Positions 1-64,000 of a DNA stretch of 64,000 nt are shown one piece after another. Within the stretch, counting starts at the first letter, position 1; each line of letters begins with the position of its first letter. The stretch comes from Deltaproteobacteria bacterium (GTDB lineage Bacteria > Desulfobacterota > Binatia > HRBIN30 > JACQVA1). The notes under the pieces are model-generated. The model saw only the letters and a list, made by a program, of their open reading frames with translations, did no database searches and had not been told where the DNA came from. Position numbers and translations under genes: made by a program. The DNA is taken from NCBI GenBank assembly GCA_016178705.1, contig JACOST010000028.1, forward strand, positions 4,951 to 68,950, in the 5' to 3' direction.

Positions 1-426
1 TGAAAGGCGTGTAGAAGGTCCACCCGGTATCGACGCCGCCGGTGACCATAGCGAACAACGTGAACAGCGCGCCGACGACGTAGATGTACCAACTCAGCAG
101 GTTGAGCCGCGGGAACGCGAGGTCGCGGGCGCCGATCATGATGGGAATGAGAAAATTACCCAGTACGGCGGGAATCGACGGCACCAGGAAGAAGAAGATC
201 ATCACGATGCCGTGCATGGTGAACAGCTTGTTGTAAGTGTCCGCCGTCACCAGGTCGCCCGCGGGGGTGAGCAATTCGAGGCGGATCAGCAACGCGAACA
301 CGCCGCCGAGAAAGAACATCAGCGTGATCGATGCCAGATAGAGCAAGGCGATCCGCTTGTGGTCCACGGTCAGCAGCCACGACCGGATGCCGTAGTCGGC
401 GTTGAGATAGTGTGTGCGGGGTTCCA
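1..426 (-). CDS. coxA: Cytochrome c oxidase subunit I, N-terminal part (gene continues beyond window start). It is not in the ORF track because there is no stop within the window
   Basis: Manual minus-strand translation gives [31 protein letters not shown]...[13 protein letters not shown]...GWTFYTPF, the canonical COX1 N-terminus. ATG at ~424-426. Confidence 0.85.
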
Positions 427-557
427 TAGGATTGGGGGTCAGACGATAATCGCAAGACGCGGGCGGGCCGCCCGCGCTACCGGGATGCTCTTGGATCCGG
501 TAGGGCGGGCCGCCCGCCCGCCTCCCTTCATTCTTGGAAGGCTCTTGATGGGGTGAC

Positions 558-1520
558 TCACGAGTGTGACTCCTGTCTGACCGGCCCCTGATCCCCAACC
601 CCCAGCCCCTTGAGATACGCGATCAACTGCAGCAGGCCCTCTTCGCTTACCAGGCCTTTGAACGTCGGCATGATCGGTTGATAGCCGGCGACGATCTTCG
701 CTTGCGGGTTGAGGATCGAATCACGCACGTAGGCTTCGTCGACGACGATGGTGTCGCCGCTCTGCATCTGGACCTTCTTGCCGAAGAGGCCATCGAGCGC
801 CGGACCGCGCGCGCCCGACTCGCCGCTGTGGCAGGTCACGCAGCCGAGTTGCTGGAAGAGCGTTTCGCCCGCCGACACCAGCGACTGCTTGACCCCGCCG
901 CTGAGCCACCCCTCGTAATCAGCCGGTTCCATCACGATCACCGATCCGATCATGCCGGAGTGCTGCGTGCCGCAGTACTCGGCGCAAAAGAGATGATACG
1001 TGCCGGGCTTGGTGGCCTCGAACCACGTCGCGGTGTAGCGGCCGGGAATCGCGTCTTGCTTGATGCGAAACGCCGGCACGTAAAAGCTGTGGATCACGTC
1101 TTCCGACGTCATCGTCACTTTCACCGGGCGACCGACCGGCACATGCAGCTCGTTGATCTCGCGCTGCCCCTCGATGTGTTGCAGCTTCCACATCCACTGC
1201 TTGCCGACGGCGAAGACTTGCAGCGCGTTGTCGGGCGGCCGTTGCAGTCGCACGAATACGCTCGCGCCCCACACGAACATGACCATCGCGATGCCGAACG
1301 GAATGATCGTCCACACCAACTCTAACGCAAGCGCCCCTTCGATGGCGTGCGGCCGATCGGTAGCCGAGCGACGCCGATAGCGGACTGCAAACACGACCAG
1401 CAGCACCGCGATCAGCGCAGCGAAGAACGCGCTCACCGCACACAGGAAAAAGAACAGCGCGTCCACGTCCTTCGCGACGGTGGAGGCTTGCTCCGGAAAC
1501 AGTGGCAGGTGCGACAGCAT
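558..1520 (-). CDS. coxB: Cytochrome c oxidase subunit II, caa3-type, with a C-terminal cytochrome c domain
   Basis: CuA site [14 protein letters not shown]-terminal CVTCH heme motif. Two N-terminal TM helices. Start MLSHLPLF chosen inside the long GC-rich ORF 558..2522. Confidence 0.9.
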
Positions 1521-1525
1521 GAGAC

Positions 1526-2446
1526 TTATATTCTCCCTCTCCCACTGGGAGAGGGCTGGGGTGAGGGCGGAGCAACGACGGGCTTTCGCTCCCCAACAGA
1601 GGCGAGAGCAATGTCTCGGCGGCGCTGCGCGCGCTCGCGGCGCAGCATAACGATCATGAAGGTAGCGATGCTGAGCACGGTGATGACGCCGCCGAGCCGG
1701 ACCATGTTCAAGGCGACGGCGCCGTAGCGGCCGGTCGCCGGATCGTAGTGGAAGCAGTACAGCAGCAACTGATCGATCGGCGAGCCGATGCGATTCTCCG
1801 CGGCTTCGACCAGTCCGAGTCGCAGATCGCGGGGCGCGTACTCGACACCGAAGAAGTAGCGCGCGATGCGTCCCGCCGGTGTCAGCAGCGTGATGCCGGC
1901 GGCGTGGGCGTACTGCTTTTGCTCGGGGACGTAGGTGTAGCGAAAGCCGATCGCAGCGGCCAAGGCCGTGATCGCCGGCTCGTCGCCGGTTAAGAAGTGC
2001 CAGCCGCGTTCCGCACCCGGGCGCTTGTAGCGTTCGAGGTAGGTCTGCTTCTTCGCCGCGGCGAGTGCCGGCGTTTCGCGCGGGTTGAAACTGACGGTGA
2101 CCACTTCGAATTGTTCGCCTACGTTGAAGCTGAGGACCGCAAGGGCGCTGGCGAGGCCGTTGAGCGTGAGGGTGCAGAGCATCGGGCATTCGTAGTAGAC
2201 CAGCGCGAGGATGACGGGCTTGCTTCCAAAATATTGCCCGAGCTGAACCGCCGCACCGGTTTCGTCGCGGAACATCAAATCCAACGGCACCTGCTGATCG
2301 AGGTGCTGGTCGATACCGACCTCGCGAAGTACGGCGGGCTGCGCGGTGTCTTCCGCGCGTGCGACGGTGGCGAACGCGAGGAGCAGCAGTGCGACAGCGA
2401 GTAGTGGGCGCCAGCCGCCGACCTCCGAACCGTAGGGGCGACGCAT
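1526..2446 (-). CDS. SCO1/SenC copper chaperone for oxidase assembly
   Basis: Thioredoxin-like fold with the CPMLCT (CxxxC) copper-binding motif. N-terminal signal/TM segment. Start MRRPYGS lies inside a palindromic repeat. Confidence 0.8.
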   Translation of the reverse strand: MRRPYGSEVGGWRPLLAVALLLLAFATVARAEDTAQPAVLREVGIDQHLDQQVPLDLMFRDETGAAVQLGQYFGSKPVILALVYYECPMLCTLTLNGLASALAVLSFNVGEQFEVVTVSFNPRETPALAAAKKQTYLERYKRPGAERGWHFLTGDEPAITALAAAIGFRYTYVPEQKQYAHAAGITLLTPAGRIARYFFGVEYAPRDLRLGLVEAAENRIGSPIDQLLLYCFHYDPATGRYGAVALNMVRLGGVITVLSIATFMIVMLRRERAQRRRDIALASVGERKPVVAPPSPQPSPSGRGRI

Positions 2447-2535
2447 GCGTCGCCCTCCGGCGTGACGGCGCGGGGATAGGAAGGCGATGTGTGCGATGAC
2501 ACCGAATCGGAGGGCGACGCATGCGTCGCCCCTAC
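2432..2535. repeat. Inverted pair of GC-rich palindromic REP-like units (GTAGGGGCGACGCATGCGTCGCCCTCCG / its reverse complement)
   Basis: Seen in sequence. The same unit recurs at four other loci. Confidence 0.85.
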
Positions 2536-2556
2536 AAGGACGGGCGGTGGTGCGTA

Positions 2557-2949
2557 TCATCGCGCCACCTTCGTCGGCGCCTGCCGCTGCGCCAGCAATT
2601 CCATTGCGCGCTCGATCGGAATGCGGGTCACGCCGGCCTTGCGATCGACCCAGCCGTAGGTTTGCAGCACCGCGTCTTCTTCGACGCGCATTTGTAGGAG
2701 ATCCTTGCGCGGATCGGTTTGCAGACGCGGCTCGGGCGGCACCTGCCGTCCGAAGCTGTGCGCCAACGGATTCGGCCGCGGGCTCTCTCTCGCCTCGTTT
2801 GTTGCCAGATGCGCGAGCAGTCCCCAGGTCAGCAGCAGCGATCCGCAGAGGAGCACGACCAGTCCGATGAGTCCGCCGACCACCGGCCGCAGGTAGACGT
2901 CGCGCGTCTCGTGGCCGACGTTGGTGCTGTGGGGATCGGAATGCGCCAT
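2557..2949 (-). CDS. Small single-TM membrane protein, possibly an ActG-like subunit of alternative complex III
   Basis: 130-aa product with one hydrophobic helix (LIGLVVLLCGSLLLTWGLL). Position directly downstream of actF. Confidence 0.45.
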   Translation of the reverse strand: MAHSDPHSTNVGHETRDVYLRPVVGGLIGLVVLLCGSLLLTWGLLAHLATNEARESPRPNPLAHSFGRQVPPEPRLQTDPRKDLLQMRVEEDAVLQTYGWVDRKAGVTRIPIERAMELLAQRQAPTKVAR

Positions 2950-2960
2950 GCCCTCAGTGC

Positions 2961-4151
2961 TCACGCGGCCTGCGGCAGCGAGGGATCGTGAATCGCCACC
3001 AGCGACCGACCCTTGAGTTGCCAGATGAAGAACCACAGCCAAATCCCGCCGACAGCAACGACGCAGGCGAGATCGAGCCAATGCACGCTGAACTCCGCCG
3101 GATGAAAGGCCGGCGTGACGAGCCAGAACAAATCGACGAAGCGAATCACGATGACGCCGAAGGCTACCGCGGCCAGCTTGCGAGCATCCCGCTTCACGTC
3201 GCGCGAGAGCAGGATGATGAACGGCAGCACGAAGTGGCCGAGGATCAACGCAATGCCGATCCACTGCCATCCGCCGCGCAGGCGACTGAGGTACCAGGGA
3301 ATCTCTTCGGGCAAATTGGCCGACCAGATGATGAGGAACTGCGACAGCGAGAAGTACGTCCACAACATCACGAACGCCAGCAGCAGTTTGCCGAGGTCAT
3401 GGAATTGCTCGATCTCGATCACATTGGCGAGCGGACCGCCGTCGGCCGCCAACAATGCCGCGAGCGGAATCACGAACGCCATAGCCGCCAGCACCTGGCC
3501 GCCCATGATGAGGATGCCGTAGATGGTCGAGGCCCAGTGCGGCTCGAGCGACATGATCCAGTCGATCGACGCGAAGGTCACGGTGAGGCCGATCAACAGG
3601 AGACCGCCGCGGCTGAGTTGCTCCAGCCAGTTGCCCGGCCCGGGATCGGTGGTGCGATCCTGCTCCAGCGACCAGCGGTTGAGGAAGTGCATCACCGTGA
3701 GCCAGGCACTGAAGTACAATACGGCTCGGGCAAGAAAGAACGGTACGTTGAGATACGCGCTCTTGTGCAACAGCGCCGCGTCGTGCGCGACGTGCTCGGG
3801 CTGCGCCCACGTGTACAGATGGTCGACGCCGAGCGCGATCGGCACGAACAGCACCGCCAGCAACGGTAGCGTGCGGGTACCGCATTCGAGCAAGCGGCGG
3901 ATCACCGCGCCCCACGCCCCGCCGGCGATGTGGTGGATCATCAGGATCGCCATGCTGCCCAGGGCGATGCCGAACCAGAACAGGTAGGCGATCAGATACG
4001 AGCGGAAGAATTGTGTCGGACTAGTCATCGCGCCGGCGCTGCACAGACCGATGCCGAGCACGCCGACCGCCAGCGCGAGTCGCTGCACGCGATTGAGCGC
4101 GTGGTCCGGGCTCAGCCGGATGTCGTCGAAGGCGTGAGCGCGGCTAGTCAT
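2961..4151 (-). CDS. actF: Alternative complex III subunit ActF (NrfD-like integral membrane protein)
   Basis: ~396 aa with multiple TM helices. Homologous in style to actC. Sits in the act gene order. Confidence 0.7.
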   Translation of the reverse strand: MTSRAHAFDDIRLSPDHALNRVQRLALAVGVLGIGLCSAGAMTSPTQFFRSYLIAYLFWFGIALGSMAILMIHHIAGGAWGAVIRRLLECGTRTLPLLAVLFVPIALGVDHLYTWAQPEHVAHDAALLHKSAYLNVPFFLARAVLYFSAWLTVMHFLNRWSLEQDRTTDPGPGNWLEQLSRGGLLLIGLTVTFASIDWIMSLEPHWASTIYGILIMGGQVLAAMAFVIPLAALLAADGGPLANVIEIEQFHDLGKLLLAFVMLWTYFSLSQFLIIWSANLPEEIPWYLSRLRGGWQWIGIALILGHFVLPFIILLSRDVKRDARKLAAVAFGVIVIRFVDLFWLVTPAFHPAEFSVHWLDLACVVAVGGIWLWFFIWQLKGRSLVAIHDPSLPQAA

Positions 4152-4752
4152 GACTCTGTGCCAGTGTCGCCCGTTCAGCCGGCGGGACATCCGACAGCGC
4201 GGCGTGCTGACTGAGCTGGAGCGCTCGTATGTAGGCGACGATCGCCCAGCGATCGGTGACGGGAATTTGCGACGTGTAGTCGGGCATCGCGCCGAAGCCA
4301 CGGCTGATGACATCGAAAACGTAGCCCGGCGCGGTAGCGCGCAGCCGGTCGATGTGCAGCGACGGCGGACGGCGATAGCCGCGGCGCACGATCATGCCCT
4401 CGCCGTTGCCGAGGCGGTCATGGCAGGGCGAGCAATAGATGTCGTAGCGTTCCTGTCCGCGATCGAGTACCTCGCGCGTGATCGGGAGCGGGAAGGTGGC
4501 CACGAAGTCCGCACCTGACTTGCCGGTGTGCAGCGCGTCGTCATCGTCGAGATGGCCGCGCGCGACCGTGTCGGGCACCAGCGGCCGTGACGCACGGCCG
4601 TCGTCGAAGAACGGACTCGATTTGAGCGGCTTGTACTTCGGCTGATCGTGCATGTCCTGCCGACAGCCGGCGAGTAGCAACAGGGCGAAAAGGCAGATAG
4701 CAGATGGCTGATGGCGAATCGCTCCCTTTAGCCGATCTGCGGCGTGCGACAT
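4144..4752 (-). CDS. actE: Alternative complex III subunit ActE, monoheme cytochrome c lipoprotein
   Basis: Single CSPCH heme-binding motif. Lipobox LLLAGC. Confidence 0.75.
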   Translation of the reverse strand: MSHAADRLKGAIRHQPSAICLFALLLLAGCRQDMHDQPKYKPLKSSPFFDDGRASRPLVPDTVARGHLDDDDALHTGKSGADFVATFPLPITREVLDRGQERYDIYCSPCHDRLGNGEGMIVRRGYRRPPSLHIDRLRATAPGYVFDVISRGFGAMPDYTSQIPVTDRWAIVAYIRALQLSQHAALSDVPPAERATLAQSHD

Positions 4753-4779
4753 GCGACGAGTGACCACGCGCGTCTTCAG

Positions 4780-4820
4780 ACAATCCGCAATCCCCAATCC
4801 GCAATCCGCAATCATCAATG
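4780..4820. repeat. AATCCGC heptamer array (about 5 units) at the actD/actE junction
   Basis: caatccgcaatccccaatccgcaatccgcaatcatcaatg. Confidence 0.8.
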
Positions 4821-5351
4821 CTCCACCTCGCTGATTGAACGCGGCACCTGCCGCTCGAGAAAGCGGCGCGTCGTGTCGCGATCGAACAGCGGATCGGTGC
4901 CTTCGATGCACAGGAAGAAGCGGTCGCGCGTCGCCAACGCGAAGCGCGGCACGTTGAACACCGGGTGATACGGCATCGGCAGCCCATTGAGCGCGAGCAT
5001 CCCGAGCACCGCCGTCAGCGCCGCGACCAGCACGGTGCACTCGAACGTGATCGGGATGAACGACACCCAGCTATGGAACGGCCGGCCGCCGACGTTGATG
5101 GGATACTCGATCACCGATGCCCAGTACTGCAACCCGTACCCGCCGAGCCCGCCGAGGATGCCGCCGATGAGCACGAGCAGCGGCAGGCGATTGTGATGGA
5201 AGCCGAGCGCCTCCGACACTTCTTCGATCGGATACGGCGTGTACGCATCGAGCTGGCGGTAGCCCGCCTCGCGGGCGCGGCGCACCGCGGCGATCAATTC
5301 GTTCGGTTCGCTGAACTCGGCCATCAGGCCATGGATCGGCGGTCGCTTCAC
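4815..5351 (-). CDS. actD: Alternative complex III subunit ActD (DUF3341-type membrane protein)
   Basis: 178 aa. TM segment GGILGGLGGYGLQYWASVIEYP. 4-bp overlap with actC. Confidence 0.7.
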   Translation of the reverse strand: MKRPPIHGLMAEFSEPNELIAAVRRAREAGYRQLDAYTPYPIEEVSEALGFHHNRLPLLVLIGGILGGLGGYGLQYWASVIEYPINVGGRPFHSWVSFIPITFECTVLVAALTAVLGMLALNGLPMPYHPVFNVPRFALATRDRFFLCIEGTDPLFDRDTTRRFLERQVPRSISEVEH

Positions 5352-6724
5352 AGCACGCCCTCCTTGACCTCAGCCTCGGGAACGAGCGTGCGCATTTCGA
5401 AGATCGAGATCATTGGCAAGAAGCGCAGGAACAAAAACAGCAAGCTGAGGAACAGTCCGATCGTACCGATGAACGTCGTCCAATCCCAGATCGTGCCGTG
5501 GTACATGCCCCACGACGACGGCAGGAAGTCGCGGTGCAAGCTGGTGACGACGATGATGAAGCGCTCGAGCCACATGCCGACATTGACGAACAGGCAGATG
5601 ACGAAGAGCAGCGGAACAGTGGCGCGCACTTTCCGGAACCACAGCAACTGCGGCACGACCACGTTGCACACCAGCAGCGACCAGTACATCTGCGCGTACG
5701 GACCGAAGAAGCGATTGGTGATCATGAACTGCTCGTAGGGGTTGGCGCTGTACCACGCCATGAAGGCTTCCATCATGTAGCCGTAGGCCACGATGAGGCC
5801 GGTGGCGAGCATGACCCTTCCCATGTAGTCGAGATGGCGTGCGGTGATGAAGTCTTCGAGGCCGTAGGCTTTGCGCAACGGGATCGCCAAGGTCATCACC
5901 ATCGCGAAACCCGCGTAGATCGCACCGGCGACGAAGTACGGCGGGAAAATCGTCGCGTGCCACCCCGGAGTCACACCGACGGCGAAGTCGAAGCTGACTA
6001 TCGTGTGCACCGACACCACCAGTGGCGTCGACAGGCCGGCGAGCAGCAGGTACGCCGTCTCGTAGCGATGCCAATGCGTCGCCGATCCGCGCCATCCCAT
6101 CGCCAGCATGCCGTAAATGAAGCGACCGGCGCGATTCGGCGACCGATCGCGCAACGTGGCGAGGTCGGGAATCAGACCAACGAACCAGAACATCAACGAC
6201 ACGATCGCGTACGTTGACACCGCGAACACGTCCCAAATCAGCGGGCTGCGAAACTGCGGCCACACGCCCATCGTGTTGGGGTAGGGGAGCAGCCAGTAGA
6301 ACAACCACGGCCGGCCGAGGTGGAGCAGCGGGAACATGCCGGCGCATGCAACCGCGAACAACGTCATCGCTTCCGCGAAGCGGTTGATCGAGGTGCGCCA
6401 CTCCTGACGCAGCAACAGTAGGATCGCCGAAATCAGTGTGCCGGCGTGGCCGATGCCGATCCACCACACGAAGTTGATGATGTCGAAGCCCCAGCCGACG
6501 GGGATGTTGACGCCCCAGATTCCGATGCCCTCGGTGAGCAGATAGGCCACCGAGTAAAGGAACAGCATCAGCAGGCTGAACGAGATGGCGAAGCCGACGA
6601 ACCACCAACGCGGCGTCTTCCCGGTCAACACCACCGCGCTGATCTTGTCGGTGACCGAGCCGAACGTATGCCCCGGCCCGATGATCGGGGCCGTCCGAGA
6701 TTCGGGCCGCGAGTCTTGGCTCAT
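5348..6724 (-). CDS. actC: Alternative complex III subunit ActC (NrfD/PsrC-like quinol-interacting membrane subunit)
   Basis: 458 aa, ~10 TM helices, NrfD-family signature regions. 4-bp overlap with actB. Confidence 0.85.
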   Translation of the reverse strand: MSQDSRPESRTAPIIGPGHTFGSVTDKISAVVLTGKTPRWWFVGFAISFSLLMLFLYSVAYLLTEGIGIWGVNIPVGWGFDIINFVWWIGIGHAGTLISAILLLLRQEWRTSINRFAEAMTLFAVACAGMFPLLHLGRPWLFYWLLPYPNTMGVWPQFRSPLIWDVFAVSTYAIVSLMFWFVGLIPDLATLRDRSPNRAGRFIYGMLAMGWRGSATHWHRYETAYLLLAGLSTPLVVSVHTIVSFDFAVGVTPGWHATIFPPYFVAGAIYAGFAMVMTLAIPLRKAYGLEDFITARHLDYMGRVMLATGLIVAYGYMMEAFMAWYSANPYEQFMITNRFFGPYAQMYWSLLVCNVVVPQLLWFRKVRATVPLLFVICLFVNVGMWLERFIIVVTSLHRDFLPSSWGMYHGTIWDWTTFIGTIGLFLSLLFLFLRFLPMISIFEMRTLVPEAEVKEGVL

Positions 6725-9700
6725 CCTCGATCCTCATCGCCGAGTTCCGGATTGGGATTGCGCAGGCGCGCCAAGTAGGTCGTGCGCGGGCGCGTGTTCA
6801 GCTCGCCGAGCAGCGAGTAGTTGCGCGCCTCGGCCTTGAGTTTGGCGACGCGGCTCTGCGGATCGTTGATGTTGCCGAACACGATGGCCTCGGCCGGGCA
6901 GACTTGCTGGCAGGCGGTGACGATTTCGCCGTCGCGGATGCTGCGGTCCTCTTTCTGCGCTTCGATGCGCGCAAAATTAATCCGCTGCACGCAATACGTA
7001 CACTTCTCCATCACGCCACGGGTGCGCACGGTGACATCCGGGTTTTCCGCCATCTTGAGGCTCTCGACAGTTTGGTTCGAGTACAAGAACCAGTTGAAGC
7101 GGCGCACTTTGTAGGGACAGTTGTTCGAGCAATACTTAGTCCCGACGCAGCGGTTGTAGACCATGTCATTGAGGCCTTCGCTGCTGTGCGTGGTGGCGCC
7201 GACCGGGCAGACGACTTCGCACGGCGCGTTCTCGCAATGCATGCACGGGACCGGTTGATGATAGGTCGTCGGGTTGTCGAGGTTGCCGGCGTAGTAGCGA
7301 TCGACGCGTATCCAATGCATCTCGTGCCCGCGCGCAACCTCGGTTTTGCCGACGATCGGAATGTTGTTCTCCGCCTGACACGCAATGGCGCAGGCGTTGC
7401 ATCCGGTACACGAGTTCAGATCGATCGCCATGCCCCACGCGTAGCTGTCGTACGGATGATCGTTCGGGTACAGCGTCATGTCCGCCGGCGGCGGCTCGGC
7501 TAATTCCCGGATGAAGTCGGGATGCGAGCGATACTCCTCGATGGCGCCGGCCAGAGCGAGGTGGCGGCCTTCCATGCTGTGGTGGTGCTGCGTGCAGGCG
7601 AGCGGATACGTCTCGCCGGTTTTGCGCAGCGTAGCGCCGCTCGCCGACCACGGGGCGTTGGCCGTACGAATCGTGTAAGCGTTGAAGCCGCTGCCGTTGC
7701 CGACCCGCCCGGCGCGGGTGCGGCCGTGTCCAAAATGAATCGTGATGGCATCGGCGACGTGGCCGGGCATGATCCAGATCGGCGCTCGCACGCTGCGGCC
7801 GGCGTAGCGCACTTCGACGAGATCTTCGCTGGCGAGCGCAAGCCGCTCGGCGGTGGCCGGCGCGATCAACGCGGCGTTGTCCCACGTCATGCGCGTCAGC
7901 GACTTGGGCAGTTCCTGCAACCAGCCGTTGTTGGCGAAGCGTCCGTCGAAGATGGTCGCGTCCGGCCGGAAGATGATTTCCAACGTGTCGTCCTTGGGAT
8001 TGCGTTCGACGCGGTCGCGCGCCTTGTCCCAGTCGGGTCGCAGCGACACGGACTTCGCGGGCAACGCGCTGCCGGCCACAACGCCGTTGTGCAGCGACTC
8101 GCGCCAGAAGCGCTCGAAGTCGAGCGCCGGGTGTTGGGTCTTCCAATGGTCGCGCACGATGTCGTGGCTGGTGCGATCAGGGTGGTCCGACATCGCGGCC
8201 AGCACTTCGTGCGCGGTCTTGCCGCCGTAGAGCGGGGCGATCAGCGGCTGCATGATCGTGATCGTGCCGTCATAGGCGCGCGCGTCGCTCCAAGATTCGA
8301 GGCAGTGCGCCTCGGGGATGTGCCAATGGCACAGCTCCGACGTCTCGTCGTTGTAGAGGCTGAGGTGAACGCTCAGCGGAACCTTGCTCAGCGCGGCGCC
8401 GAAGGCGATGTCGGCCGGCGCGTTGAACACCGGGTTGCCGCCGAGGATCATCAATGCCGCGACCTTGCCGGCATCCATGTCGGTCACCAATTCGCGCAGC
8501 GAATCGGTTTGCGGGACCACGGAGGCCGAGACCGGATCGGTATGAATCACCGTCTGTCCGTGGTTGCCGAGTGCGTGATTGACGACGTGCACGAGCGTGT
8601 GCACGATCGGCGGCTGCTCATCGCCGGCGATGACAATGCTGGTGCCGCGATGACGTTGCAGGTCGGCCACGATCGTCGCGGTCCAGCGTGGGTGAGCGCC
8701 GAGCCCGCCCGGTGTCTGCACTGGCACGCCCAAAGCCGCCGCGATCGAGCGTGCGAAGTCTTCGATCTCGCCCGGCCGTAGGGCAAGTCGATGATCCGCC
8801 ATCGCGCCGGTGTTCGACGGTGTGCTCTCGACCACGTAGAGCCGATTCATTTCGCTGCGCGGGTTTTGCACGCGGCGTTTGCCGCTGAAGTCGCGTACGT
8901 AGCGCACGTGCGCGGGACCGCATGAGAGGAAGTCCGCGTCGAGCGCGAGCACAACCTCCGCCTTGTCGAAGCGATACTGCGTCTCGACGTTCTCGCCGAA
9001 GGCGCGCCGGGCGCCGGCATACACCTGATCGCGGTTCGCGGGTTCGTACTGGTGCCACTTTGCGAGTGGAAACTCGGTGAGCAGCGCGCGAATCTGGCTG
9101 GCGAGCGTCGGCGAGGTGATCGTCTCAGTGAGCAGCCGCAACCCCGCGCCGCGTTGCTCACGCTGCGCTTCCAACGCGGTGCGCAGGCTGGCGAGCAGCG
9201 CACTCCACGGCCGAATGTCGCCGACGGTGGTAATCACTTGCGAACGATCGGGATCGTAGAGCGTCAACACCGCGGCCTGCGCGAAGGAGTCGGTGGCACC
9301 GAGGCTGGCGGGATGATCCGGGTTGCCCTCGACCTTGGTCGGGCGCCCCATGTGGCTTTCGACCAGCACGCCCGACGCGATGCCGCCGAGGGGAATCGCG
9401 GTGGCGAAGAAGAGCGGTCGACCCGGAACGATCTGCTCGGGCTGTCGGACGTACGGCACGATCTTCTCTTCCGGCTGGCGCGTGCACGCGTTCAAGCCGG
9501 CAAGCGCGAGCGACGCGCCCATCAGTTTCAAAAAGTCGCGCCGCTCGATCCCGTTGCCGCTCTCGCCGAAGGCAGCGCTGTGGCGCGGGAACTCGTTGTG
9601 CAGGAACCACTCGAAGTCGTCGGTCTCGGCCAGCTCTTCGAGGCTGCGCCAGTATTGCTTCCCGGTGGCGTTGGCGAGCTTGCGCCGGATGGCGGCGAGA

Positions 9701-9768
9701 TCGACACGCTTCTTCATCGGTTCGCTGTCGCGCAGTCGTTCCGGTTGTGTGGTCAACTTCTCGTCCAT
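6721..9768 (-). CDS. actB: Alternative complex III subunit ActB: fused molybdopterin-oxidoreductase-like domain plus 4Fe-4S ferredoxin domain, Tat-exported
   Basis: Twin-arginine signal RRDFLKLMGASLALAG. C-terminal Cys clusters CTGCNACAIAC and CMHCENAPCEVVCP. Confidence 0.9.
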   Translation of the reverse strand: MDEKLTTQPERLRDSEPMKKRVDLAAIRRKLANATGKQYWRSLEELAETDDFEWFLHNEFPRHSAAFGESGNGIERRDFLKLMGASLALAGLNACTRQPEEKIVPYVRQPEQIVPGRPLFFATAIPLGGIASGVLVESHMGRPTKVEGNPDHPASLGATDSFAQAAVLTLYDPDRSQVITTVGDIRPWSALLASLRTALEAQREQRGAGLRLLTETITSPTLASQIRALLTEFPLAKWHQYEPANRDQVYAGARRAFGENVETQYRFDKAEVVLALDADFLSCGPAHVRYVRDFSGKRRVQNPRSEMNRLYVVESTPSNTGAMADHRLALRPGEIEDFARSIAAALGVPVQTPGGLGAHPRWTATIVADLQRHRGTSIVIAGDEQPPIVHTLVHVVNHALGNHGQTVIHTDPVSASVVPQTDSLRELVTDMDAGKVAALMILGGNPVFNAPADIAFGAALSKVPLSVHLSLYNDETSELCHWHIPEAHCLESWSDARAYDGTITIMQPLIAPLYGGKTAHEVLAAMSDHPDRTSHDIVRDHWKTQHPALDFERFWRESLHNGVVAGSALPAKSVSLRPDWDKARDRVERNPKDDTLEIIFRPDATIFDGRFANNGWLQELPKSLTRMTWDNAALIAPATAERLALASEDLVEVRYAGRSVRAPIWIMPGHVADAITIHFGHGRTRAGRVGNGSGFNAYTIRTANAPWSASGATLRKTGETYPLACTQHHHSMEGRHLALAGAIEEYRSHPDFIRELAEPPPADMTLYPNDHPYDSYAWGMAIDLNSCTGCNACAIACQAENNIPIVGKTEVARGHEMHWIRVDRYYAGNLDNPTTYHQPVPCMHCENAPCEVVCPVGATTHSSEGLNDMVYNRCVGTKYCSNNCPYKVRRFNWFLYSNQTVESLKMAENPDVTVRTRGVMEKCTYCVQRINFARIEAQKEDRSIRDGEIVTACQQVCPAEAIVFGNINDPQSRVAKLKAEARNYSLLGELNTRPRTTYLARLRNPNPELGDEDRG

Positions 9769-9778
9769 TGAGTGTCGC

Positions 9779-10435
9779 TCAGCGATGACACGTCGAGCAA
9801 TTGGTCAGATGCGCGACTTCGATGTTGTAGGTCTTGAGCAACGCGAGCCCCTGCGTGATCTGGTCACTCGGCGGCTGCCAGTTCATGTCAAACACGTGCT
9901 CGCGCGGTCGCAGGTATTGTTCCGGATGGCGATGGCAGTCGAGGCACCACTCCATCTGCAGCGAGGTGGCTTGCCAGGTGAGGTTCATGCGATCGATGCG
10001 CCCGTGGCACGAGCCACAGCCGATGCCCTTCTGCACGTGAATGCTGTGATTGAAGTAGACGAAGTCGGGCAGGTCGTAGACCTTGGTCCACTGGATCGAC
10101 CGGTCGGTGCGAAAACTCGCGCGCACCGGTTCGAGCATCGGGCTGTCGACCCAGATTTGGGCGTGGCAGTTCATGCAGGTTTTCGTCGGCGGCACGCCGG
10201 CGTACGCGGTTCGTTCGACGGCGGTGTGGCAGTAACGGCAATCGATCCCGAGCTCGCCGGCATGATGGCGATGGCTGAACGGAATCGGTTGCTCGCGCGC
10301 GACCCCCGCCCGGGTGACGTAGCCCGAACGATTGATGAGCGCCAAGCCCCACAAACCACCGGCGATGACGAAGGCCGCCCCGAAGATGCTCAACCGCGAG
10401 AAGGTATTCGTACTCGGATGGAAGACCTGCGGCAT
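9779..10435 (-). CDS. actA: Alternative complex III subunit ActA, pentaheme cytochrome c
   Basis: Five CxxCH motifs (CRYCH, CMNCH, CGSCH, CLDCH, CSTCH). N-terminal TM anchor. Confidence 0.9.
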   Translation of the reverse strand: MPQVFHPSTNTFSRLSIFGAAFVIAGGLWGLALINRSGYVTRAGVAREQPIPFSHRHHAGELGIDCRYCHTAVERTAYAGVPPTKTCMNCHAQIWVDSPMLEPVRASFRTDRSIQWTKVYDLPDFVYFNHSIHVQKGIGCGSCHGRIDRMNLTWQATSLQMEWCLDCHRHPEQYLRPREHVFDMNWQPPSDQITQGLALLKTYNIEVAHLTNCSTCHR

Positions 10436-10614
10436 CCTGCCACCGTTGTGTTCGTGGAAAAGTGTTCGCCAAAAACTGCGGCAGCTCTATCAGGGTGCCG
10501 GGTCACCTGCCAAGCAGACGCGCGACTAAATCGCCTAACGACACTTGCAAGGGTGCCTTATCTGCTTCGTGTCGTGTCTCGCCAACGTCAGCAGCGTGCG
10601 ATCTTCTTCGAGGC

Positions 10615-10698
10615 GTAGGGGCGATGCATGCATCGCCCTCCGTGTGTCTTTGCGACGGTCACGTCCATTCGCGGGCGACGCATGCGTCGCCCCTACAG
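10615..10698. repeat. Inverted pair of REP-like palindromic units
   Basis: gtaggggcgatgcatgcatcgccctccg ... gcgggcgacgcatgcgtcgcccctacag. Confidence 0.85.
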
Positions 10699-10771
10699 GG
10701 AACCGGGATCGCTTCGTCGCGATGCTCGCCTCGCTGTCGGCTTGACTTCGGCGCGCACCGTAGCGCACAGC

Positions 10772-12043
10772 ATGCCGATGGCAATGCAGCCGAGACCAGA
10801 GGCGGCGCCGCGTCATGTGGCGCTGGTGATGTCGGGCGGCGGGGCGCGCGGCGCATACGAAGCGGGGGTGCTCTCGTACTTGTTCGGCGATCTCGCGGCG
10901 CGACTCGGTCGGCCGATTCACTTCGACATCGTGACCGGCACAAGCGTGGGCGCCGTCCACGCCTGCTACGTCGCGGCGACGCAACAAGAGCCCGACGCGG
11001 GTACACGCCTGACGGAGATCTGGCGCTCGCTGTCGTTCGAACGCATTTTCGAAATCGGTGCCACCGACGTGTTCCGCGTGCCGTGGCGGCTATTGGGCTT
11101 CGGAGGGCTCGGCGACTGGCTGCCCGCAAGCGACGAGAGTGCGCCGAAGCGCTTGCCGGGCCTGTTTGACACCGAGTCGCTGGAAGCGCTGGTGCTCGGA
11201 CGCATCGACTGGGCGCAGCTGCGCCGCAACATCGACGAGGGTGCGCTCGAAGCGTTGGCGATCGCCGCGACCGAGGTGGCGACTGGACGCTCGGTGGTGT
11301 TTGTCGACAACCAGAGCCAGACCGTGCCGCGTTGGGCGCGCGATCCGTTCGTGATCGCCCGCGCGGCGCGCATCGACGCCGACTATGCGCTGGCATCGGC
11401 GGCGATCCCGCTGGTGTTCCCCGCCGTGCGCATCGACCGCACGTATTACTGCGACGGTGGGCTGCGCCTCAACACGCCCCTGTCGCCCGCGTTGCGCTTG
11501 GGTGCCGACCGCGTGTTGGTGATCGGCCTGCGCTACCCGCGCTCGCCCGCCGAGGAGGATCGCATCGCGCGGCGGCGCGCGGCGAACTATGCCAGCCCGA
11601 CGTATCTGGTCGGCAAAGCGCTCAACGCGCTGCTGCTCGATCGCATCGAGTACGATGTCGACCGCCTGCGCTTGTTCAACGCGATTCTCGACAGCGGTGT
11701 GCGCAGCTATGGCGCCGACTTTCTCGTCCGCATCAACGAGCCGATCATCGCGCAGCGCAACACGCCGTACCGCATCGTGCGCGATCTATTTCTGCGGCCG
11801 TCGAAAGACCTGGGCGCGATCGCCGGCGAGTGTCTGCGCCATCAGCCGCGTAGCCACGGCCTGCGCGATTGGCTCAGCCGCAACGTCGCCCGCTACGCCG
11901 CCCGCGGCGCGATGGCTGAAGCGGATCTGCTCTCGTACCTGTTCTTCGATCGCTGCTACGCCGAGCACCTGATCGATCTCGGGCGTCACGACGCCGAGCA
12001 GGCAGCGGATGAGTTGATCGAGTTTCTTTCGATTGCGGATTGA
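10772..12043 (+). CDS. Patatin-like phospholipase
   Basis: GGGARG oxyanion motif and GTSVG (GxSxG) nucleophile. Confidence 0.85.
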   Translation: MPMAMQPRPEAAPRHVALVMSGGGARGAYEAGVLSYLFGDLAARLGRPIHFDIVTGTSVGAVHACYVAATQQEPDAGTRLTEIWRSLSFERIFEIGATDVFRVPWRLLGFGGLGDWLPASDESAPKRLPGLFDTESLEALVLGRIDWAQLRRNIDEGALEALAIAATEVATGRSVVFVDNQSQTVPRWARDPFVIARAARIDADYALASAAIPLVFPAVRIDRTYYCDGGLRLNTPLSPALRLGADRVLVIGLRYPRSPAEEDRIARRRAANYASPTYLVGKALNALLLDRIEYDVDRLRLFNAILDSGVRSYGADFLVRINEPIIAQRNTPYRIVRDLFLRPSKDLGAIAGECLRHQPRSHGLRDWLSRNVARYAARGAMAEADLLSYLFFDRCYAEHLIDLGRHDAEQAADELIEFLSIAD

Positions 12044-12062
12044 GGATTGCGGATTGCGGAAT
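12031..12062. repeat. GCGGATT heptamer array spanning the patatin stop codon, between convergent genes
   Basis: gattgcggattgaggattgcggattgcggaat. Confidence 0.8.
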
Positions 12063-12418
12063 CAGGTCGCGCGCTGGAATAGGACGAGGAAGGCACCGTT
12101 GGGATCGGTGACCCCAGCCGTCCGGCCGTGCGTGCCCATGTCGCGGATAGCGGTGGTGCGGTGGCCGCTGGCACTCAGCTCGGCGAGCGCGGTGTCGAGA
12201 TCGGCGACCTCAAACACCGGTGTCGGTACGTTGAGCGGCGCGCCCATGCCTTCCTCGGCGCACGCAATGGCGAGCGAGACATCACCGGCCTGAAATTGAA
12301 TCCAGCGATCGCCATCACGGAACTGGAGCGGCAGGCCCAAGGTCTCGGCATAGAAGCGCGCCTGCGCCGCTGGGTCGGTGGTGGCGATGAACACCTGCCG
12401 CAGCTTCTTGATCTGCAT
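12062..12418 (-). CDS. VOC/glyoxalase-bleomycin-resistance family protein
   Basis: 118-aa beta-alpha-beta-beta-beta module pattern typical of VOC domains. Confidence 0.6.
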   Translation of the reverse strand: MQIKKLRQVFIATTDPAAQARFYAETLGLPLQFRDGDRWIQFQAGDVSLAIACAEEGMGAPLNVPTPVFEVADLDTALAELSASGHRTTAIRDMGTHGRTAGVTDPNGAFLVLFQRAT

Positions 12419-12534
12419 GCGGCGTCCTTACCACGCCGCGAGCGAGATGGCACCGGGGGCCGTGCCCTCTTGAACGGAGCGCGTCCAACCAGTACGGAGC
12501 GGCTTGCGCCGGCGGGTATCAGGAGGACAGCAGC

Positions 12535-13683
12535 ATGCGACGGGACATCTTCAGCGCGGAGCACGAGTTGTTTCGCGATCAGTTCAAGCGCTTCGCCGAG
12601 AAGGAGATCGCGCCGAAAATCGAAGGCTGGAATGCGCGCGGCATGAGCGACCGCGAAACCTGGCGGCGCGCGGGCGTCGCAGGGTTTCTCGGCGCCAACG
12701 CGCCGGTCGAGTACGGCGGCGCCGGCGGCGACTTTCTCTACGATGCGATCGTGATGGAGGAGCTGGCGTGGCTGCGCGCGCACGCGATGATGATCTCGCT
12801 GCATTCGGACATCTGCATGCCGTACATTGCGACCTACGGTTCGGAAGCGCAGAAGCGCAAGTACCTTCCCGGTGCGATCAGCGGTGATCTCCTGCTCGGC
12901 ATCGCGATGACCGAACCCGGCACCGGCTCCGATCTCGCCAACGTGCAGACCAAAGCCATCCACCACGGCGATCACTACGTGCTCAACGGGTCGAAGACGT
13001 TCATCTCGAACGGCCAGATCGGCGACCTGTTCATCGTCGTGGCGAAAACCGATCCCGACGCCAAGCCCGCGCACAAGGGCATCAGCCTGCTGCTCGTCGA
13101 GGCCGACCGCCCGGGCTTCGTGCGCGGCCGCAAACTCGACAAGCTCGGCCTGCGCGGACAAGACACCAGTGAGTTGGCGTTCGAAGACTGCACCGTGCCG
13201 GCCGAGAACCTGCTCGGCAAAGCTGGGCAGGGCTTCAAGATGCTGATGGAGAAACTGCAGCAGGAACGGCTGTCGATCGCGGTGGCGTCGATCGTGTCGT
13301 GCCGCCGCGCGCTCGCCGACACCATCGACTACGTGAAACAACGGCGGGCCTTCGGCCGCGCGATCGCCTCGTTCCAGAACACGCAGTTCAAGCTCGCCGA
13401 GCTGGCAACCGAAGTCGAAATCGGCCAAGCCTTCGTCGACAAGTTGTTGGTAGCGCACGTGCGCGGCGAGGAGATCGTCACCGAAGTGAGCATGGCGAAG
13501 TGGTGGACCACGGATTTGCAGAAGCGCCTCACCAGCGAGTGCGTCCAGTTGCACGGCGGCTACGGCTTCATGCACGAATATCCGATCGCCACCGACTACG
13601 CCGATGCAGCAGTGCAAACGATCTATGCCGGCACCAACGAAATCATGAAGGTGATCATCGCGCGGCGAATGGGGCTCGAATAG
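12535..13683 (+). CDS. Acyl-CoA dehydrogenase
   Basis: Full ACAD architecture, including GTNEIMKVIIARRMG at the C-terminus. Good RBS AGGAGGA. Confidence 0.9.
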   Translation: MRRDIFSAEHELFRDQFKRFAEKEIAPKIEGWNARGMSDRETWRRAGVAGFLGANAPVEYGGAGGDFLYDAIVMEELAWLRAHAMMISLHSDICMPYIATYGSEAQKRKYLPGAISGDLLLGIAMTEPGTGSDLANVQTKAIHHGDHYVLNGSKTFISNGQIGDLFIVVAKTDPDAKPAHKGISLLLVEADRPGFVRGRKLDKLGLRGQDTSELAFEDCTVPAENLLGKAGQGFKMLMEKLQQERLSIAVASIVSCRRALADTIDYVKQRRAFGRAIASFQNTQFKLAELATEVEIGQAFVDKLLVAHVRGEEIVTEVSMAKWWTTDLQKRLTSECVQLHGGYGFMHEYPIATDYADAAVQTIYAGTNEIMKVIIARRMGLE

Positions 13684-13782
13684 TAGGCAGTAGGCAGAAG
13701 GCAGAGGGCAGTAAGAAGGTGAAGGACGGACCAGCGGGGCAGGGCGGGGACTGCATACTGCCTACCGCCTACTGCCTACTAC
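13681..13782. repeat. TAGGCAG heptamer array starting on the acd stop codon, plus its inverted copy. The pair forms a long potential hairpin between acd and xthA
   Basis: tagtaggcagtaggcagaaggcagagggcag ... ctgcctaccgcctactgcctacta. Confidence 0.8.
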
Positions 13783-13786
13783 GCGC

Positions 13787-14554
13787 ATGAAGATCGCGAC
13801 CTGGAACGTTAACTCACTGCGCGTGCGGCTGCCGCTGCTGATCGAGTGGCTCGCCACGGTGCAACCCGACGTGGTGGCTCTGCAGGAGACCAAACTCGTC
13901 GACGATGATTTCCCGGTCGCCGAAATCGAGGCGGCGGGCTATGACGCGGCGTTCGCGGGGCAGAAGACCTACAACGGCGTCGCGGTGCTCAGCCGCGGTG
14001 CGATCACCGACGTCGAACGCGATGTGCCCGGGCTCGACGACGTGCAGCGCCGCTTGCTGGCCGCGACCACCGGCGGCGTGCGGGTGATCAACGTGTACGT
14101 GCCGAACGGTGAGCACATCGGCTCAGACAAGTACGCCTACAAACTCGACTGGCTCGACAATCTGACGGCGTACGCCGCGGCGCAGCTTGGCGCTCATCCG
14201 CGTCTGGTGTTGCTCGGCGACTTCAACATCGCTCCGGAGGAGCGTGACGTGTACGATCCGAAAGAATTTCAGGGGCAGGTGCTGTTCAGCGAGCCCGAGC
14301 GCGCGGCTTTTCGCCGGCTCCTGGCGAGTGGACTCACCGACACGTTCCGCTTGTTCGAGCAGGCCGATCGCAGCTTCAGTTGGTGGGACTATCGAATGAA
14401 CGCGTTCAAGCGCAATCGCGGGTTGCGCATCGACCACGTCCTCGCCAGCTCGGCGCTGCGCGCCGCCTGTGTCGCCTGCCGCATCGACATCGAACCGCGC
14501 CGCCGCGAGCGGCCTTCGGATCATACGCCGGTGATGGCGGAGTTCGAAGGATGA
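13787..14554 (+). CDS. xthA: Exodeoxyribonuclease III (AP endonuclease)
   Basis: [18 protein letters not shown]...ALQETK...RIDHVL...DHTPV, the EEP-family catalytic motifs. Confidence 0.9.
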
Positions 14555-14585
14555 GCCGTCGAGCAGGAGTTGCTTACAACGGATT

Positions 14586-14616
14586 GAACGGATTCAACGG
14601 ATTCCGCTACGCATGA
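14586..14616. repeat. SAACGGATT 9-mer x3 array downstream of xthA
   Basis: caacggattgaacggattcaacggattccgc. Confidence 0.75.
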
Positions 14617-14640
14617 AATCGACAGGGAGGCCTTGGGCGT

Positions 14641-15108
14641 ATGAGCCAACATCCTCGACACTTTGACCGAATGACGGCGGCTGATCGTATCTTCAATCGT
14701 CTCTTCGGGGCACTTGTCGGACTCGGAGTCGGCCTGTCGCATAACTACTTACTGGAAGTACGTGGCCGGAAAACCGGGACCCTCTATTCAACCCCGATCG
14801 ATCTCTTGCGTCGAGAGAACCGACTCTTCTTGGTTGCGCCACGCGGATTCACGCAATGGGTCCGCAACGCGCTGGCGGCGGGCCGCGTGACGCTCAAGAA
14901 AGGTAGACAGCGGAACGAGTATCGTTTGCAGAATGTTGACGACGCGCAGAAACCGGAACTGCTCAAGGCGTATCTCGATCGCTTCAAACTGACCGTCCAG
15001 CGTTTCTTCCTCGTCCCAGCGGGCTCGCCGGTGGCGGGCTTCGTCCCCCTCATCGATCGCTACCCGGTATTCGAACTGGTGCGATCCGACGACACGCCGG
15101 GCCGATGA
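14641..15108 (+). CDS. Deazaflavin (F420)-dependent nitroreductase-like protein (DUF385 / PNPOx-like split barrel)
   Basis: 155 aa. NRLFLVAP...RNEYRLQNVDDAQKPELLKAY, typical of the DUF385 family. Confidence 0.6.
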   Translation: MSQHPRHFDRMTAADRIFNRLFGALVGLGVGLSHNYLLEVRGRKTGTLYSTPIDLLRRENRLFLVAPRGFTQWVRNALAAGRVTLKKGRQRNEYRLQNVDDAQKPELLKAYLDRFKLTVQRFFLVPAGSPVAGFVPLIDRYPVFELVRSDDTPGR

Positions 15109-15683
15109 AGACCGATCTCGCGAAACCGCGCTGCGGTTGGGCCACCCGCGATCCGCTCTACATCCGTTATCACGACGACGAGTGGGGCGTACCGGCGCAC
15201 GATGATCGGCGCTTGTTCGAATTTCTCATCCTCGAAGGCGCGCAGGCGGGATTGAGCTGGCTGACGATTCTCAAGAAGCGCGAGAACTATCGTCGCGCGC
15301 TGGCGCGCTTCGACGTAAAACGAGTGGCGACGTTCGGCGCAGCAGACGTGAAGCGTTTGCTCGCCGATGACGGCATCGTGCGCAACCGCCTGAAGATCGC
15401 AGCGACCATCGACAACGCGCGCGCGTTTCTCGCCGTGCGGAAGGAATATGGCAGCTTCGATCGCTTCGTGTGGTCGTTCACAGGCGGCCAGACGATTCAG
15501 AATCGCTGGCCGAGTCTGGCGCAAGTCCCCGCGCAGACCCCCGAGGCCGAGGCACTCAGCCGTGAGTTGAAGCGCCGCGGCTTTCGCTTCGTCGGTCCGA
15601 CGATCATGTACGCCTTCATGCAAGCGGTCGGGATGGTCAACGATCATGTCACGACGTGCTTCCGGCATCGGGAGTTGAGGTAG
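15105..15683 (+). CDS. tag: DNA-3-methyladenine glycosylase I
   Basis: RCGWATRDPLYIRYHDDEWGVP...FLILEGAQAGLSW. Conserved Cys/His zinc site. Confidence 0.9.
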   Translation: MKTDLAKPRCGWATRDPLYIRYHDDEWGVPAHDDRRLFEFLILEGAQAGLSWLTILKKRENYRRALARFDVKRVATFGAADVKRLLADDGIVRNRLKIAATIDNARAFLAVRKEYGSFDRFVWSFTGGQTIQNRWPSLAQVPAQTPEAEALSRELKRRGFRFVGPTIMYAFMQAVGMVNDHVTTCFRHRELR

Positions 15684-15732
15684 GTAGTGTCCTGTCTCAC
15701 GAGCGTCAGTAGCATGCGATCTTCTCTGAAGC

Positions 15733-15815
15733 GTAGGGGCGATGCATGCATCGCCCTCCGGCTTCTCCGCAGTGGACACGTCAATTCGCGGGCGACGCAT
15801 GCGTCGCCCCTACGG
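15733..15815. repeat. Inverted pair of REP-like palindromic units
   Basis: gtaggggcgatgcatgcatcgccctccgg ... cgcgggcgacgcatgcgtcgcccctacgg. Confidence 0.85.
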
Positions 15816-15975
15816 GGAAGGGGCAATCCGATGGAAACATCATCGCAACCACGTTCATCGACAATCTGCACAGGGACAGGGAGCCAGCAATTCACCACTA
15901 ACCGCTAACTCGGGCCATAGCGCTATGAGCGAGACGCACCACTAGAGAAGAGAGCAATCAGACTCGGGTGAGGGA

Positions 15976-17226
15976 ATGAAGAGCACTCCAAACAGCACCG
16001 GCGCACTCCTCTCTGGCGTGCGCATCATCGAAAGCTCGTTGCTCGGGCCCGCCGCAGTCGGGATGAACCTCGCCGATCTCGGCGCGGACGTGATCAAAGT
16101 CGAGAACCCCGGCGGCGACTACGTTCGCAAGATGGCGTTCCCGACCATCGACGAGGTGTCGCTGCTGCATTGGCACCTCAACCGCGGAAAGCGCAGCATC
16201 GTGCTCGACCTGCGCAAGCCGGAAGCCGTCGAGGCATATCTCGATCTCGTGCGCGATGCCGACGCGGTGATCGAAGCGATGCGGCCGGGAGCGCTGGCGC
16301 GCCGCGGACTCACGTTTGAGCGGTTGCAGGCCGTCAATCCGAAGATCGTCTTCTGTTCGATCTCGGGGTACGGCATGACCGGGCCGTACAAGGACATGCC
16401 GAGTCACGGCATCGCTTACGACGCGTGGGCCGGTGTCGCGCGGCCGACCGTCGACGCGAACGGCTTCCCGACGATCCCGAGTTACACCGCCGTCGGCATC
16501 AATGCCGGGCCGCTCTATGCCGCACTCGGCATTCTCGCGGCGATCATTCGCGCGCGTGCGACGGGTCGTGGTTGTCGCTTCGAAGTGGCGCAGAGCGACG
16601 CCGCGGCCGCGTTCAATTGGAACGGAATCGAAGGCAACAAGGCGTACGAGCGACCCGAAGACGAAGTGACCGGCAACGACGGCGACGGCAAGGGGCCGCG
16701 CCGCCCCGTTGGTGACAACAGCATGACCGAGTCGGTGCGCTATCAGTACTATCGTTCGAAGGACGGCATGGTTCTCTTCATGGCCTCGGAACGCGAGTTT
16801 TGGAAAAACTTCTGCGAGGGCATCGGACGACCCGAACTGTTCGCGCACAACCCCGGCTCGAAGTATGCCGACCACGCGCGCGGCAATGTCGCGCTGCGGC
16901 GCGAGCTAGCCACGATTTTCGCCACCAAGACCACGGCCGAGTGGCTCGCATTCGGGCTCAAGGTGAACACGCCGGTAGCCCCGGTGAACGATGTGAAGTC
17001 GATCACGCGCGATCCGCAGTTCGTCGCGCGCCTGCCGTTTCGCCCGCATCAGCAGCACGGCACCGAGCTGATGCCGTCACCGATCAAGTTGCTCGACGAA
17101 GAGCTGCCGGTCCCGTCCAAGGCCGCGGCGGTGCCGGGACATGACACCGCCGCGGTCCTGGCCGATGTGCTCGGCTACGATGCCGCGCGCATCGCCGCGC
17201 TGCGCCGCGCCGGCGCGCTTGGCTGA
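15976..17226 (+). CDS. CoA-transferase family III (CaiB/BaiF)
   Basis: N-terminal RIIE...GP...LADLGADVIKVE motif. 416 aa. Confidence 0.85.
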   Translation: MKSTPNSTGALLSGVRIIESSLLGPAAVGMNLADLGADVIKVENPGGDYVRKMAFPTIDEVSLLHWHLNRGKRSIVLDLRKPEAVEAYLDLVRDADAVIEAMRPGALARRGLTFERLQAVNPKIVFCSISGYGMTGPYKDMPSHGIAYDAWAGVARPTVDANGFPTIPSYTAVGINAGPLYAALGILAAIIRARATGRGCRFEVAQSDAAAAFNWNGIEGNKAYERPEDEVTGNDGDGKGPRRPVGDNSMTESVRYQYYRSKDGMVLFMASEREFWKNFCEGIGRPELFAHNPGSKYADHARGNVALRRELATIFATKTTAEWLAFGLKVNTPVAPVNDVKSITRDPQFVARLPFRPHQQHGTELMPSPIKLLDEELPVPSKAAAVPGHDTAAVLADVLGYDAARIAALRRAGALG

Positions 17227-17243
17227 CCGCGGCGCCGCAGGCG

Positions 17244-17723
17244 ATGACGATGAGCGTGGGGATCTGCATCGCCAGCGACGCCGATCTTGCCGCACTGGTG
17301 CGGCTCGCCTCCGCTTTTCGCGATCACCTCGGACGCTCGACGCCGACGGAGGCTGAGTTTCGAGCGTCGATCGCGCAGCTACTACGCGATCGACAGAGTG
17401 AGTTCTTCCTCGCCCGCGATGGTGGAGGTGCCGACCTTGGCTATGTGCAAGCTCGCTACCGCCACTCCGCATGGACTTCGGGGCTCGATATGGAGATCGA
17501 GGACGTCTTCGTGCTCAGCGGCGCGCGTGGCGGCGGGTGCGGACGACAACTGGTTGAGTTCGCGATCGCCCGCGCCGTCGAGAAGCGGTGTCGCCTGATC
17601 GGGCTCAACACCAACGAACGCAACGCCGGTGCGCTCGCACTGTATCGATCACTGGGATTTGCTGCCGAGCGCGCGTTGTGGAACGGCGCTCGGCAGCTCT
17701 GGCTGGAAAAGTCTCTGGGCTGA
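17244..17723 (+). CDS. GNAT family N-acetyltransferase
   Basis: Acetyl-CoA-binding motif RGGGCGRQLVEFAI...ALALYRSLGF. Confidence 0.75.
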   Translation: MTMSVGICIASDADLAALVRLASAFRDHLGRSTPTEAEFRASIAQLLRDRQSEFFLARDGGGADLGYVQARYRHSAWTSGLDMEIEDVFVLSGARGGGCGRQLVEFAIARAVEKRCRLIGLNTNERNAGALALYRSLGFAAERALWNGARQLWLEKSLG

Positions 17724-17744
17724 ATCGCGGGCGTTGACGGCTCA

Positions 17745-19304
17745 TCAGTTCAGGTCGAAGTCTGTCAGGCCATTGGTTCCCGGCACACCGGCGGGCGACG
17801 ACGCATCCGCTTTGGCGATGATGATCCCGCCGAAGAAACCCTGAAAGGGGAGCGCTCCATAGTACGCGAGTTGCTGGCCGTCGTGGCTGTACGCCGCCAT
17901 GCTGTTGGGCAGGATGATGGTGCCCGGCTGCGGGGTCTCGCCCGATCCATTGGGGTTGATGAACCAGATAAGCTGTCCCGTCGGCCGAGTGGACTGGAAC
18001 GCGATGCGCTGACCGTCCGCGCGCAACACCGGGAACTCATCGCGGAAGCTGTTGTTGGTCACGCGGGTGATGTTGGTTCCGTCGGGATTCATCAGATAGA
18101 TCTCCAGGTCCTCGGCCTTTGAGTCGTGCGCGATGTGGAGGGTCGAGGCGAACACGATGCGATTGCCAACCCAATGCGGCGAGTTAAATCGCTCGCCCGC
18201 GTCCGGCAGGATCGTCGTCGAGCCCGACCCGTCGGCGTTGATGACCTTGATCCGACCACGCCCCACGCCGTCGACAAAGACGATGCGATTGCCGTCAGGA
18301 CTCCACGACGGCTGTCCCACGTCGGACTCGTCCGGCGTCAGGTCGGCGCGTCCGGAGCCATCGGCGTTCATGGCAGAGATATGGTAGCGCAAGCCGCCGT
18401 TTTGGTCGCGCACACTTGCCGACCAGACGATGCGCATCCCGTTGGGACTCCATTCCGGATCGCGGTCGAACGCATCGGTGGTGTTGGTGAGATTGACCTT
18501 CCCCGATCCGTCGGTGTTGAGCAGCACGATATCGTTGACCAAGCCCGCATCGGGAGCGGCGCACACGAGGCGCTGGCCGCCCACAGTGCCGGTGGTCGGG
18601 GTGCGAGTTGGCGACGGTGTCGGCGTTGGGCTGGAATTGCTCACCGGTGTCGTAGGCGTGGCAGTGGCAGGCAGACGGGAATGCGTCGGCGTCGGCGTGC
18701 TGCCGTCCCCGGCCGCCACGGTTCCAGAAAAGGGCTGGCCGTTGATCGATATCATCAAGCTGCCACCACCCCCACCCAGGCCTGGCAATGTGCCGCTGAT
18801 GCTCACGTCGATGGTCCCGCCGTTGCCGTCGGGAATACTGCCGGTGACCGTGAAGACGCCGGTGTCCAAGTTGACGTCGCCGGTGATCGGACCGGAGGCG
18901 ATCACGGCCGACGCGCCGCCGAAGAAACCGGCCGCTGCCGCGTCGCGAATAGCGAACGTCCCGGTGACGCCTCCCGTACCGCCCACAGTCAGCGTCGCGG
19001 TGGCGCGGCGCCCATCGTTGAGCATTGCGGCGCCGAAGAACTGGCCAGTGAACGGACAGCTGTTTAGGGCGTTGTTCACGGCGACAATCAGCTCTTCAAC
19101 AGTCACTTCATTGTCGTGACCGGCATCGAACGACGGACACTGCTGCAGCGCCGTTGTGCCGAGCGCGATGTTGACGCCCAGCACCAACTCCTCGACGGTG
19201 ACCGCTCCATCGCTGCTGCAGTCGCCGTCGCATGCGCCCGAGGCCCAGGCACTCGGCTGCGCCAACGACATCGCCAGTATCACCGCAACAATCAGCTTCA
19301 ACAT
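17745..19304 (-). CDS. Secreted multidomain protein. It has a signal peptide, a pair of dockerin/EF-hand-like Ca-binding repeats, a Gly-rich beta domain, a Thr/Pro linker and a TolB-like PD40 beta-propeller
   Basis: Signal peptide MLKLIVAVILAMSLA. Two DGDCSSDGAVTVEEL / DAGHDNEVTVEEL repeats. PTPTPSPTRTPTT linker. Repeated DPEWSPNGMRIV / QPSWSPDGNRIV PD40 blades. Strong RBS GGAGGAGG. Confidence 0.8.
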   Translation of the reverse strand: MLKLIVAVILAMSLAQPSAWASGACDGDCSSDGAVTVEELVLGVNIALGTTALQQCPSFDAGHDNEVTVEELIVAVNNALNSCPFTGQFFGAAMLNDGRRATATLTVGGTGGVTGTFAIRDAAAAGFFGGASAVIASGPITGDVNLDTGVFTVTGSIPDGNGGTIDVSISGTLPGLGGGGGSLMISINGQPFSGTVAAGDGSTPTPTHSRLPATATPTTPVSNSSPTPTPSPTRTPTTGTVGGQRLVCAAPDAGLVNDIVLLNTDGSGKVNLTNTTDAFDRDPEWSPNGMRIVWSASVRDQNGGLRYHISAMNADGSGRADLTPDESDVGQPSWSPDGNRIVFVDGVGRGRIKVINADGSGSTTILPDAGERFNSPHWVGNRIVFASTLHIAHDSKAEDLEIYLMNPDGTNITRVTNNSFRDEFPVLRADGQRIAFQSTRPTGQLIWFINPNGSGETPQPGTIILPNSMAAYSHDGQQLAYYGALPFQGFFGGIIIAKADASSPAGVPGTNGLTDFDLN

Positions 19305-19371
19305 CGCTGTTCCTCCTCCGCCCGTATCGGTCAGATCAATGGCTTCCGATGCAGAAGGCGTTCAAAGCGAC

Positions 19372-19397
19372 TGAACAGTGTTCAGTGGCGGGTGAAC
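19372..19397. promoter_or_regulatory. Candidate operator: palindrome TGAACAGTGTTCA plus a downstream GTGAAC half-site, ~70 bp upstream of the start of 17745..19304
   Basis: Seen in sequence. Paralogous arrangement to 24197..24223. Confidence 0.55.
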
Positions 19398-19413
19398 AGA
19401 TGCCGTTTGGTCG

Positions 19414-22400
19414 TCAGAACTGCCAGCGGATCGGCAACCGCGGATCGGGGCGGTAGCTGCAGTAGGTCCCGGTCTTGATGGTGGTGGCGAGGTAGCGCCC
19501 AAGGTGGGCATCGCCGTCGCTGATGCGCTTGATCGTGGTCTTGATGGCGCGGGTCACGTTCACCCGCGCACGTTCGGCATCGGCGGCGCGTGCGGAGCCG
19601 CGGTTACCCAAGCCTGCGCCGGCCGCCAGTTGGTCGGCGAACATCTCGATCTCTTCGCGCAGTTTGCTCGCGCGCCCGAGGTCGTTAAATCGAGTCGCCT
19701 CGTCCAATTGGTCGCGCAGGTCTTCGATGCGCTGCTTGTCGGTGGTGCGTGCGCGCCCTTCGATTGCTGTCGCTGATGCCGTCGCCGGCGCCGCTAAATC
19801 AGTGGCGTGGAACTCGCGGCCGGGATGCTGCAGCAGTTGGCTGAGACAGCGCAGCCCCTTGGAATCCTTGAGGCGCAACAGAGTCGCGCCGCTACCGACG
19901 CTCCAGTACTGTCCCTCGAAGTGAAAGAGGCCGCGCACGCTGTCGAGTTGGTTGTCCTTCGCAGGTGACTGCTGGTGGTCAGAACCCGCGTGCGGCTCGG
20001 GTTGCCTGCGTTTGCTCTGCGGGCTGATCGTCCGAGCGGAACGCACGAGCCGGAGGCCTCCGCTCGCCGCCGCAACCGGGATCGGCTCTTCCAGTTCAGC
20101 GACAGCATGATCGCCCTCGGTGCGTACATCCAAGGTGCGCAGCTGCATCGCGAGGCTGACCATGCCGAGCGCTTCCGCTGTCGCGAGTGCGTGCGCCGCC
20201 AGGTCGCGCGCGCGCAGATGATCGCCGACGCGGCCGCGCGTCAACAGCGCGCAAGTGTAGGCGTACTGCGTGCGAGCGAGCCATGGTGGGCCGTCCATGC
20301 GGGCGTTGCGCGCCAATGCATCCTCGAAGTGCCGCGCCGCATCGTCCCATCGTGCCATCGTCGCCGCGAGGATGCCGAGATAGTGAGTCGCGGCACCGAA
20401 GCTGACGCTGGCCGCGTAGGCAATGGTGCTATCGACGTAGGGGAGCAACAGATCGTACAAGATGGCCGCGCGTCGATTATCGCGCAGGTATGCGCAGACT
20501 TCGGACAAGTACGGCAACACGCCCAGACGGCGTTCGCGCTGGAGATCGGCAAACTCGTGGTGCGCGACCTGTTCGAACTCGTAGCGGGCTTCCGCCTCCT
20601 GGTCCAACTCGCGGTGGACAAGTGCGAGAAATGTGCGCGGCACAGGGCTGAAGGGATAGCGTTCGACGAACACGTGGAGCATCGGCAACTGTCCTTCCAG
20701 TTGGCGGAGCTCGCGCTGTGCCACGAATGCTTGCACGAGGGGGTTGAGCCGAATCTCGGCGCGCTCGGCGAGCGGCGTGGCTTCCTGCGCGAGGGCGATG
20801 GCCTCGGTCCACTGTCCGCGCCACAGCGCTCGCATTGCGCGCAGGTTCGCGCCCATCCAGCGGTAGCGCGAACGACCCAACGCGGCGGCGAGCGGAGGAT
20901 AGGTTGCCAGCTCGGCGTCCAAACGATCGCCGTCACCGCCGTTCATCAGATCGATCAGGCGCCACATGCGCCCTTGGATCGCCAGCTCGCGGTCGCCGAG
21001 GCGATCGCCGAGTTGCGTAATCTCGTCGGCGATGGTGAGCCGGTCGGCGAGGTAGTCCGACCGCCACAGCACGAAGTGCTGCGCACTCAGCACGTGCGCC
21101 AGCGTCACCGGGTCGGCAAGCTCGCGCGCCATCGCCAGCGCGTGTCCAACCAAGGTGATGCCGCGCTCTCGATCGGAGACCGCCAGTTCCGCTGCCAAGC
21201 GCGCCAGCAAGCGGGCGCGCACAGCGGTCGGATCGCTGCCGAGGCCGGCGAGCGCTTCTTCGATCAGGGCCGCGACGGTGGGATCGGCGATGGATTGCGG
21301 CGCGCCGACCCCGCGGTCGGCGAAGCCGAGGGCGGCGCGCGCGAGCAGCGCCGGCGCCGCTAGGCGTCGAGCGATGGTGGCGGCGTGCGCAAACGTCGCG
21401 CGCGCGTCTTGATCGCGCCCACTGCCGAGTTGCGCTTCGCCGAGTCCGAGGAGCACCTCGCACCCCGCGGCATCCGTTTGGGTGTCGGTGAGGGCGAGCG
21501 CTTCGAGGGCGCGCTCGAACTGAATGGCGGCCTCTTCGTACGCGAACAGCGCGGCGGCGCGCTCCCCGGCGCGCACCGCGTAGCTGATGGCCTGGTGCGG
21601 ATCGCCGAGCGGTGTCGCGTGGAGAAAATGGTGCGCGATCTCGGCGTAGTGGGGTGCGAGATCGGCTGCGTCGAGTCGCTCCAAAATCTCCGCGACCTGT
21701 TGATGCATGCGGGCACGTTCACTCGGCGACAGATCACTGTACAACGTCTCGCGGATCAGCGTGTGCTGGAAGCTGTACCGCGACGATGCTCCGGGGAGCG
21801 TGGTGACGATGGCATTCGTGGACGCCTCGCCCAACAGATCGAGGAGCTGCGCCGCCGGTCGTTCGCACATCGCTAGCAGTGGTGCGAAGTCGAACTCTCG
21901 CCCGAGTACTGCGGCGATGTTGAGAACACGACGGCAGGCCGGTGAGAGTGGGCGCAAGCGCTGGCGGATCGCGTCGCCGACACCGTGCGGAATGGGCAAT
22001 CCATCGGGCGGGATCTCGGACAACCGAGCGGCGTGTTGCACGACCAATGTGCGCACCACTTCGTCGATGAAGAGCGGATTGCCTTCCGTTGTCTGATGCA
22101 CGGCTGCGACCACCGCGCGCGATGGCGCCAGCGCGAAGCCAGCCGTAATGAAGCGCGCGACATCATCGGCCGACAAGCCGCCGAGCGGCACGCGATGTCC
22201 TTCGCGGGCAATCGCCGCCAGCGTCTGCGCACACTCCGGGCGCGACGGCATCTCGATGTCGCGATACGTCCCGGCGATCAGCAGGTGCGCATCGCGCAGC
22301 TCGCGGGCGATGAACTGGAGCAGCAGGAGCGACGGTTGATCGGACGCGTGGAGGTCGTCGAGGATGAGCACAAGTGGACGCGCCGCGCCCGCACGCTTGA

Positions 22401-22926
22401 GCAGCCCACCGACGGCGCCGAACTGAGCGAAGCGCGCGTGTTCGGACGATAGCGCGGGTGGTGTCGGCGCCGGAAGATCCGGTTGCCACTCGATCAACTC
22501 GGGCACCAATTGCGCGATCAGCCCGGCCGTATCGCCGAGCAATTCGGTGCGCGCGGCGGGACCACGATCCCGCAGCACAGCGCGAATGATCTGCACCCAC
22601 GGCCAGTATGCGGGCGCTCCGCCACCTTCCCAACAGCGGCCCCAGAGAACCTGCGCGCCGCGCCGGGCGGCTTCGGCGGTCAGTTCCTCCGCGAGTCGCG
22701 TCTTGCCGATGCCGGGCTCGCCGGCGATGAGGAACACCCGCCCGCGCCCTGCCGCGGCATCGGCCAGTCCGGAGTAGAGTTCAGTGAGTTCGCGCTCGCG
22801 GCCAACAAACGATCGCGCCGTGAGCCGATGGAGCGCCTGGTTTGATTCGTTTTCCACCGGTTGTCCCGCGGCGTGCACTACTCTCGCCGCGGTCGCCTGT
22901 GTAGGTGCGGCGGCCGGGTTGGTCAA
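19414..22926 (-). CDS. Large AAA(AAA_16-like)-TPR regulator with an uncharacterised conserved C-terminal domain (paralog 1)
   Basis: Walker A LIAGEPGIGKTRLAEEL. Walker B LVLILDDLH. Long TPR/helical region. C-terminal ~200 aa (FEGQYWSVGSGATLLRLKDSKGLRCLSQLLQHPGREFHATDL...TTIKTGTYCSY) matches no domain I recognise, but is conserved in the downstream paralog. Confidence 0.8.
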   Translation of the reverse strand: MTNPAAAPTQATAARVVHAAGQPVENESNQALHRLTARSFVGRERELTELYSGLADAAAGRGRVFLIAGEPGIGKTRLAEELTAEAARRGAQVLWGRCWEGGGAPAYWPWVQIIRAVLRDRGPAARTELLGDTAGLIAQLVPELIEWQPDLPAPTPPALSSEHARFAQFGAVGGLLKRAGAARPLVLILDDLHASDQPSLLLLQFIARELRDAHLLIAGTYRDIEMPSRPECAQTLAAIAREGHRVPLGGLSADDVARFITAGFALAPSRAVVAAVHQTTEGNPLFIDEVVRTLVVQHAARLSEIPPDGLPIPHGVGDAIRQRLRPLSPACRRVLNIAAVLGREFDFAPLLAMCERPAAQLLDLLGEASTNAIVTTLPGASSRYSFQHTLIRETLYSDLSPSERARMHQQVAEILERLDAADLAPHYAEIAHHFLHATPLGDPHQAISYAVRAGERAAALFAYEEAAIQFERALEALALTDTQTDAAGCEVLLGLGEAQLGSGRDQDARATFAHAATIARRLAAPALLARAALGFADRGVGAPQSIADPTVAALIEEALAGLGSDPTAVRARLLARLAAELAVSDRERGITLVGHALAMARELADPVTLAHVLSAQHFVLWRSDYLADRLTIADEITQLGDRLGDRELAIQGRMWRLIDLMNGGDGDRLDAELATYPPLAAALGRSRYRWMGANLRAMRALWRGQWTEAIALAQEATPLAERAEIRLNPLVQAFVAQRELRQLEGQLPMLHVFVERYPFSPVPRTFLALVHRELDQEAEARYEFEQVAHHEFADLQRERRLGVLPYLSEVCAYLRDNRRAAILYDLLLPYVDSTIAYAASVSFGAATHYLGILAATMARWDDAARHFEDALARNARMDGPPWLARTQYAYTCALLTRGRVGDHLRARDLAAHALATAEALGMVSLAMQLRTLDVRTEGDHAVAELEEPIPVAAASGGLRLVRSARTISPQSKRRQPEPHAGSDHQQSPAKDNQLDSVRGLFHFEGQYWSVGSGATLLRLKDSKGLRCLSQLLQHPGREFHATDLAAPATASATAIEGRARTTDKQRIEDLRDQLDEATRFNDLGRASKLREEIEMFADQLAAGAGLGNRGSARAADAERARVNVTRAIKTTIKRISDGDAHLGRYLATTIKTGTYCSYRPDPRLPIRWQF

Positions 22927-22972
22927 GAGACGCGAGTAGCAACAAGGAAGCGGGCAGGCGTAAACGAGAAGA

Positions 22973-22998
22973 GTCGGCCCGCCTTGCGGCGGGCCGAC
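22973..22998 (-). terminator. Putative intrinsic terminator downstream of the second dockerin-like gene
   Basis: Perfect hairpin gtcggcccgcc-ttgc-ggcgggccgac. On the minus strand it is followed by TCTTCTCGTTT. A second GC hairpin lies at 23006-23040. Confidence 0.45.
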
Positions 22999-23056
22999 CG
23001 GTTCGCGGCTCGGCGCACTTCGGGAGAGCGCGCCGAGCCGTGAATAGGAAGATTCG

Positions 23057-24160
23057 TCAGTCCTTCGTCAAAGCGATCGCGAGCGCCAGCGGATGAAAGG
23101 GATCGCTGAACGAAACCTTTGAATACTGGCCGGCCAGACCGCCGGGGAAGAGCGAGTTCATAGTGAGGTTCTCGTTCGAGCTCCCGCCCGTCTTGTTGTA
23201 GAAAAATGCCCGCGGGCTCGCCACGGTTGCAATCACCGATGCGGTCGAAAGGAGATTCTTCTTGAGATCGGTGATCTTCAACTGCCCGCTGACCACTTCA
23301 ACTTTGATCTGCACTTGCCGATGATCGTTGGTCAGGTCGTTGTCGGCGTGACCGCTCCACGTACCGATCAAGTCGGCCGCGATACCGGGCGGATTGATGA
23401 GGCCGGTGGTCGGCGTCGCCGTCTGCGTCGGCAGATTGGTGTGCGTCGGGACCGGAGTGTTGGTCGGTATCAGTGACGTTGGCGTGATGGTCGGCGTCGG
23501 TGTTTGCGTCGCCGTCGGCGGGTGTGTTCGCGTCGGCGTAGGAGTGCTGCCGTCGCCGGTGACGATCGAACCCGTGAACACGGTACCGTCCAGGTTGACG
23601 CTGAGTGACCCGCCGCCGTGGAGACCGGGGAACGTACCGCCGAGATGGACGTTGTGAGTGCCGTCGCCGTCGGTGAAGCTGCCGTCGATGCTAAACGTGC
23701 CATTGTCGAGGTCGACCGAGCCGCTCAGCGACACGATCGCGATCACTGCGGCCGCGTTGCCCTGATCGAAGAGCGACGCCGACGCGGCTGAACGGATCGT
23801 CATGGTGCCGGTGACTTGGCCGTTGCCTTGTGCGACCAGATTGATGATGCCGGTCTGGCCATTGGCGAGCGCGACGGTACCGTAGAACTGGCCGGTGAAC
23901 GGACACGTCCCCAAGGCGTTGTTGACGGCGAGCACTAGCTCTTCAACTGTGACAGACTGGTCGTTGTTACTGTCGAATTGGTTGCACTGGGTGACCAAGA
24001 TGCTGCCGAGAGCGATGTTGACGCCCTGCACCAGCTCTTCGACCGTGACGACTCCGTCACTGTTGCAATCCCCATCGCATCCGGCGGCCAGCGCGCGTGG
24101 GCCGGTTGCTGCCAGTCCCAGCGCGGCCAATACGATCAACGTCCCGAATCGCTTGATCAT
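23057..24160 (-). CDS. Secreted protein with an N-terminal dockerin/EF-hand-like repeat pair, a Gly-rich beta domain, a Thr/Pro linker and a different ~130-aa C-terminal domain (paralogous N-terminal half to 17745..19304)
   Basis: Signal peptide MIKRFGTLIVLAALGLAATG. CDGDCNSDGVVTVEEL and DSNNDQSVTVEEL repeats. TPTPTRTHPPTATQTPTPT linker. RBS GGGGAGGA. Confidence 0.75.
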   Translation of the reverse strand: MIKRFGTLIVLAALGLAATGPRALAAGCDGDCNSDGVVTVEELVQGVNIALGSILVTQCNQFDSNNDQSVTVEELVLAVNNALGTCPFTGQFYGTVALANGQTGIINLVAQGNGQVTGTMTIRSAASASLFDQGNAAAVIAIVSLSGSVDLDNGTFSIDGSFTDGDGTHNVHLGGTFPGLHGGGSLSVNLDGTVFTGSIVTGDGSTPTPTRTHPPTATQTPTPTITPTSLIPTNTPVPTHTNLPTQTATPTTGLINPPGIAADLIGTWSGHADNDLTNDHRQVQIKVEVVSGQLKITDLKKNLLSTASVIATVASPRAFFYNKTGGSSNENLTMNSLFPGGLAGQYSKVSFSDPFHPLALAIALTKD

Positions 24161-24196
24161 GATGATCCTCCCCAGTCGGGGGGGCGTAACAAATCG

Positions 24197-24223
24197 TTGA
24201 ACAGTGTTCAATTCGGTTGAACG
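24197..24223. promoter_or_regulatory. Candidate operator: perfect palindrome TTGAACAGTGTTCAA plus a downstream TTGAAC half-site, ~40 bp upstream of the start of 23057..24160
   Basis: Seen in sequence. Near-identical to the site at 19372..19397. Confidence 0.55.
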
Positions 24224-24310
24224 AATGAAAATTTTGGCTTGTAGGTGTGCAATCATCGCTCGCCATCTCGTGGCTTGCACAAGAAGAATTGAGCGATCTC
24301 CCCGCTCGTC

Positions 24311-24378
24311 ATTCCGGCGAAAGCCGGAATCCAGGCACGGACCCCACGCGTCGCCTGGATACCGGCCTTCGCCGGTAT
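24311..24378 (-). terminator. Two tandem hairpins downstream of regulator paralog 2
   Basis: attccggcgaaagccggaat at 24311-24330 and ataccggccttcgccggtat at 24359-24378. Confidence 0.35.
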
Positions 24379-24434
24379 GACGACCCACTGTGAAAGCGCG
24401 TTGAGCAGGGACAAACGCGCCCAAACAATTCCAG

Positions 24435-27400
24435 CTACAAGCGCCAGCTCTTCGGCCAACGTGGATCGGGTGTGTAGGAACAGAACGTGCCGGTCTTGAT
24501 GGTGGTGCTGAGATGCCGGCCCAACGCTGAATCGCCGTCGGCAATTCGTTTCAGCACCGCTTTGATGGCGCGGGTGACGTTGACGCGAGCGCGTTCGGTT
24601 GCCGATGGCCCGCTGCGTGTACGACCGTGCAGACCAACCGCCCGCGCGAGTTCGCGCGTCAGAAACTCGATCTCGTTTTGTGTGCTGGTAATCCGCCCGA
24701 GGTCGTTGAAGCGGGTGGCTTCTTCCAACTCTGCGCGAAGACTTTGCAACTGGCGCTTGTATGCCGCCCGTGCTTGCGGGTCCAGCAGTGCCCCAAGGTC
24801 GCCGAGATTGCCGGCGCGCAACCCGAGTTGTTGCCGTTGCTCGTCGCTGAGTTGGTCGATCTGCGCCGCGGCGGGAGTCACACTGTCGGGCTTGTGAGCG
24901 ATCAAGTCGAGCGCATGAAATTCCCGGCTTGGGTGGCGCAAGAGATGTGCGATGTAGCGCAGACCCTTGGTGTCCTTGAGGCGGAGTGGGGCCATCCCTT
25001 CGCCGACGGTCCAGAACTCCCCTTCCAGACGAAAGCTGCACTCGGCAGTCGTAGCGCCGGTGGTCGCCGGGGAATGCTGCGGTGGAGCCGCGGTGATGGC
25101 TCGCCCGCGGTGTTTCGCCGGGAAACTCAGCACGCGGCCGCGAGTGGAAGCGCCCGACGGCTCCGCATCGTGCAGCGCGGAGGCATCGCCGCTGGCGAGC
25201 GCGCGGGTGATCGGTTCGCGCTGCTGCGCCGATGACGGCTCCAGACGCGCTACGTCGGCCAATGCTTGCGCGCGCTCGGCGAGCGGCGTCATCCCCAACT
25301 CGCGCGCGGTGTCGTGGGCGTGCTGCAACAGATCGCGCGCGTGTTCGCGGGAATTCGCGGCACGGAGCGCGGGCCCCGCATCCACTAGCATGCGAGCGTA
25401 GGCGTACTCGGTGGCGGCCACCGCCGGCCGGCCTCCGGCGGCTAGACTGCGCGCGCGCGCATCTTCGAAGTGTTTCGCGGCCTCATCCCATCTCTCCAAG
25501 GTTGTGGCCAGGAGACCGAGGGCGTGGAAGCCCGGGCCGAAGCAGTGCCGCGGACCGAACGAGATGAAGCGCGAACCAAACCGGAACAGTCGCTCATACA
25601 GCAGGGCCGCCGCGTGGCGATCGCCGAAGTGCGCGCACAGCTCCGCCAACCACGGCAGCATCGGTAGGAGCGCGTTGGTGCGCACGAGATCGACGAAGTC
25701 GTCGGCCGCCAGGCGACCGTACTCGGCCCGGGCCTCGGCGTCGTGTCCCTGGTCGATCTGTATCAACGCCAGCGCGCAGCGGATGATCGGCACGTGCGGC
25801 ATCTGTTCGACCCCGCGCCGCGCGATCATTTCCGCGACCTCGTACTGGCCGAGCGCCCGCTTCGCCACGTAGGCCTGAAAGCCGACGCTGCCCAGCGCAG
25901 TGTCGTCGCGCACCCGCTCGGCGAGTGCGCCAATCTCTTGGCCAAGCGCGTCGCTTTCGGCGAAGCGCCCGAGCCACAGGGCACGCATCGCTCGCAGCAT
26001 GATGGTGTTGCTGAGGTAGCGGGGTTGGCGCAGCTCGTCGGCGAGTCGACTGCACGCGTCGAGTTCGCGTTCCCACTCGCCGCCACCCACTCCCATCTCA
26101 ATGACGTCGAGCAACCGCCAGGTGTGCGCTTGCAGTGCAAGCTCACGATCGTCGGCACTCTCGGCGAGCTGAATGCCCTCGTTGGCGAGGCTGAGCCGCT
26201 CGTCGACGTCGGGCGAATCCCACAGCGCGAAATGGCGCGCATTGACGGCGTAGGCCAAAGCCGCCGACTGGCCGCAGCGGCGCGCCATCTCGACCGCTTG
26301 CCGGCTCAGTGCGGCGCGCCGCTCCTCGGCGTCCGAGAAGTACAGTTCGGCCGCCAGCCGCGCCAGTATCCGTGCGCGCAGAGGATGGTCGTGCTCGGCC
26401 AACCGCACCAGCGCTTCTTCGAGCGCGGCCACCAGAACCGGGTCGACGACTCCACCGCGCGGCAGTCCGTGACCGATGCCGCCGAGCGCGAGCACCGCCC
26501 GCGCGAACGAGTCGGACGCATTCGCGTACCGTGCGCGCTCTGCCGCACGCAGAAACGTCTCCCGCGCCTCGCTGGTGTGCCAGGCGCGCGCCTGCGCGTT
26601 GCCCAACGCCAGCAGCAGCTCGAACTCCCGCTGGGGGTCTGGGGCCCCGAGGACGAGGGCGTCGAGAGTGCGTGTGTAGTGCGCTGCCGCGTCTTCGTAC
26701 GCCAACAAGTCCGCCGCGCGGCGCCCGGCGCGCTCACCGTAGGTGATGGCCTTGGTCAGGTCGCCGGCGGGCGCGGCCTGGAGAAAATGATGGGCGAGCT
26801 CGGCGACATGGGCGTCGGGGTCGGTGGCCGACAGCGTCTCCAACACCTCGCCGATGCGTTGGTGCAAACTCAAACGTTGTGCCGCCGGCAGATCGTCGTA
26901 CACGGTCTGCCGAATCAGCATGTGCGTAAAACTGTACCGAGTGGTGATCCCCGGTAGCTTGGTGACGATGCCCGCGGTGATCGCTTCGCTGAGGATGTCG
27001 AGGACGTCGGGTGCGGGCAGCTCGGACACCCGTTGCAGCGTCAGCAGATCGAAGTCGCGACCGATCACCGCGGCTATGCTCACCACGCGCTGACAGGTCG
27101 CCGACAGCGGTCGCAGCCGCTCGTGCGTGACTTCACGAATCCCGGCTGGAATCCTCAGGCGCTCCGCGGTCGCATCAGCGAGTGTCAGGTCGCGTCCTTC
27201 TGCCAGCAGCCAGCGCACGACTTCATCGACGAAAAATGGATTGCCGTCAGTGGTGCGGTGCAGGGTCGTGATGACCGCGGGCGGTGGCGCGATCACAAAC
27301 GTGCGTTGAATAAAATGAGCGACGTCGGGTTCGGGCCAGCCGCTGAGTGGTAGGCGGTGGCCGTTGCGGGCCACGTCGCTCAGCAGGCGCGCGCACTCAG

Positions 27401-28166
27401 GTTGACGTCGCACCTCGACCTCACGGTAGGTGCCGATCAGCAGCACTCGCGCGCTGCGCAGTTCCCGTGCGGCGAACTGCAGCAACAACAGCGACGGGTC
27501 ATCGGCCGCGTGCAGATCGTCGAGCAGGATCACGAGCGGCTGGTCCACTGCCACCCGCTGCAGGAACGTGGTCGTCGCATCGAACAACGGAAAGCGGGCC
27601 TGTTCGGACTCGATCGTCGACGCCTGCGATCCGGCCGGAATGCCGGCCACGCGCTGTCGCAGGTCGGGCACCAGGGACGCGATGCACGACGCCCCGCCGC
27701 CGAGATGGTGCGCAAGTGCGTGTGGATCACGGTCGCGGATCAACGCGCGCAGGATCTGGATCCACGGCCAAAAGGCCGGCGCGCCGCCGCCTTCCCAACA
27801 CCGGCCCCACAGCACCTGCGCGCCACCGGCGCTCGCCGTTGCGGCGAGTTCTTCCGCCAGCCGCGTCTTGCCGATGCCCGGCTCGCCGACGATGAGGAAG
27901 ACGCGGCCGCGCCCGTTCAGCGCGTCGTCGAGTCCGGTGCGTAGCTCTGTCAGCTCGCGGTCGCGGCCGACGAAGGCGCGCGTGCCCGGGCGATCGGGGT
28001 CGGCGCTGGTGGTTGTCTGCCGAGGGTCACTCACGTGGGGTTGGTTAGTACGTGATCGGACGCATACGTCAAGAGACGAATGCCCGAGTCGCCGACAATC
28101 GCGGACGCGCTGTCCGTGGTTTCGCTTTCGGCGGGCTCGCGCTAGGGATGCGAGCCACAGTGCCAC
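24435..28166 (-). CDS. Large AAA(AAA_16-like)-TPR regulator with the same uncharacterised C-terminal domain (paralog 2). The true start may be the in-frame GTG at ~28034
   Basis: LIVGEPGIGKTRLAEEL, LVILLDDLH and TPR region are collinear with paralog 1. The C-terminal FRLEGEFWTVGEGMAPLRLKDTKGLRYIAHLLRHPSREFHALDL...TTIKTGTFCSY matches paralog 1. Confidence 0.8.
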   Translation of the reverse strand: MALWLASLARARRKRNHGQRVRDCRRLGHSSLDVCVRSRTNQPHVSDPRQTTTSADPDRPGTRAFVGRDRELTELRTGLDDALNGRGRVFLIVGEPGIGKTRLAEELAATASAGGAQVLWGRCWEGGGAPAFWPWIQILRALIRDRDPHALAHHLGGGASCIASLVPDLRQRVAGIPAGSQASTIESEQARFPLFDATTTFLQRVAVDQPLVILLDDLHAADDPSLLLLQFAARELRSARVLLIGTYREVEVRRQPECARLLSDVARNGHRLPLSGWPEPDVAHFIQRTFVIAPPPAVITTLHRTTDGNPFFVDEVVRWLLAEGRDLTLADATAERLRIPAGIREVTHERLRPLSATCQRVVSIAAVIGRDFDLLTLQRVSELPAPDVLDILSEAITAGIVTKLPGITTRYSFTHMLIRQTVYDDLPAAQRLSLHQRIGEVLETLSATDPDAHVAELAHHFLQAAPAGDLTKAITYGERAGRRAADLLAYEDAAAHYTRTLDALVLGAPDPQREFELLLALGNAQARAWHTSEARETFLRAAERARYANASDSFARAVLALGGIGHGLPRGGVVDPVLVAALEEALVRLAEHDHPLRARILARLAAELYFSDAEERRAALSRQAVEMARRCGQSAALAYAVNARHFALWDSPDVDERLSLANEGIQLAESADDRELALQAHTWRLLDVIEMGVGGGEWERELDACSRLADELRQPRYLSNTIMLRAMRALWLGRFAESDALGQEIGALAERVRDDTALGSVGFQAYVAKRALGQYEVAEMIARRGVEQMPHVPIIRCALALIQIDQGHDAEARAEYGRLAADDFVDLVRTNALLPMLPWLAELCAHFGDRHAAALLYERLFRFGSRFISFGPRHCFGPGFHALGLLATTLERWDEAAKHFEDARARSLAAGGRPAVAATEYAYARMLVDAGPALRAANSREHARDLLQHAHDTARELGMTPLAERAQALADVARLEPSSAQQREPITRALASGDASALHDAEPSGASTRGRVLSFPAKHRGRAITAAPPQHSPATTGATTAECSFRLEGEFWTVGEGMAPLRLKDTKGLRYIAHLLRHPSREFHALDLIAHKPDSVTPAAAQIDQLSDEQRQQLGLRAGNLGDLGALLDPQARAAYKRQLQSLRAELEEATRFNDLGRITSTQNEIEFLTRELARAVGLHGRTRSGPSATERARVNVTRAIKAVLKRIADGDSALGRHLSTTIKTGTFCSYTPDPRWPKSWRL

Positions 28167-29164
28167 CGCTGATCTCGATCCTGCTGCCCGCTTTGAACGC
28201 GGCCGCGACCTTGCCCGCGTGCGTGCGCAGTGTCTGGCGACAAACCGAGACGCGATGGCAATGCGTCATCGTCGACGATGGCTCGACTGACCATACGGCC
28301 GCGTATGTGCGCCAGGTCAGCGAACGCGACGCGCGCTTCACCATCGTCACGACGCCGCACCGCGGCTTGGTCGCGGCACTCAATACGGGTCTGGCGCACT
28401 GCCGCGGTCAGTTCATCGCGCGCATGGACGCGGACGATCTGATGCACCGTGATCGCTTGGCGCTGCAAGTGCGTGCGCTGAACCAGGCGCCGGCGTTGGC
28501 AGCGGTGGGCTGTCACGTGCGGCTATTTCCGCGCGCGCACTTACGCGACGGGCGCCGCGAGTATGAGCGTTGGCTGAATCACATCGATTCGCCCCGGCGG
28601 GTGCGCGAAGATGCCTTCGTTGAATGTCCGATCGCACATCCAACTTTACTGATCCGTCGCGACGTGCTGGCGGCCTTTGGGTATCGTGACGCCGGCTGGC
28701 CCGAGGACTACGATTTGGTGTTGCGCCTGCTCGTGTCCGGCCACGAAATCGGCGTGGTGCCGCGCCGCCTGCTGGCGTGGCGTGATGGTCCGGCGCGCCT
28801 GTCGCGCACGCACGCGATGTATGACTTGGCGCGTTTCGCCCCGTGCAAGGCGGCGTTTCTGGCGACGCACTTTTTGCGCGCGGCGGACACCTACGTGTTG
28901 TGGGGCTATGGCGAAACCGCGCGGGCGCTGCGACGGGCCTTGTTGGTGCACGGGAAGCGACCGGCCTATGTTGTCGAAGTGCATCGCGGCCGAGTCGGCA
29001 ACACAATTCACGGTGCGCCGGTGATCGGACCGTCGGAGTTGCCGCGCATCCCGCGGTTGCCGCTAGTCGCATCGGTGGCCGGCGAAACACCACGCCAGCA
29101 GATCCGCGCCGCCATGGCCGCGATGGGGTTCGTCGAGTTGCGCGACTTCATCTGCGCGGCCTGA
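28148..29164 (+). CDS. Family 2 glycosyltransferase
   Basis: ISILLPALNAA...VIVDDGSTD...RMDADD (DxD) motifs. Confidence 0.8.
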   Translation: MRATVPPLISILLPALNAAATLPACVRSVWRQTETRWQCVIVDDGSTDHTAAYVRQVSERDARFTIVTTPHRGLVAALNTGLAHCRGQFIARMDADDLMHRDRLALQVRALNQAPALAAVGCHVRLFPRAHLRDGRREYERWLNHIDSPRRVREDAFVECPIAHPTLLIRRDVLAAFGYRDAGWPEDYDLVLRLLVSGHEIGVVPRRLLAWRDGPARLSRTHAMYDLARFAPCKAAFLATHFLRAADTYVLWGYGETARALRRALLVHGKRPAYVVEVHRGRVGNTIHGAPVIGPSELPRIPRLPLVASVAGETPRQQIRAAMAAMGFVELRDFICAA

Positions 29165-29227
29165 TCGGGCGGCGCTCGCGTGCGCGTCGGCGCATCTGGT
29201 ATGGTCCGCGCCGATAGGAGTCTCACG

Positions 29228-30451
29228 ATGAAGCTGCCTCAGAACGGAATCTCCAGCGATGCGCTGTTCGCGACCATGCGCGAACGCAAGGCGGCAGACG
29301 CCGATTGGCGCGGTGGGCGCACGTGGAGCCTCGTCTATCCTGCCGGTGAGGATGTCGATGCGGTCCTGCGCGAGGCGAACAACCTGTACCTGTTCGAGAA
29401 CGCGCTCAATCCGTTCCGCTTTCCGAGCCTGCGCAAGATGCAGGCCGAGGTGGTCGCCATGACGGCGGATCTTCTCCACGGCGGCGACGACGCGAGCGGG
29501 ACGATGACCTCCGGCGGGACCGAGAGCATTCTGATGGCGGTGGAGACGGCGCGCGAGCGCGGCCGCGAGGAGAAGGGAATCACCAAACCGGAAATGGTCG
29601 TGCCGCACTCGGCGCACCCGGCGTTTGCCAAGGCGGCGAAGTATCTCTGCGTCGAGATGAGACAGGTGCCGTTGCGCGCGGATCTGCGCGCCGATGTCGC
29701 CGCCGCCGCGCAGTTGATCAGCGACAATACCGTGCTGCTGGTGGGATCGGCGCCGAGCTATCCGCACGGGGTCATCGATCCGATTACCGAACTGGCGGCA
29801 CTCGCCGCGGCGCGTAACATCACGTTTCATACGGACGCGTGTGTCGGCGGCTTCCTCTTGCCGTTTCTCGAACGACTCGGTCATCCGGTGCCGCCGTGGG
29901 ATTTTCGCGTGCCGGGCGTGACGACGATTTCCGCGGACGTGCACAAGTACGGCTATTGCACCAAGGGCGCATCGGTGATCGCGCATCGCTCGCAGGCGAC
30001 GATGCAATACCAGATCTTCATGTACGACGCGTGGCCAGGCGGATTGTACGGCTCGACCGCGATGGCCGGCACGCGTCCCGCCGCGCCGATCGCGGCCGCA
30101 TGGGCGGTGATGAACTATCTCGGCGAAGCCGGCTATCTGCGTCTACAGCGGATCGTGATCGAGACGGCGCAGCAACTGCGCGCGGGGATCGCCGCGATTC
30201 CGGGGTTGCACATCTGGGGCGAGCCCGACGCCAGTTTGCTGGCATTCGGCTCCGAGTCGTTTGACATCGCCGCGGTCGGTGATGCGATGGACGACAAGGG
30301 TTGGCACCTCGATCGCCAAAACAATCCCGCCGCGCTGCATCTCATGGTGACGCCGAATCACGCCAAGATCGTCGCGCAGTTTCTCACCGATCTGCGCGAT
30401 GCGGCCGCGCTCCACGGCACGTCACGCGGTGTGCAAGCGCGCTACAGCTAA
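29228..30451 (+). CDS. PLP-dependent group II decarboxylase / sphingosine-1-phosphate-lyase-like enzyme
   Basis: Fold-type I pattern with TISADVHKYGYCTKG (PLP lysine). RBS AGGAG. Confidence 0.75.
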   Translation: MKLPQNGISSDALFATMRERKAADADWRGGRTWSLVYPAGEDVDAVLREANNLYLFENALNPFRFPSLRKMQAEVVAMTADLLHGGDDASGTMTSGGTESILMAVETARERGREEKGITKPEMVVPHSAHPAFAKAAKYLCVEMRQVPLRADLRADVAAAAQLISDNTVLLVGSAPSYPHGVIDPITELAALAAARNITFHTDACVGGFLLPFLERLGHPVPPWDFRVPGVTTISADVHKYGYCTKGASVIAHRSQATMQYQIFMYDAWPGGLYGSTAMAGTRPAAPIAAAWAVMNYLGEAGYLRLQRIVIETAQQLRAGIAAIPGLHIWGEPDASLLAFGSESFDIAAVGDAMDDKGWHLDRQNNPAALHLMVTPNHAKIVAQFLTDLRDAAALHGTSRGVQARYS

Positions 30452-30647
30452 CCTTGATGTGACATGAACGGATTCACCGCAGAGCGCGCCGAGAACGCCG
30501 AGCCGTGGAGTGGGAGACGACGAAGGAGCCAACGAGTGTCCATTGCCAATGAGGTCAACGAAGATTGCTCGAATACCCTGGTGGCGGCTCTCTCTGCGAC
30601 CTTCGTCTCCTGGGCGGTGAGTGTTCTGTCGCATCAGGGTTGATCGG

Positions 30648-31184
30648 ATGAGCGCCGACGATCTGCGAATCGCACTGCGCCGCCTCGAGGATCGCGAAGC
30701 GATTCGCGAGTTGCACAACCAGTACTGTTTCATCCAGGACCGCGGCCATACGAGCCATGCCGAGGCCGACGTGCGGGCGTTCCTCGCGCTGTGCGCTCCT
30801 GATGTTGTGTGGGACAACAGCTCGGATGGCTCACGCGCGCACCGCGGGCATGCGGCGGTGGCGGCATATCTGCGGCAACTGTGGGCCCGTTTCGAAGACT
30901 GCATGCACTTCGTTCACAACCTGTCGATCACGTTCGACTCGGATGATCGCGCACGCGGCCGCTCCAGCTTCGATGCGGTCGGCGACGTCAATGGCGAGGC
31001 GTTCGTTGCCGCAGGCTATTACGAAGACGAGTACATTCGCACCGAGGCGGGCTGGCGCTTCCGATTGCATCGCGAAGTGCCGTTCTTCTTTGTGAAGACG
31101 ACGGAGAACTGGGCCGGCCCTAAGCCCCGCATCATGAAGGAATGGGCGGTTGCGGGCAGTCGAAAGTCAAAAGCAGAAAGTTGA
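30648..31184 (+). CDS. SnoaL/NTF2-like domain protein
   Basis: AIRELHNQYCFIQDRG start, typical of SnoaL_4/NTF2-like proteins. ~178 aa. Confidence 0.55.
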   Translation: MSADDLRIALRRLEDREAIRELHNQYCFIQDRGHTSHAEADVRAFLALCAPDVVWDNSSDGSRAHRGHAAVAAYLRQLWARFEDCMHFVHNLSITFDSDDRARGRSSFDAVGDVNGEAFVAAGYYEDEYIRTEAGWRFRLHREVPFFFVKTTENWAGPKPRIMKEWAVAGSRKSKAES

Positions 31185-31231
31185 AAGCCAAACGGGTCCG
31201 CATCTGGCTTTCAGTGTTTCACTTTGAACTT

Positions 31232-32488
31232 TCAGCTAGGTCTCTCCGGCGCAATCTCTTCCAACTCCCGGGCGGCAGTTTCGGGTAGCGTCAGGGCGAT
31301 GATGAGCGGCGCGATCGGCACAACGATCAACATAAGAGTGAGCGCGGCGGCGTGGCTGCCGACGACGCCGTAGAGCTGTCCTTCGACCCACAGGCCGAGC
31401 GCGGCACCGAGCGTGTAGACGACGGCGCGCACACCCGACGCGGTCGAGCGATAGGAGGTCGGGAACAGTTCGCCGCCGAGTGCCGCAAACAACACCAGCA
31501 CCATGGTCAACGTCATGACCATGAGCCCCCACGTCAACGGAACCCAGAAGCCAGCGACGTGATAGAAACCGGCGATTGCGCCGGCGTTCACCAGCGACCC
31601 CGCGATCATGATGCGCTTGCGGCCGAAGCGGTCGCCGAGTGAACCGGCCACCACGTTGCCGATCGGTGCGAGGACGCCGATGGTGAGATACATCACCGCC
31701 ACGTTGGCGGGCGAGTAGTGATGGACCTCTTGGAGAAACTTGGAGGCGAAGAGCAGACTGGTCTCGAACACGAAGGCGACCGGAAGGAGGGCCGCGCAGA
31801 GGGCGACAATGCGGCCGGGATACATGCGGACGAGATCGCGGAAGGGCTGCAGCGCCGCGTGCAGGCCGGATGCCGTCGCGCGCGTGGTCCGATGATATTC
31901 GAAGCGGGGCGTTTCGCTCAGCGTACGGCGGAACCACGCGATCAGCAGCAACGGGGCAACCCCGACCACGTAGAGCGCACGCCAGCCGAACGGGAGCAAG
32001 TTCACCACCGAAAAGATGATGGCGGCGAGTCCATGCCCGAGCGATCCGAGCGCGCCCATCATGCCGATGCCCCAGCCGCGGACGTTGGCGTCGAATTCTT
32101 CGATGATCACGACCACGGCCAACATGCCCTGACCGGCGATGAACACCCGGGCGAGAAACTGCAGCGCGGCGAACTCCGCCGCGGAGCGAACGAAGGCGGT
32201 CAGAAAGGTGCAGACGGTGAAGCCGAGAATCGTCGCCAGCAGTAGCCGGCGTCGTCCAGTGCGATCGGCGAGCACGGTGAGGAGGAGCGCCGGAATCACG
32301 CCGAGGCGGACCACCGCGATGAGTGCACCGACATCGGCTTCGGCCACGCCGAGTCCGGTTTGGATTTGCGGCAGCGCCAAGCCCAGCACCCCGAGATCGT
32401 AGTTGTCGATCAAGGCGGCGGCGCCCAACACACCGAGCACGTTCCACTGCCGGCTGGTCAACGCCGGCGGCTGTCCAAGCCACGGCAT
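31232..32488 (-). CDS. MFS transporter
   Basis: 12 predicted TM helices. DRTGRRRLL and GDRFGRKR loop motifs. Confidence 0.8.
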   Translation of the reverse strand: MPWLGQPPALTSRQWNVLGVLGAAALIDNYDLGVLGLALPQIQTGLGVAEADVGALIAVVRLGVIPALLLTVLADRTGRRRLLLATILGFTVCTFLTAFVRSAAEFAALQFLARVFIAGQGMLAVVVIIEEFDANVRGWGIGMMGALGSLGHGLAAIIFSVVNLLPFGWRALYVVGVAPLLLIAWFRRTLSETPRFEYHRTTRATASGLHAALQPFRDLVRMYPGRIVALCAALLPVAFVFETSLLFASKFLQEVHHYSPANVAVMYLTIGVLAPIGNVVAGSLGDRFGRKRIMIAGSLVNAGAIAGFYHVAGFWVPLTWGLMVMTLTMVLVLFAALGGELFPTSYRSTASGVRAVVYTLGAALGLWVEGQLYGVVGSHAAALTLMLIVVPIAPLIIALTLPETAARELEEIAPERPS

Positions 32489-32633
32489 CGCCCGCAGCCA
32501 CCACGGGCGCGCAGCCGAGCGTTCGGGGTCGGCGGTTGGTGATGGCGTTGTGATGATGGCGTGGCTCACGCGCGCGACAGTAGTCGAGGTGCGGGGCCGT
32601 TGCCAGGGGCGACGTACGATAGGCACTGGGACG

Positions 32634-32653
32634 GCGACGCATGCGTCGCCCCA
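32634..32653. repeat. Single REP-like palindromic unit
   Basis: ggcgacgcatgcgtcgcccc. Confidence 0.8.
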
Positions 32654-32735
32654 ACACTCGCGTCCACGATGCGCGGCCTTCTCTCTGAGCCCGTTCTCGG
32701 CCATAAGAGGGCAACGCTGCGACTCCGGAGATGCA

Positions 32736-33386
32736 ATGACCGACACACGCACCACGATCGACATCGACTCCATCGGCGAGGACGTTCCCCTACTCGCCGG
32801 CATTCGTACCACTCGCGCGATTCGGCGGCTCAAGCCTGATCCGGTGCCTCTCGAGTTGATCCGCAAGGTGTGCGAGGCGGGCACGTTCGCGCCTAGCGGC
32901 GGCAATCGTCAGCCGTGGATCTTCATTGCCGTGACCGAGCCGGAGCGCCGCGCATGGATCGCCGAGCGCTATCGCCGCGTGTTCCTCGCTTACATTCAGC
33001 CGGCCATCGAAGCGGCGCGCGATGCAAACTACCCGGCCGCGAAGCGGCGCAACATGGAGTCGGCGATCCATCTCGCCGAGCACTTGCACGAAGTACCCGT
33101 GCTGCTGTTCGTCGCCGGCTGGACACGGCGTGGCGCGCCGCAGACACAGGCGCTGTTTCCGGCGATTCAGAATGTTCTGCTCGCCTGCCGCGCGGTCGGG
33201 CTGGGTGCCTCGCTCACCAACGTCCACACCGCCTTCGGGAAGGAGATCGACGCGTGGCTCGACCTGCCGGAGAATTGCCCGACGTGCGCCATGCTGCCGA
33301 TCGGTTGGCCGCAGATTCCGTATCGCCGTCCATTGCGGCGATCGATCGATACGTGTCTGTTCTTCGAGCGGTTCGAGAAGCAGTGA
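32736..33386 (+). CDS. Nitroreductase family protein
   Basis: AIRRLKPDPVP...APSGGNRQPW motif. Confidence 0.8.
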   Translation: MTDTRTTIDIDSIGEDVPLLAGIRTTRAIRRLKPDPVPLELIRKVCEAGTFAPSGGNRQPWIFIAVTEPERRAWIAERYRRVFLAYIQPAIEAARDANYPAAKRRNMESAIHLAEHLHEVPVLLFVAGWTRRGAPQTQALFPAIQNVLLACRAVGLGASLTNVHTAFGKEIDAWLDLPENCPTCAMLPIGWPQIPYRRPLRRSIDTCLFFERFEKQ

Positions 33387-33408
33387 CCATCACGGTATGG
33401 AGAGTGGA

Positions 33409-34128
33409 ATGAACACGCGATGGCAAGGCTGGCGTAACGCTTCGCGGAACGCTGCAGCGACCGGCTGGATCGAACTCTCGCACCGTTTGCACGCTGATCT
33501 GGCGCGGATTCCTCTGTTCGACAAGCCGGACATTCGCCGGCGCATGAGCATGCCGCAGGATCCGTTCAATCTCACCGAGATTCACATGGCCTGTCACTTC
33601 GGCACGCATGTCGATGCGCCGATTCACTTCATTCCCGACGGTCCGGCGATGCACGAGATTGCGCCCGATCGCTTGTGCGGAACCGGCGTCGTCTGGCGGA
33701 TCGAGTGCGAGCAGTACGGCGTGATCGACGCCGACGCGTTCGAGTGCGCGCGCCCGGTCGTGCAAGCGGGCGACATCGTGCTGCTCGACACCGGCTGGGC
33801 GCAACACGTCGAGTCGGACCGTTACGGTGAGCACCCGTGCCTCAGCGTTACCGCCGCGCAGTGGCTGGTGGATCACGACGTCAAACTCCTCGGCGTCGAC
33901 GTGATGACTCCCGATCTCGCCGTCAACCGGCGACCGCCGGGCTTCGATTGGCCGGTCCATCACGTCTTGCTGAGCCAGGGCGTGTTGATTGCGGAGAATC
34001 TGATGAACCTCACGTCGTTGGTGGGCCAGCGAATCGAAGTCATGTTTCTGGCGCTCAACATCGAAGGCGCCGACGGCGCTCCGGCCCGGGTGGTCGCGCG
34101 GCGTGCGACTGCTGCGACCGCGGAGTGA
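33409..34128 (+). CDS. Cyclase family protein (kynurenine-formamidase-like)
   Basis: HFGTHVDAPIH motif. LLGVDVMTPD. Confidence 0.75.
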   Translation: MNTRWQGWRNASRNAAATGWIELSHRLHADLARIPLFDKPDIRRRMSMPQDPFNLTEIHMACHFGTHVDAPIHFIPDGPAMHEIAPDRLCGTGVVWRIECEQYGVIDADAFECARPVVQAGDIVLLDTGWAQHVESDRYGEHPCLSVTAAQWLVDHDVKLLGVDVMTPDLAVNRRPPGFDWPVHHVLLSQGVLIAENLMNLTSLVGQRIEVMFLALNIEGADGAPARVVARRATAATAE

Positions 34129-34205
34129 CAAGGGAAAGAAAATCGCACTCACAGGTCAACCAAAGGCACGGCTCGTTCGTCAGTGTAGGCAACGGAGGTA
34201 GCGAC

Positions 34206-34715
34206 ATGACGAAACGCAAGATGCTAATGATTGGCCTGGTAGCTGTTGGTATCTACGCAGCGGCCGCCGACGCGCAGCCGATCCCACCGGGGCCACCGAT
34301 GGAACACCATCATGAGGGACCCCATTGTGGGCACATGAAGGGTGGAGGTCCGGGACGGCTCATCCACTTGCTGCTGCGGTCCACTGATCTGACGGCGGAC
34401 CAAGAGACTCAAGCGCATCAGATTCTCGACGCGGGTCGCGTTGCTGTGCAGGACCTTTTCACCCAGTTGCATCAAGCCGATAACGATCTGGCGAATCTGC
34501 TACTCGGTGCGCAAGATGTGCTACCCGCTGCGTTGACGGCACAACAAGCGCTCATCACCCAGTTACAACAGCAGTTGGCACAACACGAAGCCGCCACCGT
34601 CTTGGCGATCCGCGCCATTTTGACGCCGGAACAGTTGGCCCAAGCGAGCGCCGCGTTGAGTGACATGGAGGCCCGGCACGCCGACGAATCGCGCCGCTTC
34701 GGAAATGGCGGTTGA
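34206..34715 (+). CDS. Periplasmic LTXXQ-motif protein (CpxP/Spy/ZraP family) with a His-rich segment
   Basis: Signal peptide. MEHHHEGPHCGHMKGGGPG. LTADQ / LTAQQ / LTPEQ motifs. RBS GGAGGT. Confidence 0.75.
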   Translation: MTKRKMLMIGLVAVGIYAAAADAQPIPPGPPMEHHHEGPHCGHMKGGGPGRLIHLLLRSTDLTADQETQAHQILDAGRVAVQDLFTQLHQADNDLANLLLGAQDVLPAALTAQQALITQLQQQLAQHEAATVLAIRAILTPEQLAQASAALSDMEARHADESRRFGNGG

Positions 34716-35335
34716 CCTGCACGCGTGTCGCAAGCGACGACGAGCGGCATTCAATTCCGTGTGCGGAGGACGGAACGGACGAGAGCGTGAAAGCGGCGGC
34801 AGCGAAAGATCAGTCAGACTACGACGCGCTCTTCCGGACGCACCATGCGCGCGTCGTGCGCTTGTGCCGACTCTTGCTCTCCGATCCAGACGAGGCTGAT
34901 GACGTGACGCAGGAGGTTTTTCTCAAATTGTTCCAAGCCTGCGAAAAATTGTCTCAAGCCTACGAACTGGGCGATCGTGAGATTGCCTGGGGAGCGTGGC
35001 TCACCCGGGTTGCCGTCAACGGGTGCCGGGATCGGCGACGCTCGGGCTGGTGGAAGTGGTGGCGCGAACGGCACGAGGAGTTTGCGGAAGCCAACCTACC
35101 GTCGGCGACACTCAACCCCGAGCAGCAGACGCTGAGTAACGAAGCCCGGCGCGGAATCTGGCGATGCTTCCGACAGTTGTCGGCGCGGCAGCAAGAAGTG
35201 TTCGCCTTGCGCCAATTGGAAGGCTGGTCGACCGAAGAGGTAGCGCAAACGCTCGGGCTGAGCCCAGGCAGCGTCAAGCGTCATCTCTATCGAGCGGTCC
35301 ATCACATGCGCACCGGGCTGGGAGGTTACCGATGA
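34712..35335 (+). CDS. ECF (sigma-70 family) RNA polymerase sigma factor (start uncertain)
   Basis: Region 2 DVTQEVFLKLF. Region 4 LSARQQEVFALRQLEGWSTEEVAQTLGLSPGSVKRHLYRA. Confidence 0.8.
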   Translation: MTCTRVASDDERHSIPCAEDGTDESVKAAAAKDQSDYDALFRTHHARVVRLCRLLLSDPDEADDVTQEVFLKLFQACEKLSQAYELGDREIAWGAWLTRVAVNGCRDRRRSGWWKWWRERHEEFAEANLPSATLNPEQQTLSNEARRGIWRCFRQLSARQQEVFALRQLEGWSTEEVAQTLGLSPGSVKRHLYRAVHHMRTGLGGYR

Positions 35336-35832
35336 ATCGATGCCTCGACGAGCGCGCGCTGCTGCGGATGTACACGCACGACGGTAGCGCCGCCGAACAA
35401 TCCCATTTGCGACTGTGTACGGAGTGTACTGAACACTACGACCAACTGGTTGGCGATCTTGAAACGATCGGCCACGCGCTCGCAACACCGCCACCGGCCG
35501 CCGTCAGCCGTCGCGCGTTGCCCGCTCGGATGTCTTGGGTGCCTGCCGGAATCGCGGGTGCGGCGCTCGCGGTCGTGATGCTAAATTTCGCCTGGGTTCG
35601 GCATTCATCGCCAGTACAGGTGGCGACTCGCCTTCACAACGTCTCGGCGTTCGCCGGGGACTTGTCCGATGCGCTGTTTGCGACGTCCGACGCGAGCGCC
35701 TTTGTGCCGCTAGCTGAGGAGGCTCCATATCTCGAGGCCGCGCTCAACGCCGGCCAACCCTGCACGCAGGATCAATTTTTCCGTGGCGCGTGCACTGATC
35801 AATTCTCCGCTCTCATGATTGAAGACGAGTAA
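35332..35832 (+). CDS. Anti-sigma factor with a zinc-finger (ZAS-like HxxxCxxC) N-terminus and one TM helix
   Basis: HLRLCTECTEH motif. TM VPAGIAGAALAVVMLNFAW. Its ATG overlaps the sigma factor stop. Confidence 0.7.
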   Translation: MNRCLDERALLRMYTHDGSAAEQSHLRLCTECTEHYDQLVGDLETIGHALATPPPAAVSRRALPARMSWVPAGIAGAALAVVMLNFAWVRHSSPVQVATRLHNVSAFAGDLSDALFATSDASAFVPLAEEAPYLEAALNAGQPCTQDQFFRGACTDQFSALMIEDE

Positions 35833-35860
35833 GGACGAACAAGATGGAGGAGATTGTCAC

Positions 35861-36358
35861 ATGTTGAAGTCCAAACTGCTGTTCACCGGGTTGGTGTTGG
35901 CCAGCCTGACCTCGGCTCCGCTGCACGCGCAACCGATGGGCGGACCTCCGATGGGCGGACCGCCGATGGGCCGCATGATGCACGGAGACGATCCGGCGAT
36001 GATGCTCCACATGGTCCTCAAACAGGCCAATCTCACAGCCGACCAGCAGGATCAGGTGCGGAAAATCATGGACGCCGATCATCAGAATTTGCGCGCGCTG
36101 TTTTCGAAATTGGAGGCGGCCAACCGTCAGTTGGCCGATAAGCTGTTTGGCCCGGGAACGGTCCAGCCGGCCGACTTGACGCCGCAGGTGCAGCAGATCA
36201 CCCAGCTCCGACAACAGTTGATGGAGCAAGGCGTGAAGACCGCCTTAGCCGTGCGGGCCGTGCTCAGCCCGCAACAACTGGCCAAGGTTGCGCAGACCAA
36301 AGATCAACTCGAGAAGCTGCAAACGCAGATGCGCAATATTATCGAGGGCAGCGACTAA
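35861..36358 (+). CDS. Periplasmic LTXXQ-motif protein (CpxP/Spy family) with a Met-rich segment
   Basis: Signal peptide. MGGPPMGGPPMGRMMHGDDPAMMLHM. LTADQQDQ / LTPQVQQ / LSPQQL. Confidence 0.75.
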   Translation: MLKSKLLFTGLVLASLTSAPLHAQPMGGPPMGGPPMGRMMHGDDPAMMLHMVLKQANLTADQQDQVRKIMDADHQNLRALFSKLEAANRQLADKLFGPGTVQPADLTPQVQQITQLRQQLMEQGVKTALAVRAVLSPQQLAKVAQTKDQLEKLQTQMRNIIEGSD

Positions 36359-36403
36359 GTCGACCAGAGGCGCTCGAATGGCAAAGTACAGCGGAGGTGC
36401 ACG

Positions 36404-36556
36404 ATGAAGCGAATTGCGATGCTGATAGTTCTGAGCTTAGGGCTGGCGATCCTCGGCAGGTTTTCCCCGACTGCCGCCAATTGTGGGCAAGCGATCGCTG
36501 CCGACGACGACGGCGGAGATGACGGCGACGGGGATGACGACGACTCCGGTGCCTAG
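36404..36556 (+). CDS. Unannotated 50-aa secreted peptide with a poly-acidic tail (below the ORF-track length cutoff)
   Basis: RBS GGAGGTGCACG then ATG. MKRIAMLIVLSLGLAILGRFSPTAANCGQAIAADDDGGDDGDGDDDDSGA*. Confidence 0.5.
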   Translation: MKRIAMLIVLSLGLAILGRFSPTAANCGQAIAADDDGGDDGDGDDDDSGA

Positions 36557-36723
36557 CGTCGAGGTCGGCGCTCTGGGCCACACCCCAGAACGCCTGGTCG
36601 TCTCGACCATCCCACACTTGGCTTCGGTTGTGGTGACCGCGCGCGCTTGATTTGGGCGCCGAGCTGGATTCGGGACGCGTCTCCGTCTATCTACGCGGCA
36701 CGCGCAACGAAGGGAGATGCGAC

Positions 36724-37104
36724 ATGAGTAGCGACCCCCATTTGCAGCTGGCTGAACGCCTAATGGCCGCGATCATGGCGGGCAACGTCGACGAGGTGCG
36801 CCACATCTACGCGCCGAACGCCGTGATCTGGCACAACAACGACAACCTCGAGCAATCGGTCGATGAGAATCTCGCGGTGCTCGGGTGGGTGGTGAAGCAC
36901 GTCTCGAATCTGCGCTACGAGATCATCCGGCGACAACGCATGGACAGCGGCTTCGTGCAGCAACACGTCCTGCGCGGCACCGCTCCGAACGGCAAGCCGC
37001 TCGAAGTGCCGGCGTGCTTGGTGTGCACGGTGCAGGACGGCCGCATCACGCGGCTCGACGAGTACCTCGACACCGCGCATCTCGCGCCGCTGGTACAACA
37101 GTAG
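36724..37104 (+). CDS. SnoaL-like / ketosteroid-isomerase-like (NTF2 fold) protein
   Basis: 126 aa. RLMAAIMAGNVDEVRHIYAPNAVIWHNN pattern. Confidence 0.6.
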   Translation: MSSDPHLQLAERLMAAIMAGNVDEVRHIYAPNAVIWHNNDNLEQSVDENLAVLGWVVKHVSNLRYEIIRRQRMDSGFVQQHVLRGTAPNGKPLEVPACLVCTVQDGRITRLDEYLDTAHLAPLVQQ

Positions 37105-37115
37105 GCAGTAGGCAG
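37101..37115. repeat. TAGGCAG heptamer pair incorporating the stop codon of 36724..37104
   Basis: gtaggcagtaggcag. Confidence 0.7.
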
Positions 37116-37133
37116 TTGCGAGCCAAGGGGAGA

Positions 37134-37922
37134 TTACTTGCCCGATTGCTGGCGACCTCTTGCCTGGATGCCGGCGCGGCGGGTGGCGATCTGCTCGGGG
37201 GTTAATTCGCGCGCATGCTCGGTAGACGCCTTGGTCTCGAGGCGCAGGCCCTCGCCCAAGGTAGTGGCGTAGCCCTCATCGATTACGCGTTTGTACGCGC
37301 GCATCGTCTCGGGCACACAGGAGAGAATGTCCGTTGCGAGTCGGCGACAAGTCGGCAGAAGGTCCTCTGGGTTGACGACACGATTCACCAAGCCCCACGC
37401 CTCGGCCAGCTCTGCGGAAAGATAGTTGCCGCTGAGGGACAGCTCCTTGGCGCGATAGATCCCGATCACTCGCGATAGTTTCTGACTCAATCCCCAGCCG
37501 GGCACGAGACCGACACGAGCATGGGTGTCGGCGAAGCGCGCGTTGGTCGACGCGATCAGAATGTCGCACGCGAGCGCGAGTTCGAAGCCACCGGTGATGG
37601 CGAAGCCGTTGATCGCGCCAATGATCGGCCGATTGAACGATGTTAGCGCGCGCACGACATCGGCGCCGGCGATGGCGGATTCGTTATCGCTCGGTGGCTC
37701 GCTCTCGCCGCTGAGTTCTTTGAGGTCTAACCCCGCGCAGAAGGCTTTGCCCGCGCCGGTGAGAATGACGACGCCGGTCCCCGCGTCGTTCTGGAGTTCA
37801 GCGAACGCTTGCACGATCGCCGCGCGTAAGGCGCGTGACAAGGCGTTCATCGCCTTGGGGCGGTTCAAGGTAAGCGTGGCGATGCCGTCGCTCTTTTCAA
37901 TGAGGAGAAGTGGTTCGGACAT
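37134..37922 (-). CDS. Enoyl-CoA hydratase/isomerase (crotonase family)
   Basis: LTLNRPKAMNAL...ILTGAGKAFCAGLDLKE. Confidence 0.9.
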   Translation of the reverse strand: MSEPLLLIEKSDGIATLTLNRPKAMNALSRALRAAIVQAFAELQNDAGTGVVILTGAGKAFCAGLDLKELSGESEPPSDNESAIAGADVVRALTSFNRPIIGAINGFAITGGFELALACDILIASTNARFADTHARVGLVPGWGLSQKLSRVIGIYRAKELSLSGNYLSAELAEAWGLVNRVVNPEDLLPTCRRLATDILSCVPETMRAYKRVIDEGYATTLGEGLRLETKASTEHARELTPEQIATRRAGIQARGRQQSGK

Positions 37923-38074
37923 TTGATCCCCCTTCGTGTCTTCGCTCAGTTCGTATCCAGCAACGGCGCCGTCGGTGCAAGTCCGAGGCGTCGCTTGCGG
38001 GACTTCCGCCTCCGTAGACCGTTGAATCGCGGCGTGTGTCCAAGTTGAAGGCGGGCTGCGCCGCGCGCGGATGT

Positions 38075-38104
38075 GAGAGAAAACCGACGGCGCGGTTTTC
38101 TCTC
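38075..38104. other. Perfect 12-bp-stem hairpin GAGAGAAAACCG-ACGGCG-CGGTTTTCTCTC in a ~700-bp noncoding region
   Basis: Seen in sequence. Near-identical second copy at 38524..38553. Confidence 0.5.
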
Positions 38105-38523
38105 ACGCTCTCTTTCGCGTCCGCTGCGCTCGGCGGAGCCTGCCCTGAGTAGCGAAGCGTATCGAAGGGGGCCGCTGCTCCCTGAGTCGGCCTCACGCGA
38201 ACGCCGCGCGACGACGGCGCCGTGCTGCGATACCAATGCTGGGCTGCTCAACGCCGAGGGTAGCCTCTGGGCTTCTGTGATCCGAGCGTCCCGCGCTCTC
38301 GCGAAGAGGTTCCGATGGCTTCTCTTCTTCTCTTGCCGGGCATCCGACTCCAACTGTGAAGGGAGTACGTGGCCTTCTTGAATCCCCGCAGAGGCCGTCG
38401 CTCGCGTGCAGCACTCGACCATTGGCGTGAACGCGGGGGTCGTCACTCGCCAATCTTTGCGCGAGGCCGTCGCTCAGTGACGCGCCCCATTTGCCCGGCT
38501 CTGAGGCGGGAAAGGAGAGCACG

Positions 38524-38553
38524 AGAGGAAAACCGGCCGCGGTTTTCCTCTCG
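38524..38553. other. Second hairpin GAGAGGAAAACCG-GCCG-CGGTTTTCCTCTC, followed by a GC hairpin (38560-38580)
   Basis: Seen in sequence. Confidence 0.5.
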
Positions 38554-38647
38554 TAGGGGCGCGGGGGCGCAAGCCCCGCTTCTAATGATTCCAGAGCGGC
38601 CGTGGCCCTGCTTGCGTCGCTGCCCGGCGGCGCGGTAGCGTCGCTCC

Positions 38648-39925
38648 ATGCCGCGAGTTCGGACGCGGGCGGGGACGCCCGCGCTACCAAGAAGAAAGAC
38701 GACGGGACGATCGCGGCAGTGGCCGGCTGAAGGCAACTGCCGTATCCCGTTCTGGGTCTATTCCGATCCCGCGATCTACGCGCGTGAGCAGGAACACATC
38801 TTTGGCGGCGCGAGCTGGTCGTACGTCGGGCTGACGGCTGAGATTCCCAAGGCGGGCGACTTCAAGCGTACCTTCATTGGCGATCAGCCGGTGGTGGCCG
38901 TGCGCGATGGTGAGGGCGGCATCAATGTCGTCGTCAATCGCTGCGCGCACCGCGGCGTGCAATTCTGCCGCGTCAATTTGGGCAACGCCAGCGAGTTCAT
39001 GTGCCCCTATCATCAGTGGACCTACGATCTGCGCGGCAACTTGATCGGCGTGCCGTTCCGCAAGGGGCTGCGACGGCAGGGCGGCATGCCGGACGACTTC
39101 ACGTTGGCAGATCATTCGCTGCAGCAGTTGCGCGTTGCCGAGCGCCACGGCGTCATCTTCGCCTCGTTTGCCGCGGCGATGCCGTCGCTCGAAGACTACC
39201 TCGGCGCCGCGATGCTCGCGTACCTCGACCGCGTCTTCGATGGCCGCGCGCTGCGCGTGCTCGGCTACATGCGGCAAGTGATTCCAAGCAATTGGAAGCT
39301 GATGTTCGAGAACATCAAGGACCCGTACCACGCCAGCCTGCTGCACGTGTTTCTCGTCACCTTCGGATTGTTTCGTGCGGATCAACCGTCGGCGGTGCAG
39401 ATGGATGACAGCGGCCGCCACGCCGCGCTGATCTCGCGCCGCGGTGAGCAGCCGCCGTCGGCGGGGACGGCGGAGATGAAATCGTTTCTCGCTGACTTCA
39501 AGCTGAACGATCCGACGCTGCTCACGCCGGTGAAGGAATTCCCCGGTGACGCGACCGTCGTGATGCAAACGATTTGGCCGAACCTGATTGTCCAACAACA
39601 ATCCAACACCCTCGCCACGCGCCAGTTGGTCACTCGCGGACCGGACGCGTTCGAGTTGGTGTGGACCTTCTTCGGCTACGAGAGCGACAGCGCGGAGATG
39701 ACGCAGATCCGGTTGCGCCAGGCGAATCTGATGGGACCGGCCGGCCTGGTGTCGATCGACGATAGCGAGATGATGGAGTTCTCGCAGGCCGGAGTGTCGT
39801 CCGCGGACGCCGGCGCCGCTGTGATCGAACTCGGCGGGCGCGACGCCGCCAACACCGACCACATGATCACCGAGACCGCGATCCGCGGCTTCTATCGCTA
39901 CTACCGCGAGGTGATGGGCTTGTGA
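38648..39925 (+). CDS. Rieske non-heme iron ring-hydroxylating oxygenase, alpha subunit (start uncertain)
   Basis: Rieske CAHRG...CPYHQW. Catalytic domain with conserved His/Asp. Confidence 0.8.
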   Translation: MPRVRTRAGTPALPRRKTTGRSRQWPAEGNCRIPFWVYSDPAIYAREQEHIFGGASWSYVGLTAEIPKAGDFKRTFIGDQPVVAVRDGEGGINVVVNRCAHRGVQFCRVNLGNASEFMCPYHQWTYDLRGNLIGVPFRKGLRRQGGMPDDFTLADHSLQQLRVAERHGVIFASFAAAMPSLEDYLGAAMLAYLDRVFDGRALRVLGYMRQVIPSNWKLMFENIKDPYHASLLHVFLVTFGLFRADQPSAVQMDDSGRHAALISRRGEQPPSAGTAEMKSFLADFKLNDPTLLTPVKEFPGDATVVMQTIWPNLIVQQQSNTLATRQLVTRGPDAFELVWTFFGYESDSAEMTQIRLRQANLMGPAGLVSIDDSEMMEFSQAGVSSADAGAAVIELGGRDAANTDHMITETAIRGFYRYYREVMGL

Positions 39926-39943
39926 GTAGTAGGCAGACGGCAG
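39926..39943. repeat. TAGGCAG-like heptamers immediately after the Rieske alpha stop
   Basis: gtagtaggcagacggcag. Confidence 0.65.
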
Positions 39944-39958
39944 TGGGAGGAAGGGCCG

Positions 39959-40432
39959 ATGGATCGCTACGCGCTGCGCATCGAGATCGATGAACTCTAC
40001 GCCGACTACGTCGCCTGTCTCGATGACGACGAATTGGAGCGCTGGCCGGAGTTTTTCACCGATTCGTGTCTCTACAAGATCGTCCCGCGCGAGAACTACG
40101 AGCGCGACCTGCCGCTCGCGCTGATGATGTGCGAGAGCCAGGGGATGTTGCGTGATCGCGTCGCGGCGGTGCGCAAGACCAGCGTATTCGCCCCGCGCGC
40201 TCTGCGCCATCTGGTCGGCAGCATCCGTATCAACGAAGAGCCCGACGGAGGCCTGCGCGTGCGCGCGAACTTTGTGCTGATGCAGAGCACGATCGACCAG
40301 GGAGTGGCGGTGTTCAACGCCGGTCAGTATCTCGATCGCCTCGTGCGTCTGGATGGACGACTCAAATTCCAAGAGAAACTGTGCATCCTCGACGGCAGCC
40401 TGATTGCCGGTTCGCTCATCTATCCCATCTGA
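39959..40432 (+). CDS. Ring-hydroxylating dioxygenase beta subunit (NTF2-like)
   Basis: 157 aa. Position after the alpha subunit. DxxxxF/Y-rich pattern. Confidence 0.7.
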   Translation: MDRYALRIEIDELYADYVACLDDDELERWPEFFTDSCLYKIVPRENYERDLPLALMMCESQGMLRDRVAAVRKTSVFAPRALRHLVGSIRINEEPDGGLRVRANFVLMQSTIDQGVAVFNAGQYLDRLVRLDGRLKFQEKLCILDGSLIAGSLIYPI

Positions 40433-40448
40433 GCCCATCGCAATGTGT

Positions 40449-40501
40449 GGGTAAATTTGCGGGCAAATTTGCCGGCAAAATTTGCGGGCAAAATTTGCGG
40501 G
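40449..40501. repeat. Tandem 13-mer array (GCGGGCAAAATTT-like), ~4 units
   Basis: gggtaaatttgcgggcaaatttgccggcaaaatttgcgggcaaaatttgcggg. Confidence 0.8.
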
Positions 40502-40563
40502 ATTGATTCGCGCGACGGGGTGCGGTTATGCTCCGGCTCGCACGGCCGAAGGGAGACCCAGCG

Positions 40564-41844
40564 ATGAAGTTTACGTGGTTCCATCTGATGCCCTATCGTT
40601 GGCTGCCGACTGACTTTCGCGAGCGCTATCACGGGGTGTGGGTCGACGTGCCCAATCGACTCTACGATCCCGAACGCGGACACGCGCTCTACAACGAATA
40701 CCTCGACATGCTCGAATTCGCCGACCAGTGCGGCTTCGATGCGGTCGGCGTCAACGAGCATCATCAGAACGCGTACGGGATGATGCCATCGCCCAACCTG
40801 ATGGCCGCGGCGCTCACCCGCCGCACCACCAACGCCATGATCCTGGTGCTCGGCAATTCGATCGCGCTCTACAATCCGCCGGTGCGCGTGGCAGAAGAGT
40901 TCGCGATGCTCGACGTGATATCCGGCGGGCGCCTGATCGCCGGCTTTCCGGTCGGTACCTCGATGGACATCAACTATTGCTACGGCCAGAACCCGGCGAC
41001 CGTTCGCGACAAGTATCGCGAGGGGCACGACCTCATCATCAAGGCGTGGTGCGAGCGCGAGCCGTTTGCGTGGAACGGCAAGTACACCAAACTGCGCTAC
41101 GTGAACTTGTGGCCGCGGCCGATCCAGCAGCCGTATCCGCCGATCTGGATTCCCGGCCTTGGCTCGATCGAGACCTGGGACTTCTGCCTCGATCACGACT
41201 ACAACTACAGCTACCTTTCGTTCAGCGGCTACAAGCGCGCGCTCAACATGATGAACGGTTACTGGGAGCATTGCGCGAAGAAGGGCAAGGAGACCAATCC
41301 GTATCGCGGCGCGTTCTTCCAGCAAGTGTGCATCAGCGATACCGATGCGGCGTGCGAACGCGAGTGGTGGCCGCACGTGGACTATTTCTTCAACAAGTGC
41401 TTGCACCTCTATCCCGGGATGGCGGGCGCCCCCGGTTACATGTCGGAAGCGTCAATGCGGGCGGGCGTGGTCTCCCAGGTCGGCAATACCAAGGGCAACA
41501 TGGGGATGGACAAAACGTGGAAGGAACTCGTCGATCAGCGCTACATCGTCGCGGGTTCGCCTGAGACCGTGCGGCAGCAACTGGAAGACCTGACGAAGTC
41601 GCTTCGCATCGGGCACTTGATCCTCGGCATGCAGATCGGCTCGGCACCGATCGATCTGGTGAATCGCTCGACGGAGGTATTCGCGCAGCAAGTGATGCCG
41701 AAATTGCGCCCGATCTGGAATGAGTTCGAAGATCACTGGTGGCCGAAGGCGCTGCCGAGCGCGCGGCGCGTGGCACCCGGCAGCACCAACGAGCCCACCG
41801 CGCGCGCGGCGCTGGTGGCCAGCGGACTGGAGGCGCGGTCGTGA
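40564..41844 (+). CDS. LLM-class flavin-dependent oxidoreductase (luciferase-like monooxygenase)
   Basis: MKFTWFHLMPY start. TIM-barrel LLM pattern with GFDAVGVNEHHQ. Confidence 0.8.
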   Translation: MKFTWFHLMPYRWLPTDFRERYHGVWVDVPNRLYDPERGHALYNEYLDMLEFADQCGFDAVGVNEHHQNAYGMMPSPNLMAAALTRRTTNAMILVLGNSIALYNPPVRVAEEFAMLDVISGGRLIAGFPVGTSMDINYCYGQNPATVRDKYREGHDLIIKAWCEREPFAWNGKYTKLRYVNLWPRPIQQPYPPIWIPGLGSIETWDFCLDHDYNYSYLSFSGYKRALNMMNGYWEHCAKKGKETNPYRGAFFQQVCISDTDAACEREWWPHVDYFFNKCLHLYPGMAGAPGYMSEASMRAGVVSQVGNTKGNMGMDKTWKELVDQRYIVAGSPETVRQQLEDLTKSLRIGHLILGMQIGSAPIDLVNRSTEVFAQQVMPKLRPIWNEFEDHWWPKALPSARRVAPGSTNEPTARAALVASGLEARS

Positions 41845-42668
41845 GCGCGGATACGGCGAAGTCTCGTATACTGGCGCTCGGCGCCGAGCGCCCGACGATT
41901 GAAGTGCTCGAAGCTGGCAGCGGCGCGCCGTTGCTGTTCCTGCACGGCGCCGGCGGCGTCGCGGCGTGGGCGGGGGTGCTGCCGCTGCTGGCGCGCGAGT
42001 TTCATGTCTATGCACCGCTATTGCCGGGATTCGGTCAGTCCACCGGTCTCGACTATCTCGACGATCAGTTTGATTTGTTTCTGCACGGCTTCGACGTGAT
42101 GGATGCGCTCGGCTTGAACCAGCCGTACGTCGTCGGTGAGTCGATGGGCGGCTGGATGGCGGCGGAGATGGCCGCGCTGCGTCCCGACAAGATCGGCCGG
42201 CTCGCGTTGGCGGCGCCGATCGGGTTGTGGCGCGACGAAGCACCGGTTGCCGACATGTTCGGCATGATGAACCACGAGATGGTGCCGTTGCTGTTTCACG
42301 ACGTCACGTGTCCGGCGGCGCAGGCGATGCTCGGACTGAATGCGCTCATCAGCGACAAGGACGATCGCACCGCCGCGCAGGTCGAGACGCTGATCGCGTT
42401 AGCGCGCGGCGCGCGCACCGCGGCGAAGTTTCTGTTCCCGGTACCGGAGAACGGACTCGAGCGGCGGCTATGGCGCATTCAAGCCGAGACACTGATCGTC
42501 TGGGGCGCCAATGATCGCTTCATCGCGCCGTCGTATGCTGACATCTTCAAGCAGAAGATCCGCAACGCCCAGGTGTTGCAGATCCCCAATGCCGGCCATC
42601 TGCTCGCGCTCGAAGCGTCGGCTGCCCTCGGCAAGGCCTTGTGCGACTGGGGCAAGCGCGAACGTTAG
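41841..42668 (+). CDS. Alpha/beta hydrolase
   Basis: GESMGG nucleophile elbow. GTG start overlaps the upstream stop. Confidence 0.75.
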   Translation: MSADTAKSRILALGAERPTIEVLEAGSGAPLLFLHGAGGVAAWAGVLPLLAREFHVYAPLLPGFGQSTGLDYLDDQFDLFLHGFDVMDALGLNQPYVVGESMGGWMAAEMAALRPDKIGRLALAAPIGLWRDEAPVADMFGMMNHEMVPLLFHDVTCPAAQAMLGLNALISDKDDRTAAQVETLIALARGARTAAKFLFPVPENGLERRLWRIQAETLIVWGANDRFIAPSYADIFKQKIRNAQVLQIPNAGHLLALEASAALGKALCDWGKRER

Positions 42669-42711
42669 TCCAAACAAGAGTGGTCCGCACAGCGGACCGT
42701 ACGGAGATCTC

Positions 42712-42737
42712 GTAGGGGCGACGCATGCGTCGCCCGC
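42712..42737. repeat. Single REP-like palindromic unit, preceded by the hairpin ggtccgcacagcggacc (42682-42698)
   Basis: gtaggggcgacgcatgcgtcgcccgc. Confidence 0.8.
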
Positions 42738-42791
42738 GAAGTGACGCGAACCGCCGCCACCAAAGGCGGCGAAAGAAAGAGAGGATGCTCT

Positions 42792-43952
42792 GTGACCCCA
42801 ACGATCCACGGAACTTGTGATGCGCGCTTCGCGCCGTTGCGCGACACCTTCGTGCGCAACTTCTCCACCTTCGGCGAGACCGGCGCTGCGCTGTCGATCA
42901 CGATCGACAACAAGCCCGTCGTCGATCTGTGGGCTGGCCACGCCGATGCCGCGCGCACCAAGGAGTGGCGGGCCGACACCATCGTCAACGTCTACTCGAC
43001 CACCAAAGGGATGGCGGCGATCTGCGCGCACCGCTTGGCGGATCAAGGGCGACTCGACTTCGACGCGCCGGTGACGAAGTACTGGCCTGAGTTCGCGCAA
43101 GCGGGCAAGAGCGACCTGCCGGTGCGCTATCTGCTCAGCCACCAAGCGGGGTTGCCGGCGGTGAAGCGCGCGATGGAACCGCACGCGATGTACGAGCCGC
43201 TGAAGATGGCGACGGCGCTGGCGGCGCAGGAACCGTGGTGGCAGCCCGGTACCAAACACGGCTATCACGCGGTGACGTATGGCTGGCTCGTTGGCGAAGT
43301 GGTGAGGCGGATCACCGGCAAGACGCTCGGCACGTTCTTCCGCGACGAAGTGGCGCAGCCGCTCGGCGTCGATTTCCACATTGGCTTGCCGGTGGAACAT
43401 GAGCCCCGCGTCGCACCGCTAATTCTCCCGCCACCGCCGACGGCGGAGCAGGCCGACCTGTTTGCCGAGATCCTCAAGGACCCGGAGTCGATGCTCGCCA
43501 AGGCGTTCATCAATCCGCCAGTGCCACTCGACGCGGTCAACTCGCGCGAATGGCGCGCCGCGGAAATTCCCGCGGCCAACGGGCACACCAACGCCCGTGC
43601 GCTGGCGCGCGTGTACGGTGTGCTCGCGAGTGGTGGTGCGCTCAACGGGACGCGCTTGCTGAGCCAAGCGGCGATTGATGGCGCGCTGATCCAGCAAGCG
43701 GACGGACCCGACGCGGTGCTGCCGCTCCACACGCGTTTCGGCCTCGGCTTCATGCTGTCGACCCCGAAGGAAAAGATGGGTCCGAACCCGCGCACCTTCG
43801 GCCACGGCGGCATGGGTGGCTCGATGGCATTTGCAGACCCCGACGCGCGTCTGGGGTTCGGCTACGTGATGAACGAAATGCACAGCGGCCTGTGGCTGAT
43901 CGACCCGCGCCCGGTGGCGTTGATCGAGGCGCTCTACGCGTCACTGGCGTGA
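42792..43952 (+). CDS. Serine hydrolase, beta-lactamase class C / esterase family
   Basis: STTK (SxxK) motif. YxN-like and HGG motifs. GTG start with RBS GAGAGGA. Confidence 0.75.
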   Translation: MTPTIHGTCDARFAPLRDTFVRNFSTFGETGAALSITIDNKPVVDLWAGHADAARTKEWRADTIVNVYSTTKGMAAICAHRLADQGRLDFDAPVTKYWPEFAQAGKSDLPVRYLLSHQAGLPAVKRAMEPHAMYEPLKMATALAAQEPWWQPGTKHGYHAVTYGWLVGEVVRRITGKTLGTFFRDEVAQPLGVDFHIGLPVEHEPRVAPLILPPPPTAEQADLFAEILKDPESMLAKAFINPPVPLDAVNSREWRAAEIPAANGHTNARALARVYGVLASGGALNGTRLLSQAAIDGALIQQADGPDAVLPLHTRFGLGFMLSTPKEKMGPNPRTFGHGGMGGSMAFADPDARLGFGYVMNEMHSGLWLIDPRPVALIEALYASLA

Positions 43953-43978
43953 GCACCGATGCGTTTCGATCAAAGCTT

Positions 43979-44127
43979 TGCGCAAGACGGCCCTCGATAC
44001 GATCGCTTCGCGATCTACTCGGGCAAACGGATATTTGGAGAGATCGTGAAAACAAACCGCTTCCCCGAGTAGTCGCACTGAGTAGAAGCCGAAGGCTTCG
44101 TATCGAAGGGCGGCGCATCGAGGGGCT
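43979..44127. repeat. ~140-bp structured dispersed element (copy 1)
   Basis: TGCGCAAGACGGCCCTCGATACGATCGCTTCGCGATCTACTCGGGCAAACGG...CCCCGAGTAG...GAAGCCGAAGGCTTCGTATCGA...ATCGAGGGGC, with internal inverted repeats. Confidence 0.8.
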
Positions 44128-44164
44128 ACTTTATGCAGCGCTCGCTCAGAAGGAGGGACAACCA

Positions 44165-44638
44165 ATGACGCTAGTTACCAAGTCGCTGTGCACTGCGACG
44201 ATCACTCTCATTGCGCTCGCCGTCGCCGCCGGCGCGTCGGCCAAAGGACACGGCTCGAAGACCCGCGCGGCAATCGAGGCCGCCAACCAACGCTTCATGG
44301 TGGCGGCTGCTCGGGGTGATGCGACCGCTATAGCGGCGCTCTACACCGCGACGGGAGAAGTGTTGCCTCCCAACGGCGAAACTCGCAGCGGCACCCAAGC
44401 CCTGGAGGCATTCTGGAAAGCCGCGTTGGATGCGGGCGTCAAGCAGGCCAAGCTCGACACTGTCGAGGTGGAAGACTGCGGCGACACGGCCTACGAGGTC
44501 GGGCGGTACAGCATGAGCGGCGCCGATGGGCAGGCGATCGACACGGGAAAGTACATCGTGGTGTGGAAACGGCAGAGGGGTCAGTGGAAGTTGCACCGCG
44601 ATATCTGGAACAGCAACCGCGCGGTGGGCGCGAAGTAG
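44165..44638 (+). CDS. Secreted SnoaL-like / DUF4440 (NTF2 fold) protein
   Basis: Signal peptide ITLIALAVAAGASA. YIVVWKRQRGQWKLHRDIWNS, typical of DUF4440. Confidence 0.6.
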   Translation: MTLVTKSLCTATITLIALAVAAGASAKGHGSKTRAAIEAANQRFMVAAARGDATAIAALYTATGEVLPPNGETRSGTQALEAFWKAALDAGVKQAKLDTVEVEDCGDTAYEVGRYSMSGADGQAIDTGKYIVVWKRQRGQWKLHRDIWNSNRAVGAK

Positions 44639-44665
44639 GCCGCGGCGAATCAAGCGCGATTCATT

Positions 44666-47600
44666 TCAGTCCGCATCCCACGCGACCGCGTGGATTCGCT
44701 GCGGTTCGGTGATGCCCTTGAGCGCTACCTCGCGAGGCGCGCCGAAGCGCGCTGCCGTGTCGCCGGTGGCCGCCTGCAACGCCGCCGACACCAGGATCTC
44801 ACCGCCTTGCGCCGTGCCGGCGATGCGCGCGGCGAGCACGACGTTCTTGCCGAAGAAGTCGTCGGCCTCGCGAATCACTTCGCCGGCGTGCAAACCGATG
44901 CGGACGCGCAACGGCTCGTCCGCATGCCGTTGATTGTAGGCGGTGAACCCTCGTTGCATGGCGATGGCGCAGTGCAGGGCGCGCCGCGCACTCTGGAAGA
45001 CGATCATGAAACCATCGCCTTGCGATTTCACTTCGACGCCGTTGTGGGCTGCGACGTGCTCGCGCACGATCGCGTTATGGGCGCGCAACACGTCGAGCCA
45101 TTTTCGGTCGCCGAGACGCTCGTTGATCACGGTCGAACCCTCGATGTCGCTGAACATGAGCGTGACCGAGCCGTCGCTCGCCGCAACCGAACGCAGATCG
45201 GGGCGGTGGCGTTGCACGTCCGCGGCGACGACCTCGATCGAGGTGGTCATCGTGCCCGACTCCACGCCTTGCGCGCGCAGCTTGAGTGCCAGCGCCATGT
45301 CGAGCCAGCCCTTGAGCCCGAGTTCCTGCGACGTGGCGAGCGCCGCGCCGAGAAGGACGCGCGCCTGCTCACGATCGCCCGGCCCGTCGCGGTCGAGCCG
45401 CATGCGAGCGTAGTCGATCTGCGTGCGCGCTTCCCACGCGCGCGCGCCGAGCCGGCGATCCATCGCCAGCGCGTCTTCGAAGTGCCGCGCCGCGCCCTCG
45501 TAGTAGCGCATGACGCCCGCTAGGTTACCGAGGGCGCGCGTGGCTGCGCCGTAGGTGGTGGCGTGGGCAAAGTGTAGATACAGTTGTTCGTACGGCAACA
45601 GAGTCCGGTACAGCTCTTTCGCACACTCGGAGTCTCGCAGCAGCGTGCAGGTGTCGGCGAGGAGCGCAAGATTCATCAAGTAGTTGCTGTCACGTAAAGT
45701 TGCGAAGCCGGCCTGCGCGATGCGATCGAACTCCGCCCGCGCTTCCGCGTCGCGAGCGAGCTCGGCTAGGTAGCAGGCGAGATGGATGGAGTAGCCCTCG
45801 ACATTCGGGTACAGATCCCGGCCGCGGCGGGTGCCGCGTTCGACCTCGGTCAACCGACCTTGGAAGCGCCGCAGCGCGCCGACCTGCGTAACGAAGACCT
45901 GAAATGCTGCTTCGGGCGCATGCTCTCGTCGCCCCAATGCGGCCTGAATGCACCGTTCCGCTTCATCGAGATGGCCTCGCCACAGAGCGCGGTCAGCCAA
46001 CGTCTGATCCACAATGCGGACGAAGTCCCGTTGTCTGAGCTCGACCGCCAGACGCTGCAAATGAACAAGCTCACGATCCACGCCTTCGCCGTCTCCGCTC
46101 CGAATGCACTCGCGGAGGATGTTGGTCCGCGTGCGGAACTCCTGCTCGCGGTCACCGGTCTCGACAGCCAAACGCAGCGACTCGGTCAACAAGCCCCGCC
46201 GCTCGTCGCTCCGTACCGACAAGCCGAGGAAGAACACGCTGGCTTGCAAATGAATGGCAACCCGGAGCGACTCAGGGTCGTCAATCGAGCGCGCCAGGTC
46301 GATCGCATGCCAGAGTCGAGCATCCCGGTCGTCATTCGTTTCGACCCAACCGCGGACCACCGTGAGCGCGTACAGTATCCGCACGCGCAGCAGGGTGGGG
46401 GCATCTCCGAGTCGCTCCATCGCCTCGTTGAGAGCCTGGCTGCGCTCATCGATCGCGGACATGCTGAAAGGCGTCCCCACATTAATGGCCAGCCCGAGCG
46501 CGGCCCGCGCGAAGAGTTCCGCGTCATCCAGTTCGCGTGCGAGTGCGAGTGCACGCCGATCAGCCTCGTCCGCCTTCGGCACCGAGCCGGAGCAGATTTC
46601 CGCCGTCGCGAGCGCGAGCAGGATCTCGCACCGGCGCCGGCCGTCGACGGTCGTGCCGACCTCAAGAGTCTGCAACGCCCGCTCGTAGTGGTTGGCGGCT
46701 TCCTCGAAGGCGAGCAGGGCGCTCGCGCGCTCGGCGGCGCGCACCGCGTAGTCGACGGCCTTGCCGACGTCGCCGCCGGGCGCGGCCTCGCAGAAGTGAT
46801 GCGCCAGCTCGGCGAGATGCGGCTCGGGCTTGGTGCCGTAGAGCGCTTCGAGCACCTCGGCGGCGCGGCGATGTGAGCGAATGCGCTGGGCAGTGCGCAG
46901 CTCGCCGTAGAGCGTCTCGCGGATCAACGCGTGCGAGAAGCGGTAACGGCCGGCAACCGGCGGCAGCGGGGCGATGATGCGTGCGGCTTCGGCTTCATCG
47001 AGCGCTTCGGCAACTGCGTCGACGGACAATTCACTGACGCCGGGGAGCACGCGCAGCTCGAACTCACGACCGAGTACCGCCGCGATCGTCAGCACCTGGT
47101 TGCAGCGTTCGGAGAGCGTGCTGAGTCGCCGGCCAATCACTTGCCGGACGCCTTGCGGAATCTCGACGCTCCACGATGCCACGGTGTCGGCTCGATCGAG
47201 ACGCCCGTCCGACTGTAAGAGGCGCACGACCTCGGTGATGAAGAAGGGATTGCCTTCGGTCTCGCGGTACACCGCCTCTACGAGTGCAGGTGGTGGTGTA
47301 CGGCCGGCGGTCAACTCGATGAAGCGCGCCACGTCGTCGCCGCTCAAACCGCGCAACAGCACACGTTCGCCGCGCTGATTGCGTACCAATTCGGCGAGCG
47401 TCTGTTCCAGCGGATGCTGGCGGCCGAGCTCGACGTCGCGATAGGTCCCCATCAGCAGCAGACGGGCGTCGCCGATTTCCCGCGCCAGGAATTCGAGCAA
47501 CAGTAACGACGGCTTGTCCGCCCAATGGAGATCGTCGAGCACGACGACCAGCGGTTTGGCGCGCGATGCGTTCCTGAGAAACGTGGTGACGCTTTCGAAC

Positions 47601-49147
47601 AGGCGGAACCGCGCTTGTTCCGGTTCGAGCCGGGGAGCGACCGGCAAGCCCGGTAATCGGTCCCGCACCTCGGAGACCACTTCGGCGATGTCGGCCGCGC
47701 CCGGACCCATCTCCGCGGCGAGCAGTTTCGGTTCGCGCGTGTGCACATAGGCGCGGATCGCGTTGACCCACGGCCAATACGCCGGCGCGCCCTCGCCTTC
47801 GTGGCAACGCCCCCACAGCACTTGCGCGCCACGCATCTGCGCGTAGGTGGCGAGTTCTTCCGCGGTGCGGGTCTTGCCGATACCAGGTTCGCCGACGAGG
47901 AGAAGAATCCGGCCGCGGCCGGAGAGTGCGTCATCGAAGGCGGCGCGCAGTTGCTGGGTTTCCTTGTCGCGCCCCACGAAAATGCCGCTGGCGAGGCGAT
48001 CCAGTGGATTCACCGCCGGGCTTGACGCTGGTATCACTCCGGCGACGGCGCTCGGAGCGTTGGCGATTTGCGCGAGTCGCTCGCCAACGATCGCCGCGCT
48101 GGCGGGGCGCTGCGCTGGACTCTTCGCGAGCAATTGCAAGGTGAGCGCTTCCAGCTCGCGCGTGATGGCTGGATTGTGCCACGAGGGCGCGACCGGCGGT
48201 GTGTTGATGTGTTGGCTGATCACCGCGACCACATCGTCACCGAGAAAGGGTGGCCGGCCGGTCAGCAATTCGTACAGCAGTGCGCCGAGCGCGTAGAGGT
48301 CGACGCTGGCAGTCACCTCGCCGGACAGGGCCTGTTCAGGTGCCATGTAGGCGGCAGTGCCGACCATCGTCCCCATCTGCGTCAGGCGCGTCTGATCAAT
48401 GTCGAGCGCGAGACCGAAGTCCCCGAGCTTGGCGCTGCCGTCAGCGGCGAGCCACACGTTGCCGGGCTTGAGGTCGCGATGGATGACGCCTCGTGCGTGC
48501 GCGTGATCGAGCGCGAGGCAGATTTGCTGGGCGATGCGCAGGGCGTCGGTGATGGATAGGGGTGCACGGCTATGCGCCGCTACAGACTCTTCGCTGCCTA
48601 CTGCTCTCTGCCTACCGCCTACTGATTCACGCAGCAGATCATCCACGCTGCCGCCAGCCATGTACTGACTGACGATGTAGGCTTGTCCGTCCTCCTCGCC
48701 GATGTCGAAAACGGTGACGATGTGGGGATGATCGCCAAGCCGCGCCATCGCTTGCGCCTCGCGCTGAACGCGCGCGCGGCCCGCGTCGTCGAGCCCTTCG
48801 GTTTTGATCAACCCGAGCGCGACGTCGCGATCGAGCCGATGGTCGCGGGCGAGGTAGACGCGCTTGCGCGCGCCTTCGCCGAGGAGGCGCTGCACCCGAT
48901 AACGTCCGGAGGCGAAGGCAGCAGGCAGGTTGTTCGTGGTTAGGTTGTTGGTTGTTTGTGGAGGAGGGGCACTACCGATTGCGGTCGGCGTACCGGCTCC
49001 CAGTGAGGCACCACATTCGCCGCAGAACTTCTCTCCCGACTCGTTGAATGCTTGGCACTGTGGGCAGCGCAGCGCGAGCAGCGCGCCGCAGTCCGAGCAG
49101 AACATCCGACCTTCACGATTGTCGCGACCGCACGTTGCGCAACGCAT
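44666..49147 (-). CDS. Multidomain signalling protein: N-terminal double zinc-ribbon, Ser/Thr protein kinase, AAA(AAA_16-like) ATPase, TPR region and C-terminal class III adenylyl/guanylyl cyclase
   Basis: CxxC x4 at the N-terminus. HRDLKPGNV and DFGLA kinase motifs. LLVGEPGIGKTRTAEEL. C-terminal VTLMFSDIEGST...GDGFMIVF...RIGLHAGEV cyclase motifs. The ATPase-TPR core is ~collinear with the two regulators at 19-28 kb. Confidence 0.85.
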   Translation of the reverse strand: MRCATCGRDNREGRMFCSDCGALLALRCPQCQAFNESGEKFCGECGASLGAGTPTAIGSAPPPQTTNNLTTNNLPAAFASGRYRVQRLLGEGARKRVYLARDHRLDRDVALGLIKTEGLDDAGRARVQREAQAMARLGDHPHIVTVFDIGEEDGQAYIVSQYMAGGSVDDLLRESVGGRQRAVGSEESVAAHSRAPLSITDALRIAQQICLALDHAHARGVIHRDLKPGNVWLAADGSAKLGDFGLALDIDQTRLTQMGTMVGTAAYMAPEQALSGEVTASVDLYALGALLYELLTGRPPFLGDDVVAVISQHINTPPVAPSWHNPAITRELEALTLQLLAKSPAQRPASAAIVGERLAQIANAPSAVAGVIPASSPAVNPLDRLASGIFVGRDKETQQLRAAFDDALSGRGRILLLVGEPGIGKTRTAEELATYAQMRGAQVLWGRCHEGEGAPAYWPWVNAIRAYVHTREPKLLAAEMGPGAADIAEVVSEVRDRLPGLPVAPRLEPEQARFRLFESVTTFLRNASRAKPLVVVLDDLHWADKPSLLLLEFLAREIGDARLLLMGTYRDVELGRQHPLEQTLAELVRNQRGERVLLRGLSGDDVARFIELTAGRTPPPALVEAVYRETEGNPFFITEVVRLLQSDGRLDRADTVASWSVEIPQGVRQVIGRRLSTLSERCNQVLTIAAVLGREFELRVLPGVSELSVDAVAEALDEAEAARIIAPLPPVAGRYRFSHALIRETLYGELRTAQRIRSHRRAAEVLEALYGTKPEPHLAELAHHFCEAAPGGDVGKAVDYAVRAAERASALLAFEEAANHYERALQTLEVGTTVDGRRRCEILLALATAEICSGSVPKADEADRRALALARELDDAELFARAALGLAINVGTPFSMSAIDERSQALNEAMERLGDAPTLLRVRILYALTVVRGWVETNDDRDARLWHAIDLARSIDDPESLRVAIHLQASVFFLGLSVRSDERRGLLTESLRLAVETGDREQEFRTRTNILRECIRSGDGEGVDRELVHLQRLAVELRQRDFVRIVDQTLADRALWRGHLDEAERCIQAALGRREHAPEAAFQVFVTQVGALRRFQGRLTEVERGTRRGRDLYPNVEGYSIHLACYLAELARDAEARAEFDRIAQAGFATLRDSNYLMNLALLADTCTLLRDSECAKELYRTLLPYEQLYLHFAHATTYGAATRALGNLAGVMRYYEGAARHFEDALAMDRRLGARAWEARTQIDYARMRLDRDGPGDREQARVLLGAALATSQELGLKGWLDMALALKLRAQGVESGTMTTSIEVVAADVQRHRPDLRSVAASDGSVTLMFSDIEGSTVINERLGDRKWLDVLRAHNAIVREHVAAHNGVEVKSQGDGFMIVFQSARRALHCAIAMQRGFTAYNQRHADEPLRVRIGLHAGEVIREADDFFGKNVVLAARIAGTAQGGEILVSAALQAATGDTAARFGAPREVALKGITEPQRIHAVAWDAD
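48594..48624. repeat. TAGGCAG-like heptamer array embedded in-frame inside the kinase domain of 44666..49147
   Basis: ctgcctactgctctctgcctaccgcctactg encodes VGGRQRAVGSEE on the minus strand. Confidence 0.7.
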
Positions 49148-49233
49148 CCCCTACTCCTGGGTGACGCGGGATAGGACGGTGGTGTTCAACGACACGGGTC
49201 TCCGCGCCCCTCACGACGCCACATCGCGGGAAC

Positions 49234-49623
49234 TCACGCTGTCTTCAGGCCCAAATGGTCGACCATCGGATCGAAGTCGCGATCGGAGTAGAGCAGCGGC
49301 AATTTCCGCTCAATGCAGTAGGTGCCGATCATCACGTCGACCGTCTTTCGCACCGTCACGCCGGCGGCGCGCAGCGCGCGGTAGTTGCGTGCGGCGCGAA
49401 CGGCCAGGGTAGGACCGAACATGCTGACCACGGGGAACACTCTGAGCAGGCGGTATGCACGGCCAAACGCCTGCTCGCTCCGGAAACCTTGTAACACCTC
49501 GGTCAGCACGAGATCACCAATCACGATGGGTTGCTCTCCGAGCGCTTCGTGGAGTCGGTCGGTTTGCGGTGTCGCGCGACCGTTGAAGTAATCGATCCAC
49601 ACCGACGAATCGACGGCGATCAT
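49234..49623 (-). CDS. vapC: Type II toxin VapC (PIN-domain ribonuclease)
   Basis: MIAVDSSVWIDYF...TEVLQG...PIN acidic residues. 4-bp overlap with the upstream antitoxin. Confidence 0.85.
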   Translation of the reverse strand: MIAVDSSVWIDYFNGRATPQTDRLHEALGEQPIVIGDLVLTEVLQGFRSEQAFGRAYRLLRVFPVVSMFGPTLAVRAARNYRALRAAGVTVRKTVDVMIGTYCIERKLPLLYSDRDFDPMVDHLGLKTA

Positions 49624-49820
49624 GCACGGCCATCGGCTCGCATGGCGTCCAGATCACCCTCCCAGCGCAGCTTGCCGCGCCACGCCTTGAGCGCGCGCTG
49701 GCGTTGCAAGCGCACGAGCACGCGGAGCCCTTCCTCCACAACGGCTCGCTTGGTCCGGATGCCGGTGGCTCGCTGCGCTGCGGCGATCAGCTTCTCATCA
49801 ATCACGATGTTGGTTCGCAT
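49620..49820 (-). CDS. vapB: Type II antitoxin VapB
   Basis: 66 aa. MRTNIVIDEKLIAAAQRATG. RBS GGGGAGA. Confidence 0.75.
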   Translation of the reverse strand: MRTNIVIDEKLIAAAQRATGIRTKRAVVEEGLRVLVRLQRQRALKAWRGKLRWEGDLDAMRADGRA

Positions 49821-50015
49821 GCATCTCCCCTCGATGTGTATGAGCGAGCATACGTATACACACTCTTGGTGCGAGCGACAACGATTTCGTTCTATGCAGG
49901 ATGGCGGCGAGAAACGTGCGGCGACGCCGAATCGCCGCACCGCGAGGATGCGCTCGGAGGCGTGATCGAGGCGGGCGATGCCAGAACGACATCGCCCGCC
50001 CGTGTGTGCGGATGC

Positions 50016-51038
50016 TTACTGGGTGTTGAGTTCGACGCGACGGTTCTGCTGCATCCCGTCGGCCGTCTTGTTGGTCGCCACCGGGTTTGCCTCGCCGAAG
50101 CCGACGATCTTGACTAAGCGGCTCTTCGGAACGCCACCCTTCTCCAGGTACTCGGCCACCGAGTTCGCGCGCTGCTCGGAGAGGTGTTGGTTGTACGCGT
50201 CGCCGCCGCGGCTGTCGGTGTGACCTTCGACCGACACGTTCACGTCACCGTTCTCCTTGAGCGTCGAGATCGCCTCGTCGAGAATCGGCTTCGCATCAGC
50301 TCGGATATTCCACTTGGCGGTGTCGAAGTGGACGCCGCGGAGCACGATCTTCTTCTTCATCGGCGCGGGCGGTGGCGGGGCTGGTGCTTCCGCCACGACG
50401 GGGGCAGGCTTCGGTGCCGGCGGTGGCGCATTGAAGGAGTACTTCATCGAGATGCCACCGGTCAGCCACTGCGCGTCCGATGGACCCTGTTGGTCGGGTT
50501 GTTGACCGATCAGTTGGTCCGGCTTCGGCGACATGTAGGCACGGTTCCATCGCCCCGACACGCCGACTGCGACTTGCGGCGTGAGGTTGTAGTCGAGGCC
50601 GCCGCCGACCGAGAAGCCGGGCGCTGAGTGTGTAAGGCTGCCGCTGACGCCGGCAAAGTATCCACCTTGCGCCGTCGCGTAGAACTCGAAAAGGTCGCCG
50701 AGCGGCAGTGACAAGCGCGGACCGACCGCGCCGCCGAGCACCGTGGTCATTTGGTTCTGGTTGTCGAGTCGGTGAGCGATGTTGGGGCGACTATCGTTGT
50801 CAGGCTCCAACGTGGTGGCGAGAAGCTGCGCTTGCACGCCGAGGTACTTGTTGAACATATATCCGGCGAACGGATTGCCGGCGACGCCTTCCTCTGCGTG
50901 CGCGAGGAAGGCATCGTTCGTCGGTTTTGCATAGCCAATGTCGACGCCGATATACGGGCCCTCGGCGGCACGTACGGACGACGCGACGGCCAATAGGCCT
51001 ATCGACAGCGACGCAAGAAGCGTTCGTGAACGTTTCAT
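50016..51038 (-). CDS. OmpA family outer-membrane protein (beta-barrel N-domain, Pro-rich linker, OmpA_C peptidoglycan-binding domain)
   Basis: Signal peptide. C-terminal NVSVEGHTDSRGGDAYNQHLSEQRANSV...RRVELN. Confidence 0.85.
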   Translation of the reverse strand: MKRSRTLLASLSIGLLAVASSVRAAEGPYIGVDIGYAKPTNDAFLAHAEEGVAGNPFAGYMFNKYLGVQAQLLATTLEPDNDSRPNIAHRLDNQNQMTTVLGGAVGPRLSLPLGDLFEFYATAQGGYFAGVSGSLTHSAPGFSVGGGLDYNLTPQVAVGVSGRWNRAYMSPKPDQLIGQQPDQQGPSDAQWLTGGISMKYSFNAPPPAPKPAPVVAEAPAPPPPAPMKKKIVLRGVHFDTAKWNIRADAKPILDEAISTLKENGDVNVSVEGHTDSRGGDAYNQHLSEQRANSVAEYLEKGGVPKSRLVKIVGFGEANPVATNKTADGMQQNRRVELNTQ

Positions 51039-51252
51039 ATGCACCCTCCTTAACGCTATTGGCAGACGGAACAACTGCGACTGTTGGGCTCCGCTCATCG
51101 TACCCATCCTCAACCTACCCGCTTCGGCAACTAGAGGACTTCGAGCAAGAAGTCAAGTGCAGAAGCTGCTGTAAGTAGGTAAACAGTCGTGTCTATCTAG
51201 TCTTGAAGCTCGGCCGTGCAATGCCCGGCGCCGGCGGTGGACATGACCGTCG

Positions 51253-54200
51253 TCAGGAACCGGCGGTGCCGATTTGGACTGTCACTGAGGGCGTGGCATC
51301 GAGGATGTCTGCCGCGGGTTCGTGACGGGTAATGCGCTGAGCGTCGATGCCGTGCAATTCGCGCAGCGCCTGTTCGACGTACGCAAGGCGTCCGTTCGCC
51401 AACGCGCGCAATTCCTCAGGGGCGATCGCGGGGCGCTCAGCTAACCAGCTATCGAGCGTGGCGGCGTCGTCCGGCGACAACTCGCCGGGCTCGTCATTCG
51501 CCCGCGCATCGAGGGCGTGTTGGATGATCTCACGAGTGCCGCGCTGCGGCAGCCCGCGCAGCTTGCTCAGCAAGCCCTGCTTGCCCCACTCGGCGCGCAG
51601 CGCTTGCTCGCGCAGCCAACGCACGTCGGCGGTGGTGACGGCGGTTTCGAGGGTGACGCCGATGGCGGGCCGGCCGGCGACGAAGCCCGCCAAACGCGTG
51701 AGCTGCTCCTCGCCTTCGCTGGCGAGTGCGCTGCGCCCAGGGCGAAAGGCGATCGTGGGCGGCGCGCTGGTGGCGACCTTGCCGTCGCTGAACACACCGC
51801 CGACGAGTTTGAGCGGCGAGGTGAGCGCACCGACGATGGCGCTCTGCAGCGCACTGCGCACGACAGTGCCGAGACCGACCTGCATGCCCTCTGCGTCGGC
51901 GGTGACCGGAATGCCCAGCGCGATGTCCCCCTGCGGATCGCGCATCAATGCAAGCGCGAACGACAGTGGAATGCCGAATTGCTGCTGGAACAGCGAGTCA
52001 CCGCTCGCCCCCTGCACATCAAGGCCGTGGAGAGTCAGCCAGTTGTCCGCATCGTAGCGTCCGTTGCCAACGCTGACCTTGGACGTCAAGGAGACCGCAC
52101 CATCCCCGATGCTATAGCTCGAATAGTGCGCTGCATACGGATTGAATGGCAGCAGCAAGAGGTGGTCGGCATTCACCTCGATCCAGCCCGCACCGTCGCG
52201 CGCGAGCGCACCGAAGATGCTGAGCTTGCCTTCCGTGGCGCTGGTGGCGTCGATTCGCAAATCACTCACGGTCGGATCGGGCCAGCGCAGATCGCGCGCC
52301 GAAATGTTGAGGGGGGCGAGGCCGCCGTTGAAAAATGGCTTCACCGCGCGATCGTCCACCGCGATTCGCCCGTTCGCCAGCCTGAACGAAGCGAGCGTTA
52401 CTTCGAAGGGTCGCGGCGGTGTGGCGGACTCCGGCGGTGTGGGCGGTGTCGCCGGCGCCGCGGCATCACCCGAGAATTTCGGCAGCACGAGACCCTCGGG
52501 CACTCGGGTCAGTTGGACGGTGGGATCGGTGAGGCGAAGGTCGCCGAGTGCGACCCGTAACGGACGCGCCGGCACATTCTGCTCGGTGGCAGGCACGATG
52601 AGTTCGGTGATCGGCAGATCGAGCGACCGAGTCGCCACGTTGAAAGTCTTCGGATCGGCGCCAACCAGCCGCAGATCGCTGAGCGTGAGGCGCCCGCGAG
52701 TGCGCAGATCGGCAGGCTGCGCGATCGGCGCCACCAACTCTGCGAGCGCAAGTTCGAGCGAGTGCAGAGTCAGCGTGAAGGCCTGCGAGCCGACACTGGC
52801 GATCTTTACGTCGCTGACCGTCAGCTGGCCACCCGCGTGCAGCGGACCAGCGATCGTGTTGGCATCGTCAGTCGAGGCGGCTGGCAGCAGCGCAGCGGCG
52901 AGCACCTCCGTGATCGCCAGGTCGATCGAGTGGATTCCAACGGTCACGCGCTGCGGATCCGGAGTAGTCGCGCCGAGGTCGGCCAGGGAGAGCTTGCCCC
53001 GTACTCGCAGATCACGTGCCGCAAGCGGACTTCCGTTTGCCGCCGCTATACCGGCTTCGACGGTCACGTCCGCGGCGAGCCGAGCGGACTGCAACTGATC
53101 GGGGGGCAGCGCGCCTGTCGTCGCGATCAACTCGGGCAGCGAGAGATCGGTGATGCGGACCGTGCCCGCAAATCCCAGCGGCGCAATCCGCGCGGCTCCA
53201 TCGACGTTCAGCGAGCCCGTGCCCACACTGAGCGCTAGCTGAACTTGCGCGGGGCGTTCGGCGTCGTCTGCGAGGTCGCTGGCCGAAACCCCGACACCAA
53301 CATCGAGCGGCGCGGCCGCACCGAGCACGTGCACGTGCGAGTCGGACAGGTGCAGGGCTGTTACGGTCCAGTGCCACGGAGCTTCCGGAGCGTCGGCGGG
53401 TGGGGGTGGCGGCGGTGCGGCTGTGTTCGATGGAGCTGCGTGGGGCCCGCCCGCCAGCAATGGCAACGAGTCGCTGCCCTGCGCGCGAACAGGAAGCTCC
53501 AGGCCAACGAGATCGACCGCTCCGACAACGACGCGATGATTGCTCAGATCGACGGGGTCGACCTTCACCGTCAGGGTTTGCCAGGCGAGCGCCGGTTCGT
53601 CGAAGTTCGGGACGCGCACGCTGACGTCACGCAACGTCACCGCGCCGCGCAATTCGTTCTGTGTCCCAGTGTCGAATCGGTAGGCCAGCGTTGCGTCGAG
53701 CGCGCCTTGCAGCGCGTTCCAGCCGACGTTCGGGATGTACAACCGGGCGCGTTGGATCGGCAGGTTCTTGGCTTCCACCTCGGTGTCAAACTTGACCCCC
53801 GCTTCACTCAACGTCAGATGCGCGTCGATGGTGAGCGATCCCTGCTCGAGCGCGAGCGCTAGGTGCAGATGCGCCGGCTCGCCGTAGAAGCCGGGGCTAA
53901 CGGCTATGCCGGTGACTTCAACAGCGTCGATGGAGCTATCGATCGGTTCGCTGTCCTTGATTTTCAAGTCGCGAAAGCGCACCCCACCATCGCGCAGGAC
54001 AAAGCGGTCGAGTCCGAAGCCCCAGCCAGACGCCGCTGCGGCGGGTGCCGCGGTGGGCGTGGCACTCTCTGGGGTGTTCTCCGGTGTCGGGGCTGGAGTG
54101 CTACTCGCTGGTACAAGTGCGAGCAAATTGATCCCGCCGTCGGCCAGCCGATCGAGCGCAACGCGGGGCGACTCCAACACGACCTCGCGCAGTTGGATCG

Positions 54201-54525
54201 TCTTGCGGAACAGCGGCAGCCACCGTACTTCGATGGCGAATCGCTTCCAGGCGATGAGCGGCGGCGCGGTGTTGGGCACATCCTCCGGCGAGCCGTTAGG
54301 TAGCGCCGCCCGCACGGTCACATCCTTCAGGGCGATGCCACCACGCAGCAGCGCGAGATCGACATCCCCAATTTCCACCTGCGCGTGCAACGCCTGCGAG
54401 GCTTGCGACATCGCGACCCGGCGAACGATCGCGGGCAACGCGATGCGGATGATGAACACCACGGCGAGCACAGTCAGCCAGCGGCGCCAGCGGTACAGGT
54501 GGGGGAGCAGCAACGAGGGAGACAT
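51253..54525 (-). CDS. Large AsmA-like / DUF748-family envelope protein with an N-terminal membrane anchor
   Basis: 1090 aa. N-terminal TM. Repetitive beta-rich sequence typical of the AsmA/TamB-like family. Assignment by overall pattern only. Confidence 0.5.
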   Translation of the reverse strand: MSPSLLLPHLYRWRRWLTVLAVVFIIRIALPAIVRRVAMSQASQALHAQVEIGDVDLALLRGGIALKDVTVRAALPNGSPEDVPNTAPPLIAWKRFAIEVRWLPLFRKTIQLREVVLESPRVALDRLADGGINLLALVPASSTPAPTPENTPESATPTAAPAAAASGWGFGLDRFVLRDGGVRFRDLKIKDSEPIDSSIDAVEVTGIAVSPGFYGEPAHLHLALALEQGSLTIDAHLTLSEAGVKFDTEVEAKNLPIQRARLYIPNVGWNALQGALDATLAYRFDTGTQNELRGAVTLRDVSVRVPNFDEPALAWQTLTVKVDPVDLSNHRVVVGAVDLVGLELPVRAQGSDSLPLLAGGPHAAPSNTAAPPPPPPADAPEAPWHWTVTALHLSDSHVHVLGAAAPLDVGVGVSASDLADDAERPAQVQLALSVGTGSLNVDGAARIAPLGFAGTVRITDLSLPELIATTGALPPDQLQSARLAADVTVEAGIAAANGSPLAARDLRVRGKLSLADLGATTPDPQRVTVGIHSIDLAITEVLAAALLPAASTDDANTIAGPLHAGGQLTVSDVKIASVGSQAFTLTLHSLELALAELVAPIAQPADLRTRGRLTLSDLRLVGADPKTFNVATRSLDLPITELIVPATEQNVPARPLRVALGDLRLTDPTVQLTRVPEGLVLPKFSGDAAAPATPPTPPESATPPRPFEVTLASFRLANGRIAVDDRAVKPFFNGGLAPLNISARDLRWPDPTVSDLRIDATSATEGKLSIFGALARDGAGWIEVNADHLLLLPFNPYAAHYSSYSIGDGAVSLTSKVSVGNGRYDADNWLTLHGLDVQGASGDSLFQQQFGIPLSFALALMRDPQGDIALGIPVTADAEGMQVGLGTVVRSALQSAIVGALTSPLKLVGGVFSDGKVATSAPPTIAFRPGRSALASEGEEQLTRLAGFVAGRPAIGVTLETAVTTADVRWLREQALRAEWGKQGLLSKLRGLPQRGTREIIQHALDARANDEPGELSPDDAATLDSWLAERPAIAPEELRALANGRLAYVEQALRELHGIDAQRITRHEPAADILDATPSVTVQIGTAGS

Positions 54526-54606
54526 CGTCGTGGCGTTCAGGCAATGAGTGGCATCTCTACACCGTCTGGTGGCGGCAGAGTAGAGCCCACGTGGGGAAGG
54601 ATCGAG

Positions 54607-55311
54607 TTAGGGCGTTCCGCTGCCGCTGTCCGCACACGGTGGAGTGCCGGCGTTGGCGACGAGACGGCTGAGGAGGATCTGGTCGTCGGGCACCAGTGCG
54701 GATTTGTGCGCCAGACAGAGACAGAGGTGCGGATAGGCCGGGACCATGTCGCCGAGGGCGATGTAGGCTTCGGCCAGGCGCAGATGATTTTCGAGCGTAT
54801 CGGGAAACGTCACCACCAGACCTTCGAGCAGTTCGACGCCGACTTCGGAGTCGCCGTGCGTGAGCAGCGTGCTGGGCGCGATCACGTACATCGTGCCGAG
54901 CAGTCGCGTCGCGGCGCCGTCGCGAAAGCTCGGGTCGAGTTCGCGGCTGCGGCGGGCACAGCGCTCGATGTCCCCGATCAAGTTGGCGCCGAGCAGGCCC
55001 CGCTGTTGGACGAATCGCCCGGTCACCGCGGCGCGCGCGAACATCGCGGGCGCCGTGTCCTCTTCGTGCGTGTGCACGATCTTGTAAGCGTACTCGCGAT
55101 CGGCGGGGGTATCGGTGCGGGCATTGATCAACGCTTCGAGCGCGTCGCTCAGCGCCAATACGTCGTTGCTTTGTGCGGCGGCCGTGACTTCGGGGTGAAC
55201 GGGCTTGCGGCCGGCACACGCGGACAGCAGGCAGAAGACGATCGCGAGCCACCAAACGGGGCGCAGCGCCAGAATGGGGCGGCATGCAATGATGCGAACG
55301 GAACACATCAT
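54607..55311 (-). CDS. Lipoprotein of unknown function
   Basis: Lipobox LLSAC. 234 aa. Confidence 0.5.
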   Translation of the reverse strand: MMCSVRIIACRPILALRPVWWLAIVFCLLSACAGRKPVHPEVTAAAQSNDVLALSDALEALINARTDTPADREYAYKIVHTHEEDTAPAMFARAAVTGRFVQQRGLLGANLIGDIERCARRSRELDPSFRDGAATRLLGTMYVIAPSTLLTHGDSEVGVELLEGLVVTFPDTLENHLRLAEAYIALGDMVPAYPHLCLCLAHKSALVPDDQILLSRLVANAGTPPCADSGSGTP

Positions 55312-55337
55312 GTGAATTGAAAGCTGCGAGAACTCGG

Positions 55338-56153
55338 CTAGTGGCCGTACGCGGCAATCGCGGCGGCGTAGTCTTCACCGCCAGTGGCGCTGAGCGAAAC
55401 AATACCGACTTCGCCGCAGGCACCATGGCCATCGTCAGCGCACACCTTGCTCAGGTTGTCCTCGAAACGTTTGCGCTCGGCAGCGGGCACCGCCGGAAAT
55501 GCCACCACCGCCATCGGCGGCAACTGCGCGCCCTGCCACACGGTGTGGATGCCGGCCGCGCCCTCGAGGTGCGGCAATTCCGCCAACTGCGCATCGTCAA
55601 TCAGGGCGCACACCGCCTCGCCGTTCAAAACCTTCTTGATCGTCTGCAGCGGTCGTTGGGTTTGCATCATCGTGAACTCGCTCAGCTTGAACTCGTTGCG
55701 GGCGACGACCCGCTCGATGAAGCGCACGTCATCGGTATGGTCGCTGGCGAGCGTCTTGCCCTTGCACCCGGCGAGATCCGAGGCGCTCTGGCTGATGATC
55801 GAGTACTGCCGCCCGCCCACCAGTGACACGGCAACCTGACCGATGATCTCAAGGTGGTACTTGTCTTTCAACCCCAAGAACGCCGCCAGGGACAGGATGC
55901 CGTAGTGGGGATGCTGCGCGCTGATGAACGCCTCCGCCGCGCTGCGACTGACGTAGTACTCGCCTTTGGCGCTCGGCCAATCGTTGAGTTCGGCTGCCAG
56001 TGCAACGAACTTGTCGAGGTACGGCTGCGCCAGCGCCGGGCTACCGACTCCGTGCTCCTTCAAGACGAGAATACTCACGCTCGGGCCATCACCTTCGGCG
56101 AAGGCCGTCGCCGAGCCGGTCACTGCGGCGAGCGCAATTGCGAACTGGAGCAT
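55338..56153 (-). CDS. Periplasmic protein, possibly PhnD/SsuA-like substrate-binding fold
   Basis: Signal peptide MLQFAIALAAVTGSATAFA. Weak family call. Confidence 0.4.
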   Translation of the reverse strand: MLQFAIALAAVTGSATAFAEGDGPSVSILVLKEHGVGSPALAQPYLDKFVALAAELNDWPSAKGEYYVSRSAAEAFISAQHPHYGILSLAAFLGLKDKYHLEIIGQVAVSLVGGRQYSIISQSASDLAGCKGKTLASDHTDDVRFIERVVARNEFKLSEFTMMQTQRPLQTIKKVLNGEAVCALIDDAQLAELPHLEGAAGIHTVWQGAQLPPMAVVAFPAVPAAERKRFEDNLSKVCADDGHGACGEVGIVSLSATGGEDYAAAIAAYGH

Positions 56154-56335
56154 GACAATGACAGAGACGCGCACCCGTGGACCTCCTCCTGTGCGAACGC
56201 CGATGGGGCGAAGCGCGAAACCGCTGTGCATTCACTACCGCTCGAAGACGCGCCGACATTCACGCCGGCCCTTTTGCCCCAAATTGCGGCGAAAGGATAG
56301 ATCCCCGAAGCGGGTATTCCAACCGGGGGCGAAGC

Positions 56336-57304
56336 TCAACGCAGACTCGCCAGGAACTCGAGTAGCAGCGCGTTGACTTCGGCGGGACGCTCTTGGTGAA
56401 TCCAGTGACCGGCACCGGGCAGCAGAACTTTCCGGTACAGCCGCGGCGCGGTTGTCTCCATCGCAGCGATGGCGGCGCCGAAGATCGCGACCACCGCGTC
56501 GCTCTCACCGCCGATGAACAGCGTCGGCTGTGGCAACGTGGCGCCAGCCAGGAATGACGTGCATTCCCACCCGCGATCGATGTTGCGATACCAGTTGAGT
56601 CCGCCGCGGAAGCCGGTGCGCTCGAACTCGTGCGCGAGGACGTCGAGATCCGCTTCGCTCACCCACGGCGGCAAGCTGTCGGGTAGCGAGAGGGTATCGA
56701 GAAAGCCCTCCGACCGAGTGAGGAACGGGCGCGCGCGTTGCTCCGGTGGCGGGTCACCGGAGAGCGAGTACAACATCATCAACAGCGTCTTGCGCGGGTC
56801 GGCGTTGAGTTCGGCGTCGGCGATGCCGGGGGTCTGAAAGTATTCCTGATAGAAGATCTGCTCGCCGGCGAGCAGTCGCATCAACTTGGTGGGTTGTATG
56901 TCTTGCCACGAGCGCTGGAGAAACGGCACGCTGAGCAGCGCGACGGCGTGGAACAGGTCCGGCCGCAACAAGGCGCAGCGATACGCGACCGGCGAGCCGA
57001 AGTCATGTCCGACGATGATCGCGCGCGTTTCCCCCAACGCCTGCACCAGGCCGACGATGTCGCCGCACAGTTGGAACATCTCGTACGCGGCGATCGGTTC
57101 GGGACAATCGGTTTGTCCGAAGCCTCGTTGATCCGCCGCCACCGCATGGAATCCGGCGGCGGCCAGTGCCGACAACTGATGCCGCCACGAATACCAGCAC
57201 TCGGGGAATCCATGACAGAGAACGACCAATGGCCCCGCGCCCTGCTCGGCGATGTGCATGCGGATGCCGTTGGTCTCAACGAAACGATGGGTCAGTGCAG
57301 TCAT
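56336..57304 (-). CDS. Alpha/beta hydrolase, epoxide-hydrolase-like
   Basis: HGFPECWYSWRHQ motif. GHDFGS nucleophile. Confidence 0.8.
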   Translation of the reverse strand: MTALTHRFVETNGIRMHIAEQGAGPLVVLCHGFPECWYSWRHQLSALAAAGFHAVAADQRGFGQTDCPEPIAAYEMFQLCGDIVGLVQALGETRAIIVGHDFGSPVAYRCALLRPDLFHAVALLSVPFLQRSWQDIQPTKLMRLLAGEQIFYQEYFQTPGIADAELNADPRKTLLMMLYSLSGDPPPEQRARPFLTRSEGFLDTLSLPDSLPPWVSEADLDVLAHEFERTGFRGGLNWYRNIDRGWECTSFLAGATLPQPTLFIGGESDAVVAIFGAAIAAMETTAPRLYRKVLLPGAGHWIHQERPAEVNALLLEFLASLR

Positions 57305-57347
57305 GGCGATAGCGGCGAGAGGAGAGTGAGCCGAGTCTTCCGGTTCC

Positions 57348-58814
57348 TCACACCCACGGTTCGACAGAGTCGGTCCGCACCATGTGCACCAAGTTGTCGC
57401 AGCGCAGGCCGTTGACGCGTCCGCGTTGGTCGCGCGTCAGCAGCAAGTACGCGGGCTCGTCGCCGGGCTTGTCGATCAGCATGAAGGCCACATCGGTGGG
57501 ATCGGCCGGACGGAGGCGGGCCCCGTCCTTCCATGTGCCCCGCCGCGAGTGCAGCACCAGACCCTGGCTGTCGGCGGAGATTTGGATGCGACCAATGCTC
57601 GAACTGACGCGGAAGCTCGTCAGCTTGCCCGGCGGCGCCTCATACACACCCGACGCACTCGCCCGCAGATCCGCATCGAGCGGCTGATTCGGTGGCGCTG
57701 CCTGCGGTTCGTTCAGCACCGCACGAACGATCGGTGTGAAGACCCGATCGGAGTCGTACAGAAAAACGTTCATGTGAATGATGATGGCCAGGCCGCGTTC
57801 GGCGACGACCAGCAGGTCGGTATTCCACCCGCCAAAGGTCTTGCCGCCGTGACCGAATGCCCGTGGTCGCGCGGAACGCGCAAACGCAAGCCCGGCGCTG
57901 TTCAGCCGCGCGTCGGGGCACCACTGCGGCGCCACCATCGCGGCGAACGCGGCAGGGCGTACGATACCGGCGCCATTGTTCAACAGCACCGCGGCATAGC
58001 GCGCCATGTCGGGAATCGTCGACTGCACGGCGCCGGCTGCCATCATCGGGCTCTCCGGCTCCCAGTGGTACTCGCCACGGATGTTGTGGCCATCGGCTGT
58101 CTCTTCGTGCGGCGGAGTGCGGCCGACGCGCTGGAACAAATCGGCCATCTCGGGCGGCAGCGGCCGATGATAGCCGGTCGCGAGTCGTGGATGAGATCGT
58201 TCGTGGCATTGAGTGTCGCGCATACCGAGCGGCGCGAAGATGCGCCGTCTCAGGATTTCGTGCAACGATGCCTTTTCCATGCGCATGAGAATCTCACCCA
58301 GCAGCGCGAAGCCGTGATTCGCGTAGGCCCATCTCGTTCCCGGCGCGGCCTCCACCACGATGCCATCCGCATAGGTCGCGGCAAAGTCGTGCGCGCGCGC
58401 CGAAGCCTGGCGGTGCGGATCCACGGAATCGGCCAACGCCGCGAGGCTCGGCGCTTCGCCGATGCCCGAGGTGTGAGTGAGCAAATGGCGAATCGCCATC
58501 GATTCCGCCGGGCCGTGGAAGACGACGTCCGTAAGCAACTCGGCAACACGGCTATCGAGCGACAAGCGCCCTTCATCGACCAGCGCCATCGTGCACAGGC
58601 CGACCATCGTCTTGGTCACCGAACCGATGCACTGACCGTGATCGGGCCGCATGGGTTGCTGGTGCTCGATGTCGGCAAAGCCGAAACCCTCACTGTACAC
58701 GAGCGTCTCCCCCGCAACCACACCGACCGCGATGCCAGGCAGATGGAACTGGGCGACGGCGGCAGCCACTGCGGCGCGAGTCCGTTCGCAGTCGCTGGAT
58801 GTGAACGAAATCAC
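57348..58814 (-). CDS. Serine hydrolase (beta-lactamase-related) with an extra C-terminal domain. The GTG start overlaps the upstream stop (GTGA)
   Basis: SVTK (SxxK) motif. The long upstream ORF extension is spurious. Confidence 0.7.
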   Translation of the reverse strand: MISFTSSDCERTRAAVAAAVAQFHLPGIAVGVVAGETLVYSEGFGFADIEHQQPMRPDHGQCIGSVTKTMVGLCTMALVDEGRLSLDSRVAELLTDVVFHGPAESMAIRHLLTHTSGIGEAPSLAALADSVDPHRQASARAHDFAATYADGIVVEAAPGTRWAYANHGFALLGEILMRMEKASLHEILRRRIFAPLGMRDTQCHERSHPRLATGYHRPLPPEMADLFQRVGRTPPHEETADGHNIRGEYHWEPESPMMAAGAVQSTIPDMARYAAVLLNNGAGIVRPAAFAAMVAPQWCPDARLNSAGLAFARSARPRAFGHGGKTFGGWNTDLLVVAERGLAIIIHMNVFLYDSDRVFTPIVRAVLNEPQAAPPNQPLDADLRASASGVYEAPPGKLTSFRVSSSIGRIQISADSQGLVLHSRRGTWKDGARLRPADPTDVAFMLIDKPGDEPAYLLLTRDQRGRVNGLRCDNLVHMVRTDSVEPWV

Positions 58815-59608
58815 CGCTGACCTCGCGCCGACAGGAAGTTGTCGACGATCTCGTTGAAGCGTTGCGGGCGCTCGAAGTACACCGAGTGTCCCGCTTGCGG
58901 TACCGACTCGATGCGCGCGTTCGTGAAGTGTCCTGCCGCCAGTTCGAGCGCGCGCGGCGGGATGACGATGTCCTCTTCGCCGATGACGAACAGGACGGGG
59001 TGCGCGAGCGCTGCGACGGTGCCGGGTGTCACGGTGCCGGCGGCGCGGATGATCTCGCCCATTTCGGCCAGCGTGCGCGCCGGGTTGAGCTCGCTGATCT
59101 GCTGGTAGAGAAAGTGCAGTGCCGGTTGCTCGCGATACATGCGGGCGCCCGCGGCGGGATGCACGCCTTCGGGAAGCGTTACGGCGTTGGTTTCCTTGCT
59201 GCTCCAGGCCGCGCCGATCTCGGGGGTGAGAAGACCGCCCGGGGTGTCGCACAACACCAGGCGGTCAACTCGCTCCGGATGTCGAATCGTGAATCCCAGA
59301 CACGTCCACCCGCCCATCGACTGCGCGACGAGATGGACGCGCGCCAGTCCGAGGTGATCGAGCAGGGCGCGCAAATCGTCGACGAACGCGGCGCCACTGC
59401 TGCCGCCGGGCTTCTCGATCGATTGTCCGAATCCGCGATGGTCGAAGGTGATGCATGTGAAGCGATCGCGGAAGTTCGGCACTTGCTGCCACCACGAGAG
59501 ATGGTTGCCGCCCATCCCGTGCGCGAACACGATCGCCGGCGCCGCGCCCGGCGGCGGGCCGTGCACTTCGTAGTAGAGATCGATATCACCGGTCGCGGCG
59601 AACGGCAT
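58811..59608 (-). CDS. Alpha/beta hydrolase
   Basis: AQSMGGW nucleophile elbow. HGMGGNHLSW. Confidence 0.75.
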   Translation of the reverse strand: MPFAATGDIDLYYEVHGPPPGAAPAIVFAHGMGGNHLSWWQQVPNFRDRFTCITFDHRGFGQSIEKPGGSSGAAFVDDLRALLDHLGLARVHLVAQSMGGWTCLGFTIRHPERVDRLVLCDTPGGLLTPEIGAAWSSKETNAVTLPEGVHPAAGARMYREQPALHFLYQQISELNPARTLAEMGEIIRAAGTVTPGTVAALAHPVLFVIGEEDIVIPPRALELAAGHFTNARIESVPQAGHSVYFERPQRFNEIVDNFLSARGQR

Positions 59609-59625
59609 ATGCGCGCGCCTGCGGG

Positions 59626-60639
59626 CTACGTCCGAGTGCCTGGCTCGACCAGCGCGTCGATGCGCGCGCAGTGTTCGTCGGGAATGCGCACGTTGAGTGC
59701 GGCGAGTCCGTCGTCGAGATGGCGCATGAGCCGCGGGCCGATGATCGCCGCGGTCACCGCTGGGTGGCGCAAGGTCCACGCTGTCGCGTACGCCGCCAGC
59801 GACGCGTCGACTTGCTTCGCCATGCCGACCAGTTCCTCGATTACTTCGAGCCGGCGCTGGCCGCGCGCGTTGGTGAGATCGAAGTTGTCGCGCACGAACA
59901 TGCCGAACTCGGTCTCATTCGTCGCGCGCGAATCCGGCGGTGGCGGCTGTCCCTTGCGGTAGCGGCCTGCCAGCCATCCCCCTTCGAGCGGGCTCCACAC
60001 GATCGCGCCGAAACCGAACTTTTCGCACACCGGGAAAATGTCGCGCTCCACTTCGCGCGAGAAGATCGAGTACGGCGGCTGCGTCGAGATGAAGCGCTCG
60101 AAGCTGTGCCGTTCGCTCAGCCACAGCGACTCGACCATACGCCAGGCGCTGAACTGGATGTCGGCGGGATCGGCGGCGTGCCCGGTCGAGACGCCGATGT
60201 AACGGAGCTTGCCCTGGCGGATCAGATCGGTGAGCGCGCTCAGCGTTTCTTCGATCGGCGTGTCGCGATCGTTGCGATGGAGTTGGTAGAGATCGATCCA
60301 GTCGGTGCCGAGCCGTCGCAAACTCTCCTCGACTTGCAGCATGATGTGCCGGCGCGAGGTGCCGCGATCGAGGATGCCGCCCATGCCGGGCATGAACACC
60401 TTGGTGGCGAGCACGACCGCATCGCGTCGTCCGCGCAGCGCTTTGCCGACAATCTCCTCCGACTCACCCCAGCAGTAGCGGTTCGCCGTGTCGATGAAAT
60501 TGATGCCTTCATCGAGCGCGCGATGGACGATGCGCGCGCAGTCGTCGTGATCCGTATTACCCCAGCGCCCGAACATCATCGTGCCCAGGCAGAGCCGCGA
60601 GACCTTGAGTCCAGTGTGACCGAGTCGATGATAGTCCAT
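59626..60639 (-). CDS. Aldo/keto reductase
   Basis: LGTMMFG...IDTANRY...GVS AKR signatures. Confidence 0.9.
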   Translation of the reverse strand: MDYHRLGHTGLKVSRLCLGTMMFGRWGNTDHDDCARIVHRALDEGINFIDTANRYCWGESEEIVGKALRGRRDAVVLATKVFMPGMGGILDRGTSRRHIMLQVEESLRRLGTDWIDLYQLHRNDRDTPIEETLSALTDLIRQGKLRYIGVSTGHAADPADIQFSAWRMVESLWLSERHSFERFISTQPPYSIFSREVERDIFPVCEKFGFGAIVWSPLEGGWLAGRYRKGQPPPPDSRATNETEFGMFVRDNFDLTNARGQRRLEVIEELVGMAKQVDASLAAYATAWTLRHPAVTAAIIGPRLMRHLDDGLAALNVRIPDEHCARIDALVEPGTRT

Positions 60640-60708
60640 GGCGACGGCTTGTACTCCAGATGGAGAGTGGAACTCAACGCGCTGGTCGCGTGCCCGCCGG
60701 CTGGGTCT

Positions 60709-60844
60709 TGCGCAAGACGGCCCTCGATACGATCGCTTCGCGATCTACTCGGGCAAACGGGCATTGGGCAAACACCGCTTCCCCGAGTAGGCGCACCGAG
60801 TAGAAGCCGAAGGCTTCGTATCGAGGTGCGGCGTATCGAGGGGC
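60709..60844. repeat. ~140-bp structured dispersed element (copy 2)
   Basis: Same sequence as 43979..44127 with a variable central segment. Confidence 0.8.
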
Positions 60845-60864
60845 ACCCGCAACGAGGCGCGACA

Positions 60865-62076
60865 CTACATCCGCTTCGCCACCGTCTCCAGGTGCTCGAT
60901 CTGGCCGTCGGCGCGCTGATGGAGAACGTCGTTGTAGCTGCTCTCGCCGCGGTGATGGCGGGCATCGGGTCGGGCGAAGGAGACTATGGCGCTGATGCGG
61001 TAGCCGTCGCGTTGGTCTGCCCTTGGCGGCGGCGCCGAGTGAACGGTATCGCTGAAGTGCAGCGAGACGTCGCCGGGCCGAGCGCGGAAGTGCGCGGCGT
61101 ACGCTGTGATGTCGCGGCGCGGGTCGTGGGCGTTGAACGCCGCCTGGTGCGACCCCGGCAGCATCGCCAACTCGCCGGTCTGCGGCGTTGCGTCGGTGAG
61201 ATACACAGAGATCACCAAAGTCGGGCACACGACCGCGTGACCGCCCATCCCACAATCGCGGTGCCACGGCAGATCGCCAAGGCCCTCAGTCACGTCAGGG
61301 TTCTTGAAGATCACGGTGACGCCCTGGCCTTCGCCCTTGCGGTAGACGAATGATTCGTCGGCAAGGTCTTTGAGGTTCAACAAGCGCGGGTCTGTCGGCA
61401 GTGTTGCTAGCTGAGGCTTGGCAACCCCGCGAGTGACCCGACACAAGACCTCGTTACCTGCGGGGGTCTTTCCCCACCACGACAGCTTGTCGCCCTGACG
61501 TGCCTCGCGTTGCAACTGGCGGGCTTCGTCGAGAAATGTCTCCAGTTCTTCAGCGCGAAATACGTCGCGCACGAACAGATAACCCGCGGTGCGGAGGAAG
61601 TGCGCCATCTCATCACGGTCCGACGCGGGAGAGAACGTCGCCTGCGGATCGAGGACGCGTCCGCTGCGATCGTGCAGCGCTTGCGTGGTCGGATCATACG
61701 GCGGACGACCATTGTAGAGAGCGCGCAATGCCGACTCCCACGCCATCAGGTCGACCGCGTTGCCACGCACGCAGCGGACCCGGCCTGCATACAGCAGTCC
61801 GGCGGGCGCTTCCAACTCGTGAACCAATCCCTGCCACGCGTCGAGATCCATCTCGATCACCGTATCCGCGCCGTCATCTCCGCGAGTGACGTCGATGCCG
61901 TTCTCTCCAACCCGATAGGTATACGCGGTTCCGGCCGGTACTCGCAGCGCGATGCTGCTGAGACCGGCGGCGGCACGCGCCGCAAATTCCGCGCGCCCCG
62001 CGGTGAGGAGCGCCGGGAGCGCTTCGTCGTGGAAGCGGTTGAAGTCGATCGCAGCAAAACCTGCAGGCAGTGCCAT
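60865..62076 (-). CDS. Phytanoyl-CoA dioxygenase (PhyH) family Fe(II)/2OG oxygenase
   Basis: LPWHRDCG (HxD) and a distal His. Start MALPAGF chosen inside the 797-aa spurious ORF extension. Confidence 0.7.
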   Translation of the reverse strand: MALPAGFAAIDFNRFHDEALPALLTAGRAEFAARAAAGLSSIALRVPAGTAYTYRVGENGIDVTRGDDGADTVIEMDLDAWQGLVHELEAPAGLLYAGRVRCVRGNAVDLMAWESALRALYNGRPPYDPTTQALHDRSGRVLDPQATFSPASDRDEMAHFLRTAGYLFVRDVFRAEELETFLDEARQLQREARQGDKLSWWGKTPAGNEVLCRVTRGVAKPQLATLPTDPRLLNLKDLADESFVYRKGEGQGVTVIFKNPDVTEGLGDLPWHRDCGMGGHAVVCPTLVISVYLTDATPQTGELAMLPGSHQAAFNAHDPRRDITAYAAHFRARPGDVSLHFSDTVHSAPPPRADQRDGYRISAIVSFARPDARHHRGESSYNDVLHQRADGQIEHLETVAKRM

Positions 62077-62155
62077 CGGCGTGGGGATCCCTTTCACGCC
62101 GGCTATAACACAGGCATCGCAAGCGACGAAGGGAAGGAGGGGTCCTGCGTTCGAA

Positions 62156-62187
62156 ATTCCGCAATCCGCATTCCGCAATCCACAATG
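62156..62187. repeat. AATCCGC-like heptamer array, followed by the hairpin gggctgcgggcgtcagcccgc
   Basis: attccgcaatccgcattccgcaatccacaatg. Confidence 0.75.
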
Positions 62188-62198
62188 GGCTGCGGGCG

Positions 62199-64000
62199 TC
62201 AGCCCGCGCTGAGCGTCCAGCGCTCGAGCCACTCGACCAGGCGCCGGTTGTAGTCGAGGCGATGGCTCGGCCGGCCGCTGACGACGAAGGCGTGGCTGCT
62301 GCCGGGGTAGCGCACGAACTGCGTGGGAACCTTGCCCGCCAGTTGCAACGCGGCGAAGAACTCTTCGCTCTGACTGATAGGACAGCGATCGTCGGCTTCG
62401 CCGTGCAGCAGCAATGTCGGCGTCGTCGCGCGCTCGGCATAGTTCAGCGGCGACAAGCGGCGATAGGTCTCGCGGTCTGTGAAGAAGTTTCCAAAATTCC
62501 ACTCGTCCACGAACGCGCCGAGATCCTGGGTGCCGGAGGCCGACTCGAGATTCGTCAGTGGCGCTCCGACGACCGCGGCTTTGAAGCGGTCGCTGTGCGT
62601 GATCATCCACGCGGTCATATATCCGCCGTAGGAGTAGCCGCACACGGCGAGACGATCGGCATCGACGAGCCCTTCGGCAATGAGCGCATCGATGGCCGCC
62701 ATCTGCTCGGGGAGATCGTATTGGCCCCAGCGCGCGCGCAAGCTGTGATTGCACGCTCTGCCGTACGATCCCGAGCCGCTCGGGTTGAGCGCGAGCACCG
62801 CCCAGCCGCGCGCCGCCAGTGTCAGCCAATACAGGCAACGCGGAAACGAGGCGCCGACGAATCCTTGCGGACCGCCGTGAATGTCGACCAACAGCGGTGC
62901 CGGGCGTGCGGCGGTGAGCGGGTGAATCACGAAGCCGTCGATGTCGCCGTGCGGGCCGGCGAAGCGGCGGCGCTCGACGCGCGGCAGCGCGATCTCGCCG
63001 AGCAGCGCGTCGTTGACGTGTGTGAGTTGCCGCTCGCCGGAACCGTCGAGCGCGCAGACGCACACGTCGCCGACATTGACGGGCGAGCTGACGACGAACG
63101 CGATGCGCCCCGCGGCCGGCCGGATGCTCGGATTCAGCACGTGCCGCTCGCCGTCGAGCACCGTGCGAACGGTGCCGCGCGCAAGATCGCAACTTGCGAG
63201 GTGTACGTTGCCAGCGTCGGCAATCGAGAAGAACAGCGCTGTGCCGTCGGCCGACCACACTGGAGGTGGACTAACCAAACTACCCAGGGCCGGAACCTCG
63301 CGGTCGAACTCCGCTGTGTGTGGCCGTGCCTTGCCACCGTCCGCTGGCACCGTCCACACCCAACCGAAGAAATCCGCGGCGCCCTCAGAGCCGTAGAACG
63401 CGATCGTCTTGCCGTCGGGCGACCACGACGGCAACGACACTGTCGGCGGTTGCTCAGTGATCCGGCGCGCGCCGCCGCCATCGCTGTCGATCGTCCACAA
63501 ATCGAACGCGTGCGAATCCATCAGACCCGTGCGCGAGGCGGCGAAGGCGATGCGCGCGCCATCCGGCGACCACGCCGGTTGCCAATGCGTGCGATCGTCG
63601 CTGGTCAACTGGCTCGGGTCGCCGCCGTTTGCGGCGACGACGAAGAGTTGCAAGCGCGCCTGCAACAGAAACCCGGTGCCGTCGAATTTATAGAGCGCAC
63701 CATCGACGACTTTGGGGCGATTGCGCCAGCGCTCGAACCCGTCGTGGTCCTTCGGTGGCGGCTCGAGTACAACCGGGGCGGCGAACAGGATTTGCGATCC
63801 GTCCGGTGACCACTGCGGCTCGCCGGCGCCCGCCGCTAGTGTCGTCAGCTTGCGCGGCTCACCGCCGTCGCGCGGCATCAGGTAGATTTGCGCTCGGCCG
63901 CCGTCGCGATCGGAAAGGAACGCGAGCGTCTGACCATCCGGCGACCAACGCGGCGCGCGATCCGTTTTAGGACCGCGGGTAAACCGCACCGGCTCTGTAC
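62199..64000 (-). CDS. S9 family serine peptidase (PD40 beta-propeller plus prolyl-oligopeptidase/acylaminoacyl-peptidase domain), N-terminus beyond window end
   Basis: WSPDG repeats. GYSYGG nucleophile. C-terminal Asp/His. Confidence 0.85.
   Translation of the reverse strand, partial: TEPVRFTRGPKTDRAPRWSPDGQTLAFLSDRDGGRAQIYLMPRDGGEPRKLTTLAAGAGEPQWSPDGSQILFAAPVVLEPPPKDHDGFERWRNRPKVVDGALYKFDGTGFLLQARLQLFVVAANGGDPSQLTSDDRTHWQPAWSPDGARIAFAASRTGLMDSHAFDLWTIDSDGGGARRITEQPPTVSLPSWSPDGKTIAFYGSEGAADFFGWVWTVPADGGKARPHTAEFDREVPALGSLVSPPPVWSADGTALFFSIADAGNVHLASCDLARGTVRTVLDGERHVLNPSIRPAAGRIAFVVSSPVNVGDVCVCALDGSGERQLTHVNDALLGEIALPRVERRRFAGPHGDIDGFVIHPLTAARPAPLLVDIHGGPQGFVGASFPRCLYWLTLAARGWAVLALNPSGSGSYGRACNHSLRARWGQYDLPEQMAAIDALIAEGLVDADRLAVCGYSYGGYMTAWMITHSDRFKAAVVGAPLTNLESASGTQDLGAFVDEWNFGNFFTDRETYRRLSPLNYAERATTPTLLLHGEADDRCPISQSEEFFAALQLAGKVPTQFVRYPGSSHAFVVSGRPSHRLDYNRRLVEWLERWTLSAG

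Follow-up and report, generated by a model that had tools for sequence, protein, structure and literature searches.

Two adjacent gene pairs in a 64,000-nucleotide stretch of DNA from a Binatia bacterium (the window) are copies of one cassette, in which the gene for a large ATPase (R) precedes the gene for a secreted protein (S) and a ~42-bp promoter-like element lies in the gap between them. The R-S adjacency, the element and the association of the element with a very large family of probable DNA-binding domains are found in other genomes as well. We consider it somewhat probable that the cassette consists of a signal-activated transcription activator, R, and its local target, S, in an AfsR-like arrangement in which R would bind the DNA ahead of S.

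Two paralogous gene pairs and their products

All four ORFs were confirmed, in the order R2-S2-R1-S1 (Table 1). The first-pass annotation had described four minus-strand genes forming two copies of the same pair, and pairwise alignment agrees: R1 and R2 are 45% identical across 1200 aligned positions, over their full length, and S1 and S2 are 48% identical over the N-terminal ~250 aa. Beyond this shared half, which had also been noted earlier, the secreted proteins are unrelated, with a PD40 propeller in S1 and a second barrel in S2. Duplication followed by diversification, as first suggested, is also in keeping with the regulators, in which the sensor repeats are the most diverged region (31%–43% identity) and the P-loop and output domain are the best kept (51%–67%). 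The duplication of the module is proposed to predate the divergence of related Binatia genomes. The genomic surroundings of the cassettes are housekeeping metabolism.

Table 1. Coordinates of genes, domains and other features of the two cassettes in the window
Feature	Position	Strand	Description and basis
S1	17745-19304	-	519-aa ORF; secreted protein with PD40 beta-propeller
R1	19414-22926	-	1170 aa; STAND-type regulator; coordinates are those of the maximal ORF, exact start uncertain
S2	23057-24160	-	367 aa; secreted, signal peptide, two EF-hand/dockerin-like loops, two 8-stranded barrels
R2	24435-28034	-	1199 aa; STAND-type paralogue of R1, probable GTG start at 28034
R1 output domain	19417-19929	-	~170 aa; insertion shorter than that of R2; alignment and family search
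R2 output domain	24438-25040	-	201 aa; predicted OmpR/PhoB-like winged helix with ~95-aa insertion
S1 promoter-like element	19357-19398	-	TGTTCA-N8-TGAACAcTGTTCA-N5-TTTGAACGCC; nhmmer E 4e-7
S2 promoter-like element	24183-24222	-	GTTCA-N7-TGAACAcTGTTCA-N5-TTGTTACGCC; nhmmer E 1e-7
Two strong GC hairpins 3′ of S2	22972-23043	-	Terminator scan and RNA fold
REP/MITE-like inverted repeat	24308-24381	.	Inserted in the R2-S2 gap

The most likely start of S2 is the ATG at 24160, which puts a signal peptide at the N-terminus and yields a product that matches a deposited protein (P0261) without any difference; the 495-aa ORF from 24544 is too long. For R2, the GTG at 28034 is the most likely start, since a start at 28166 would overlap the divergent GT2 gene; the R2 ortholog in a related locus (L080) has 1204 aa. 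R has a separate promoter region, no terminator stands between R and S, and a promoter scan of 17500-28400 returned no sigma-70 consensus promoter. The GC hairpins after S2 (RNA fold z = -5.9, with 0 of 200 shuffles equally stable) are probably terminators dividing the two cassettes; the second, at 22972-22999, is followed by a T-rich tail, and the outer limit of the first was read by eye. The REP/MITE-like repeat is missing from the orthologous L080 gap and lies outside the logic of the cassette.

Both regulators match AAA_16 (PF13191) above the cut-off (E 1.9e-26 for R1, 1.1e-25 for R2), and Walker A (GEPGIGKT) and Walker B (LILDDLH) motifs are visible in each. Of the AAA-TPR architecture originally assigned, the P-loop part is therefore significant, but the TPR part corresponds to weak matches under the Pfam cut-offs (TPR_12 24.6 bits vs 30.1; TPR_2 and TPR_19 weak). 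TOMM_kin_cyc was matched partially across the ATPase and repeat region. Neither BTAD (at E≤0.1) nor PF00196 (LuxR/GerE HTH) was matched in R1 or R2.

In S1 a signal peptide is followed by two EF-hand/dockerin-like loops (4 Cys), the Gly-rich beta domain, a TP linker and the propeller (PF07676, E 2.9e-19); the same protein has been deposited as a 'PD40 domain-containing protein' (P0266). It is not TolB itself, since the TIGR02800 match is partial and far under the equivalog cut-off. In S2 the same kind of signal peptide and loops are followed by two 8-stranded beta-barrels, A and B, with a TP linker between them, for which TbpB/NHBA/avidin-type (calycin-type) barrels are the nearest comparison. 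By eye, both loops suit the 12-residue EF-hand pattern (DxNxDGxVTVEE plus helix, twice, with two helices in the model), but EF-hand_1 reaches 19.9 bits where the cut-off is 25.4, Dockerin_1 (PF00404) was not matched in S and no cohesin partner was identified, which reduces the dockerin-like modules of the first description to a resemblance to dockerin/F-hand modules. S proteins were seen to join such modules to calycin-type barrels, a PD40 propeller or a cupredoxin domain. The sequence suggests an exported protein in which a putative Ca-binding dockerin-like module is combined with a barrel or propeller, as might suit a ligand-binding or surface-anchored protein.

The C-terminal output domain

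The AF2 model of the output domain (pLDDT 84) has the OmpR topology of beta-sheet, a1, b, a2, insert, a3 and beta-hairpin, in agreement with the OmpR/PhoB scheme of an N-terminal beta-sheet, a1, b5, a2, a3 and a C-terminal beta-hairpin. The ~95-residue insert, disordered at 49-87 and helical at 88-134, replaces the short a2-a3 loop. Many OmpR-family proteins (CosR, ToxR, PhoB, KdpE, ArlR, GlnR, CadC, EmbR) are among the Foldseek matches of the model, with individual E-values of about 1. Pfam and NCBIfam searches with the intact domains gave nothing, PF00486 (Trans_reg_C) included, and neither did Pfam with the insertion spliced out or a PDB sequence search; armadillo-repeat matches from a PDB profile search with the spliced domains were dismissed as spurious. 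Alignment to the PhoB DNA-binding domain with hhalign reached a probability <1%, and pairing with the lone OmpR-like sequence from the loci was no better. The fold assignment is carried by a single model, since there is no sequence-level link to OmpR/PhoB and the Foldseek E-values are near 1. On that model, the domain is probably a split winged helix of OmpR/PhoB type and probably DNA-binding; a check for membership in a known non-DNA-binding family, which the first-pass annotation had called for, found no such match.

The domain belongs to a large family, with 16,647 cluster representatives at E≤1e-3. The domain stands N- or C-terminal to AAA_16-TPR, on its own, or fused to receiver domains or zinc ribbons, and in some members it is the sole output of receiver-domain proteins. 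From these arrangements it appears to behave like a mobile output module. Phyla named for the family are Binatia, Actinomycetota, Chloroflexota, Methylomirabilota, Myxococcota and others.

A conserved element ahead of the secreted genes

A near-identical palindrome had been reported in each regulator/target gap, and TGAACAcTGTTCA is indeed present in both R-S gaps and, as a 13-mer, nowhere else in the 64-kb window. It is part of ACTGAACAcTGTTCAGT between R1 and S1, where the core spans 19372-19384, and of TTGAACAcTGTTCAA between R2 and S2, where it spans 24198-24210. Allowing ≤2 mismatches, there were 4 matches (both strands at two sites) vs 0.52 expected, and 0 of 100 shuffles reached 4. Measured against known consensus sequences, a LexA/Cheo-box misfits in spacing (GAAC-N3-GTTC instead of N4) and a sigma-54 promoter would need the GG/GC at -24/-12 that is lacking here. 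A ~42-bp element, GTTCa-N7/8-TGAAC-N3-5-GTTC-N11-ACGCC, has the palindrome at its centre. The operator proposed at first is thus real and conserved, but it is not self-contained: it forms the central part of a longer element that is oriented and promoter-like. Half-sites that point the same way are 20–21 bp apart, GTTC and ACGCC are separated by a fixed N11, and inverted half-sites are also present.

In S1, ACGCC (19357-19361) stands 52 nt ahead of the ATG. In S2 (22 nt, with the Shine-Dalgarno GGGGAGG within), in the S2 of L080 and in one target in L072, ACGCC and the ATG are only 21–22 nt apart and enclose a canonical Shine-Dalgarno, which places the element at the core promoter. For the same reason we favour ACGCC as a -10-like sequence itself over a promoter-proximal half-site followed, a few bases on, by an extended -10.

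The cassette is conserved in related soil bacteria. Outside the window, R was immediately 5′ of an S-family gene in 7 of 8 further R-S junctions from six further contig contexts (two in L080, and others in L001, L086, L082 and L085, with one intervening gene in L083), and S-adjacent R proteins are one another's best matches. Several of these pairs stand in differing, unrelated genomic neighbourhoods. A dockerin-like match in L072 proved to be the C-terminus of an unrelated convergent gene. The element was found upstream of every S-family gene examined, and it is conserved where the flanks are not. Both the neighbourhood of the pair and the presence of the palindrome at orthologous loci, on which the first-pass annotation had staked its reading, therefore hold up.

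Searches with exact matches and hexamers had led to the early reading that the palindrome is unrelated to the output domain: exact TGAACANTGTTCA occurs in only 1 of 79 family loci, and hexamer enrichment around family genes was unremarkable. That reading was overturned by a relaxed, gapped pattern, which gave 54 hits in 1.52 Mb vs 0–2 in reversed/Markov controls and 1–3 with scrambled patterns; the rigid N11 spacing was kept in 46 of the 54. A near-match in L038 falls inside a coding start and is spurious. In 24 of 49 instances, across five phyla, the element lies ≤400 bp from the boundary of an output-domain family gene. It is present at 34 of 46 genes with the recognition helix (V/I/L)NVTRA, at 2 of ~33 with QS(I/V)xKT and at 0 of 6 with VSVTRA. 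Element presence thus appears to track the predicted recognition helix, a correlation confounded by phylogeny and domain position. Streptomyces homologs (32%–40% identity) are without the element.

The link between element and R is not strictly local, since R is missing from L084, where the element and an S gene are both present, and in an unbiased metagenome sample R was directly 5′ in 6 of ~16 informative contigs, several others having no R within 3–5 kb. The element also precedes genes for a globin, an H-NOX protein, a lectin-like protein, Usp and S-like lipoproteins with no R nearby, and in Baekduia it is upstream of an output-domain family gene itself. Of the dedicated regulator/target cassette put forward originally, the adjacency is conserved, but the element accompanies a whole domain subfamily across phyla and also genes without a regulator.

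A proposed activator and its alternatives

We propose that each cassette could work as a one-component signal-transduction unit. R would be a cytoplasmic STAND-type ATPase in which an AAA_16 P-loop is followed by a long helical-repeat sensor and, at the C-terminus, the output domain. The latter would be a winged helix of OmpR/PhoB type with ~95 aa of flexible linker and helical hairpin in place of the loop that precedes the recognition helix (ERARVNVTRAIK). A signal sensed by the repeats would lead to nucleotide-dependent oligomerization, bringing together several output domains that could then bind the repeated GTTC/GAAC half-sites of the ~42-bp element. The element would overlap the -35 and spacer of an S promoter that has TGAAC at about -35, nACGCC at about -10 and no sigma-70 consensus, so that binding could switch on transcription of the downstream secreted protein, with the inserted hairpin probably touching RNA polymerase. 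Sensor region and target C-terminal domain would have diversified around an unchanged output domain and promoter element. The gene anatomy, the paralogy, the conserved adjacency and the conserved element with its family-wide association are observed; that R binds DNA and that it activates and does not repress are inferred, as is the kind of signal. R1 and R2 share a recognition helix and the cassettes have essentially the same element, which leaves separate control of S1 and S2 unexplained.

The proposed activator resembles several known systems. SARP/AfsR boxes consist of repeats whose position overlaps the -35 and the spacer of a promoter with poor consensus, their distance to the -10 being fixed (PMC10936776). 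The element described here shares these short repeats and the fixed distance, and AfsR and the large SARPs (OmpR-type domain, BTAD, NB-ARC/NOD and TPR) likewise join a STAND NTPase, a TPR-like sensor and a winged-helix output. Their DNA-binding domain is N-terminal, however, and that of the R subfamily C-terminal; R has AAA_16 in place of NB-ARC, no Trans_reg_C signature and no BTAD, with the ~95-aa linker and helical hairpin inside the winged helix instead. SARP sites are only 11-bp direct repeats, whereas inverted GTTC/GAAC half-sites occur here. The SARP repeats have 11- or 22-bp periodicity, and 8 bp separate the 3′ repeat from the -10; in the element the half-sites of like orientation are 20–21 bp apart and GTTC stands N11 from ACGCC. 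MalT/LAL regulators are signal- and ATP-dependent activators, as is proposed for R, and have a comparable size (~900–1200 aa), N-terminal AAA_16-type P-loop, helical-repeat sensor and C-terminal DNA-binding output (predicted in R); their LuxR/GerE helix-turn-helix differs from the output of R. With PhoB/OmpR proteins the shared traits are the predicted fold and topology, hexamer half-sites that abut or replace the -35 and, in some family members, a receiver domain in front. Profile similarity is lacking, the a2-a3 'transactivation loop' is short there vs the ~95-residue insertion here, and phosphorylation is the means of control there vs a STAND ATPase in the window's R proteins.

A -35-like TGAAC and a CG-rich, -10-like ACGCC with 16–18 nt between them resemble an ECF promoter (-35 GGAAC/TGAAC, -10 CGT-rich). 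The element could accordingly be the promoter of an ECF-type sigma factor encoded elsewhere, with R and S genes in its regulon or R modulating the sigma factor by protein contact, and the C-terminal domain of R would not be a DNA reader. We judge this unlikely. The presence of the element before many R-less genes does look like a dispersed regulon, it precedes a family gene itself in Baekduia, and the window holds an ECF sigma gene at 34712-35335. Yet no similar motif is seen by eye upstream of that gene, and a jackhmmer search found no sigma gene consistently near the element or family genes in 88 loci. The pentamer is ACGCC rather than CGTC, and the inverted GTTC in the spacer and the upstream GTTCA are equally conserved. 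Across five phyla the element is concentrated at family gene boundaries, co-localizing with the output-domain family and not with sigma genes, and its presence follows single-residue changes in the predicted recognition helix of a domain that is modelled as a DNA-binding fold and is the sole output of receiver-domain proteins.

An improbable variant would have R as a repressor that sits on the -35 and spacer and leaves the DNA on signal, so that S is de-repressed. Half-sites do overlap the presumed core promoter, and a perfect dyad over the -35/spacer is typical of operators, but no recognizable sigma-70 -35/-10 is there to work unaided, the rigid N11 between half-site and ACGCC is typical of polymerase-docking activators, and characterized STAND transcription factors such as MalT and AfsR are activators (PMC10936776 and established background).

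It is very improbable that the palindromes are incidental (R terminators, RNA leaders or repeat debris) and the R-S adjacency is without regulatory meaning. They do lie just 3′ of R stop codons, and a REP-like element is present in the R2-S2 gap, but that element is separate and missing in the ortholog. The palindrome arms are AT-rich with a loop of 1–3 nt and no T-tail, both R-S gaps fold no more stably than shuffles (z -1.2 and -0.4) with no Rfam match, and the half-sites do not covary but stay invariant, the element being kept where flanks differ, including R-less loci. An antiviral STAND (Avs-like) defence ATPase with S as effector or partner, suggested by the large AAA_16/STAND and repeat architecture and by weak nSTAND3 and BrxC/D P-loop matches in R, is barely credible given P-loop-level PADLOC matches only (E≥4e-4), the lack of any nuclease, protease or TIR effector, a Sec-exported partner, a terminal domain modelled as a DNA-binding fold and a neighbourhood of housekeeping metabolism.

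Returning to R as an activator, a wider reading is possible and is offered tentatively. The output-domain family, with at least 16,000 50%-identity clusters, may consist of unannotated transcription factors that read (GTTCa)-TGAAC-N3-5-GTTC-N11-ACGCC across phyla, the hairpin docking on RNA polymerase and adapting or replacing sigma recognition, so that many sensors would converge on one dispersed regulon. The sensors in such a reading are STAND ATPases, receiver domains and zinc-ribbon proteins, and the regulon comprises secreted barrel proteins, globin/H-NOX and stress proteins.

If the domain binds the element, it would follow that thousands of proteins now called 'AAA family ATPase', 'TPR protein' or 'hypothetical protein' are transcription factors activated by a signal, and their DNA target could be predicted. 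A winged helix split in this manner would then be a new structural way to couple DNA recognition with polymerase contact, comparable to the 'sigma adaptation' of SARPs, and S would be inducible exported proteins whose inducing signal is open to experimental search. The promoter signature is conserved and easily searched, and could help to delimit regulons in soil phyla without cultured members, Binatia being one example.

Two paralogous regulator and secreted protein pairs

Four ORFs on the minus strand follow the order R2, S2, R1, S1, where R1 and R2 are large STAND-type ATPase regulators and S1 and S2 are the secreted proteins encoded after them. The proposal, made from the sequence alone, that they form two paralogous pairs is borne out by alignment: R1 shares 45% identity with R2 across 1200 aligned positions, and S1 shares 48% with S2 across the N-terminal ~250 residues, with the remainder unrelated. 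The S2 start is most likely the ATG at 24160, giving 367 aa, since the protein then carries a signal peptide and is identical to deposited P0261 ('Deltaproteobacteria bacterium' MAG). The longer S2 ORF (translation including ...SGFRRNDE...) is spurious and results from a REP/MITE-like inverted repeat inserted in the R2-S2 gap (GTCATACCGGCGAAGGCCGGTATC ... GATTCCGGCTTTCGCCGGAATGAC), which is single copy in the window and missing from the orthologous gap of the close relative L080. For R2, the GTG at 28034 is the most likely start, since an ORF extending further 5' overlaps the divergent glycosyltransferase gene.

Coordinates of features in the window and on two other contigs
Feature	Position	Strand	Description
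R1	19414-22926	-	ORF, 1170 aa
S1	17745-19304	-	ORF, 519 aa
Palindrome core, two sites	19372-19384; 24198-24210		13 bp
REP/MITE-like inverted repeat	24308-24381		R2-S2 gap
cgtctcTTGAC string	28045-28072; 22890-22920	-	5' of each R gene
ECF sigma stretch	34712-36358	+	three genes
Third AAA_16 protein	44666-49147	-	1493 aa
Envelope and toxin gene stretch	49234-54525	-	three genes
L093, metagenome contig	296-2050		tandem S-family genes
L087, Streptomyces sp. NBC_00564 plasmid	6534-6634		variant site region

Both R proteins match AAA_16 (E ~1e-26) with clear Walker A and Walker B motifs. TPR matches fall short of the threshold in both, and the only NCBIfam match is partial, covering the ATPase and repeat part of a kinase/cyclase fusion family. 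Identity between R1 and R2 is 67% in the P-loop region, about 50% to residue 500, 31-43% over residues 500-1000 and 51-60% over the last 170-200 residues. Thus, the presumed sensor repeats are the most diverged part and both ends are conserved. None of the defence-system models match R, and a defence role for R and S was rejected. The third AAA_16 protein of the window (zinc ribbons, Ser/Thr kinase, AAA_16, repeats and an adenylate/guanylate cyclase domain) shares the ATPase module with R and has a different output. The stretch at 49234-54525 encodes a PIN-domain toxin, an OmpA-family outer-membrane protein and a 1090-aa AsmA/DUF748 protein, which points to a diderm envelope of the source organism.

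S1 and S2 begin with a hydrophobic leader and then a Cys, and carry four conserved Cys and a pair of EF-hand-type loops of 12 residues (DCNSDGVVTVEE, DSNNDQSVTVEE) with a helix after each, in an arrangement that resembles a dockerin or F-hand. The term 'dockerin-like' used in the first-pass annotation is therefore apt for the loops and helices but not as a family assignment, as Dockerin_1 has no match in S1 or S2 and EF-hand matches are sub-threshold. In the S family alignment, the usual C-terminal domain is a barrel of the S2 type; S1 has a PD40 propeller in its place, and some members have an inserted cupredoxin or another domain.

The pairing was also expected to persist in other genomes, and in related ones it does. 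In L080, where S2 is 83% identical, the order GT2 / R2 / S2 / R1 / S1 / CoA-transferase is kept, and the more distant Binatia contigs L001 and L086 have R2-S2-R1, with S1 absent. In unrelated neighbourhoods, one R is followed directly by an S-family gene (L082, L085) or, near-adjacent, by a small S-like gene and then an S-family gene (L083). L084 has a PD40-type S locus beside IS21 genes, without R. R proteins adjoining S genes are mutual best matches (43-58% identity), above same-architecture proteins elsewhere. Among 79 genome loci picked solely for presence of the R output domain, an S-type neighbour is found in one, the ortholog L001; thus the pairing is a feature of one Binatia clade and not of the whole family of genes with this domain. 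L093 carries two tandem S-family genes after a single promoter-like element, with no regulator in its 209 nt of upstream sequence.

A portable output domain with a predicted fold

The C-terminal domain of R ranks among its best-conserved parts and is without a match in Pfam, NCBIfam and PDB sequence searches. A word-indexed search returned 540 matches at ~50% identity, and an exhaustive profile search returned 16,647 50%-identity cluster representatives at E<=1e-3 (12,723 at <=1e-10). Since the domain is found at the C- or N-terminus of AAA_16 proteins of ~1100-1300 aa, in stand-alone proteins of 180-340 aa on long contigs and behind receiver (REC) domains and zinc ribbons, it behaves as a portable output module. 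Proteins that bear it are publicly named 'AAA family ATPase', 'tetratricopeptide repeat protein' or 'hypothetical protein'.

An AlphaFold2 model built from a 36-sequence alignment (mean pLDDT 84) has three N-terminal strands, then helices 25-35 and 43-48 with a short strand between them, followed by an insertion made of a low-confidence stretch (49-87) and a long helical hairpin (88-134), and ends in helix 147-169, bearing the near-invariant ERARVNVTRAIK, and a C-terminal beta-hairpin. Minus the insertion, the predicted fold shares its topology with OmpR/PhoB effector domains. Sequence profiles give no support for this relationship even with the insertion removed, and the assignment is thus made at the level of predicted fold. 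In the model, the insertion takes the place of the a2-a3 loop, the RNA polymerase contact surface of PhoB and OmpR.

A conserved promoter-like element in the regulator-secreted gene gaps

The palindrome noticed in each gap is present as described, with its 13-bp core TGAACAcTGTTCA confined to those two sites in 64 kb. Allowing <=2 mismatches gives 4 matches (the two sites on both strands) against 0.52 expected, a number reached by 0/100 shuffles. It is real and conserved but is not self-contained, being the middle of a longer block, (T/C)GTTCa-N7/8-TGAACAyTGTTCA-N5-TT(T)GAACGCC, which lies upstream of all S genes aligned, including L084. The S2 of the window and its ortholog have a TTGTTACGCC variant in the conserved block, and the L082 block is diverged.

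No sigma-70 consensus promoter is found in 17500-28400. At S2, its L080 ortholog and one L072 target, only 21-22 nt, with a canonical Shine-Dalgarno among them, separate the end of ACGCC from the ATG, and transcription therefore probably starts within a few bases of ACGCC. This would put nACGCC at about -10 and TGAAC at about -35 with a 16-18 nt spacer; the inverted GTTC would fall in the spacer, with the GTTCA further upstream at roughly -50. RNA structure in the R-S gaps is unremarkable (z -1.2 and -0.4), and terminators or repeat debris were rejected as readings of the palindromes. Because two strong hairpins (z -5.9), one scoring as a terminator, lie in the gap between S2 and R1, we take the transcription units to be R2 S2 and R1 S1. 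Each would contain an internal regulated promoter, and transcripts may also read through from R. Both R genes have in common a cgtctcTTGAC string. By eye, TTGACG-N16-TACTAA ends 10 nt before the R2 GTG; the consensus scan gave no sigma-70 promoter there. The upstream sequence suggests that R2 may be transcribed from its own promoter, with a short leader or leaderless.

None of the other 78 family loci contains the exact palindrome. A relaxed pattern, GAAC-N2-5-GTTC-N9-13-ACGCC, gives 54 matches in 1.52 Mb, compared with 0-2 in reversed or first-order Markov sequence and 1-3 for scrambled or re-spaced patterns. These matches adjoin family genes in Binatia, Rokubacteria and Methylomirabilota, Chloroflexota and Actinomycetota (Baekduia, Conexibacter, Thermoleophilia and others). 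Spacing between GTTC and ACGCC is rigid, being N11 in 46/54; GAAC and GTTC are 3-5 nt apart, and a GGTG lies 5-8 nt past ACGCC. When the three GTTC/GAAC sites alone are searched, ACGCC follows at a distance of exactly 11 nt in almost every forward-oriented match. An element HMM is positive in 43/88 loci, with two instances only in the window. Taking 400 bp as the limit, 16 of 49 instances lie downstream of a same-strand family gene stop and another 8 upstream of a family gene. Genes 3' of the element are varied, and among their products are S-family proteins, further proteins with a signal peptide or membrane segments, a kinase and a universal stress protein; in Baekduia and Conexibacter it is the family gene itself.

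Proposed mechanism, alternatives and a probable dispersed regulon

On balance, we lean towards R as a STAND-type, signal- and ATP-dependent activator that binds GTTC/GAAC half-sites, including those of the adjacent S promoter. The split winged helices would oligomerise and bind half-sites across the -35 and spacer of activator-dependent promoters, the adjacent S gene being among the targets. We infer DNA binding from the predicted fold and comparative genomics. The element is present in 34/46 genes whose predicted recognition helix reads ERAR-(V/I/L)NVTRA, 2/~33 with ERAR-QS(I/V)xKT (domain N-terminal) and 0/6 with ERAR-VSVTRA (Chloroflexia), a co-occurrence that would be expected of a DNA-reading helix, with counts that are not phylogenetically independent.

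The main alternative, unlikely though worth weighing, is that the element is an ECF-sigma promoter recognised by an unlinked sigma, R genes then belonging to that sigma's regulon or modulating it at the protein level. In favour are the dispersed targets and an architecture of GAAC and a CG-rich part; against it stand the helix-motif correlation, the tight co-localisation of element and output domain, the domain's predicted DNA-binding fold and its REC fusions. Few of the loci contain a sigma-70-family gene, and in none is it adjacent. That R represses at the element is improbable, given the rigid spacing and lack of a self-sufficient promoter. Returning to R as an activator, the paralogs have the same recognition helix and nearly the same element; S1 and S2 are as likely to be under convergent control by two sensors as under insulated control.

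The window also contains an ECF sigma gene (Sigma70_r2/r4) followed by a probable anti-sigma ORF and a Metal_resist (Spy/CpxP-like) gene; inspection by eye of the sequence upstream of the sigma gene showed no motif like the S-promoter element. The ERARQS(I/V)TKT subfamily (domain N-terminal; L003-L039 and others) has its own conserved upstream element, GGCGTGAAAA-N4-CCGCACAA-N22-27-GGTGGTACGATT, about 150-200 nt before the domain start in L003; its GGTGGTACGATT end resembles an extended -10, and its GGCGT is the reverse complement of ACGCC. The L087 homolog (40% identical in the domain, helix LNVTKA) is without the GAAC/GTTC element. Between its stop codon and the next gene, a hypothetical gene followed by a choice-of-anchor D gene, lies GTGCCGCC-N12-GTGCCGCC-N5-GCACGCC, which may be a variant retaining the ACGCC part.

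R fits none of the named families, as each fails on a defining feature. MalT/LAL and especially AfsR share a STAND ATPase, repeats and a DNA-binding output (predicted in R); however, R lacks the LuxR helix-turn-helix of the former and the BTAD of AfsR/SARP. Unlike OmpR/PhoB, its output domain has no Trans_reg_C signature and an interrupted winged helix. AfsR/SARP boxes lie across the -35 and spacer and keep a fixed distance to the -10 (PMC10936776), and we propose that the half-sites of the R element are placed over the -35 and spacer in an analogous way. Full-text literature searching found no description of the output domain or element, neither being the target of a dedicated query.

A metagenome scan for the Binatia-type element, TGAACAYTGTTCA-N5-TT-N3-ACGCC, returned 25 contigs, 10 of them with an S-family N-terminus 3' of the element. 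The R output domain ends 40-110 nt 5' of the element in 6/~16 informative contigs, and R is absent from 3-5 kb of upstream sequence in several. Among the other genes 3' of it are those for a globin, an H-NOX protein (HNOB; 286 nt away and less certainly assigned), a secreted protein resembling legume lectins and a DUF2510 membrane protein (L090, L106, L109, L107), as well as for S-like lipoproteins that lack the dockerin pair. The element thus appears to mark a dispersed regulon in which R-adjacent S genes are an enriched subset, and the cassette is not strictly 'dedicated', as had been supposed. These downstream genes, taken with the cupredoxin-bearing S members, might speculatively point to a haem, gas or redox theme for it. 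The association of regulator, secreted protein and element is real, and more general than the first-pass annotation could see.

Follow-up and report, generated by a model that had tools for sequence, protein, structure and literature searches.

A cysteine-containing dockerin-like module on two secreted proteins of Candidatus Binatia and its genomic linkage to cohesins

The 64,000-nucleotide stretch of DNA analyzed here (the window) encodes two secreted proteins, W1 and W2, which carry the same duplicated motif right behind their signal peptides, and it raises the question of what this element is and what it may bind. The preliminary description of the locus had read the motif as a duplicated dockerin-like calcium-binding segment. 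The motif is present in both proteins exactly as it was described, although the coordinates assigned to it (17745-19304) cover the first protein only, and the second one sits at 23057-24160. A six-frame scan of the window located VTVEEL-type repeats in the W1 and W2 ORFs only, two per ORF.

The W1 gene (17745..19304, minus strand, as all the features of W1 and W2 given below; taken from the ORF list) encodes a protein of 519 aa. It comprises a signal peptide, MLKLIVAVILAMSLAQPSAWA, with an AXA-type cleavage site (19242..19304), the dockerin-like module (residues 25-83; 19056..19232; supported by a leave-out HMM, AlphaFold, and Foldseek), a Gly-rich and beta-rich orphan domain that is common to W2 and that we call dom2 (18699..19055), a Pro/Thr-rich linker (18579..18698), and a PD40 (TolB-like) beta-propeller without a catalytic domain (17748..18578; Pfam and NCBIfam); the signal peptide and the linker were assigned by reading the sequence. 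The PD40 propeller, already proposed for this protein, was confirmed by Pfam (PF07676; 2.9e-19, 68.9 bits against a cut-off of 20.9), and NCBIfam added a TolB propeller match (6.6e-22). W1 is not TolB itself, since its score for TIGR02800 is 78 bits, far under the equivalog cut-off of 343. A protein identical to W1 is present on public contigs with the same neighbour genes.

The W2 gene (23057..24160) encodes a protein of 367 aa with the same order of signal peptide, module (residues 28-86; 23903..24079; leave-out HMM and Pfam EF-hand_1), dom2 (23546..23902; by homology to W1 dom2), and Pro/Thr linker, followed by a small C-terminal domain (23060..23404). The protein starts with MIKRFG at an ATG at position 24160. 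A longer ORF with a TTG start (495 aa, up to 24544) was rejected as an artefact because the ATG is preceded by a GGAGG ribosome-binding site and yields a normal signal peptide. The C-terminal domain gave zero matches in Pfam, and it belongs to a small family with homologues in four of the loci that we collected (L006, L073, L011, and L045). Concerning dom2, no match was found in Pfam even at E<=10 nor in the PDB with a dom2 profile (best E = 0.1), and a homologue search with the module plus dom2 returned 14 proteins with a query coverage of <=43%, corresponding to the signal peptide and the module, and no dom2 relatives. Among the loci examined, dom2 is confined to 9 ORFs, all nine with an N-terminal module. 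It may be similar to the small beta-barrels found in surface lipoproteins of the TbpB/fHbp type. A terminator-like hairpin with a 12-bp stem containing 10 GC pairs (22972..22999, minus strand) separates W2 from the STAND gene that follows it; it is weak evidence, because the regional total of such sites is no higher than in shuffles.

In W1 and W2, the module is a 59-residue unit with four invariant cysteines and two EF-hand-type calcium loops, and in W1 its elements follow the order C-x-GDC, loop 1, helix, linker with a Cys, loop 2, helix, and C. The internal repeats, read directly from the sequence, are identical at 12 of 23 positions in W1 and at 15 of 23 in W2, and the first Asp of loop 1 is separated from the first Asp of loop 2 by 32 residues. 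In 109 family members, both loops fit the consensus D-x-[NDS]-x-[DNS]-G-x-V-[TAS]-[VI]-x-E, and the EF-hand ligand positions 1, 3, 5, and 12 are kept together with the Gly at position 6; an exception is loop 2 of W1, which has a Gly at ligand position 3. The GVNIALG helix is invariant in the seed alignment of 15 sequences and 93-100% conserved in the 109 members. Judging from these residues, the module would bind two Ca2+ ions, and its cysteines probably form disulfides. A chance motif was excluded with an HMM built from 13 homologues that left out both window proteins, which scored 101.5 bits on W1 and 96.9 bits on W2, whereas the best of 200 shuffles reached 8.7 bits.

At the level of sequence profiles, the module looks like an EF-hand pair. 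The search with the dockerin profile that the preliminary description had proposed gave a negative answer, since PF00404 (Dockerin_1) scored a non-significant 12.0 bits (E = 0.26, cut-off 22.9) on the W2 module alone and yielded zero Pfam matches on W1; a precomputed PF00404 match exists for 1 of the 120 family members listed. The W2 module alone passes the thresholds of EF-hand_1 (28.7 bits, cut-off 25.4, two stretches) and EF-hand_6 (25.9 bits, cut-off 25), the W1 module stays under threshold with 15-17 bits for the EF-hand profiles, and 36 of 92 family proteins have an EF-hand match at E<=1e-3. In sequence searches of the PDB, performed with a single module and with a profile of the module, all the matches listed were EF-hand proteins, with Asr1131 (9qsb, 5e-5) in first place, and no dockerin was found among the 60 listed of 238.

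The predicted structure points to dockerins. The W1 module, as modelled by AlphaFold (pLDDT 91.5), has a loop-helix, short helix, loop-helix topology (by DSSP, coil 1-15, helix 16-26, short helix 32-38, and helix 48-60), and the entering helix before loop 1 is absent, this loop beginning 3-4 residues past the end of the signal peptide or past a Pro/Thr linker. When the model was compared by Foldseek with 350,542 PDB chains, the 25 best matches were all cellulosomal dockerins (TM 0.57-0.67, probability 0.69-0.98), whereas the EF-hand proteins calmodulin, S100, and polcalcin gave a TM of about 0.3 (0.26-0.40) and an rmsd of about 10 A. The model thus shows what characterizes a dockerin, i.e., two tandem loop-helix (F-hand) segments of ~22 residues within ~60-70 residues, no entering helix, and three-dimensional similarity to solved dockerins, and it lacks the entering helix and the paired four-helix domain fold of EF-hands. 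On the basis of this model, we conclude that the module is a dockerin fold. The outcome that the preliminary description had named as refuting its dockerin reading was therefore not obtained, as the predicted fold is that of dockerins and W2 passes EF-hand_1, and the reading is supported, with the non-significant PF00404 search as a caveat.

The module is not peculiar to this locus. The family comprises 7,999 cluster representatives at E<=1e-10 and is strongly expanded in Candidatus Binatia, where at least 17 module loci belong to one sister metagenome-assembled genome (MAG). In a sample of 117 module ORFs from 79 loci plus the window, the module is nearly always found at the extreme N- or C-terminus, as often at the former as at the latter: it directly follows the signal peptide in 56 of the 117 ORFs and ends 0-5 residues from the stop in 57. 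Copies at the two termini belong to a single family, with mean identities of 0.58, 0.60, and 0.585. Among the domains that accompany the module are FG-GAP, PD40, NHL, matrixin, subtilase, trypsin, NAGidase, and cupredoxin, so that the non-cellulosomal character of the partners, initially noticed in W1 and W2, extends across the family. There are also proteins with 2-5 copies of the module and stand-alone copies consisting of a signal peptide and the module and nothing else (P0015, P0016, and P0106). We found in the literature no description of this module family and no paper tying Binatia or MYXO-CTERM to dockerin or cohesin. Altogether, we consider it probable that the module is a non-cellulosomal dockerin-like docking tag that would bind Ca2+ and cohesin.

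As the preliminary description had indicated, the window contains no cohesin-like ORF (best E = 0.33 among 721 ORFs, filters off), and no cohesin gene lies beside the W1/W2 homologues of loci L001, L006, and L011; therefore, W1 and W2 are linked to cohesins only through their membership in the module family. The search for cohesins and for further module proteins that it had suggested found both in related Binatia genomes and metagenomes. Cohesin-like ORFs occur in 14 of the 79 module loci, with 29 cohesin-like domains in 16 ORFs that adjoin modules or are fused with them, and cohesin is the sole domain recurrently linked to the module in the loci examined. A recurrent operon of related genomes encodes an FG-GAP propeller with a module, a Cys-rich protein with a module, and then a protein with two cohesins and a MYXO-CTERM anchor. 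In the MAG that is sister to the window organism (nucleotide identity of 87%), module genes flank such a cohesin-anchor gene (L038). The operon cohesins may serve only the two module proteins encoded with them rather than being general receptors.

The identity of these cohesins was supported by several methods. Pfam Cohesin (PF00963) scored over threshold in P0011 (26.0), L063 (26.4), and L076 (29.0), the cohesin profile matched cellulosomal cohesins of the PDB over their full length at 8.3e-11, and the AlphaFold model of P0137, a protein that combines cohesin and module (pLDDT 92), had cohesins as all its top 50 matches, with E down to 6e-7. In the reverse test, 35 of 57 metagenome loci picked by cohesin patterns alone contained a module ORF, mostly in the gene or genes immediately upstream or in the same ORF. 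The C-terminus of the module-linked cohesin proteins consists of a motif with an invariant Cys, a hydrophobic helix, and a cluster of Arg residues. This tail is a lineage variant of MYXO-CTERM (DDDGC...LLWLRRR) that passes the TIGR03901 cut-off of 20 bits in L076 (22.7) and L061 (20.9), while L018 (15.3) falls below and other copies score near or below the cut-off; no MYXO-CTERM-type tail was found in the window. The resemblance to MYXO-CTERM proteins and myxosortase (TIGR03901; PMC11980579; bioRxiv 10.1101/2023.06.07.544157) concerns the putative cohesin partners and not W1 and W2. The reciprocal linkage of modules and cohesins, some of the latter with MYXO-CTERM, gives strong indirect support to the docking of the module to a surface partner. 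This genomic linkage also points to a surface-display system of cohesins and dockerins that has nothing to do with cellulose degradation, in which the module would bind cohesin physically and W1 and W2 would be located at the cell surface.

Alternatively, the module could be merely a disulfide-locked, Ca-binding EF-hand pair without any partner, which stabilizes or gates secreted proteins, or buffers or senses envelope Ca2+. The Pfam and PDB sequence searches, showing EF-hand loops only, would agree with this explanation, as would the Glu at loop position 12, the stand-alone proteins, and W1 and W2 having no cohesin gene nearby. In fact, the module shares with EF-hand pairs of the calmodulin type (PF00036, PF13405, and PF13499) the 12-residue loop D-x-[DNS]-x-[DNS]-G-x-[VI]-x-x-x-E, but it differs from them in lacking a helix ahead of loop 1, in its poor superposition, and in being an extracytoplasmic, Cys-bracketed element that serves as a terminal tag. 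Besides a predicted fold that matches dockerins and not EF-hand pairs, with the entering helix missing at loop 1, the strict terminal position on dozens of unrelated cargo domains is the behaviour of a tag and not of a stabilizer, the mean identity of ~58% is maintained whatever the cargo, and there would be no explanation for the reciprocal linkage to cohesins in operons and fusions. We thus regard a plain EF-hand pair as unlikely.

A docking or adhesion tag whose receptor is not a cohesin but an envelope polysaccharide, an S-layer or outer-membrane component, or the module itself through Ca2+-dependent self-association, seems to us quite improbable. In none of the loci seen does the W1/W2 subfamily, with module and dom2, lie beside a cohesin, the very strong conservation of the module would suit one invariant non-protein or housekeeping receptor, and proteins with 2-5 modules exist; but cohesin is the only domain that is recurrently linked to the module, and the cohesin-dockerin interaction is the established pairing for the dockerin fold, with solved complexes in the PDB.

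A secretion or sorting signal read by an export or sorting machine, as in PEP-CTERM, MYXO-CTERM, or the C-terminal domains of T9SS, could be suggested by the extreme terminal position, by the lineage expansion with many copies per genome, and by the invariant Cys, as in several C-terminal sorting signals (bioRxiv 10.1101/2023.06.07.544157). Nevertheless, the module is equally found N-terminally, behind a normal signal peptide, and C-terminally, sometimes in 2-5 copies, it lacks a transmembrane segment as well as a basic tail, and it is a folded 59-residue Ca-loop domain modelled with a pLDDT above 90, so this explanation was rejected as very improbable. Finally, the possibility that the first Cys belongs to a lipobox, making W1 and W2 lipoproteins with an EF-hand-like sequence that arose by chance, is suggested by a Cys located 3-4 residues past an Ala-rich signal-peptide end (AWASGAC, ALAAGC) and is effectively refuted, since none of Leu, Val, and Ile stands at position -3, scores of ~100 bits against 8.7 for shuffles exclude chance, and a lipobox is impossible in the C-terminal copies because there the same invariant Cys follows a Pro/Thr linker.

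Returning to the dockerin-like docking tag, the module has much in common with type I dockerins (PF00404; 2VN5, 4UYP, 4FL4, and 6KGC), i.e., a length of ~60 residues, duplicated loop-helix Ca segments without an entering helix, the use as a portable tag at the termini of modular secreted proteins, and cohesin homologues in the same operons or proteins. It differs from them in being missed by PF00404, in its four invariant cysteines and its GVNIALG helix, in being N-terminal as often as C-terminal, and in a cargo of propellers, proteases, and Ig-like domains and not mainly glycoside hydrolases. Dockerins have an Asp at loop position 12, whereas the loops of the module are of the canonical EF-hand type with a Glu. 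Cellulosomal scaffolds use SLH domains or sortase as anchor, and in the high-GC, presumably diderm, uncultured lineage that hosts the module, the scaffold anchor is MYXO-CTERM. A published paper (PMC5244752), citing Peer et al. (2009), places non-cellulosomal cohesin- and dockerin-like modules across the three domains of life, with examples in ANME archaea and in the NagH/NagJ complex of Clostridium perfringens (2OZN), and describes their role outside cellulosomes as unknown. As in those systems, the module and its linked cohesins would form a pair in an organism without signs of a cellulosome, but the module is a distinct Cys-containing family that the dockerin model misses, is massively expanded in Binatia, and recurs in an operon with a double cohesin anchored by MYXO-CTERM.

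For the locus as a whole, the explanation that we favor, and hold to be fairly likely, is that W1 and W2 are secreted modular proteins with a dockerin-fold tag that dock to cohesins, and whose genes are switched by STAND proteins through a palindrome. W1 and W2 would be exported, the module would fold around two Ca2+ ions, with disulfides probably locking it, and it would act as a portable docking tag for cohesin domains. The cohesin proteins of the lineage would be held at the cell surface by their MYXO-CTERM sorting signal, and thus the propeller and other cargo of W1 and W2 would be displayed on the envelope or retained at it. More tentatively, Candidatus Binatia and some neighbouring lineages of the former 'Deltaproteobacteria' might possess a large non-cellulosomal cohesin-dockerin surface assembly, in which each genome could equip dozens of its secreted proteins (propellers, proteases, and proteins of the Ig-like and cupredoxin types) with a hitherto unrecognized dockerin of the Cys-locked EF-hand type. 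These modules might dock to cohesin scaffolds anchored by MYXO-CTERM, among them scaffoldin-like proteins with several cohesins, and some of the cargo genes, W1 and W2 among them, might each be switched by a dedicated STAND ATPase with a palindromic operator.

The module is sharply defined and easy to detect, and ~8,000 sequence clusters of it are missed by current dockerin models. The recurrent three-gene operon names candidate pairs, i.e., two module proteins and a surface-anchored double cohesin, and the module is greatly expanded in an uncultured and environmentally widespread phylum; together, these features allow a concrete test of the non-cellulosomal role of cohesins and dockerins. If the docking reading is true, the display of proteins by cohesin-dockerin pairs would extend to a lineage that is presumably diderm, where it would be coupled to MYXO-CTERM sorting, new orthogonal and possibly disulfide-stabilized cohesin-dockerin pairs would become available for protein engineering, and thousands of 'hypothetical' or 'EF-hand' proteins would be open to re-annotation. 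If the binding fails, the module would remain a well-delimited new extracytoplasmic module, presumably calcium-binding.

The putative regulation concerns the genes located directly upstream of W1 and W2, which encode two STAND-type ATPases that are 45% identical to each other over 1200 aa (BLASTP). The first one (19414..22926, minus strand), upstream of W1, consists of AAA_16 (1.9e-26 in Pfam), TPR (TPR_12), and a C-terminal part of ~170 aa, and the second one (24435..28166, minus strand), upstream of W2, contains AAA_16 (1.1e-25). Between each ATPase gene and its neighbour there is a palindrome, TGAACAGTGTTCA, that is a candidate operator, located at 19372..19384, 74 bp upstream from the start codon of W1, and at 24198..24210, 44 bp upstream from that of W2. 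This TGAACA-N-TGTTCA palindrome has 2 copies in the window versus 0 expected; the candidate regulatory element of 30 bp reads TTGAACACTGTTCA-N5-TTTGAACGCC. Among the 79 loci, the palindrome is confined to the three that keep the STAND-then-module gene order (L001, L006, and L011), always in that intergenic region. Each upstream ATPase would probably switch on its neighbour gene, W1 or W2, through this palindrome. As in MalT/LAL-like STAND regulators, the window proteins have an AAA_16 P-loop domain and a TPR region, and their genes adjoin the putative targets with a conserved palindrome in between; unlike these regulators, they have no recognisable DNA-binding domain, LuxR-type or other, in Pfam or PDB searches, where their C-terminal ~170 residues gave noise only. 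The conserved palindrome next to the gene supports a regulatory role indirectly. Their middle part is shared with TOMM kinase/cyclase fusion proteins (TIGR03903).

Four collinear genes are found on the minus strand of the window, in the order STAND2 (24435-28166), W2 (23057-24160; 367 aa), STAND1 (19414-22926) and W1 (17745-19304; 519 aa). STAND1 and STAND2 encode AAA_16-TPR ATPases, and W1 and W2 are the two secreted proteins; W2 starts at the ATG at 24160, with a GGAGG ribosome-binding site ahead of it. Both share the same N-terminal plan, i.e., a signal peptide with an AXA-type site at its end, a 59-residue module with cysteines at both ends, a beta domain that is rich in Gly and about 120 residues long (dom2; 18699-19055 in W1 and 23546-23902 in W2), and a Pro/Thr linker. 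The preliminary description placed its repeat pair at 17745-19304, which holds for W1 but not for W2, which lies outside this interval; its statement that the partner domains are non-cellulosomal agrees with the C-terminal PD40 propeller of W1 (Pfam, 2.9e-19) and with the C-terminal 115-residue domain of W2, which has no family match in Pfam. The dom2 domain has no relative in Pfam or PDB and was seen solely right behind an N-terminal module, in nine ORFs (from the window, L001, L006, two genes of L011, L039, L041 and L045). The dom2 paralogues at L011:2883-4268 and L045:910-2316 have an additional cupredoxin-like insert, located between the linker and the C-terminal domain. The region 16851-21410 is collinear with, and 87% identical in nucleotides to, JBGOUW010000411.1 (L001) from a Candidatus Binatia MAG, and thus the window belongs to this uncultured lineage. 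Logan assemblies (SRR12113389) also contain a protein identical to W1.

The duplicated dockerin-type repeats previously noticed in W1 and W2 were confirmed with an HMM of 13 homologues that excluded the window sequences. It scored 101.5 bits for W1 and 96.9 bits for W2, far above the best of 200 shuffles (8.7 bits), and thus the motif is more than chance. In a six-frame scan of the window, the VTVEEL repeat is confined to the W1 and W2 ORFs, two per ORF. The halves of each module are identical at 12/23 (W1) and 15/23 (W2) positions, and both loops fit D-x-[NDS]-x-[DNS]-G-x-V-[TAS]-[VI]-x-E (109 family members), the canonical EF-hand ligand pattern, with a helix behind the loop that reads GVNIALG in repeat 1 and AVNxAL in repeat 2. 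Loop 2 of W1 has a Gly at ligand position 3, and so this site may be weakened. Four cysteines, two in the initial C-x-GDC, one in the linker and one at the end (W1 residues 25, 29, 56, and 83; alignment columns 4, 8, 35, and 62), are conserved in all or nearly all members (106, 109, 109, and 105 of 109). Classical dockerins are not known to have a counterpart of these cysteines; in the dockerin geometry three of them would presumably lie at one end and the fourth at the other.

Sequence profiles point to an EF-hand, whereas the predicted structure points to a dockerin. The W2 module alone matches Pfam EF-hand_1 in two stretches (28.7 bits, cut-off 25.4) and reaches only 12 bits with Dockerin_1 (E = 0.26, below threshold); the W1 module is below threshold for both, and a sequence profile search of PDB gave EF-hand proteins only among the 60 of 238 matches listed. 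For W1 residues 22-86, the AlphaFold model (pLDDT 91.5; alignment of 136 sequences) comprises a coil, a helix (16-26), a short helix, a coil, and a helix (48-60), so that loop 1 has no preceding helix. Foldseek against 350,542 PDB chains placed cellulosomal dockerins, and nothing else, in the first 25 ranks (TM 0.57-0.67, rmsd about 3 A, probability 0.69-0.98), and EF-hand proteins ranked after them (TM about 0.3, rmsd about 10 A). The dockerin reading of the preliminary description is supported by the fold matches, but not by the Dockerin_1 profile (PF00404). From the profile scores and the fold matches taken together, the module was filed as a dockerin-like fold with EF-hand-type loops, i.e., a dockerin candidate outside PF00404.

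The module profile, searched against 1.84 billion cluster representatives, matched 7,999 proteins at E<=1e-10 and 11,116 at E<=1e-3. Where sources give a family member a name, it is mostly "hypothetical protein" or "Ca2+-binding EF-hand superfamily protein". In GTDB (one genome per species), searching with one peptide pattern led to 333 confirmed sites, and the best 79 loci come almost entirely from Candidatus Binatia MAGs or from older "Deltaproteobacteria bacterium" entries. One MAG, JBGOUW01, a close relative of the window organism, has at least 17 loci and at least 20 module ORFs. Among 117 module ORFs, the module follows the signal peptide directly in 56 and lies within 0-5 residues of the stop in 57; N- and C-terminal copies belong to a single family (mean identity 0.578, 0.600, and 0.585). 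The cargo domains vary widely and include FG-GAP (9), PD40 (4), NHL (3), matrixin (3), subtilase, trypsin, NAGidase, cupredoxin, and Ig-like, and stand-alone copies consist of a signal peptide and a module. This is the distribution of a portable tag, not of a catalytic or sensor domain, and the module is very probably a dockerin-fold calcium-loop tag. Some members carry 2-5 modules (four in P0165, 1378 aa; five in P0168, 1554 aa; also P0167 and P0173, the latter with two modules and cohesin-like domains), and such proteins could be cross-linkers or adaptors.

As stated in the preliminary description, there is no cohesin-like ORF in the window; a MYXO-CTERM-like tail is also absent from it. Other module loci contain 29 cohesin-like domains in 16 ORFs. 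PF00963 is above threshold in P0011, L063, and L076 and is the sole family match in six more. The cohesin profile matches PDB cellulosomal cohesins over the full domain (8.3e-11), and the top 50 fold matches of the P0137 AlphaFold model (pLDDT 92), a protein with cohesin and module, are cohesins only; as judged by profile and model, these domains are true cohesin homologues. The complete operon has three genes: the first codes for an FG-GAP propeller and the second for a Cys-rich protein, each with the module at its C-terminus, and the third for a protein with signal peptide, two cohesins, Pro/Thr linker, and MYXO-CTERM-type tail. It is shared by at least seven species-level MAGs (L018:2167-5968; L063:4657-8850; L076:3749-7483; L029, L065, L015, and L061), and an eighth, the sister MAG (locus L038), has a single-cohesin variant. 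The operon recurs in Binatia-type genomes as well as in metagenomes, and further loci with it are L082, L084, L093, L098, L100, L106, L113, L117-L120, and L135. The third-gene tails of L076 and L061 exceed the TIGR03901 cut-off. Cohesin and module also occur together in "adaptor" proteins (P0011, P0137, P0155, and L044) and, with an enzyme, in L017. The 1,442-aa ORF at L058:538-4863 looks like a scaffoldin, since its five cohesin-like repeats are separated by long Thr/Pro/Ala linkers; Pfam does not detect these repeats, which only the iterated local profile finds. The L058 MAG is labelled Mycobacterium sp., probably a binning error. Small proteins of 160-190 aa with a signal peptide and one cohesin-like domain (L009:1727-2287, P0141, P0142, P0145, P0146, and P0153) have an abrupt Cys-rich end (TSGTCGC, PGNCGC, SGSCGC, or SGGSGC).

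The linkage is reciprocal: 35 of the 57 metagenomic loci selected by cohesin patterns only contain a module ORF, usually as the gene or the pair of genes directly upstream of the cohesin, or in the same ORF with it. Several module-free loci are short contigs, and in a few of them (L090, L097, L099, and L102) the cohesin ORF begins right at the end of the contig, so that no upstream sequence is left. The main weakness of the docking explanation is that the module-dom2 genes of the W1/W2 subfamily (9 ORFs) are never next to a cohesin. The balance of evidence tips slightly towards the module binding cohesins, and we regard a dockerin-type docking tag on cohesins as a reasonably probable explanation of the whole. 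After Sec export, the module would fold around Ca2+, probably locked by disulfides, and would dock W1 and W2 onto cohesin-bearing, surface-anchored proteins, displaying the propeller or other cargo domain at the cell surface. For MYXO-CTERM proteins of Myxococcota, the destination of sorting is the cell surface (PMC11980579; bioRxiv 10.1101/2023.06.07.544157). PMC5244752 (citing Peer et al., 2009) describes non-cellulosomal cohesin and dockerin modules across life, with a function not known there. Our literature search found no description of a Cys-bracketed EF-hand-loop dockerin family, of an expansion of dockerin-like modules in Binatia, or of an operon of such modules with MYXO-CTERM cohesins.

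W1 and W2 each lie directly downstream of a STAND gene (STAND1 and STAND2 are 45% identical), an order also found in L001, L006, and L011. The palindrome TGAACA-N-TGTTCA has exactly two copies in the 64-kb window vs 0 expected, at 19372-19384 and 24198-24210, 74 bp and 44 bp upstream of the W1 and W2 start codons, respectively. Of the 79 genome loci, just the three syntenic ones have it, in the same intergenic position (L001:2045-2057; L006:5864-5876; L011:1286-1298), within the conserved block TTGAACACTGTTCA-N5-TTTGAACGCC. This block is a candidate operator, and we infer it to be the site through which the STAND protein controls the neighbouring module gene; neither STAND1 nor STAND2 has a recognisable DNA-binding domain.

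A third AAA_16-TPR paralogue on the minus strand (44666-49147) strongly matches both STAND1 and STAND2 over the shared ATPase-TPR core (phmmer E about 1e-180). As read from its sequence, it has an N-terminal Ser/Thr kinase-like and a C-terminal cyclase-like region, the layout of TOMM kinase/cyclase fusion proteins (TIGR03903), which STAND1 and STAND2 match in their middle part; these two, both adjoining module genes, end in a domain of about 170 aa without assignment. Three other genes of the window are envelope-related: 50016-51113 encodes, by eye, an outer-membrane beta-barrel-like protein with an OmpA-like C-terminal domain, 51253-54525 a 1,090-aa AsmA/DUF748 protein, and 62199-63998, cut by the window end, a PD40 and prolyl-oligopeptidase S9 protein without the module.

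Follow-up and report, generated by a model that had tools for sequence, protein, structure and literature searches.

The window, as we call the whole 64,000-nucleotide (64-kb) stretch of DNA that was analyzed, contains two paralogous two-gene cassettes on the minus strand, R2 followed by D2 and R1 followed by D1. The genes, the C-terminal domains of the R proteins and the hairpins next to the D genes are the following:

19414..22926, minus strand: R1, a STAND-type ATPase with an AAA_16 domain, TPR-like helical repeats and a C-terminal DNA-binding-like domain
19414..19941, minus strand: C-terminal domain of R1 (175 amino acids), a predicted OmpR/PhoB-like winged helix split by a helical hairpin
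17745..19304, minus strand: D1, putative target gene of site 1, encoding a secreted protein that combines two dockerin/EF-hand-like repeats with a shared middle region and a terminal PD40 (TolB-like) propeller
24435..28166, minus strand: R2, a paralogue of R1 (45% identity); the real start is likely a GTG at ~28032
24435..25031, minus strand: C-terminal domain of R2 (198 amino acids), same predicted fold as the R1 domain
23057..24160, minus strand: D2, putative target gene of site 2, encoding a secreted protein paralogous to D1 (48% identity across the N-terminal 250 amino acids)
24291..24307, minus strand: terminator-like hairpin between the R2 stop codon and the site 2 block
22972..22999, minus strand: strong terminator-like hairpin after D2, with 12 pairs, 10 of them G-C, followed by a T tract

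Both R1, the true start of which probably lies later than 22926, and R2 match the AAA_16 family PF13191 (E = 1.9e-26 and 1.1e-25, respectively) and contain the Walker A motif GEPGIGKT, as expected of STAND NTPases. Matches to TPR_12 and TPR_2 are weak and were obtained for R1 only (3e-5, below the Pfam cut-off), and a resemblance to the middle region of TIGR03903 likewise scores below the cut-off of that model. As in STAND regulators, the effector domain, here predicted to bind DNA, is part of the same polypeptide. Pfam EF-hand matches were obtained for D2 only and are below threshold. The strong hairpin at 22972..22999 divides the two cassettes, and the hairpin at 24291..24307, which comes from a consensus scan with the same count as in shuffled sequence, suggests that D2 needs its own promoter.

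The original prediction placed a conserved palindrome upstream of both dockerin-like genes, and this is borne out. TGAACAGTGTTCA occurs exactly twice in the 64-kb window (19372-19384 and 24198-24210, plus strand), the chance expectation for an exact 13-mer of such composition being ~0.0002 per strand, and a search of the 64 kb that tolerated up to two mismatches found no further match. The details differ from those predicted. The core at both sites is spaced as GAAC-N3-GTTC, in an odd palindrome TGAACA-N1-TGTTCA, rather than as GAAC-N4-GTTC, and placement is not identical, with the end of the palindrome 67 nt from the ATG at site 1 and 37 nt from it at site 2. The extra TGAAC half-site described for both copies is indeed present (19393-19397 and 24218-24222, plus strand), but it is separated from the palindrome by 8 nt (site 1) or 7 nt (site 2); moreover, because the four genes around the sites are all encoded on the minus strand, it lies distal to the palindrome, i.e., upstream, in gene sense. 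A conserved element on the gene-proximal side, 7 nt from the palindrome, had been overlooked.

The palindrome is the left part of a directional 28-bp block, which in gene sense reads TGAACAnTGTTCA-N5-TT-(T/C)GAACGCC in the window and has the consensus TGAACA-N1-TGTTCA, N7, (T/C/G)(G/T)(A/T)ACGCC. The two sites are composed as follows:

19357..19384, minus strand: site 1 block, gene sense TGAACACTGTTCA GTCGCTT TGAACGCC, ending 52 nt before the ATG at 19304
19372..19384, strandless: site 1 central palindrome TGAACA-N1-TGTTCA, from sequence reading and a mismatch scan
19393..19397, minus strand: site 1 distal half-site GTTCA, 8 nt upstream of the palindrome and 16 nt past the R1 stop codon
19357..19364, minus strand: site 1 proximal element TGAACGCC (GGCGTTCA on the plus strand)
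24183..24210, minus strand: site 2 block, gene sense TGAACACTGTTCA ACGATTT GTTACGCC, ending 22 nt before the ATG at 24160
24198..24210, strandless: site 2 central palindrome, from sequence reading and a mismatch scan
24218..24222, minus strand: site 2 distal half-site GTTCA, 7 nt upstream of the palindrome
24183..24190, minus strand: site 2 proximal element GTTACGCC (GGCGTAAC on the plus strand)

Sites next to a regulator gene carry the additional distal GTTCA 7-8 nt upstream of the palindrome. Up to four half-sites of alternating orientation are therefore present, with centers 12, 8, and 12 bp apart and a spacing of 20 bp between copies on the same strand. The interval from the regulator stop codon to the next start codon contains three to four half-sites, an arrangement kept in orthologous loci, where regulator-adjacent sites have a GTTC(A/G/C)-N7 half-site at the same place as the distal GTTCA of site 1. 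The ACGCC of the proximal element keeps a constant distance of 10 nt from the palindrome in the different phyla, and the GTTACGCC variant of this element recurs in L066 and L119, two of the loci described below. The R-to-D intergenic regions (109 and 274 nt) can be aligned across the block alone, as GTTCA-N7/8-TGAACACTGTTCA-N7-(TGA/GTT)ACGCC. Scored with a position weight matrix (PWM) trained solely on independent metagenome blocks, the site 1 block reaches 46.1 bits and the site 2 block 31.8 bits, the maximum in shuffled sequence being 14.1 bits. Altogether, the comparative evidence supports that the block is a shared cis-regulatory element, in line with the shared operator proposed originally. 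The extra length of the site 2 intergenic region is due to an inserted REP-like inverted pair. Based on sequence reading and the PWM scan, no block is located upstream of R1 or R2; autoregulation of these genes through the block was rejected for this reason. The regions upstream of R1 and R2 have another 11-mer in common, CGTCTCTTGAC, which is followed by TAC(T/A)(A/C)A after 16-17 nt.

Outside the window, a metagenome scan using the pattern TGAACANTGTTCANNNNNTTNNNACGCC, which has 19 specified bases and includes the ACGCC arm, matched 31 contigs, of which 28 clearly belong to one family (21 unique blocks). The match in three near-identical AT-rich marine contigs (L100, L105, and L106) lies inside a coding region and was taken as chance. 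Conservation extends to positions that were free in the pattern: positions 20-22 read TGA in 15 of the 21 unique sites (P ~5e-26), and C at position 15 and G at position 16 occur in 19 and 15 of them, respectively. In every one of the 28 contigs, the block is oriented toward a gene that lies downstream of it and has a Shine-Dalgarno sequence. The distance between ACGCC and the start codon is at least 22 nt and reaches ~140 nt; it is shortest at site 2 and in L090 (22 nt), in L113 and L119 (24 nt), and in L104 (26 nt). The R C-terminal domain is encoded directly upstream on the same strand in 7 of the 28 contigs, and a D-like gene lies downstream in about a dozen. Many block-bearing promoters lack an R gene within 2-5 kb (L093, L096, L097, L103, and L115), and the genes downstream of the block in R-less contigs encode a globin, a legume-lectin-domain protein, a DUF2510 membrane protein, 59-amino-acid proteins, and other secreted proteins. 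Because these contigs have the block before varied genes, the element appears to mark a regulon of which the regulator-adjacent genes are only a part. Accordingly, of the two outcomes envisaged originally, i.e., a regulon or only the two genes in the window, the scan points to the former, with a membership that is not confined to dockerin-like or regulator-adjacent promoters. Using this pattern with its ACGCC arm, we found no SOS gene (lexA, recA, uvrA, dinB, imuA/B) among the ~30 block-linked genes, and the 64-kb window contains neither lexA nor recA.

A search for homologues of the D proteins gave 14 matches, which cover the dockerin-like repeats only, and five D-homologue contexts without an R gene (L001-L006) lack the motif. 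Because D homologues are few and covered in their repeats only, conservation was traced through the regulator, in a genome scan with an alignment of R1 and R2 that identified 79 loci. The palindrome lies 25-72 nt past the regulator stop codon in the closest orthologues, i.e., L007/L008 (53% identity), L014 (58%; Binatia), and L010 (47%). The next gene after the block is a D2 orthologue in L014, and D2 orthologues are also found downstream of the block in L101 and L116; in L007, the next gene encodes a D2-like lipoprotein without dockerin repeats. Among close homologues of the C-terminal domain, L117 and L119 have the block 135-147 nt past the stop codon and L118 has none. The same architecture with one extra central base, GTTCA-N7-TGAACAttTGTTCA-N7-TGAACGCA, is present in Litorilinea (Chloroflexota, L048) after the R homologue and before a DoxX gene. 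Two loci of Actinomycetota (L074 and L078) have GG(A/C)ACAgtTGTTCC-N7-TTCACGCC ~20-25 nt past the stop codon of the R homologue, and similar composites are located 110-330 nt upstream of the R homologue in L046 and L058. L066 has a full array, GTTCA-N5-TGTTCA-N7-TGAACAccAGTTCC-N7-GTTACGCC, and this array lies ~45 nt upstream of the gene for a 205-amino-acid stand-alone protein that is essentially the R C-terminal domain only.

The PWM scores of these loci far exceed the maximum of 14.1 bits in shuffled sequence. Overall, the block was detected in 6-10 of the 32 loci that have a domain-bearing homologue vs none of the 46 that have a domain-less homologue (Fisher p = 0.0035 to 5e-5). Based on these comparisons, the block appears to track domain-encoding genes in Binatia, Chloroflexota, and Actinomycetota. 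A lack of conservation at orthologous promoters had been named as an observation that would speak against a shared operator; instead, the block is kept beside orthologous regulator genes. No block is found near the R homologues of L009, L016, and L019 despite the same recognition helix. Because there are block-bearing promoters without an R gene as well as R homologues without a block, adjacency of R gene and block is frequent and not obligatory.

The C-terminal region of the R proteins (~175-200 amino acids) has no sequence match in Pfam, NCBIfam, or PDB. A search with the domain retrieved 1302 protein clusters, and the domain is thus a widespread module: it occurs alone, at the N or C terminus of AAA_16 ATPases, or fused to receiver, glyoxalase, SDR, or zinc-ribbon domains, a fusion pattern expected of the output domain of a regulator. 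In the databases, these proteins are mostly named "hypothetical protein" or "ATP-binding protein", and none of the names says DNA-binding regulator. Two independent AlphaFold models, of the R1 domain (pLDDT 86) and of the R2 domain (pLDDT 77), have the same topology, with a three-stranded sheet, alpha1, a strand, alpha2, an insertion, a long helix, a short helix, and a beta-hairpin. These elements include those of the OmpR/PhoB fold, i.e., the N-terminal beta-sheet, alpha1, beta, alpha2, the recognition helix alpha3, and the beta-hairpin wing. The domain, therefore, models as a winged helix of the OmpR/PhoB type, with membership at the level of the fold only: there is no match to Pfam Trans_reg_C (PF00486) at E <= 10, whether the insertion is present or removed; hhalign of the domain against six OmpR-type domains gave a weak result (P = 0.033); the domain profile gave only spurious armadillo-repeat matches in PDB; and Foldseek of the domain against PDB gave nothing significant. 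The insertion of ~70-95 amino acids, which consists of a disordered linker and a long helical hairpin, precedes the recognition helix, and we consider the hairpin a candidate dimerization element. Every locus with TGAACA-type sites has a putative recognition helix of the form ERAR-x-NVTRA(I/V)(K/R), and the helix contains SVTK or TVTK in the three loci with half-sites of the type GG(A/C)ACA...TGT(T/G)CC; this anecdotal covariation of helix and half-site is in the expected direction.

Based on these findings, we suggest that the block is most likely the own DNA target of this family of large-ATPase regulators and not an SOS box. Specifically, we consider it probable that the C-terminal domains of R1 and R2 recognize the block as an array at the promoter and that the downstream gene is switched on. 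The adjacent regulator had been put forward as the binder from the outset, and comparative evidence leaves it the best candidate, through its C-terminal domain. Starting from the anatomy and conservation of the block, its association with the domain, and the fold of the domain, we infer physical binding, oligomerization, and regulatory sign as follows. A signal would drive ATP-dependent oligomerization of R, as in MalT, AfsR, and the LAL regulators; several DNA-binding domains of the R oligomer would then occupy the half-site array; and transcription of the immediately downstream gene, in the window D1 and D2, would be switched on.

The surroundings of the block give some indication of how it might act. 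A scan of 17600-28400 found no sigma-70 consensus promoter, and by eye there is no consistent TAnnnT at a fixed distance past the block. The characterized STAND/LAL/SARP and PhoB-type regulators are nearly all or mostly activators. Because of the lack of a sigma-70 consensus, the very poor match of nACGCC to a -10 element, and this predominance of activators among STAND, SARP, and PhoB-type regulators, we modestly favor activation over repression. The minimum of 22 nt between ACGCC and the start codon leaves space for a transcript start and a Shine-Dalgarno sequence only; accordingly, the transcript would start ~6-7 nt past ACGCC, or further upstream, and with this spacing the block would occupy roughly the -35 to -10 interval. 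The proximal TTGAAC was rejected as a -35 element, for which it fails at the five sites with ACGCC 22-26 nt from the ATG, as was a sigma-54 promoter, the GG and GC dinucleotides of which are absent. In Actinomycetota, the proximal element TTCACGCC bears no resemblance to a repeated copy of the half-site, and it may therefore be that a factor other than the R domain reads ACGCC. Going further, we tentatively propose, and regard as possible rather than probable, that the module represents a large, hitherto unannotated family of one-component output domains that bind DNA, and that the block is a self-contained regulator-dependent promoter, at which the bound oligomer would supply recognition of the -35 region and of the unusual ACGCC "-10" region.

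The R-family domain could also bind the block as a repressor and occlude a weak sigma-70-type promoter until a signal relieves repression. In this case, the -35 element would be the left palindrome arm, (T)TGAAC, and the -10 element nACGCC, 17 nt downstream. The geometry TTGAAC-N17-(T/A/C)ACGCC fits the spacing of -35 and -10 elements, the base preceding the palindrome is most often T (12 of 21), the putative -10 element always has A as its second base, and the shortest ACGCC-ATG distances (22-26 nt at site 2 and in L090, L104, L113, and L119) suit the transcript start. Palindromes over the -35 element and the spacer are typical repressor sites. Nevertheless, we regard repression as unlikely: nACGCC lacks the final T and is a very poor -10 element, and repressors normally act on intrinsically active promoters; ACGCC is kept across three phyla beyond the expectation for a degenerate -10 element; and characterized STAND/LAL/SARP regulators are nearly all activators (AfsR, PMC6988585). 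A more distant option, and in our view quite an improbable one, is that a different factor reads the block, either an ECF-type sigma factor or an unrelated dimeric regulator, with the R genes being mere neighbors or co-members. The promoter-like length and fixed orientation of the block, the many blocks without a nearby R gene, and an ECF sigma gene within the window (34712..35335) agree with this option, and TGAAC is similar to the "AAC" of ECF -35 elements. ECF promoters combine this "AAC" with a "CGT(C)" -10 element at a usual spacing of 16-17 nt, and their spacer is not conserved. In the block, by contrast, the right arm TGTTCA would be spacer and yet is invariant, the left-arm AAC is 19 nt from the CG of ACGCC, and there is no CGT(C) -10 motif; an ECF-sigma promoter was rejected on this spacing and on the invariant TGTTCA. 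Moreover, no block is located upstream of the ECF gene of the window (PWM scan). Against any different factor, the only feature common to loci of three phyla is the gene for the R C-terminal domain, including its stand-alone form, and the block is absent beside domain-less homologues.

The two remaining explanations are far less credible. The block could be an RNA-level element (an intercistronic hairpin, attenuator, or terminator), a leftover of duplication, or a mobile repeat. GUUCA-N7-UGAAC can form 5-bp hairpins, the site 1 region folds with z = -2.0, and the cassettes are paralogous. However, three other orthologous regions fold no better than shuffled sequences (z = -0.03, -0.7, and -0.07), the structure is different at each region, there is no U tract, and the arms are conserved in sequence with no covariation. 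Likewise, the flanks outside the block are unrelated, contrary to a mobile repeat, and the R and D paralogues are only 45-48% identical, with intergenic regions that align solely at a block that recurs in unrelated genomes and metagenomes, contrary to a leftover of duplication. We therefore consider all of these variants highly improbable. The SOS box offered as an alternative in the original prediction fares even worse. The Cheo box, i.e., the LexA SOS operator, is CGAAC-N4-GTTCG, and the block does contain the letters GAAC and GTTC; also, the Litorilinea variant TGAACATTTGTTCA does show N4. However, the spacing is N3 in the window and at all Binatia sites, with N4 restricted to the variants of Chloroflexota and Actinomycetota; the ~30 downstream genes are for secreted/dockerin-like, globin, lectin-domain, DoxX, DUF2510, and small proteins rather than SOS functions; the ACGCC arm makes the element asymmetric and gives it a direction; and the element tracks the R gene across phyla. 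Recognition by LexA thus has almost no likelihood in our estimation.

Recognition of the block by the R domain as an activator would place the family beside several known systems. AfsR and the large SARPs of Streptomyces combine an OmpR-type DNA-binding domain, a BTAD, an NB-ARC/STAND ATPase, and TPRs. Like AfsR, R joins a STAND ATPase, TPR-like repeats, and a predicted OmpR-fold winged helix in one polypeptide, is presumed to be an activator, and is associated with short GTTCA-containing repeats over the core promoter of a neighboring or dedicated target gene. The OmpR-family protein PhoP recognizes GTTCACC units (PHO boxes), which are also the target of AfsR at the afsS promoter (PMC6988585). 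In contrast to AfsR and the SARPs, the DNA-binding-like domain of R is C-terminal, not N-terminal, and R1 and R2 have no BTAD match and, therefore, do not qualify as SARPs. Also, the R winged helix has the insertion of ~70-95 amino acids and is invisible to Pfam Trans_reg_C, its half-sites alternate (centers 12/8/12 bp apart) whereas AfsR targets are 11-bp direct repeats, and members of the R family come from Binatia, Chloroflexota, Actinomycetota, and Acidobacteria-like metagenome sequences.

MalT and the LAL regulators are signal-dependent STAND ATPases that act at short sites of mixed orientation, at activator-dependent promoters without a good -35 element. R resembles them in being a STAND ATPase with a C-terminal, predicted DNA-binding domain; it differs in its recognition sequence and in an effector that models as an OmpR-like winged helix, not a LuxR/GerE helix-turn-helix. 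With the response regulators of the OmpR/PhoB family (PhoB, PhoP, and GlnR), R shares hexamer half-sites of the TGTTCA/GTTCA type and sites that overlap or replace the -35 element. Unlike these proteins, R1 and R2 have no receiver domain (some members of the R family have one; P0074, PF00072), the sites are inverted and not direct repeats with the 10-11 bp tandem spacing, and the domain has the inserted helical hairpin and no sequence-level membership. Finally, the Cheo/LexA operator has similar GAAC and GTTC arms, but the block is distinguished by its N3 spacing, its directional extra elements, the absence of SOS genes, and its linkage to a STAND regulator. A literature search on the motif, STAND-OmpR fusions, and Binatia regulators found nothing specific, and neither the R family nor its motif has a Pfam or NCBIfam annotation.

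Altogether, our findings carry the AfsR/MalT theme over to a novel arrangement of domains and to new phyla, and they overturn no principle. They propose a function for a Pfam-less C-terminal module, together with a concrete candidate for its cognate DNA sequence, and the 28-bp DNA and the ~200-amino-acid domain make up a compact, testable pair. The system also lends itself to asking how an OmpR-fold domain split by a hairpin reads alternating half-sites and how the STAND ATPase couples to the signal. If the block were indeed a self-contained promoter dependent on the regulator, this would be an architecture not described for OmpR-type or STAND regulators, and the block would control a secreted-protein regulon in uncultured soil Binatia. 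For this uncultured soil phylum, the block would provide the first cis-regulatory code, from which a regulon may be predicted by sequence that includes dockerin-like secreted, lectin-domain, globin, DoxX, and DUF1326-like proteins.

The genes for R1 and R2, the paralogous STAND-type ATPase regulators, are preceded by an identical 11-mer:
22922..22932 and 28068..28078, minus strand: CGTCTCTTGAC, 5' of R1 and R2, respectively

In both cases, the 11-mer is followed 16-17 nt later by TACACA or TACTAA, ahead of the regulator gene. Based on the sequence, these two elements could form a sigma-70-like promoter (TTGAC...TAC) common to R1 and R2, or they could represent a second common operator. According to the promoter reading, R2 transcripts would be near-leaderless if translation starts at the GTG at ~28032. 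The intergenic region between R2 and its dockerin-like gene D2 also contains a REP/MITE-like repeat:
24311..24335, plus strand, and 24354..24378, minus strand: 25-mer ATTCCGGCGAAAGCCGGAATCCAGG, inverted pair

This pair is confined to the R2-D2 intergenic region, with no further copy in the 64-kb window, and its insertion explains why the spacer is 274 nt long compared with 109 nt at site 1, the operator-like block ahead of D1.

Three other features of the window were noted:
44666..49147, minus strand: third large STAND-type protein, 1493 aa
34712..35335, plus strand: ECF sigma factor gene
558..10435, minus strand: cytochrome gene cluster

The 1493-aa protein combines a double zinc ribbon and a Ser/Thr kinase with AAA_16 and adenylate/guanylate cyclase domains. 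A C-terminal domain of the R type is missing, and its neighborhood lacks the block. The TGAACA-type block is absent upstream of the ECF sigma factor gene. The cytochrome cluster encodes a COX2-like cupredoxin/cytochrome c fusion together with a cbb3-type cytochrome c; its other products are an NrfD-like membrane subunit, an Fe-S subunit of 1015 aa, and a multiheme cytochrome. Its gene content resembles that of an alternative complex III beside an oxidase.

In other loci, a G+C-rich inverted repeat (e.g., GGCCGACGAGCAGGTCGCCGGCC) is conserved among the related sites L093, L102, L107, L111, and L112; it lies ~10-35 nt 3' of the ACGCC that ends the block, in the putative 5' UTR of secreted-protein genes. 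Some contigs contain two tandem blocks, each ahead of one of successive genes, as on contig L104:
L104, 1721: second block TGAACACTGTTCAacctgttTGAACGTC, 3' of the D-like gene

A degenerate second copy, which we inferred from the out-of-frame translation 'EALNIVHPIRTP', is located ~200 nt past the first block in L090, L094, L098, and L099. The tandem blocks suggest arrays of regulated genes. The block at a Thermoleophilaceae locus is preceded by two additional TGAAC copies:
L021, about 9268..9330, minus strand: block TGAACGGTGTTCG-N7-TTCACGCC

The additional copies form a direct repeat with 11-12 nt spacing that resembles the PHO boxes of Streptomyces; the locus may have an array that is more elaborate, or its block may overlap PhoP sites. 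The 19-base pattern derived from the block also matched three near-identical marine contigs (L100, L105, and L106). These contigs are AT rich, and the match spans the start of a ~900-aa ORF, itself downstream of a 566-aa ORF; we regard the matches as chance and unrelated to the family.

The ~200-aa R-type domain also occurs in other arrangements, as in proteins P0016, P0031, P0074, P0086, P0088, P0096, and P0115: it is found at the N terminus of AAA_16 ATPases, and its other fusion partners are receiver (PF00072), SDR, alpha/beta-hydrolase-like, zinc-ribbon, and glyoxalase domains; stand-alone proteins of 200-340 aa are numerous. A large subgroup of these domains differs in its recognition helix, ERARQSITKTIK. 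The R-like protein of a Binatia locus has the recognition helix TVTK. This locus contains two copies of a block-like element:
L026, 1161 and 1886: GGCACAATTGTGCC-N7-TTTTCACACC

Both copies score under the threshold of the block matrix but have the same architecture as the block; they may represent a specificity variant of the operator.
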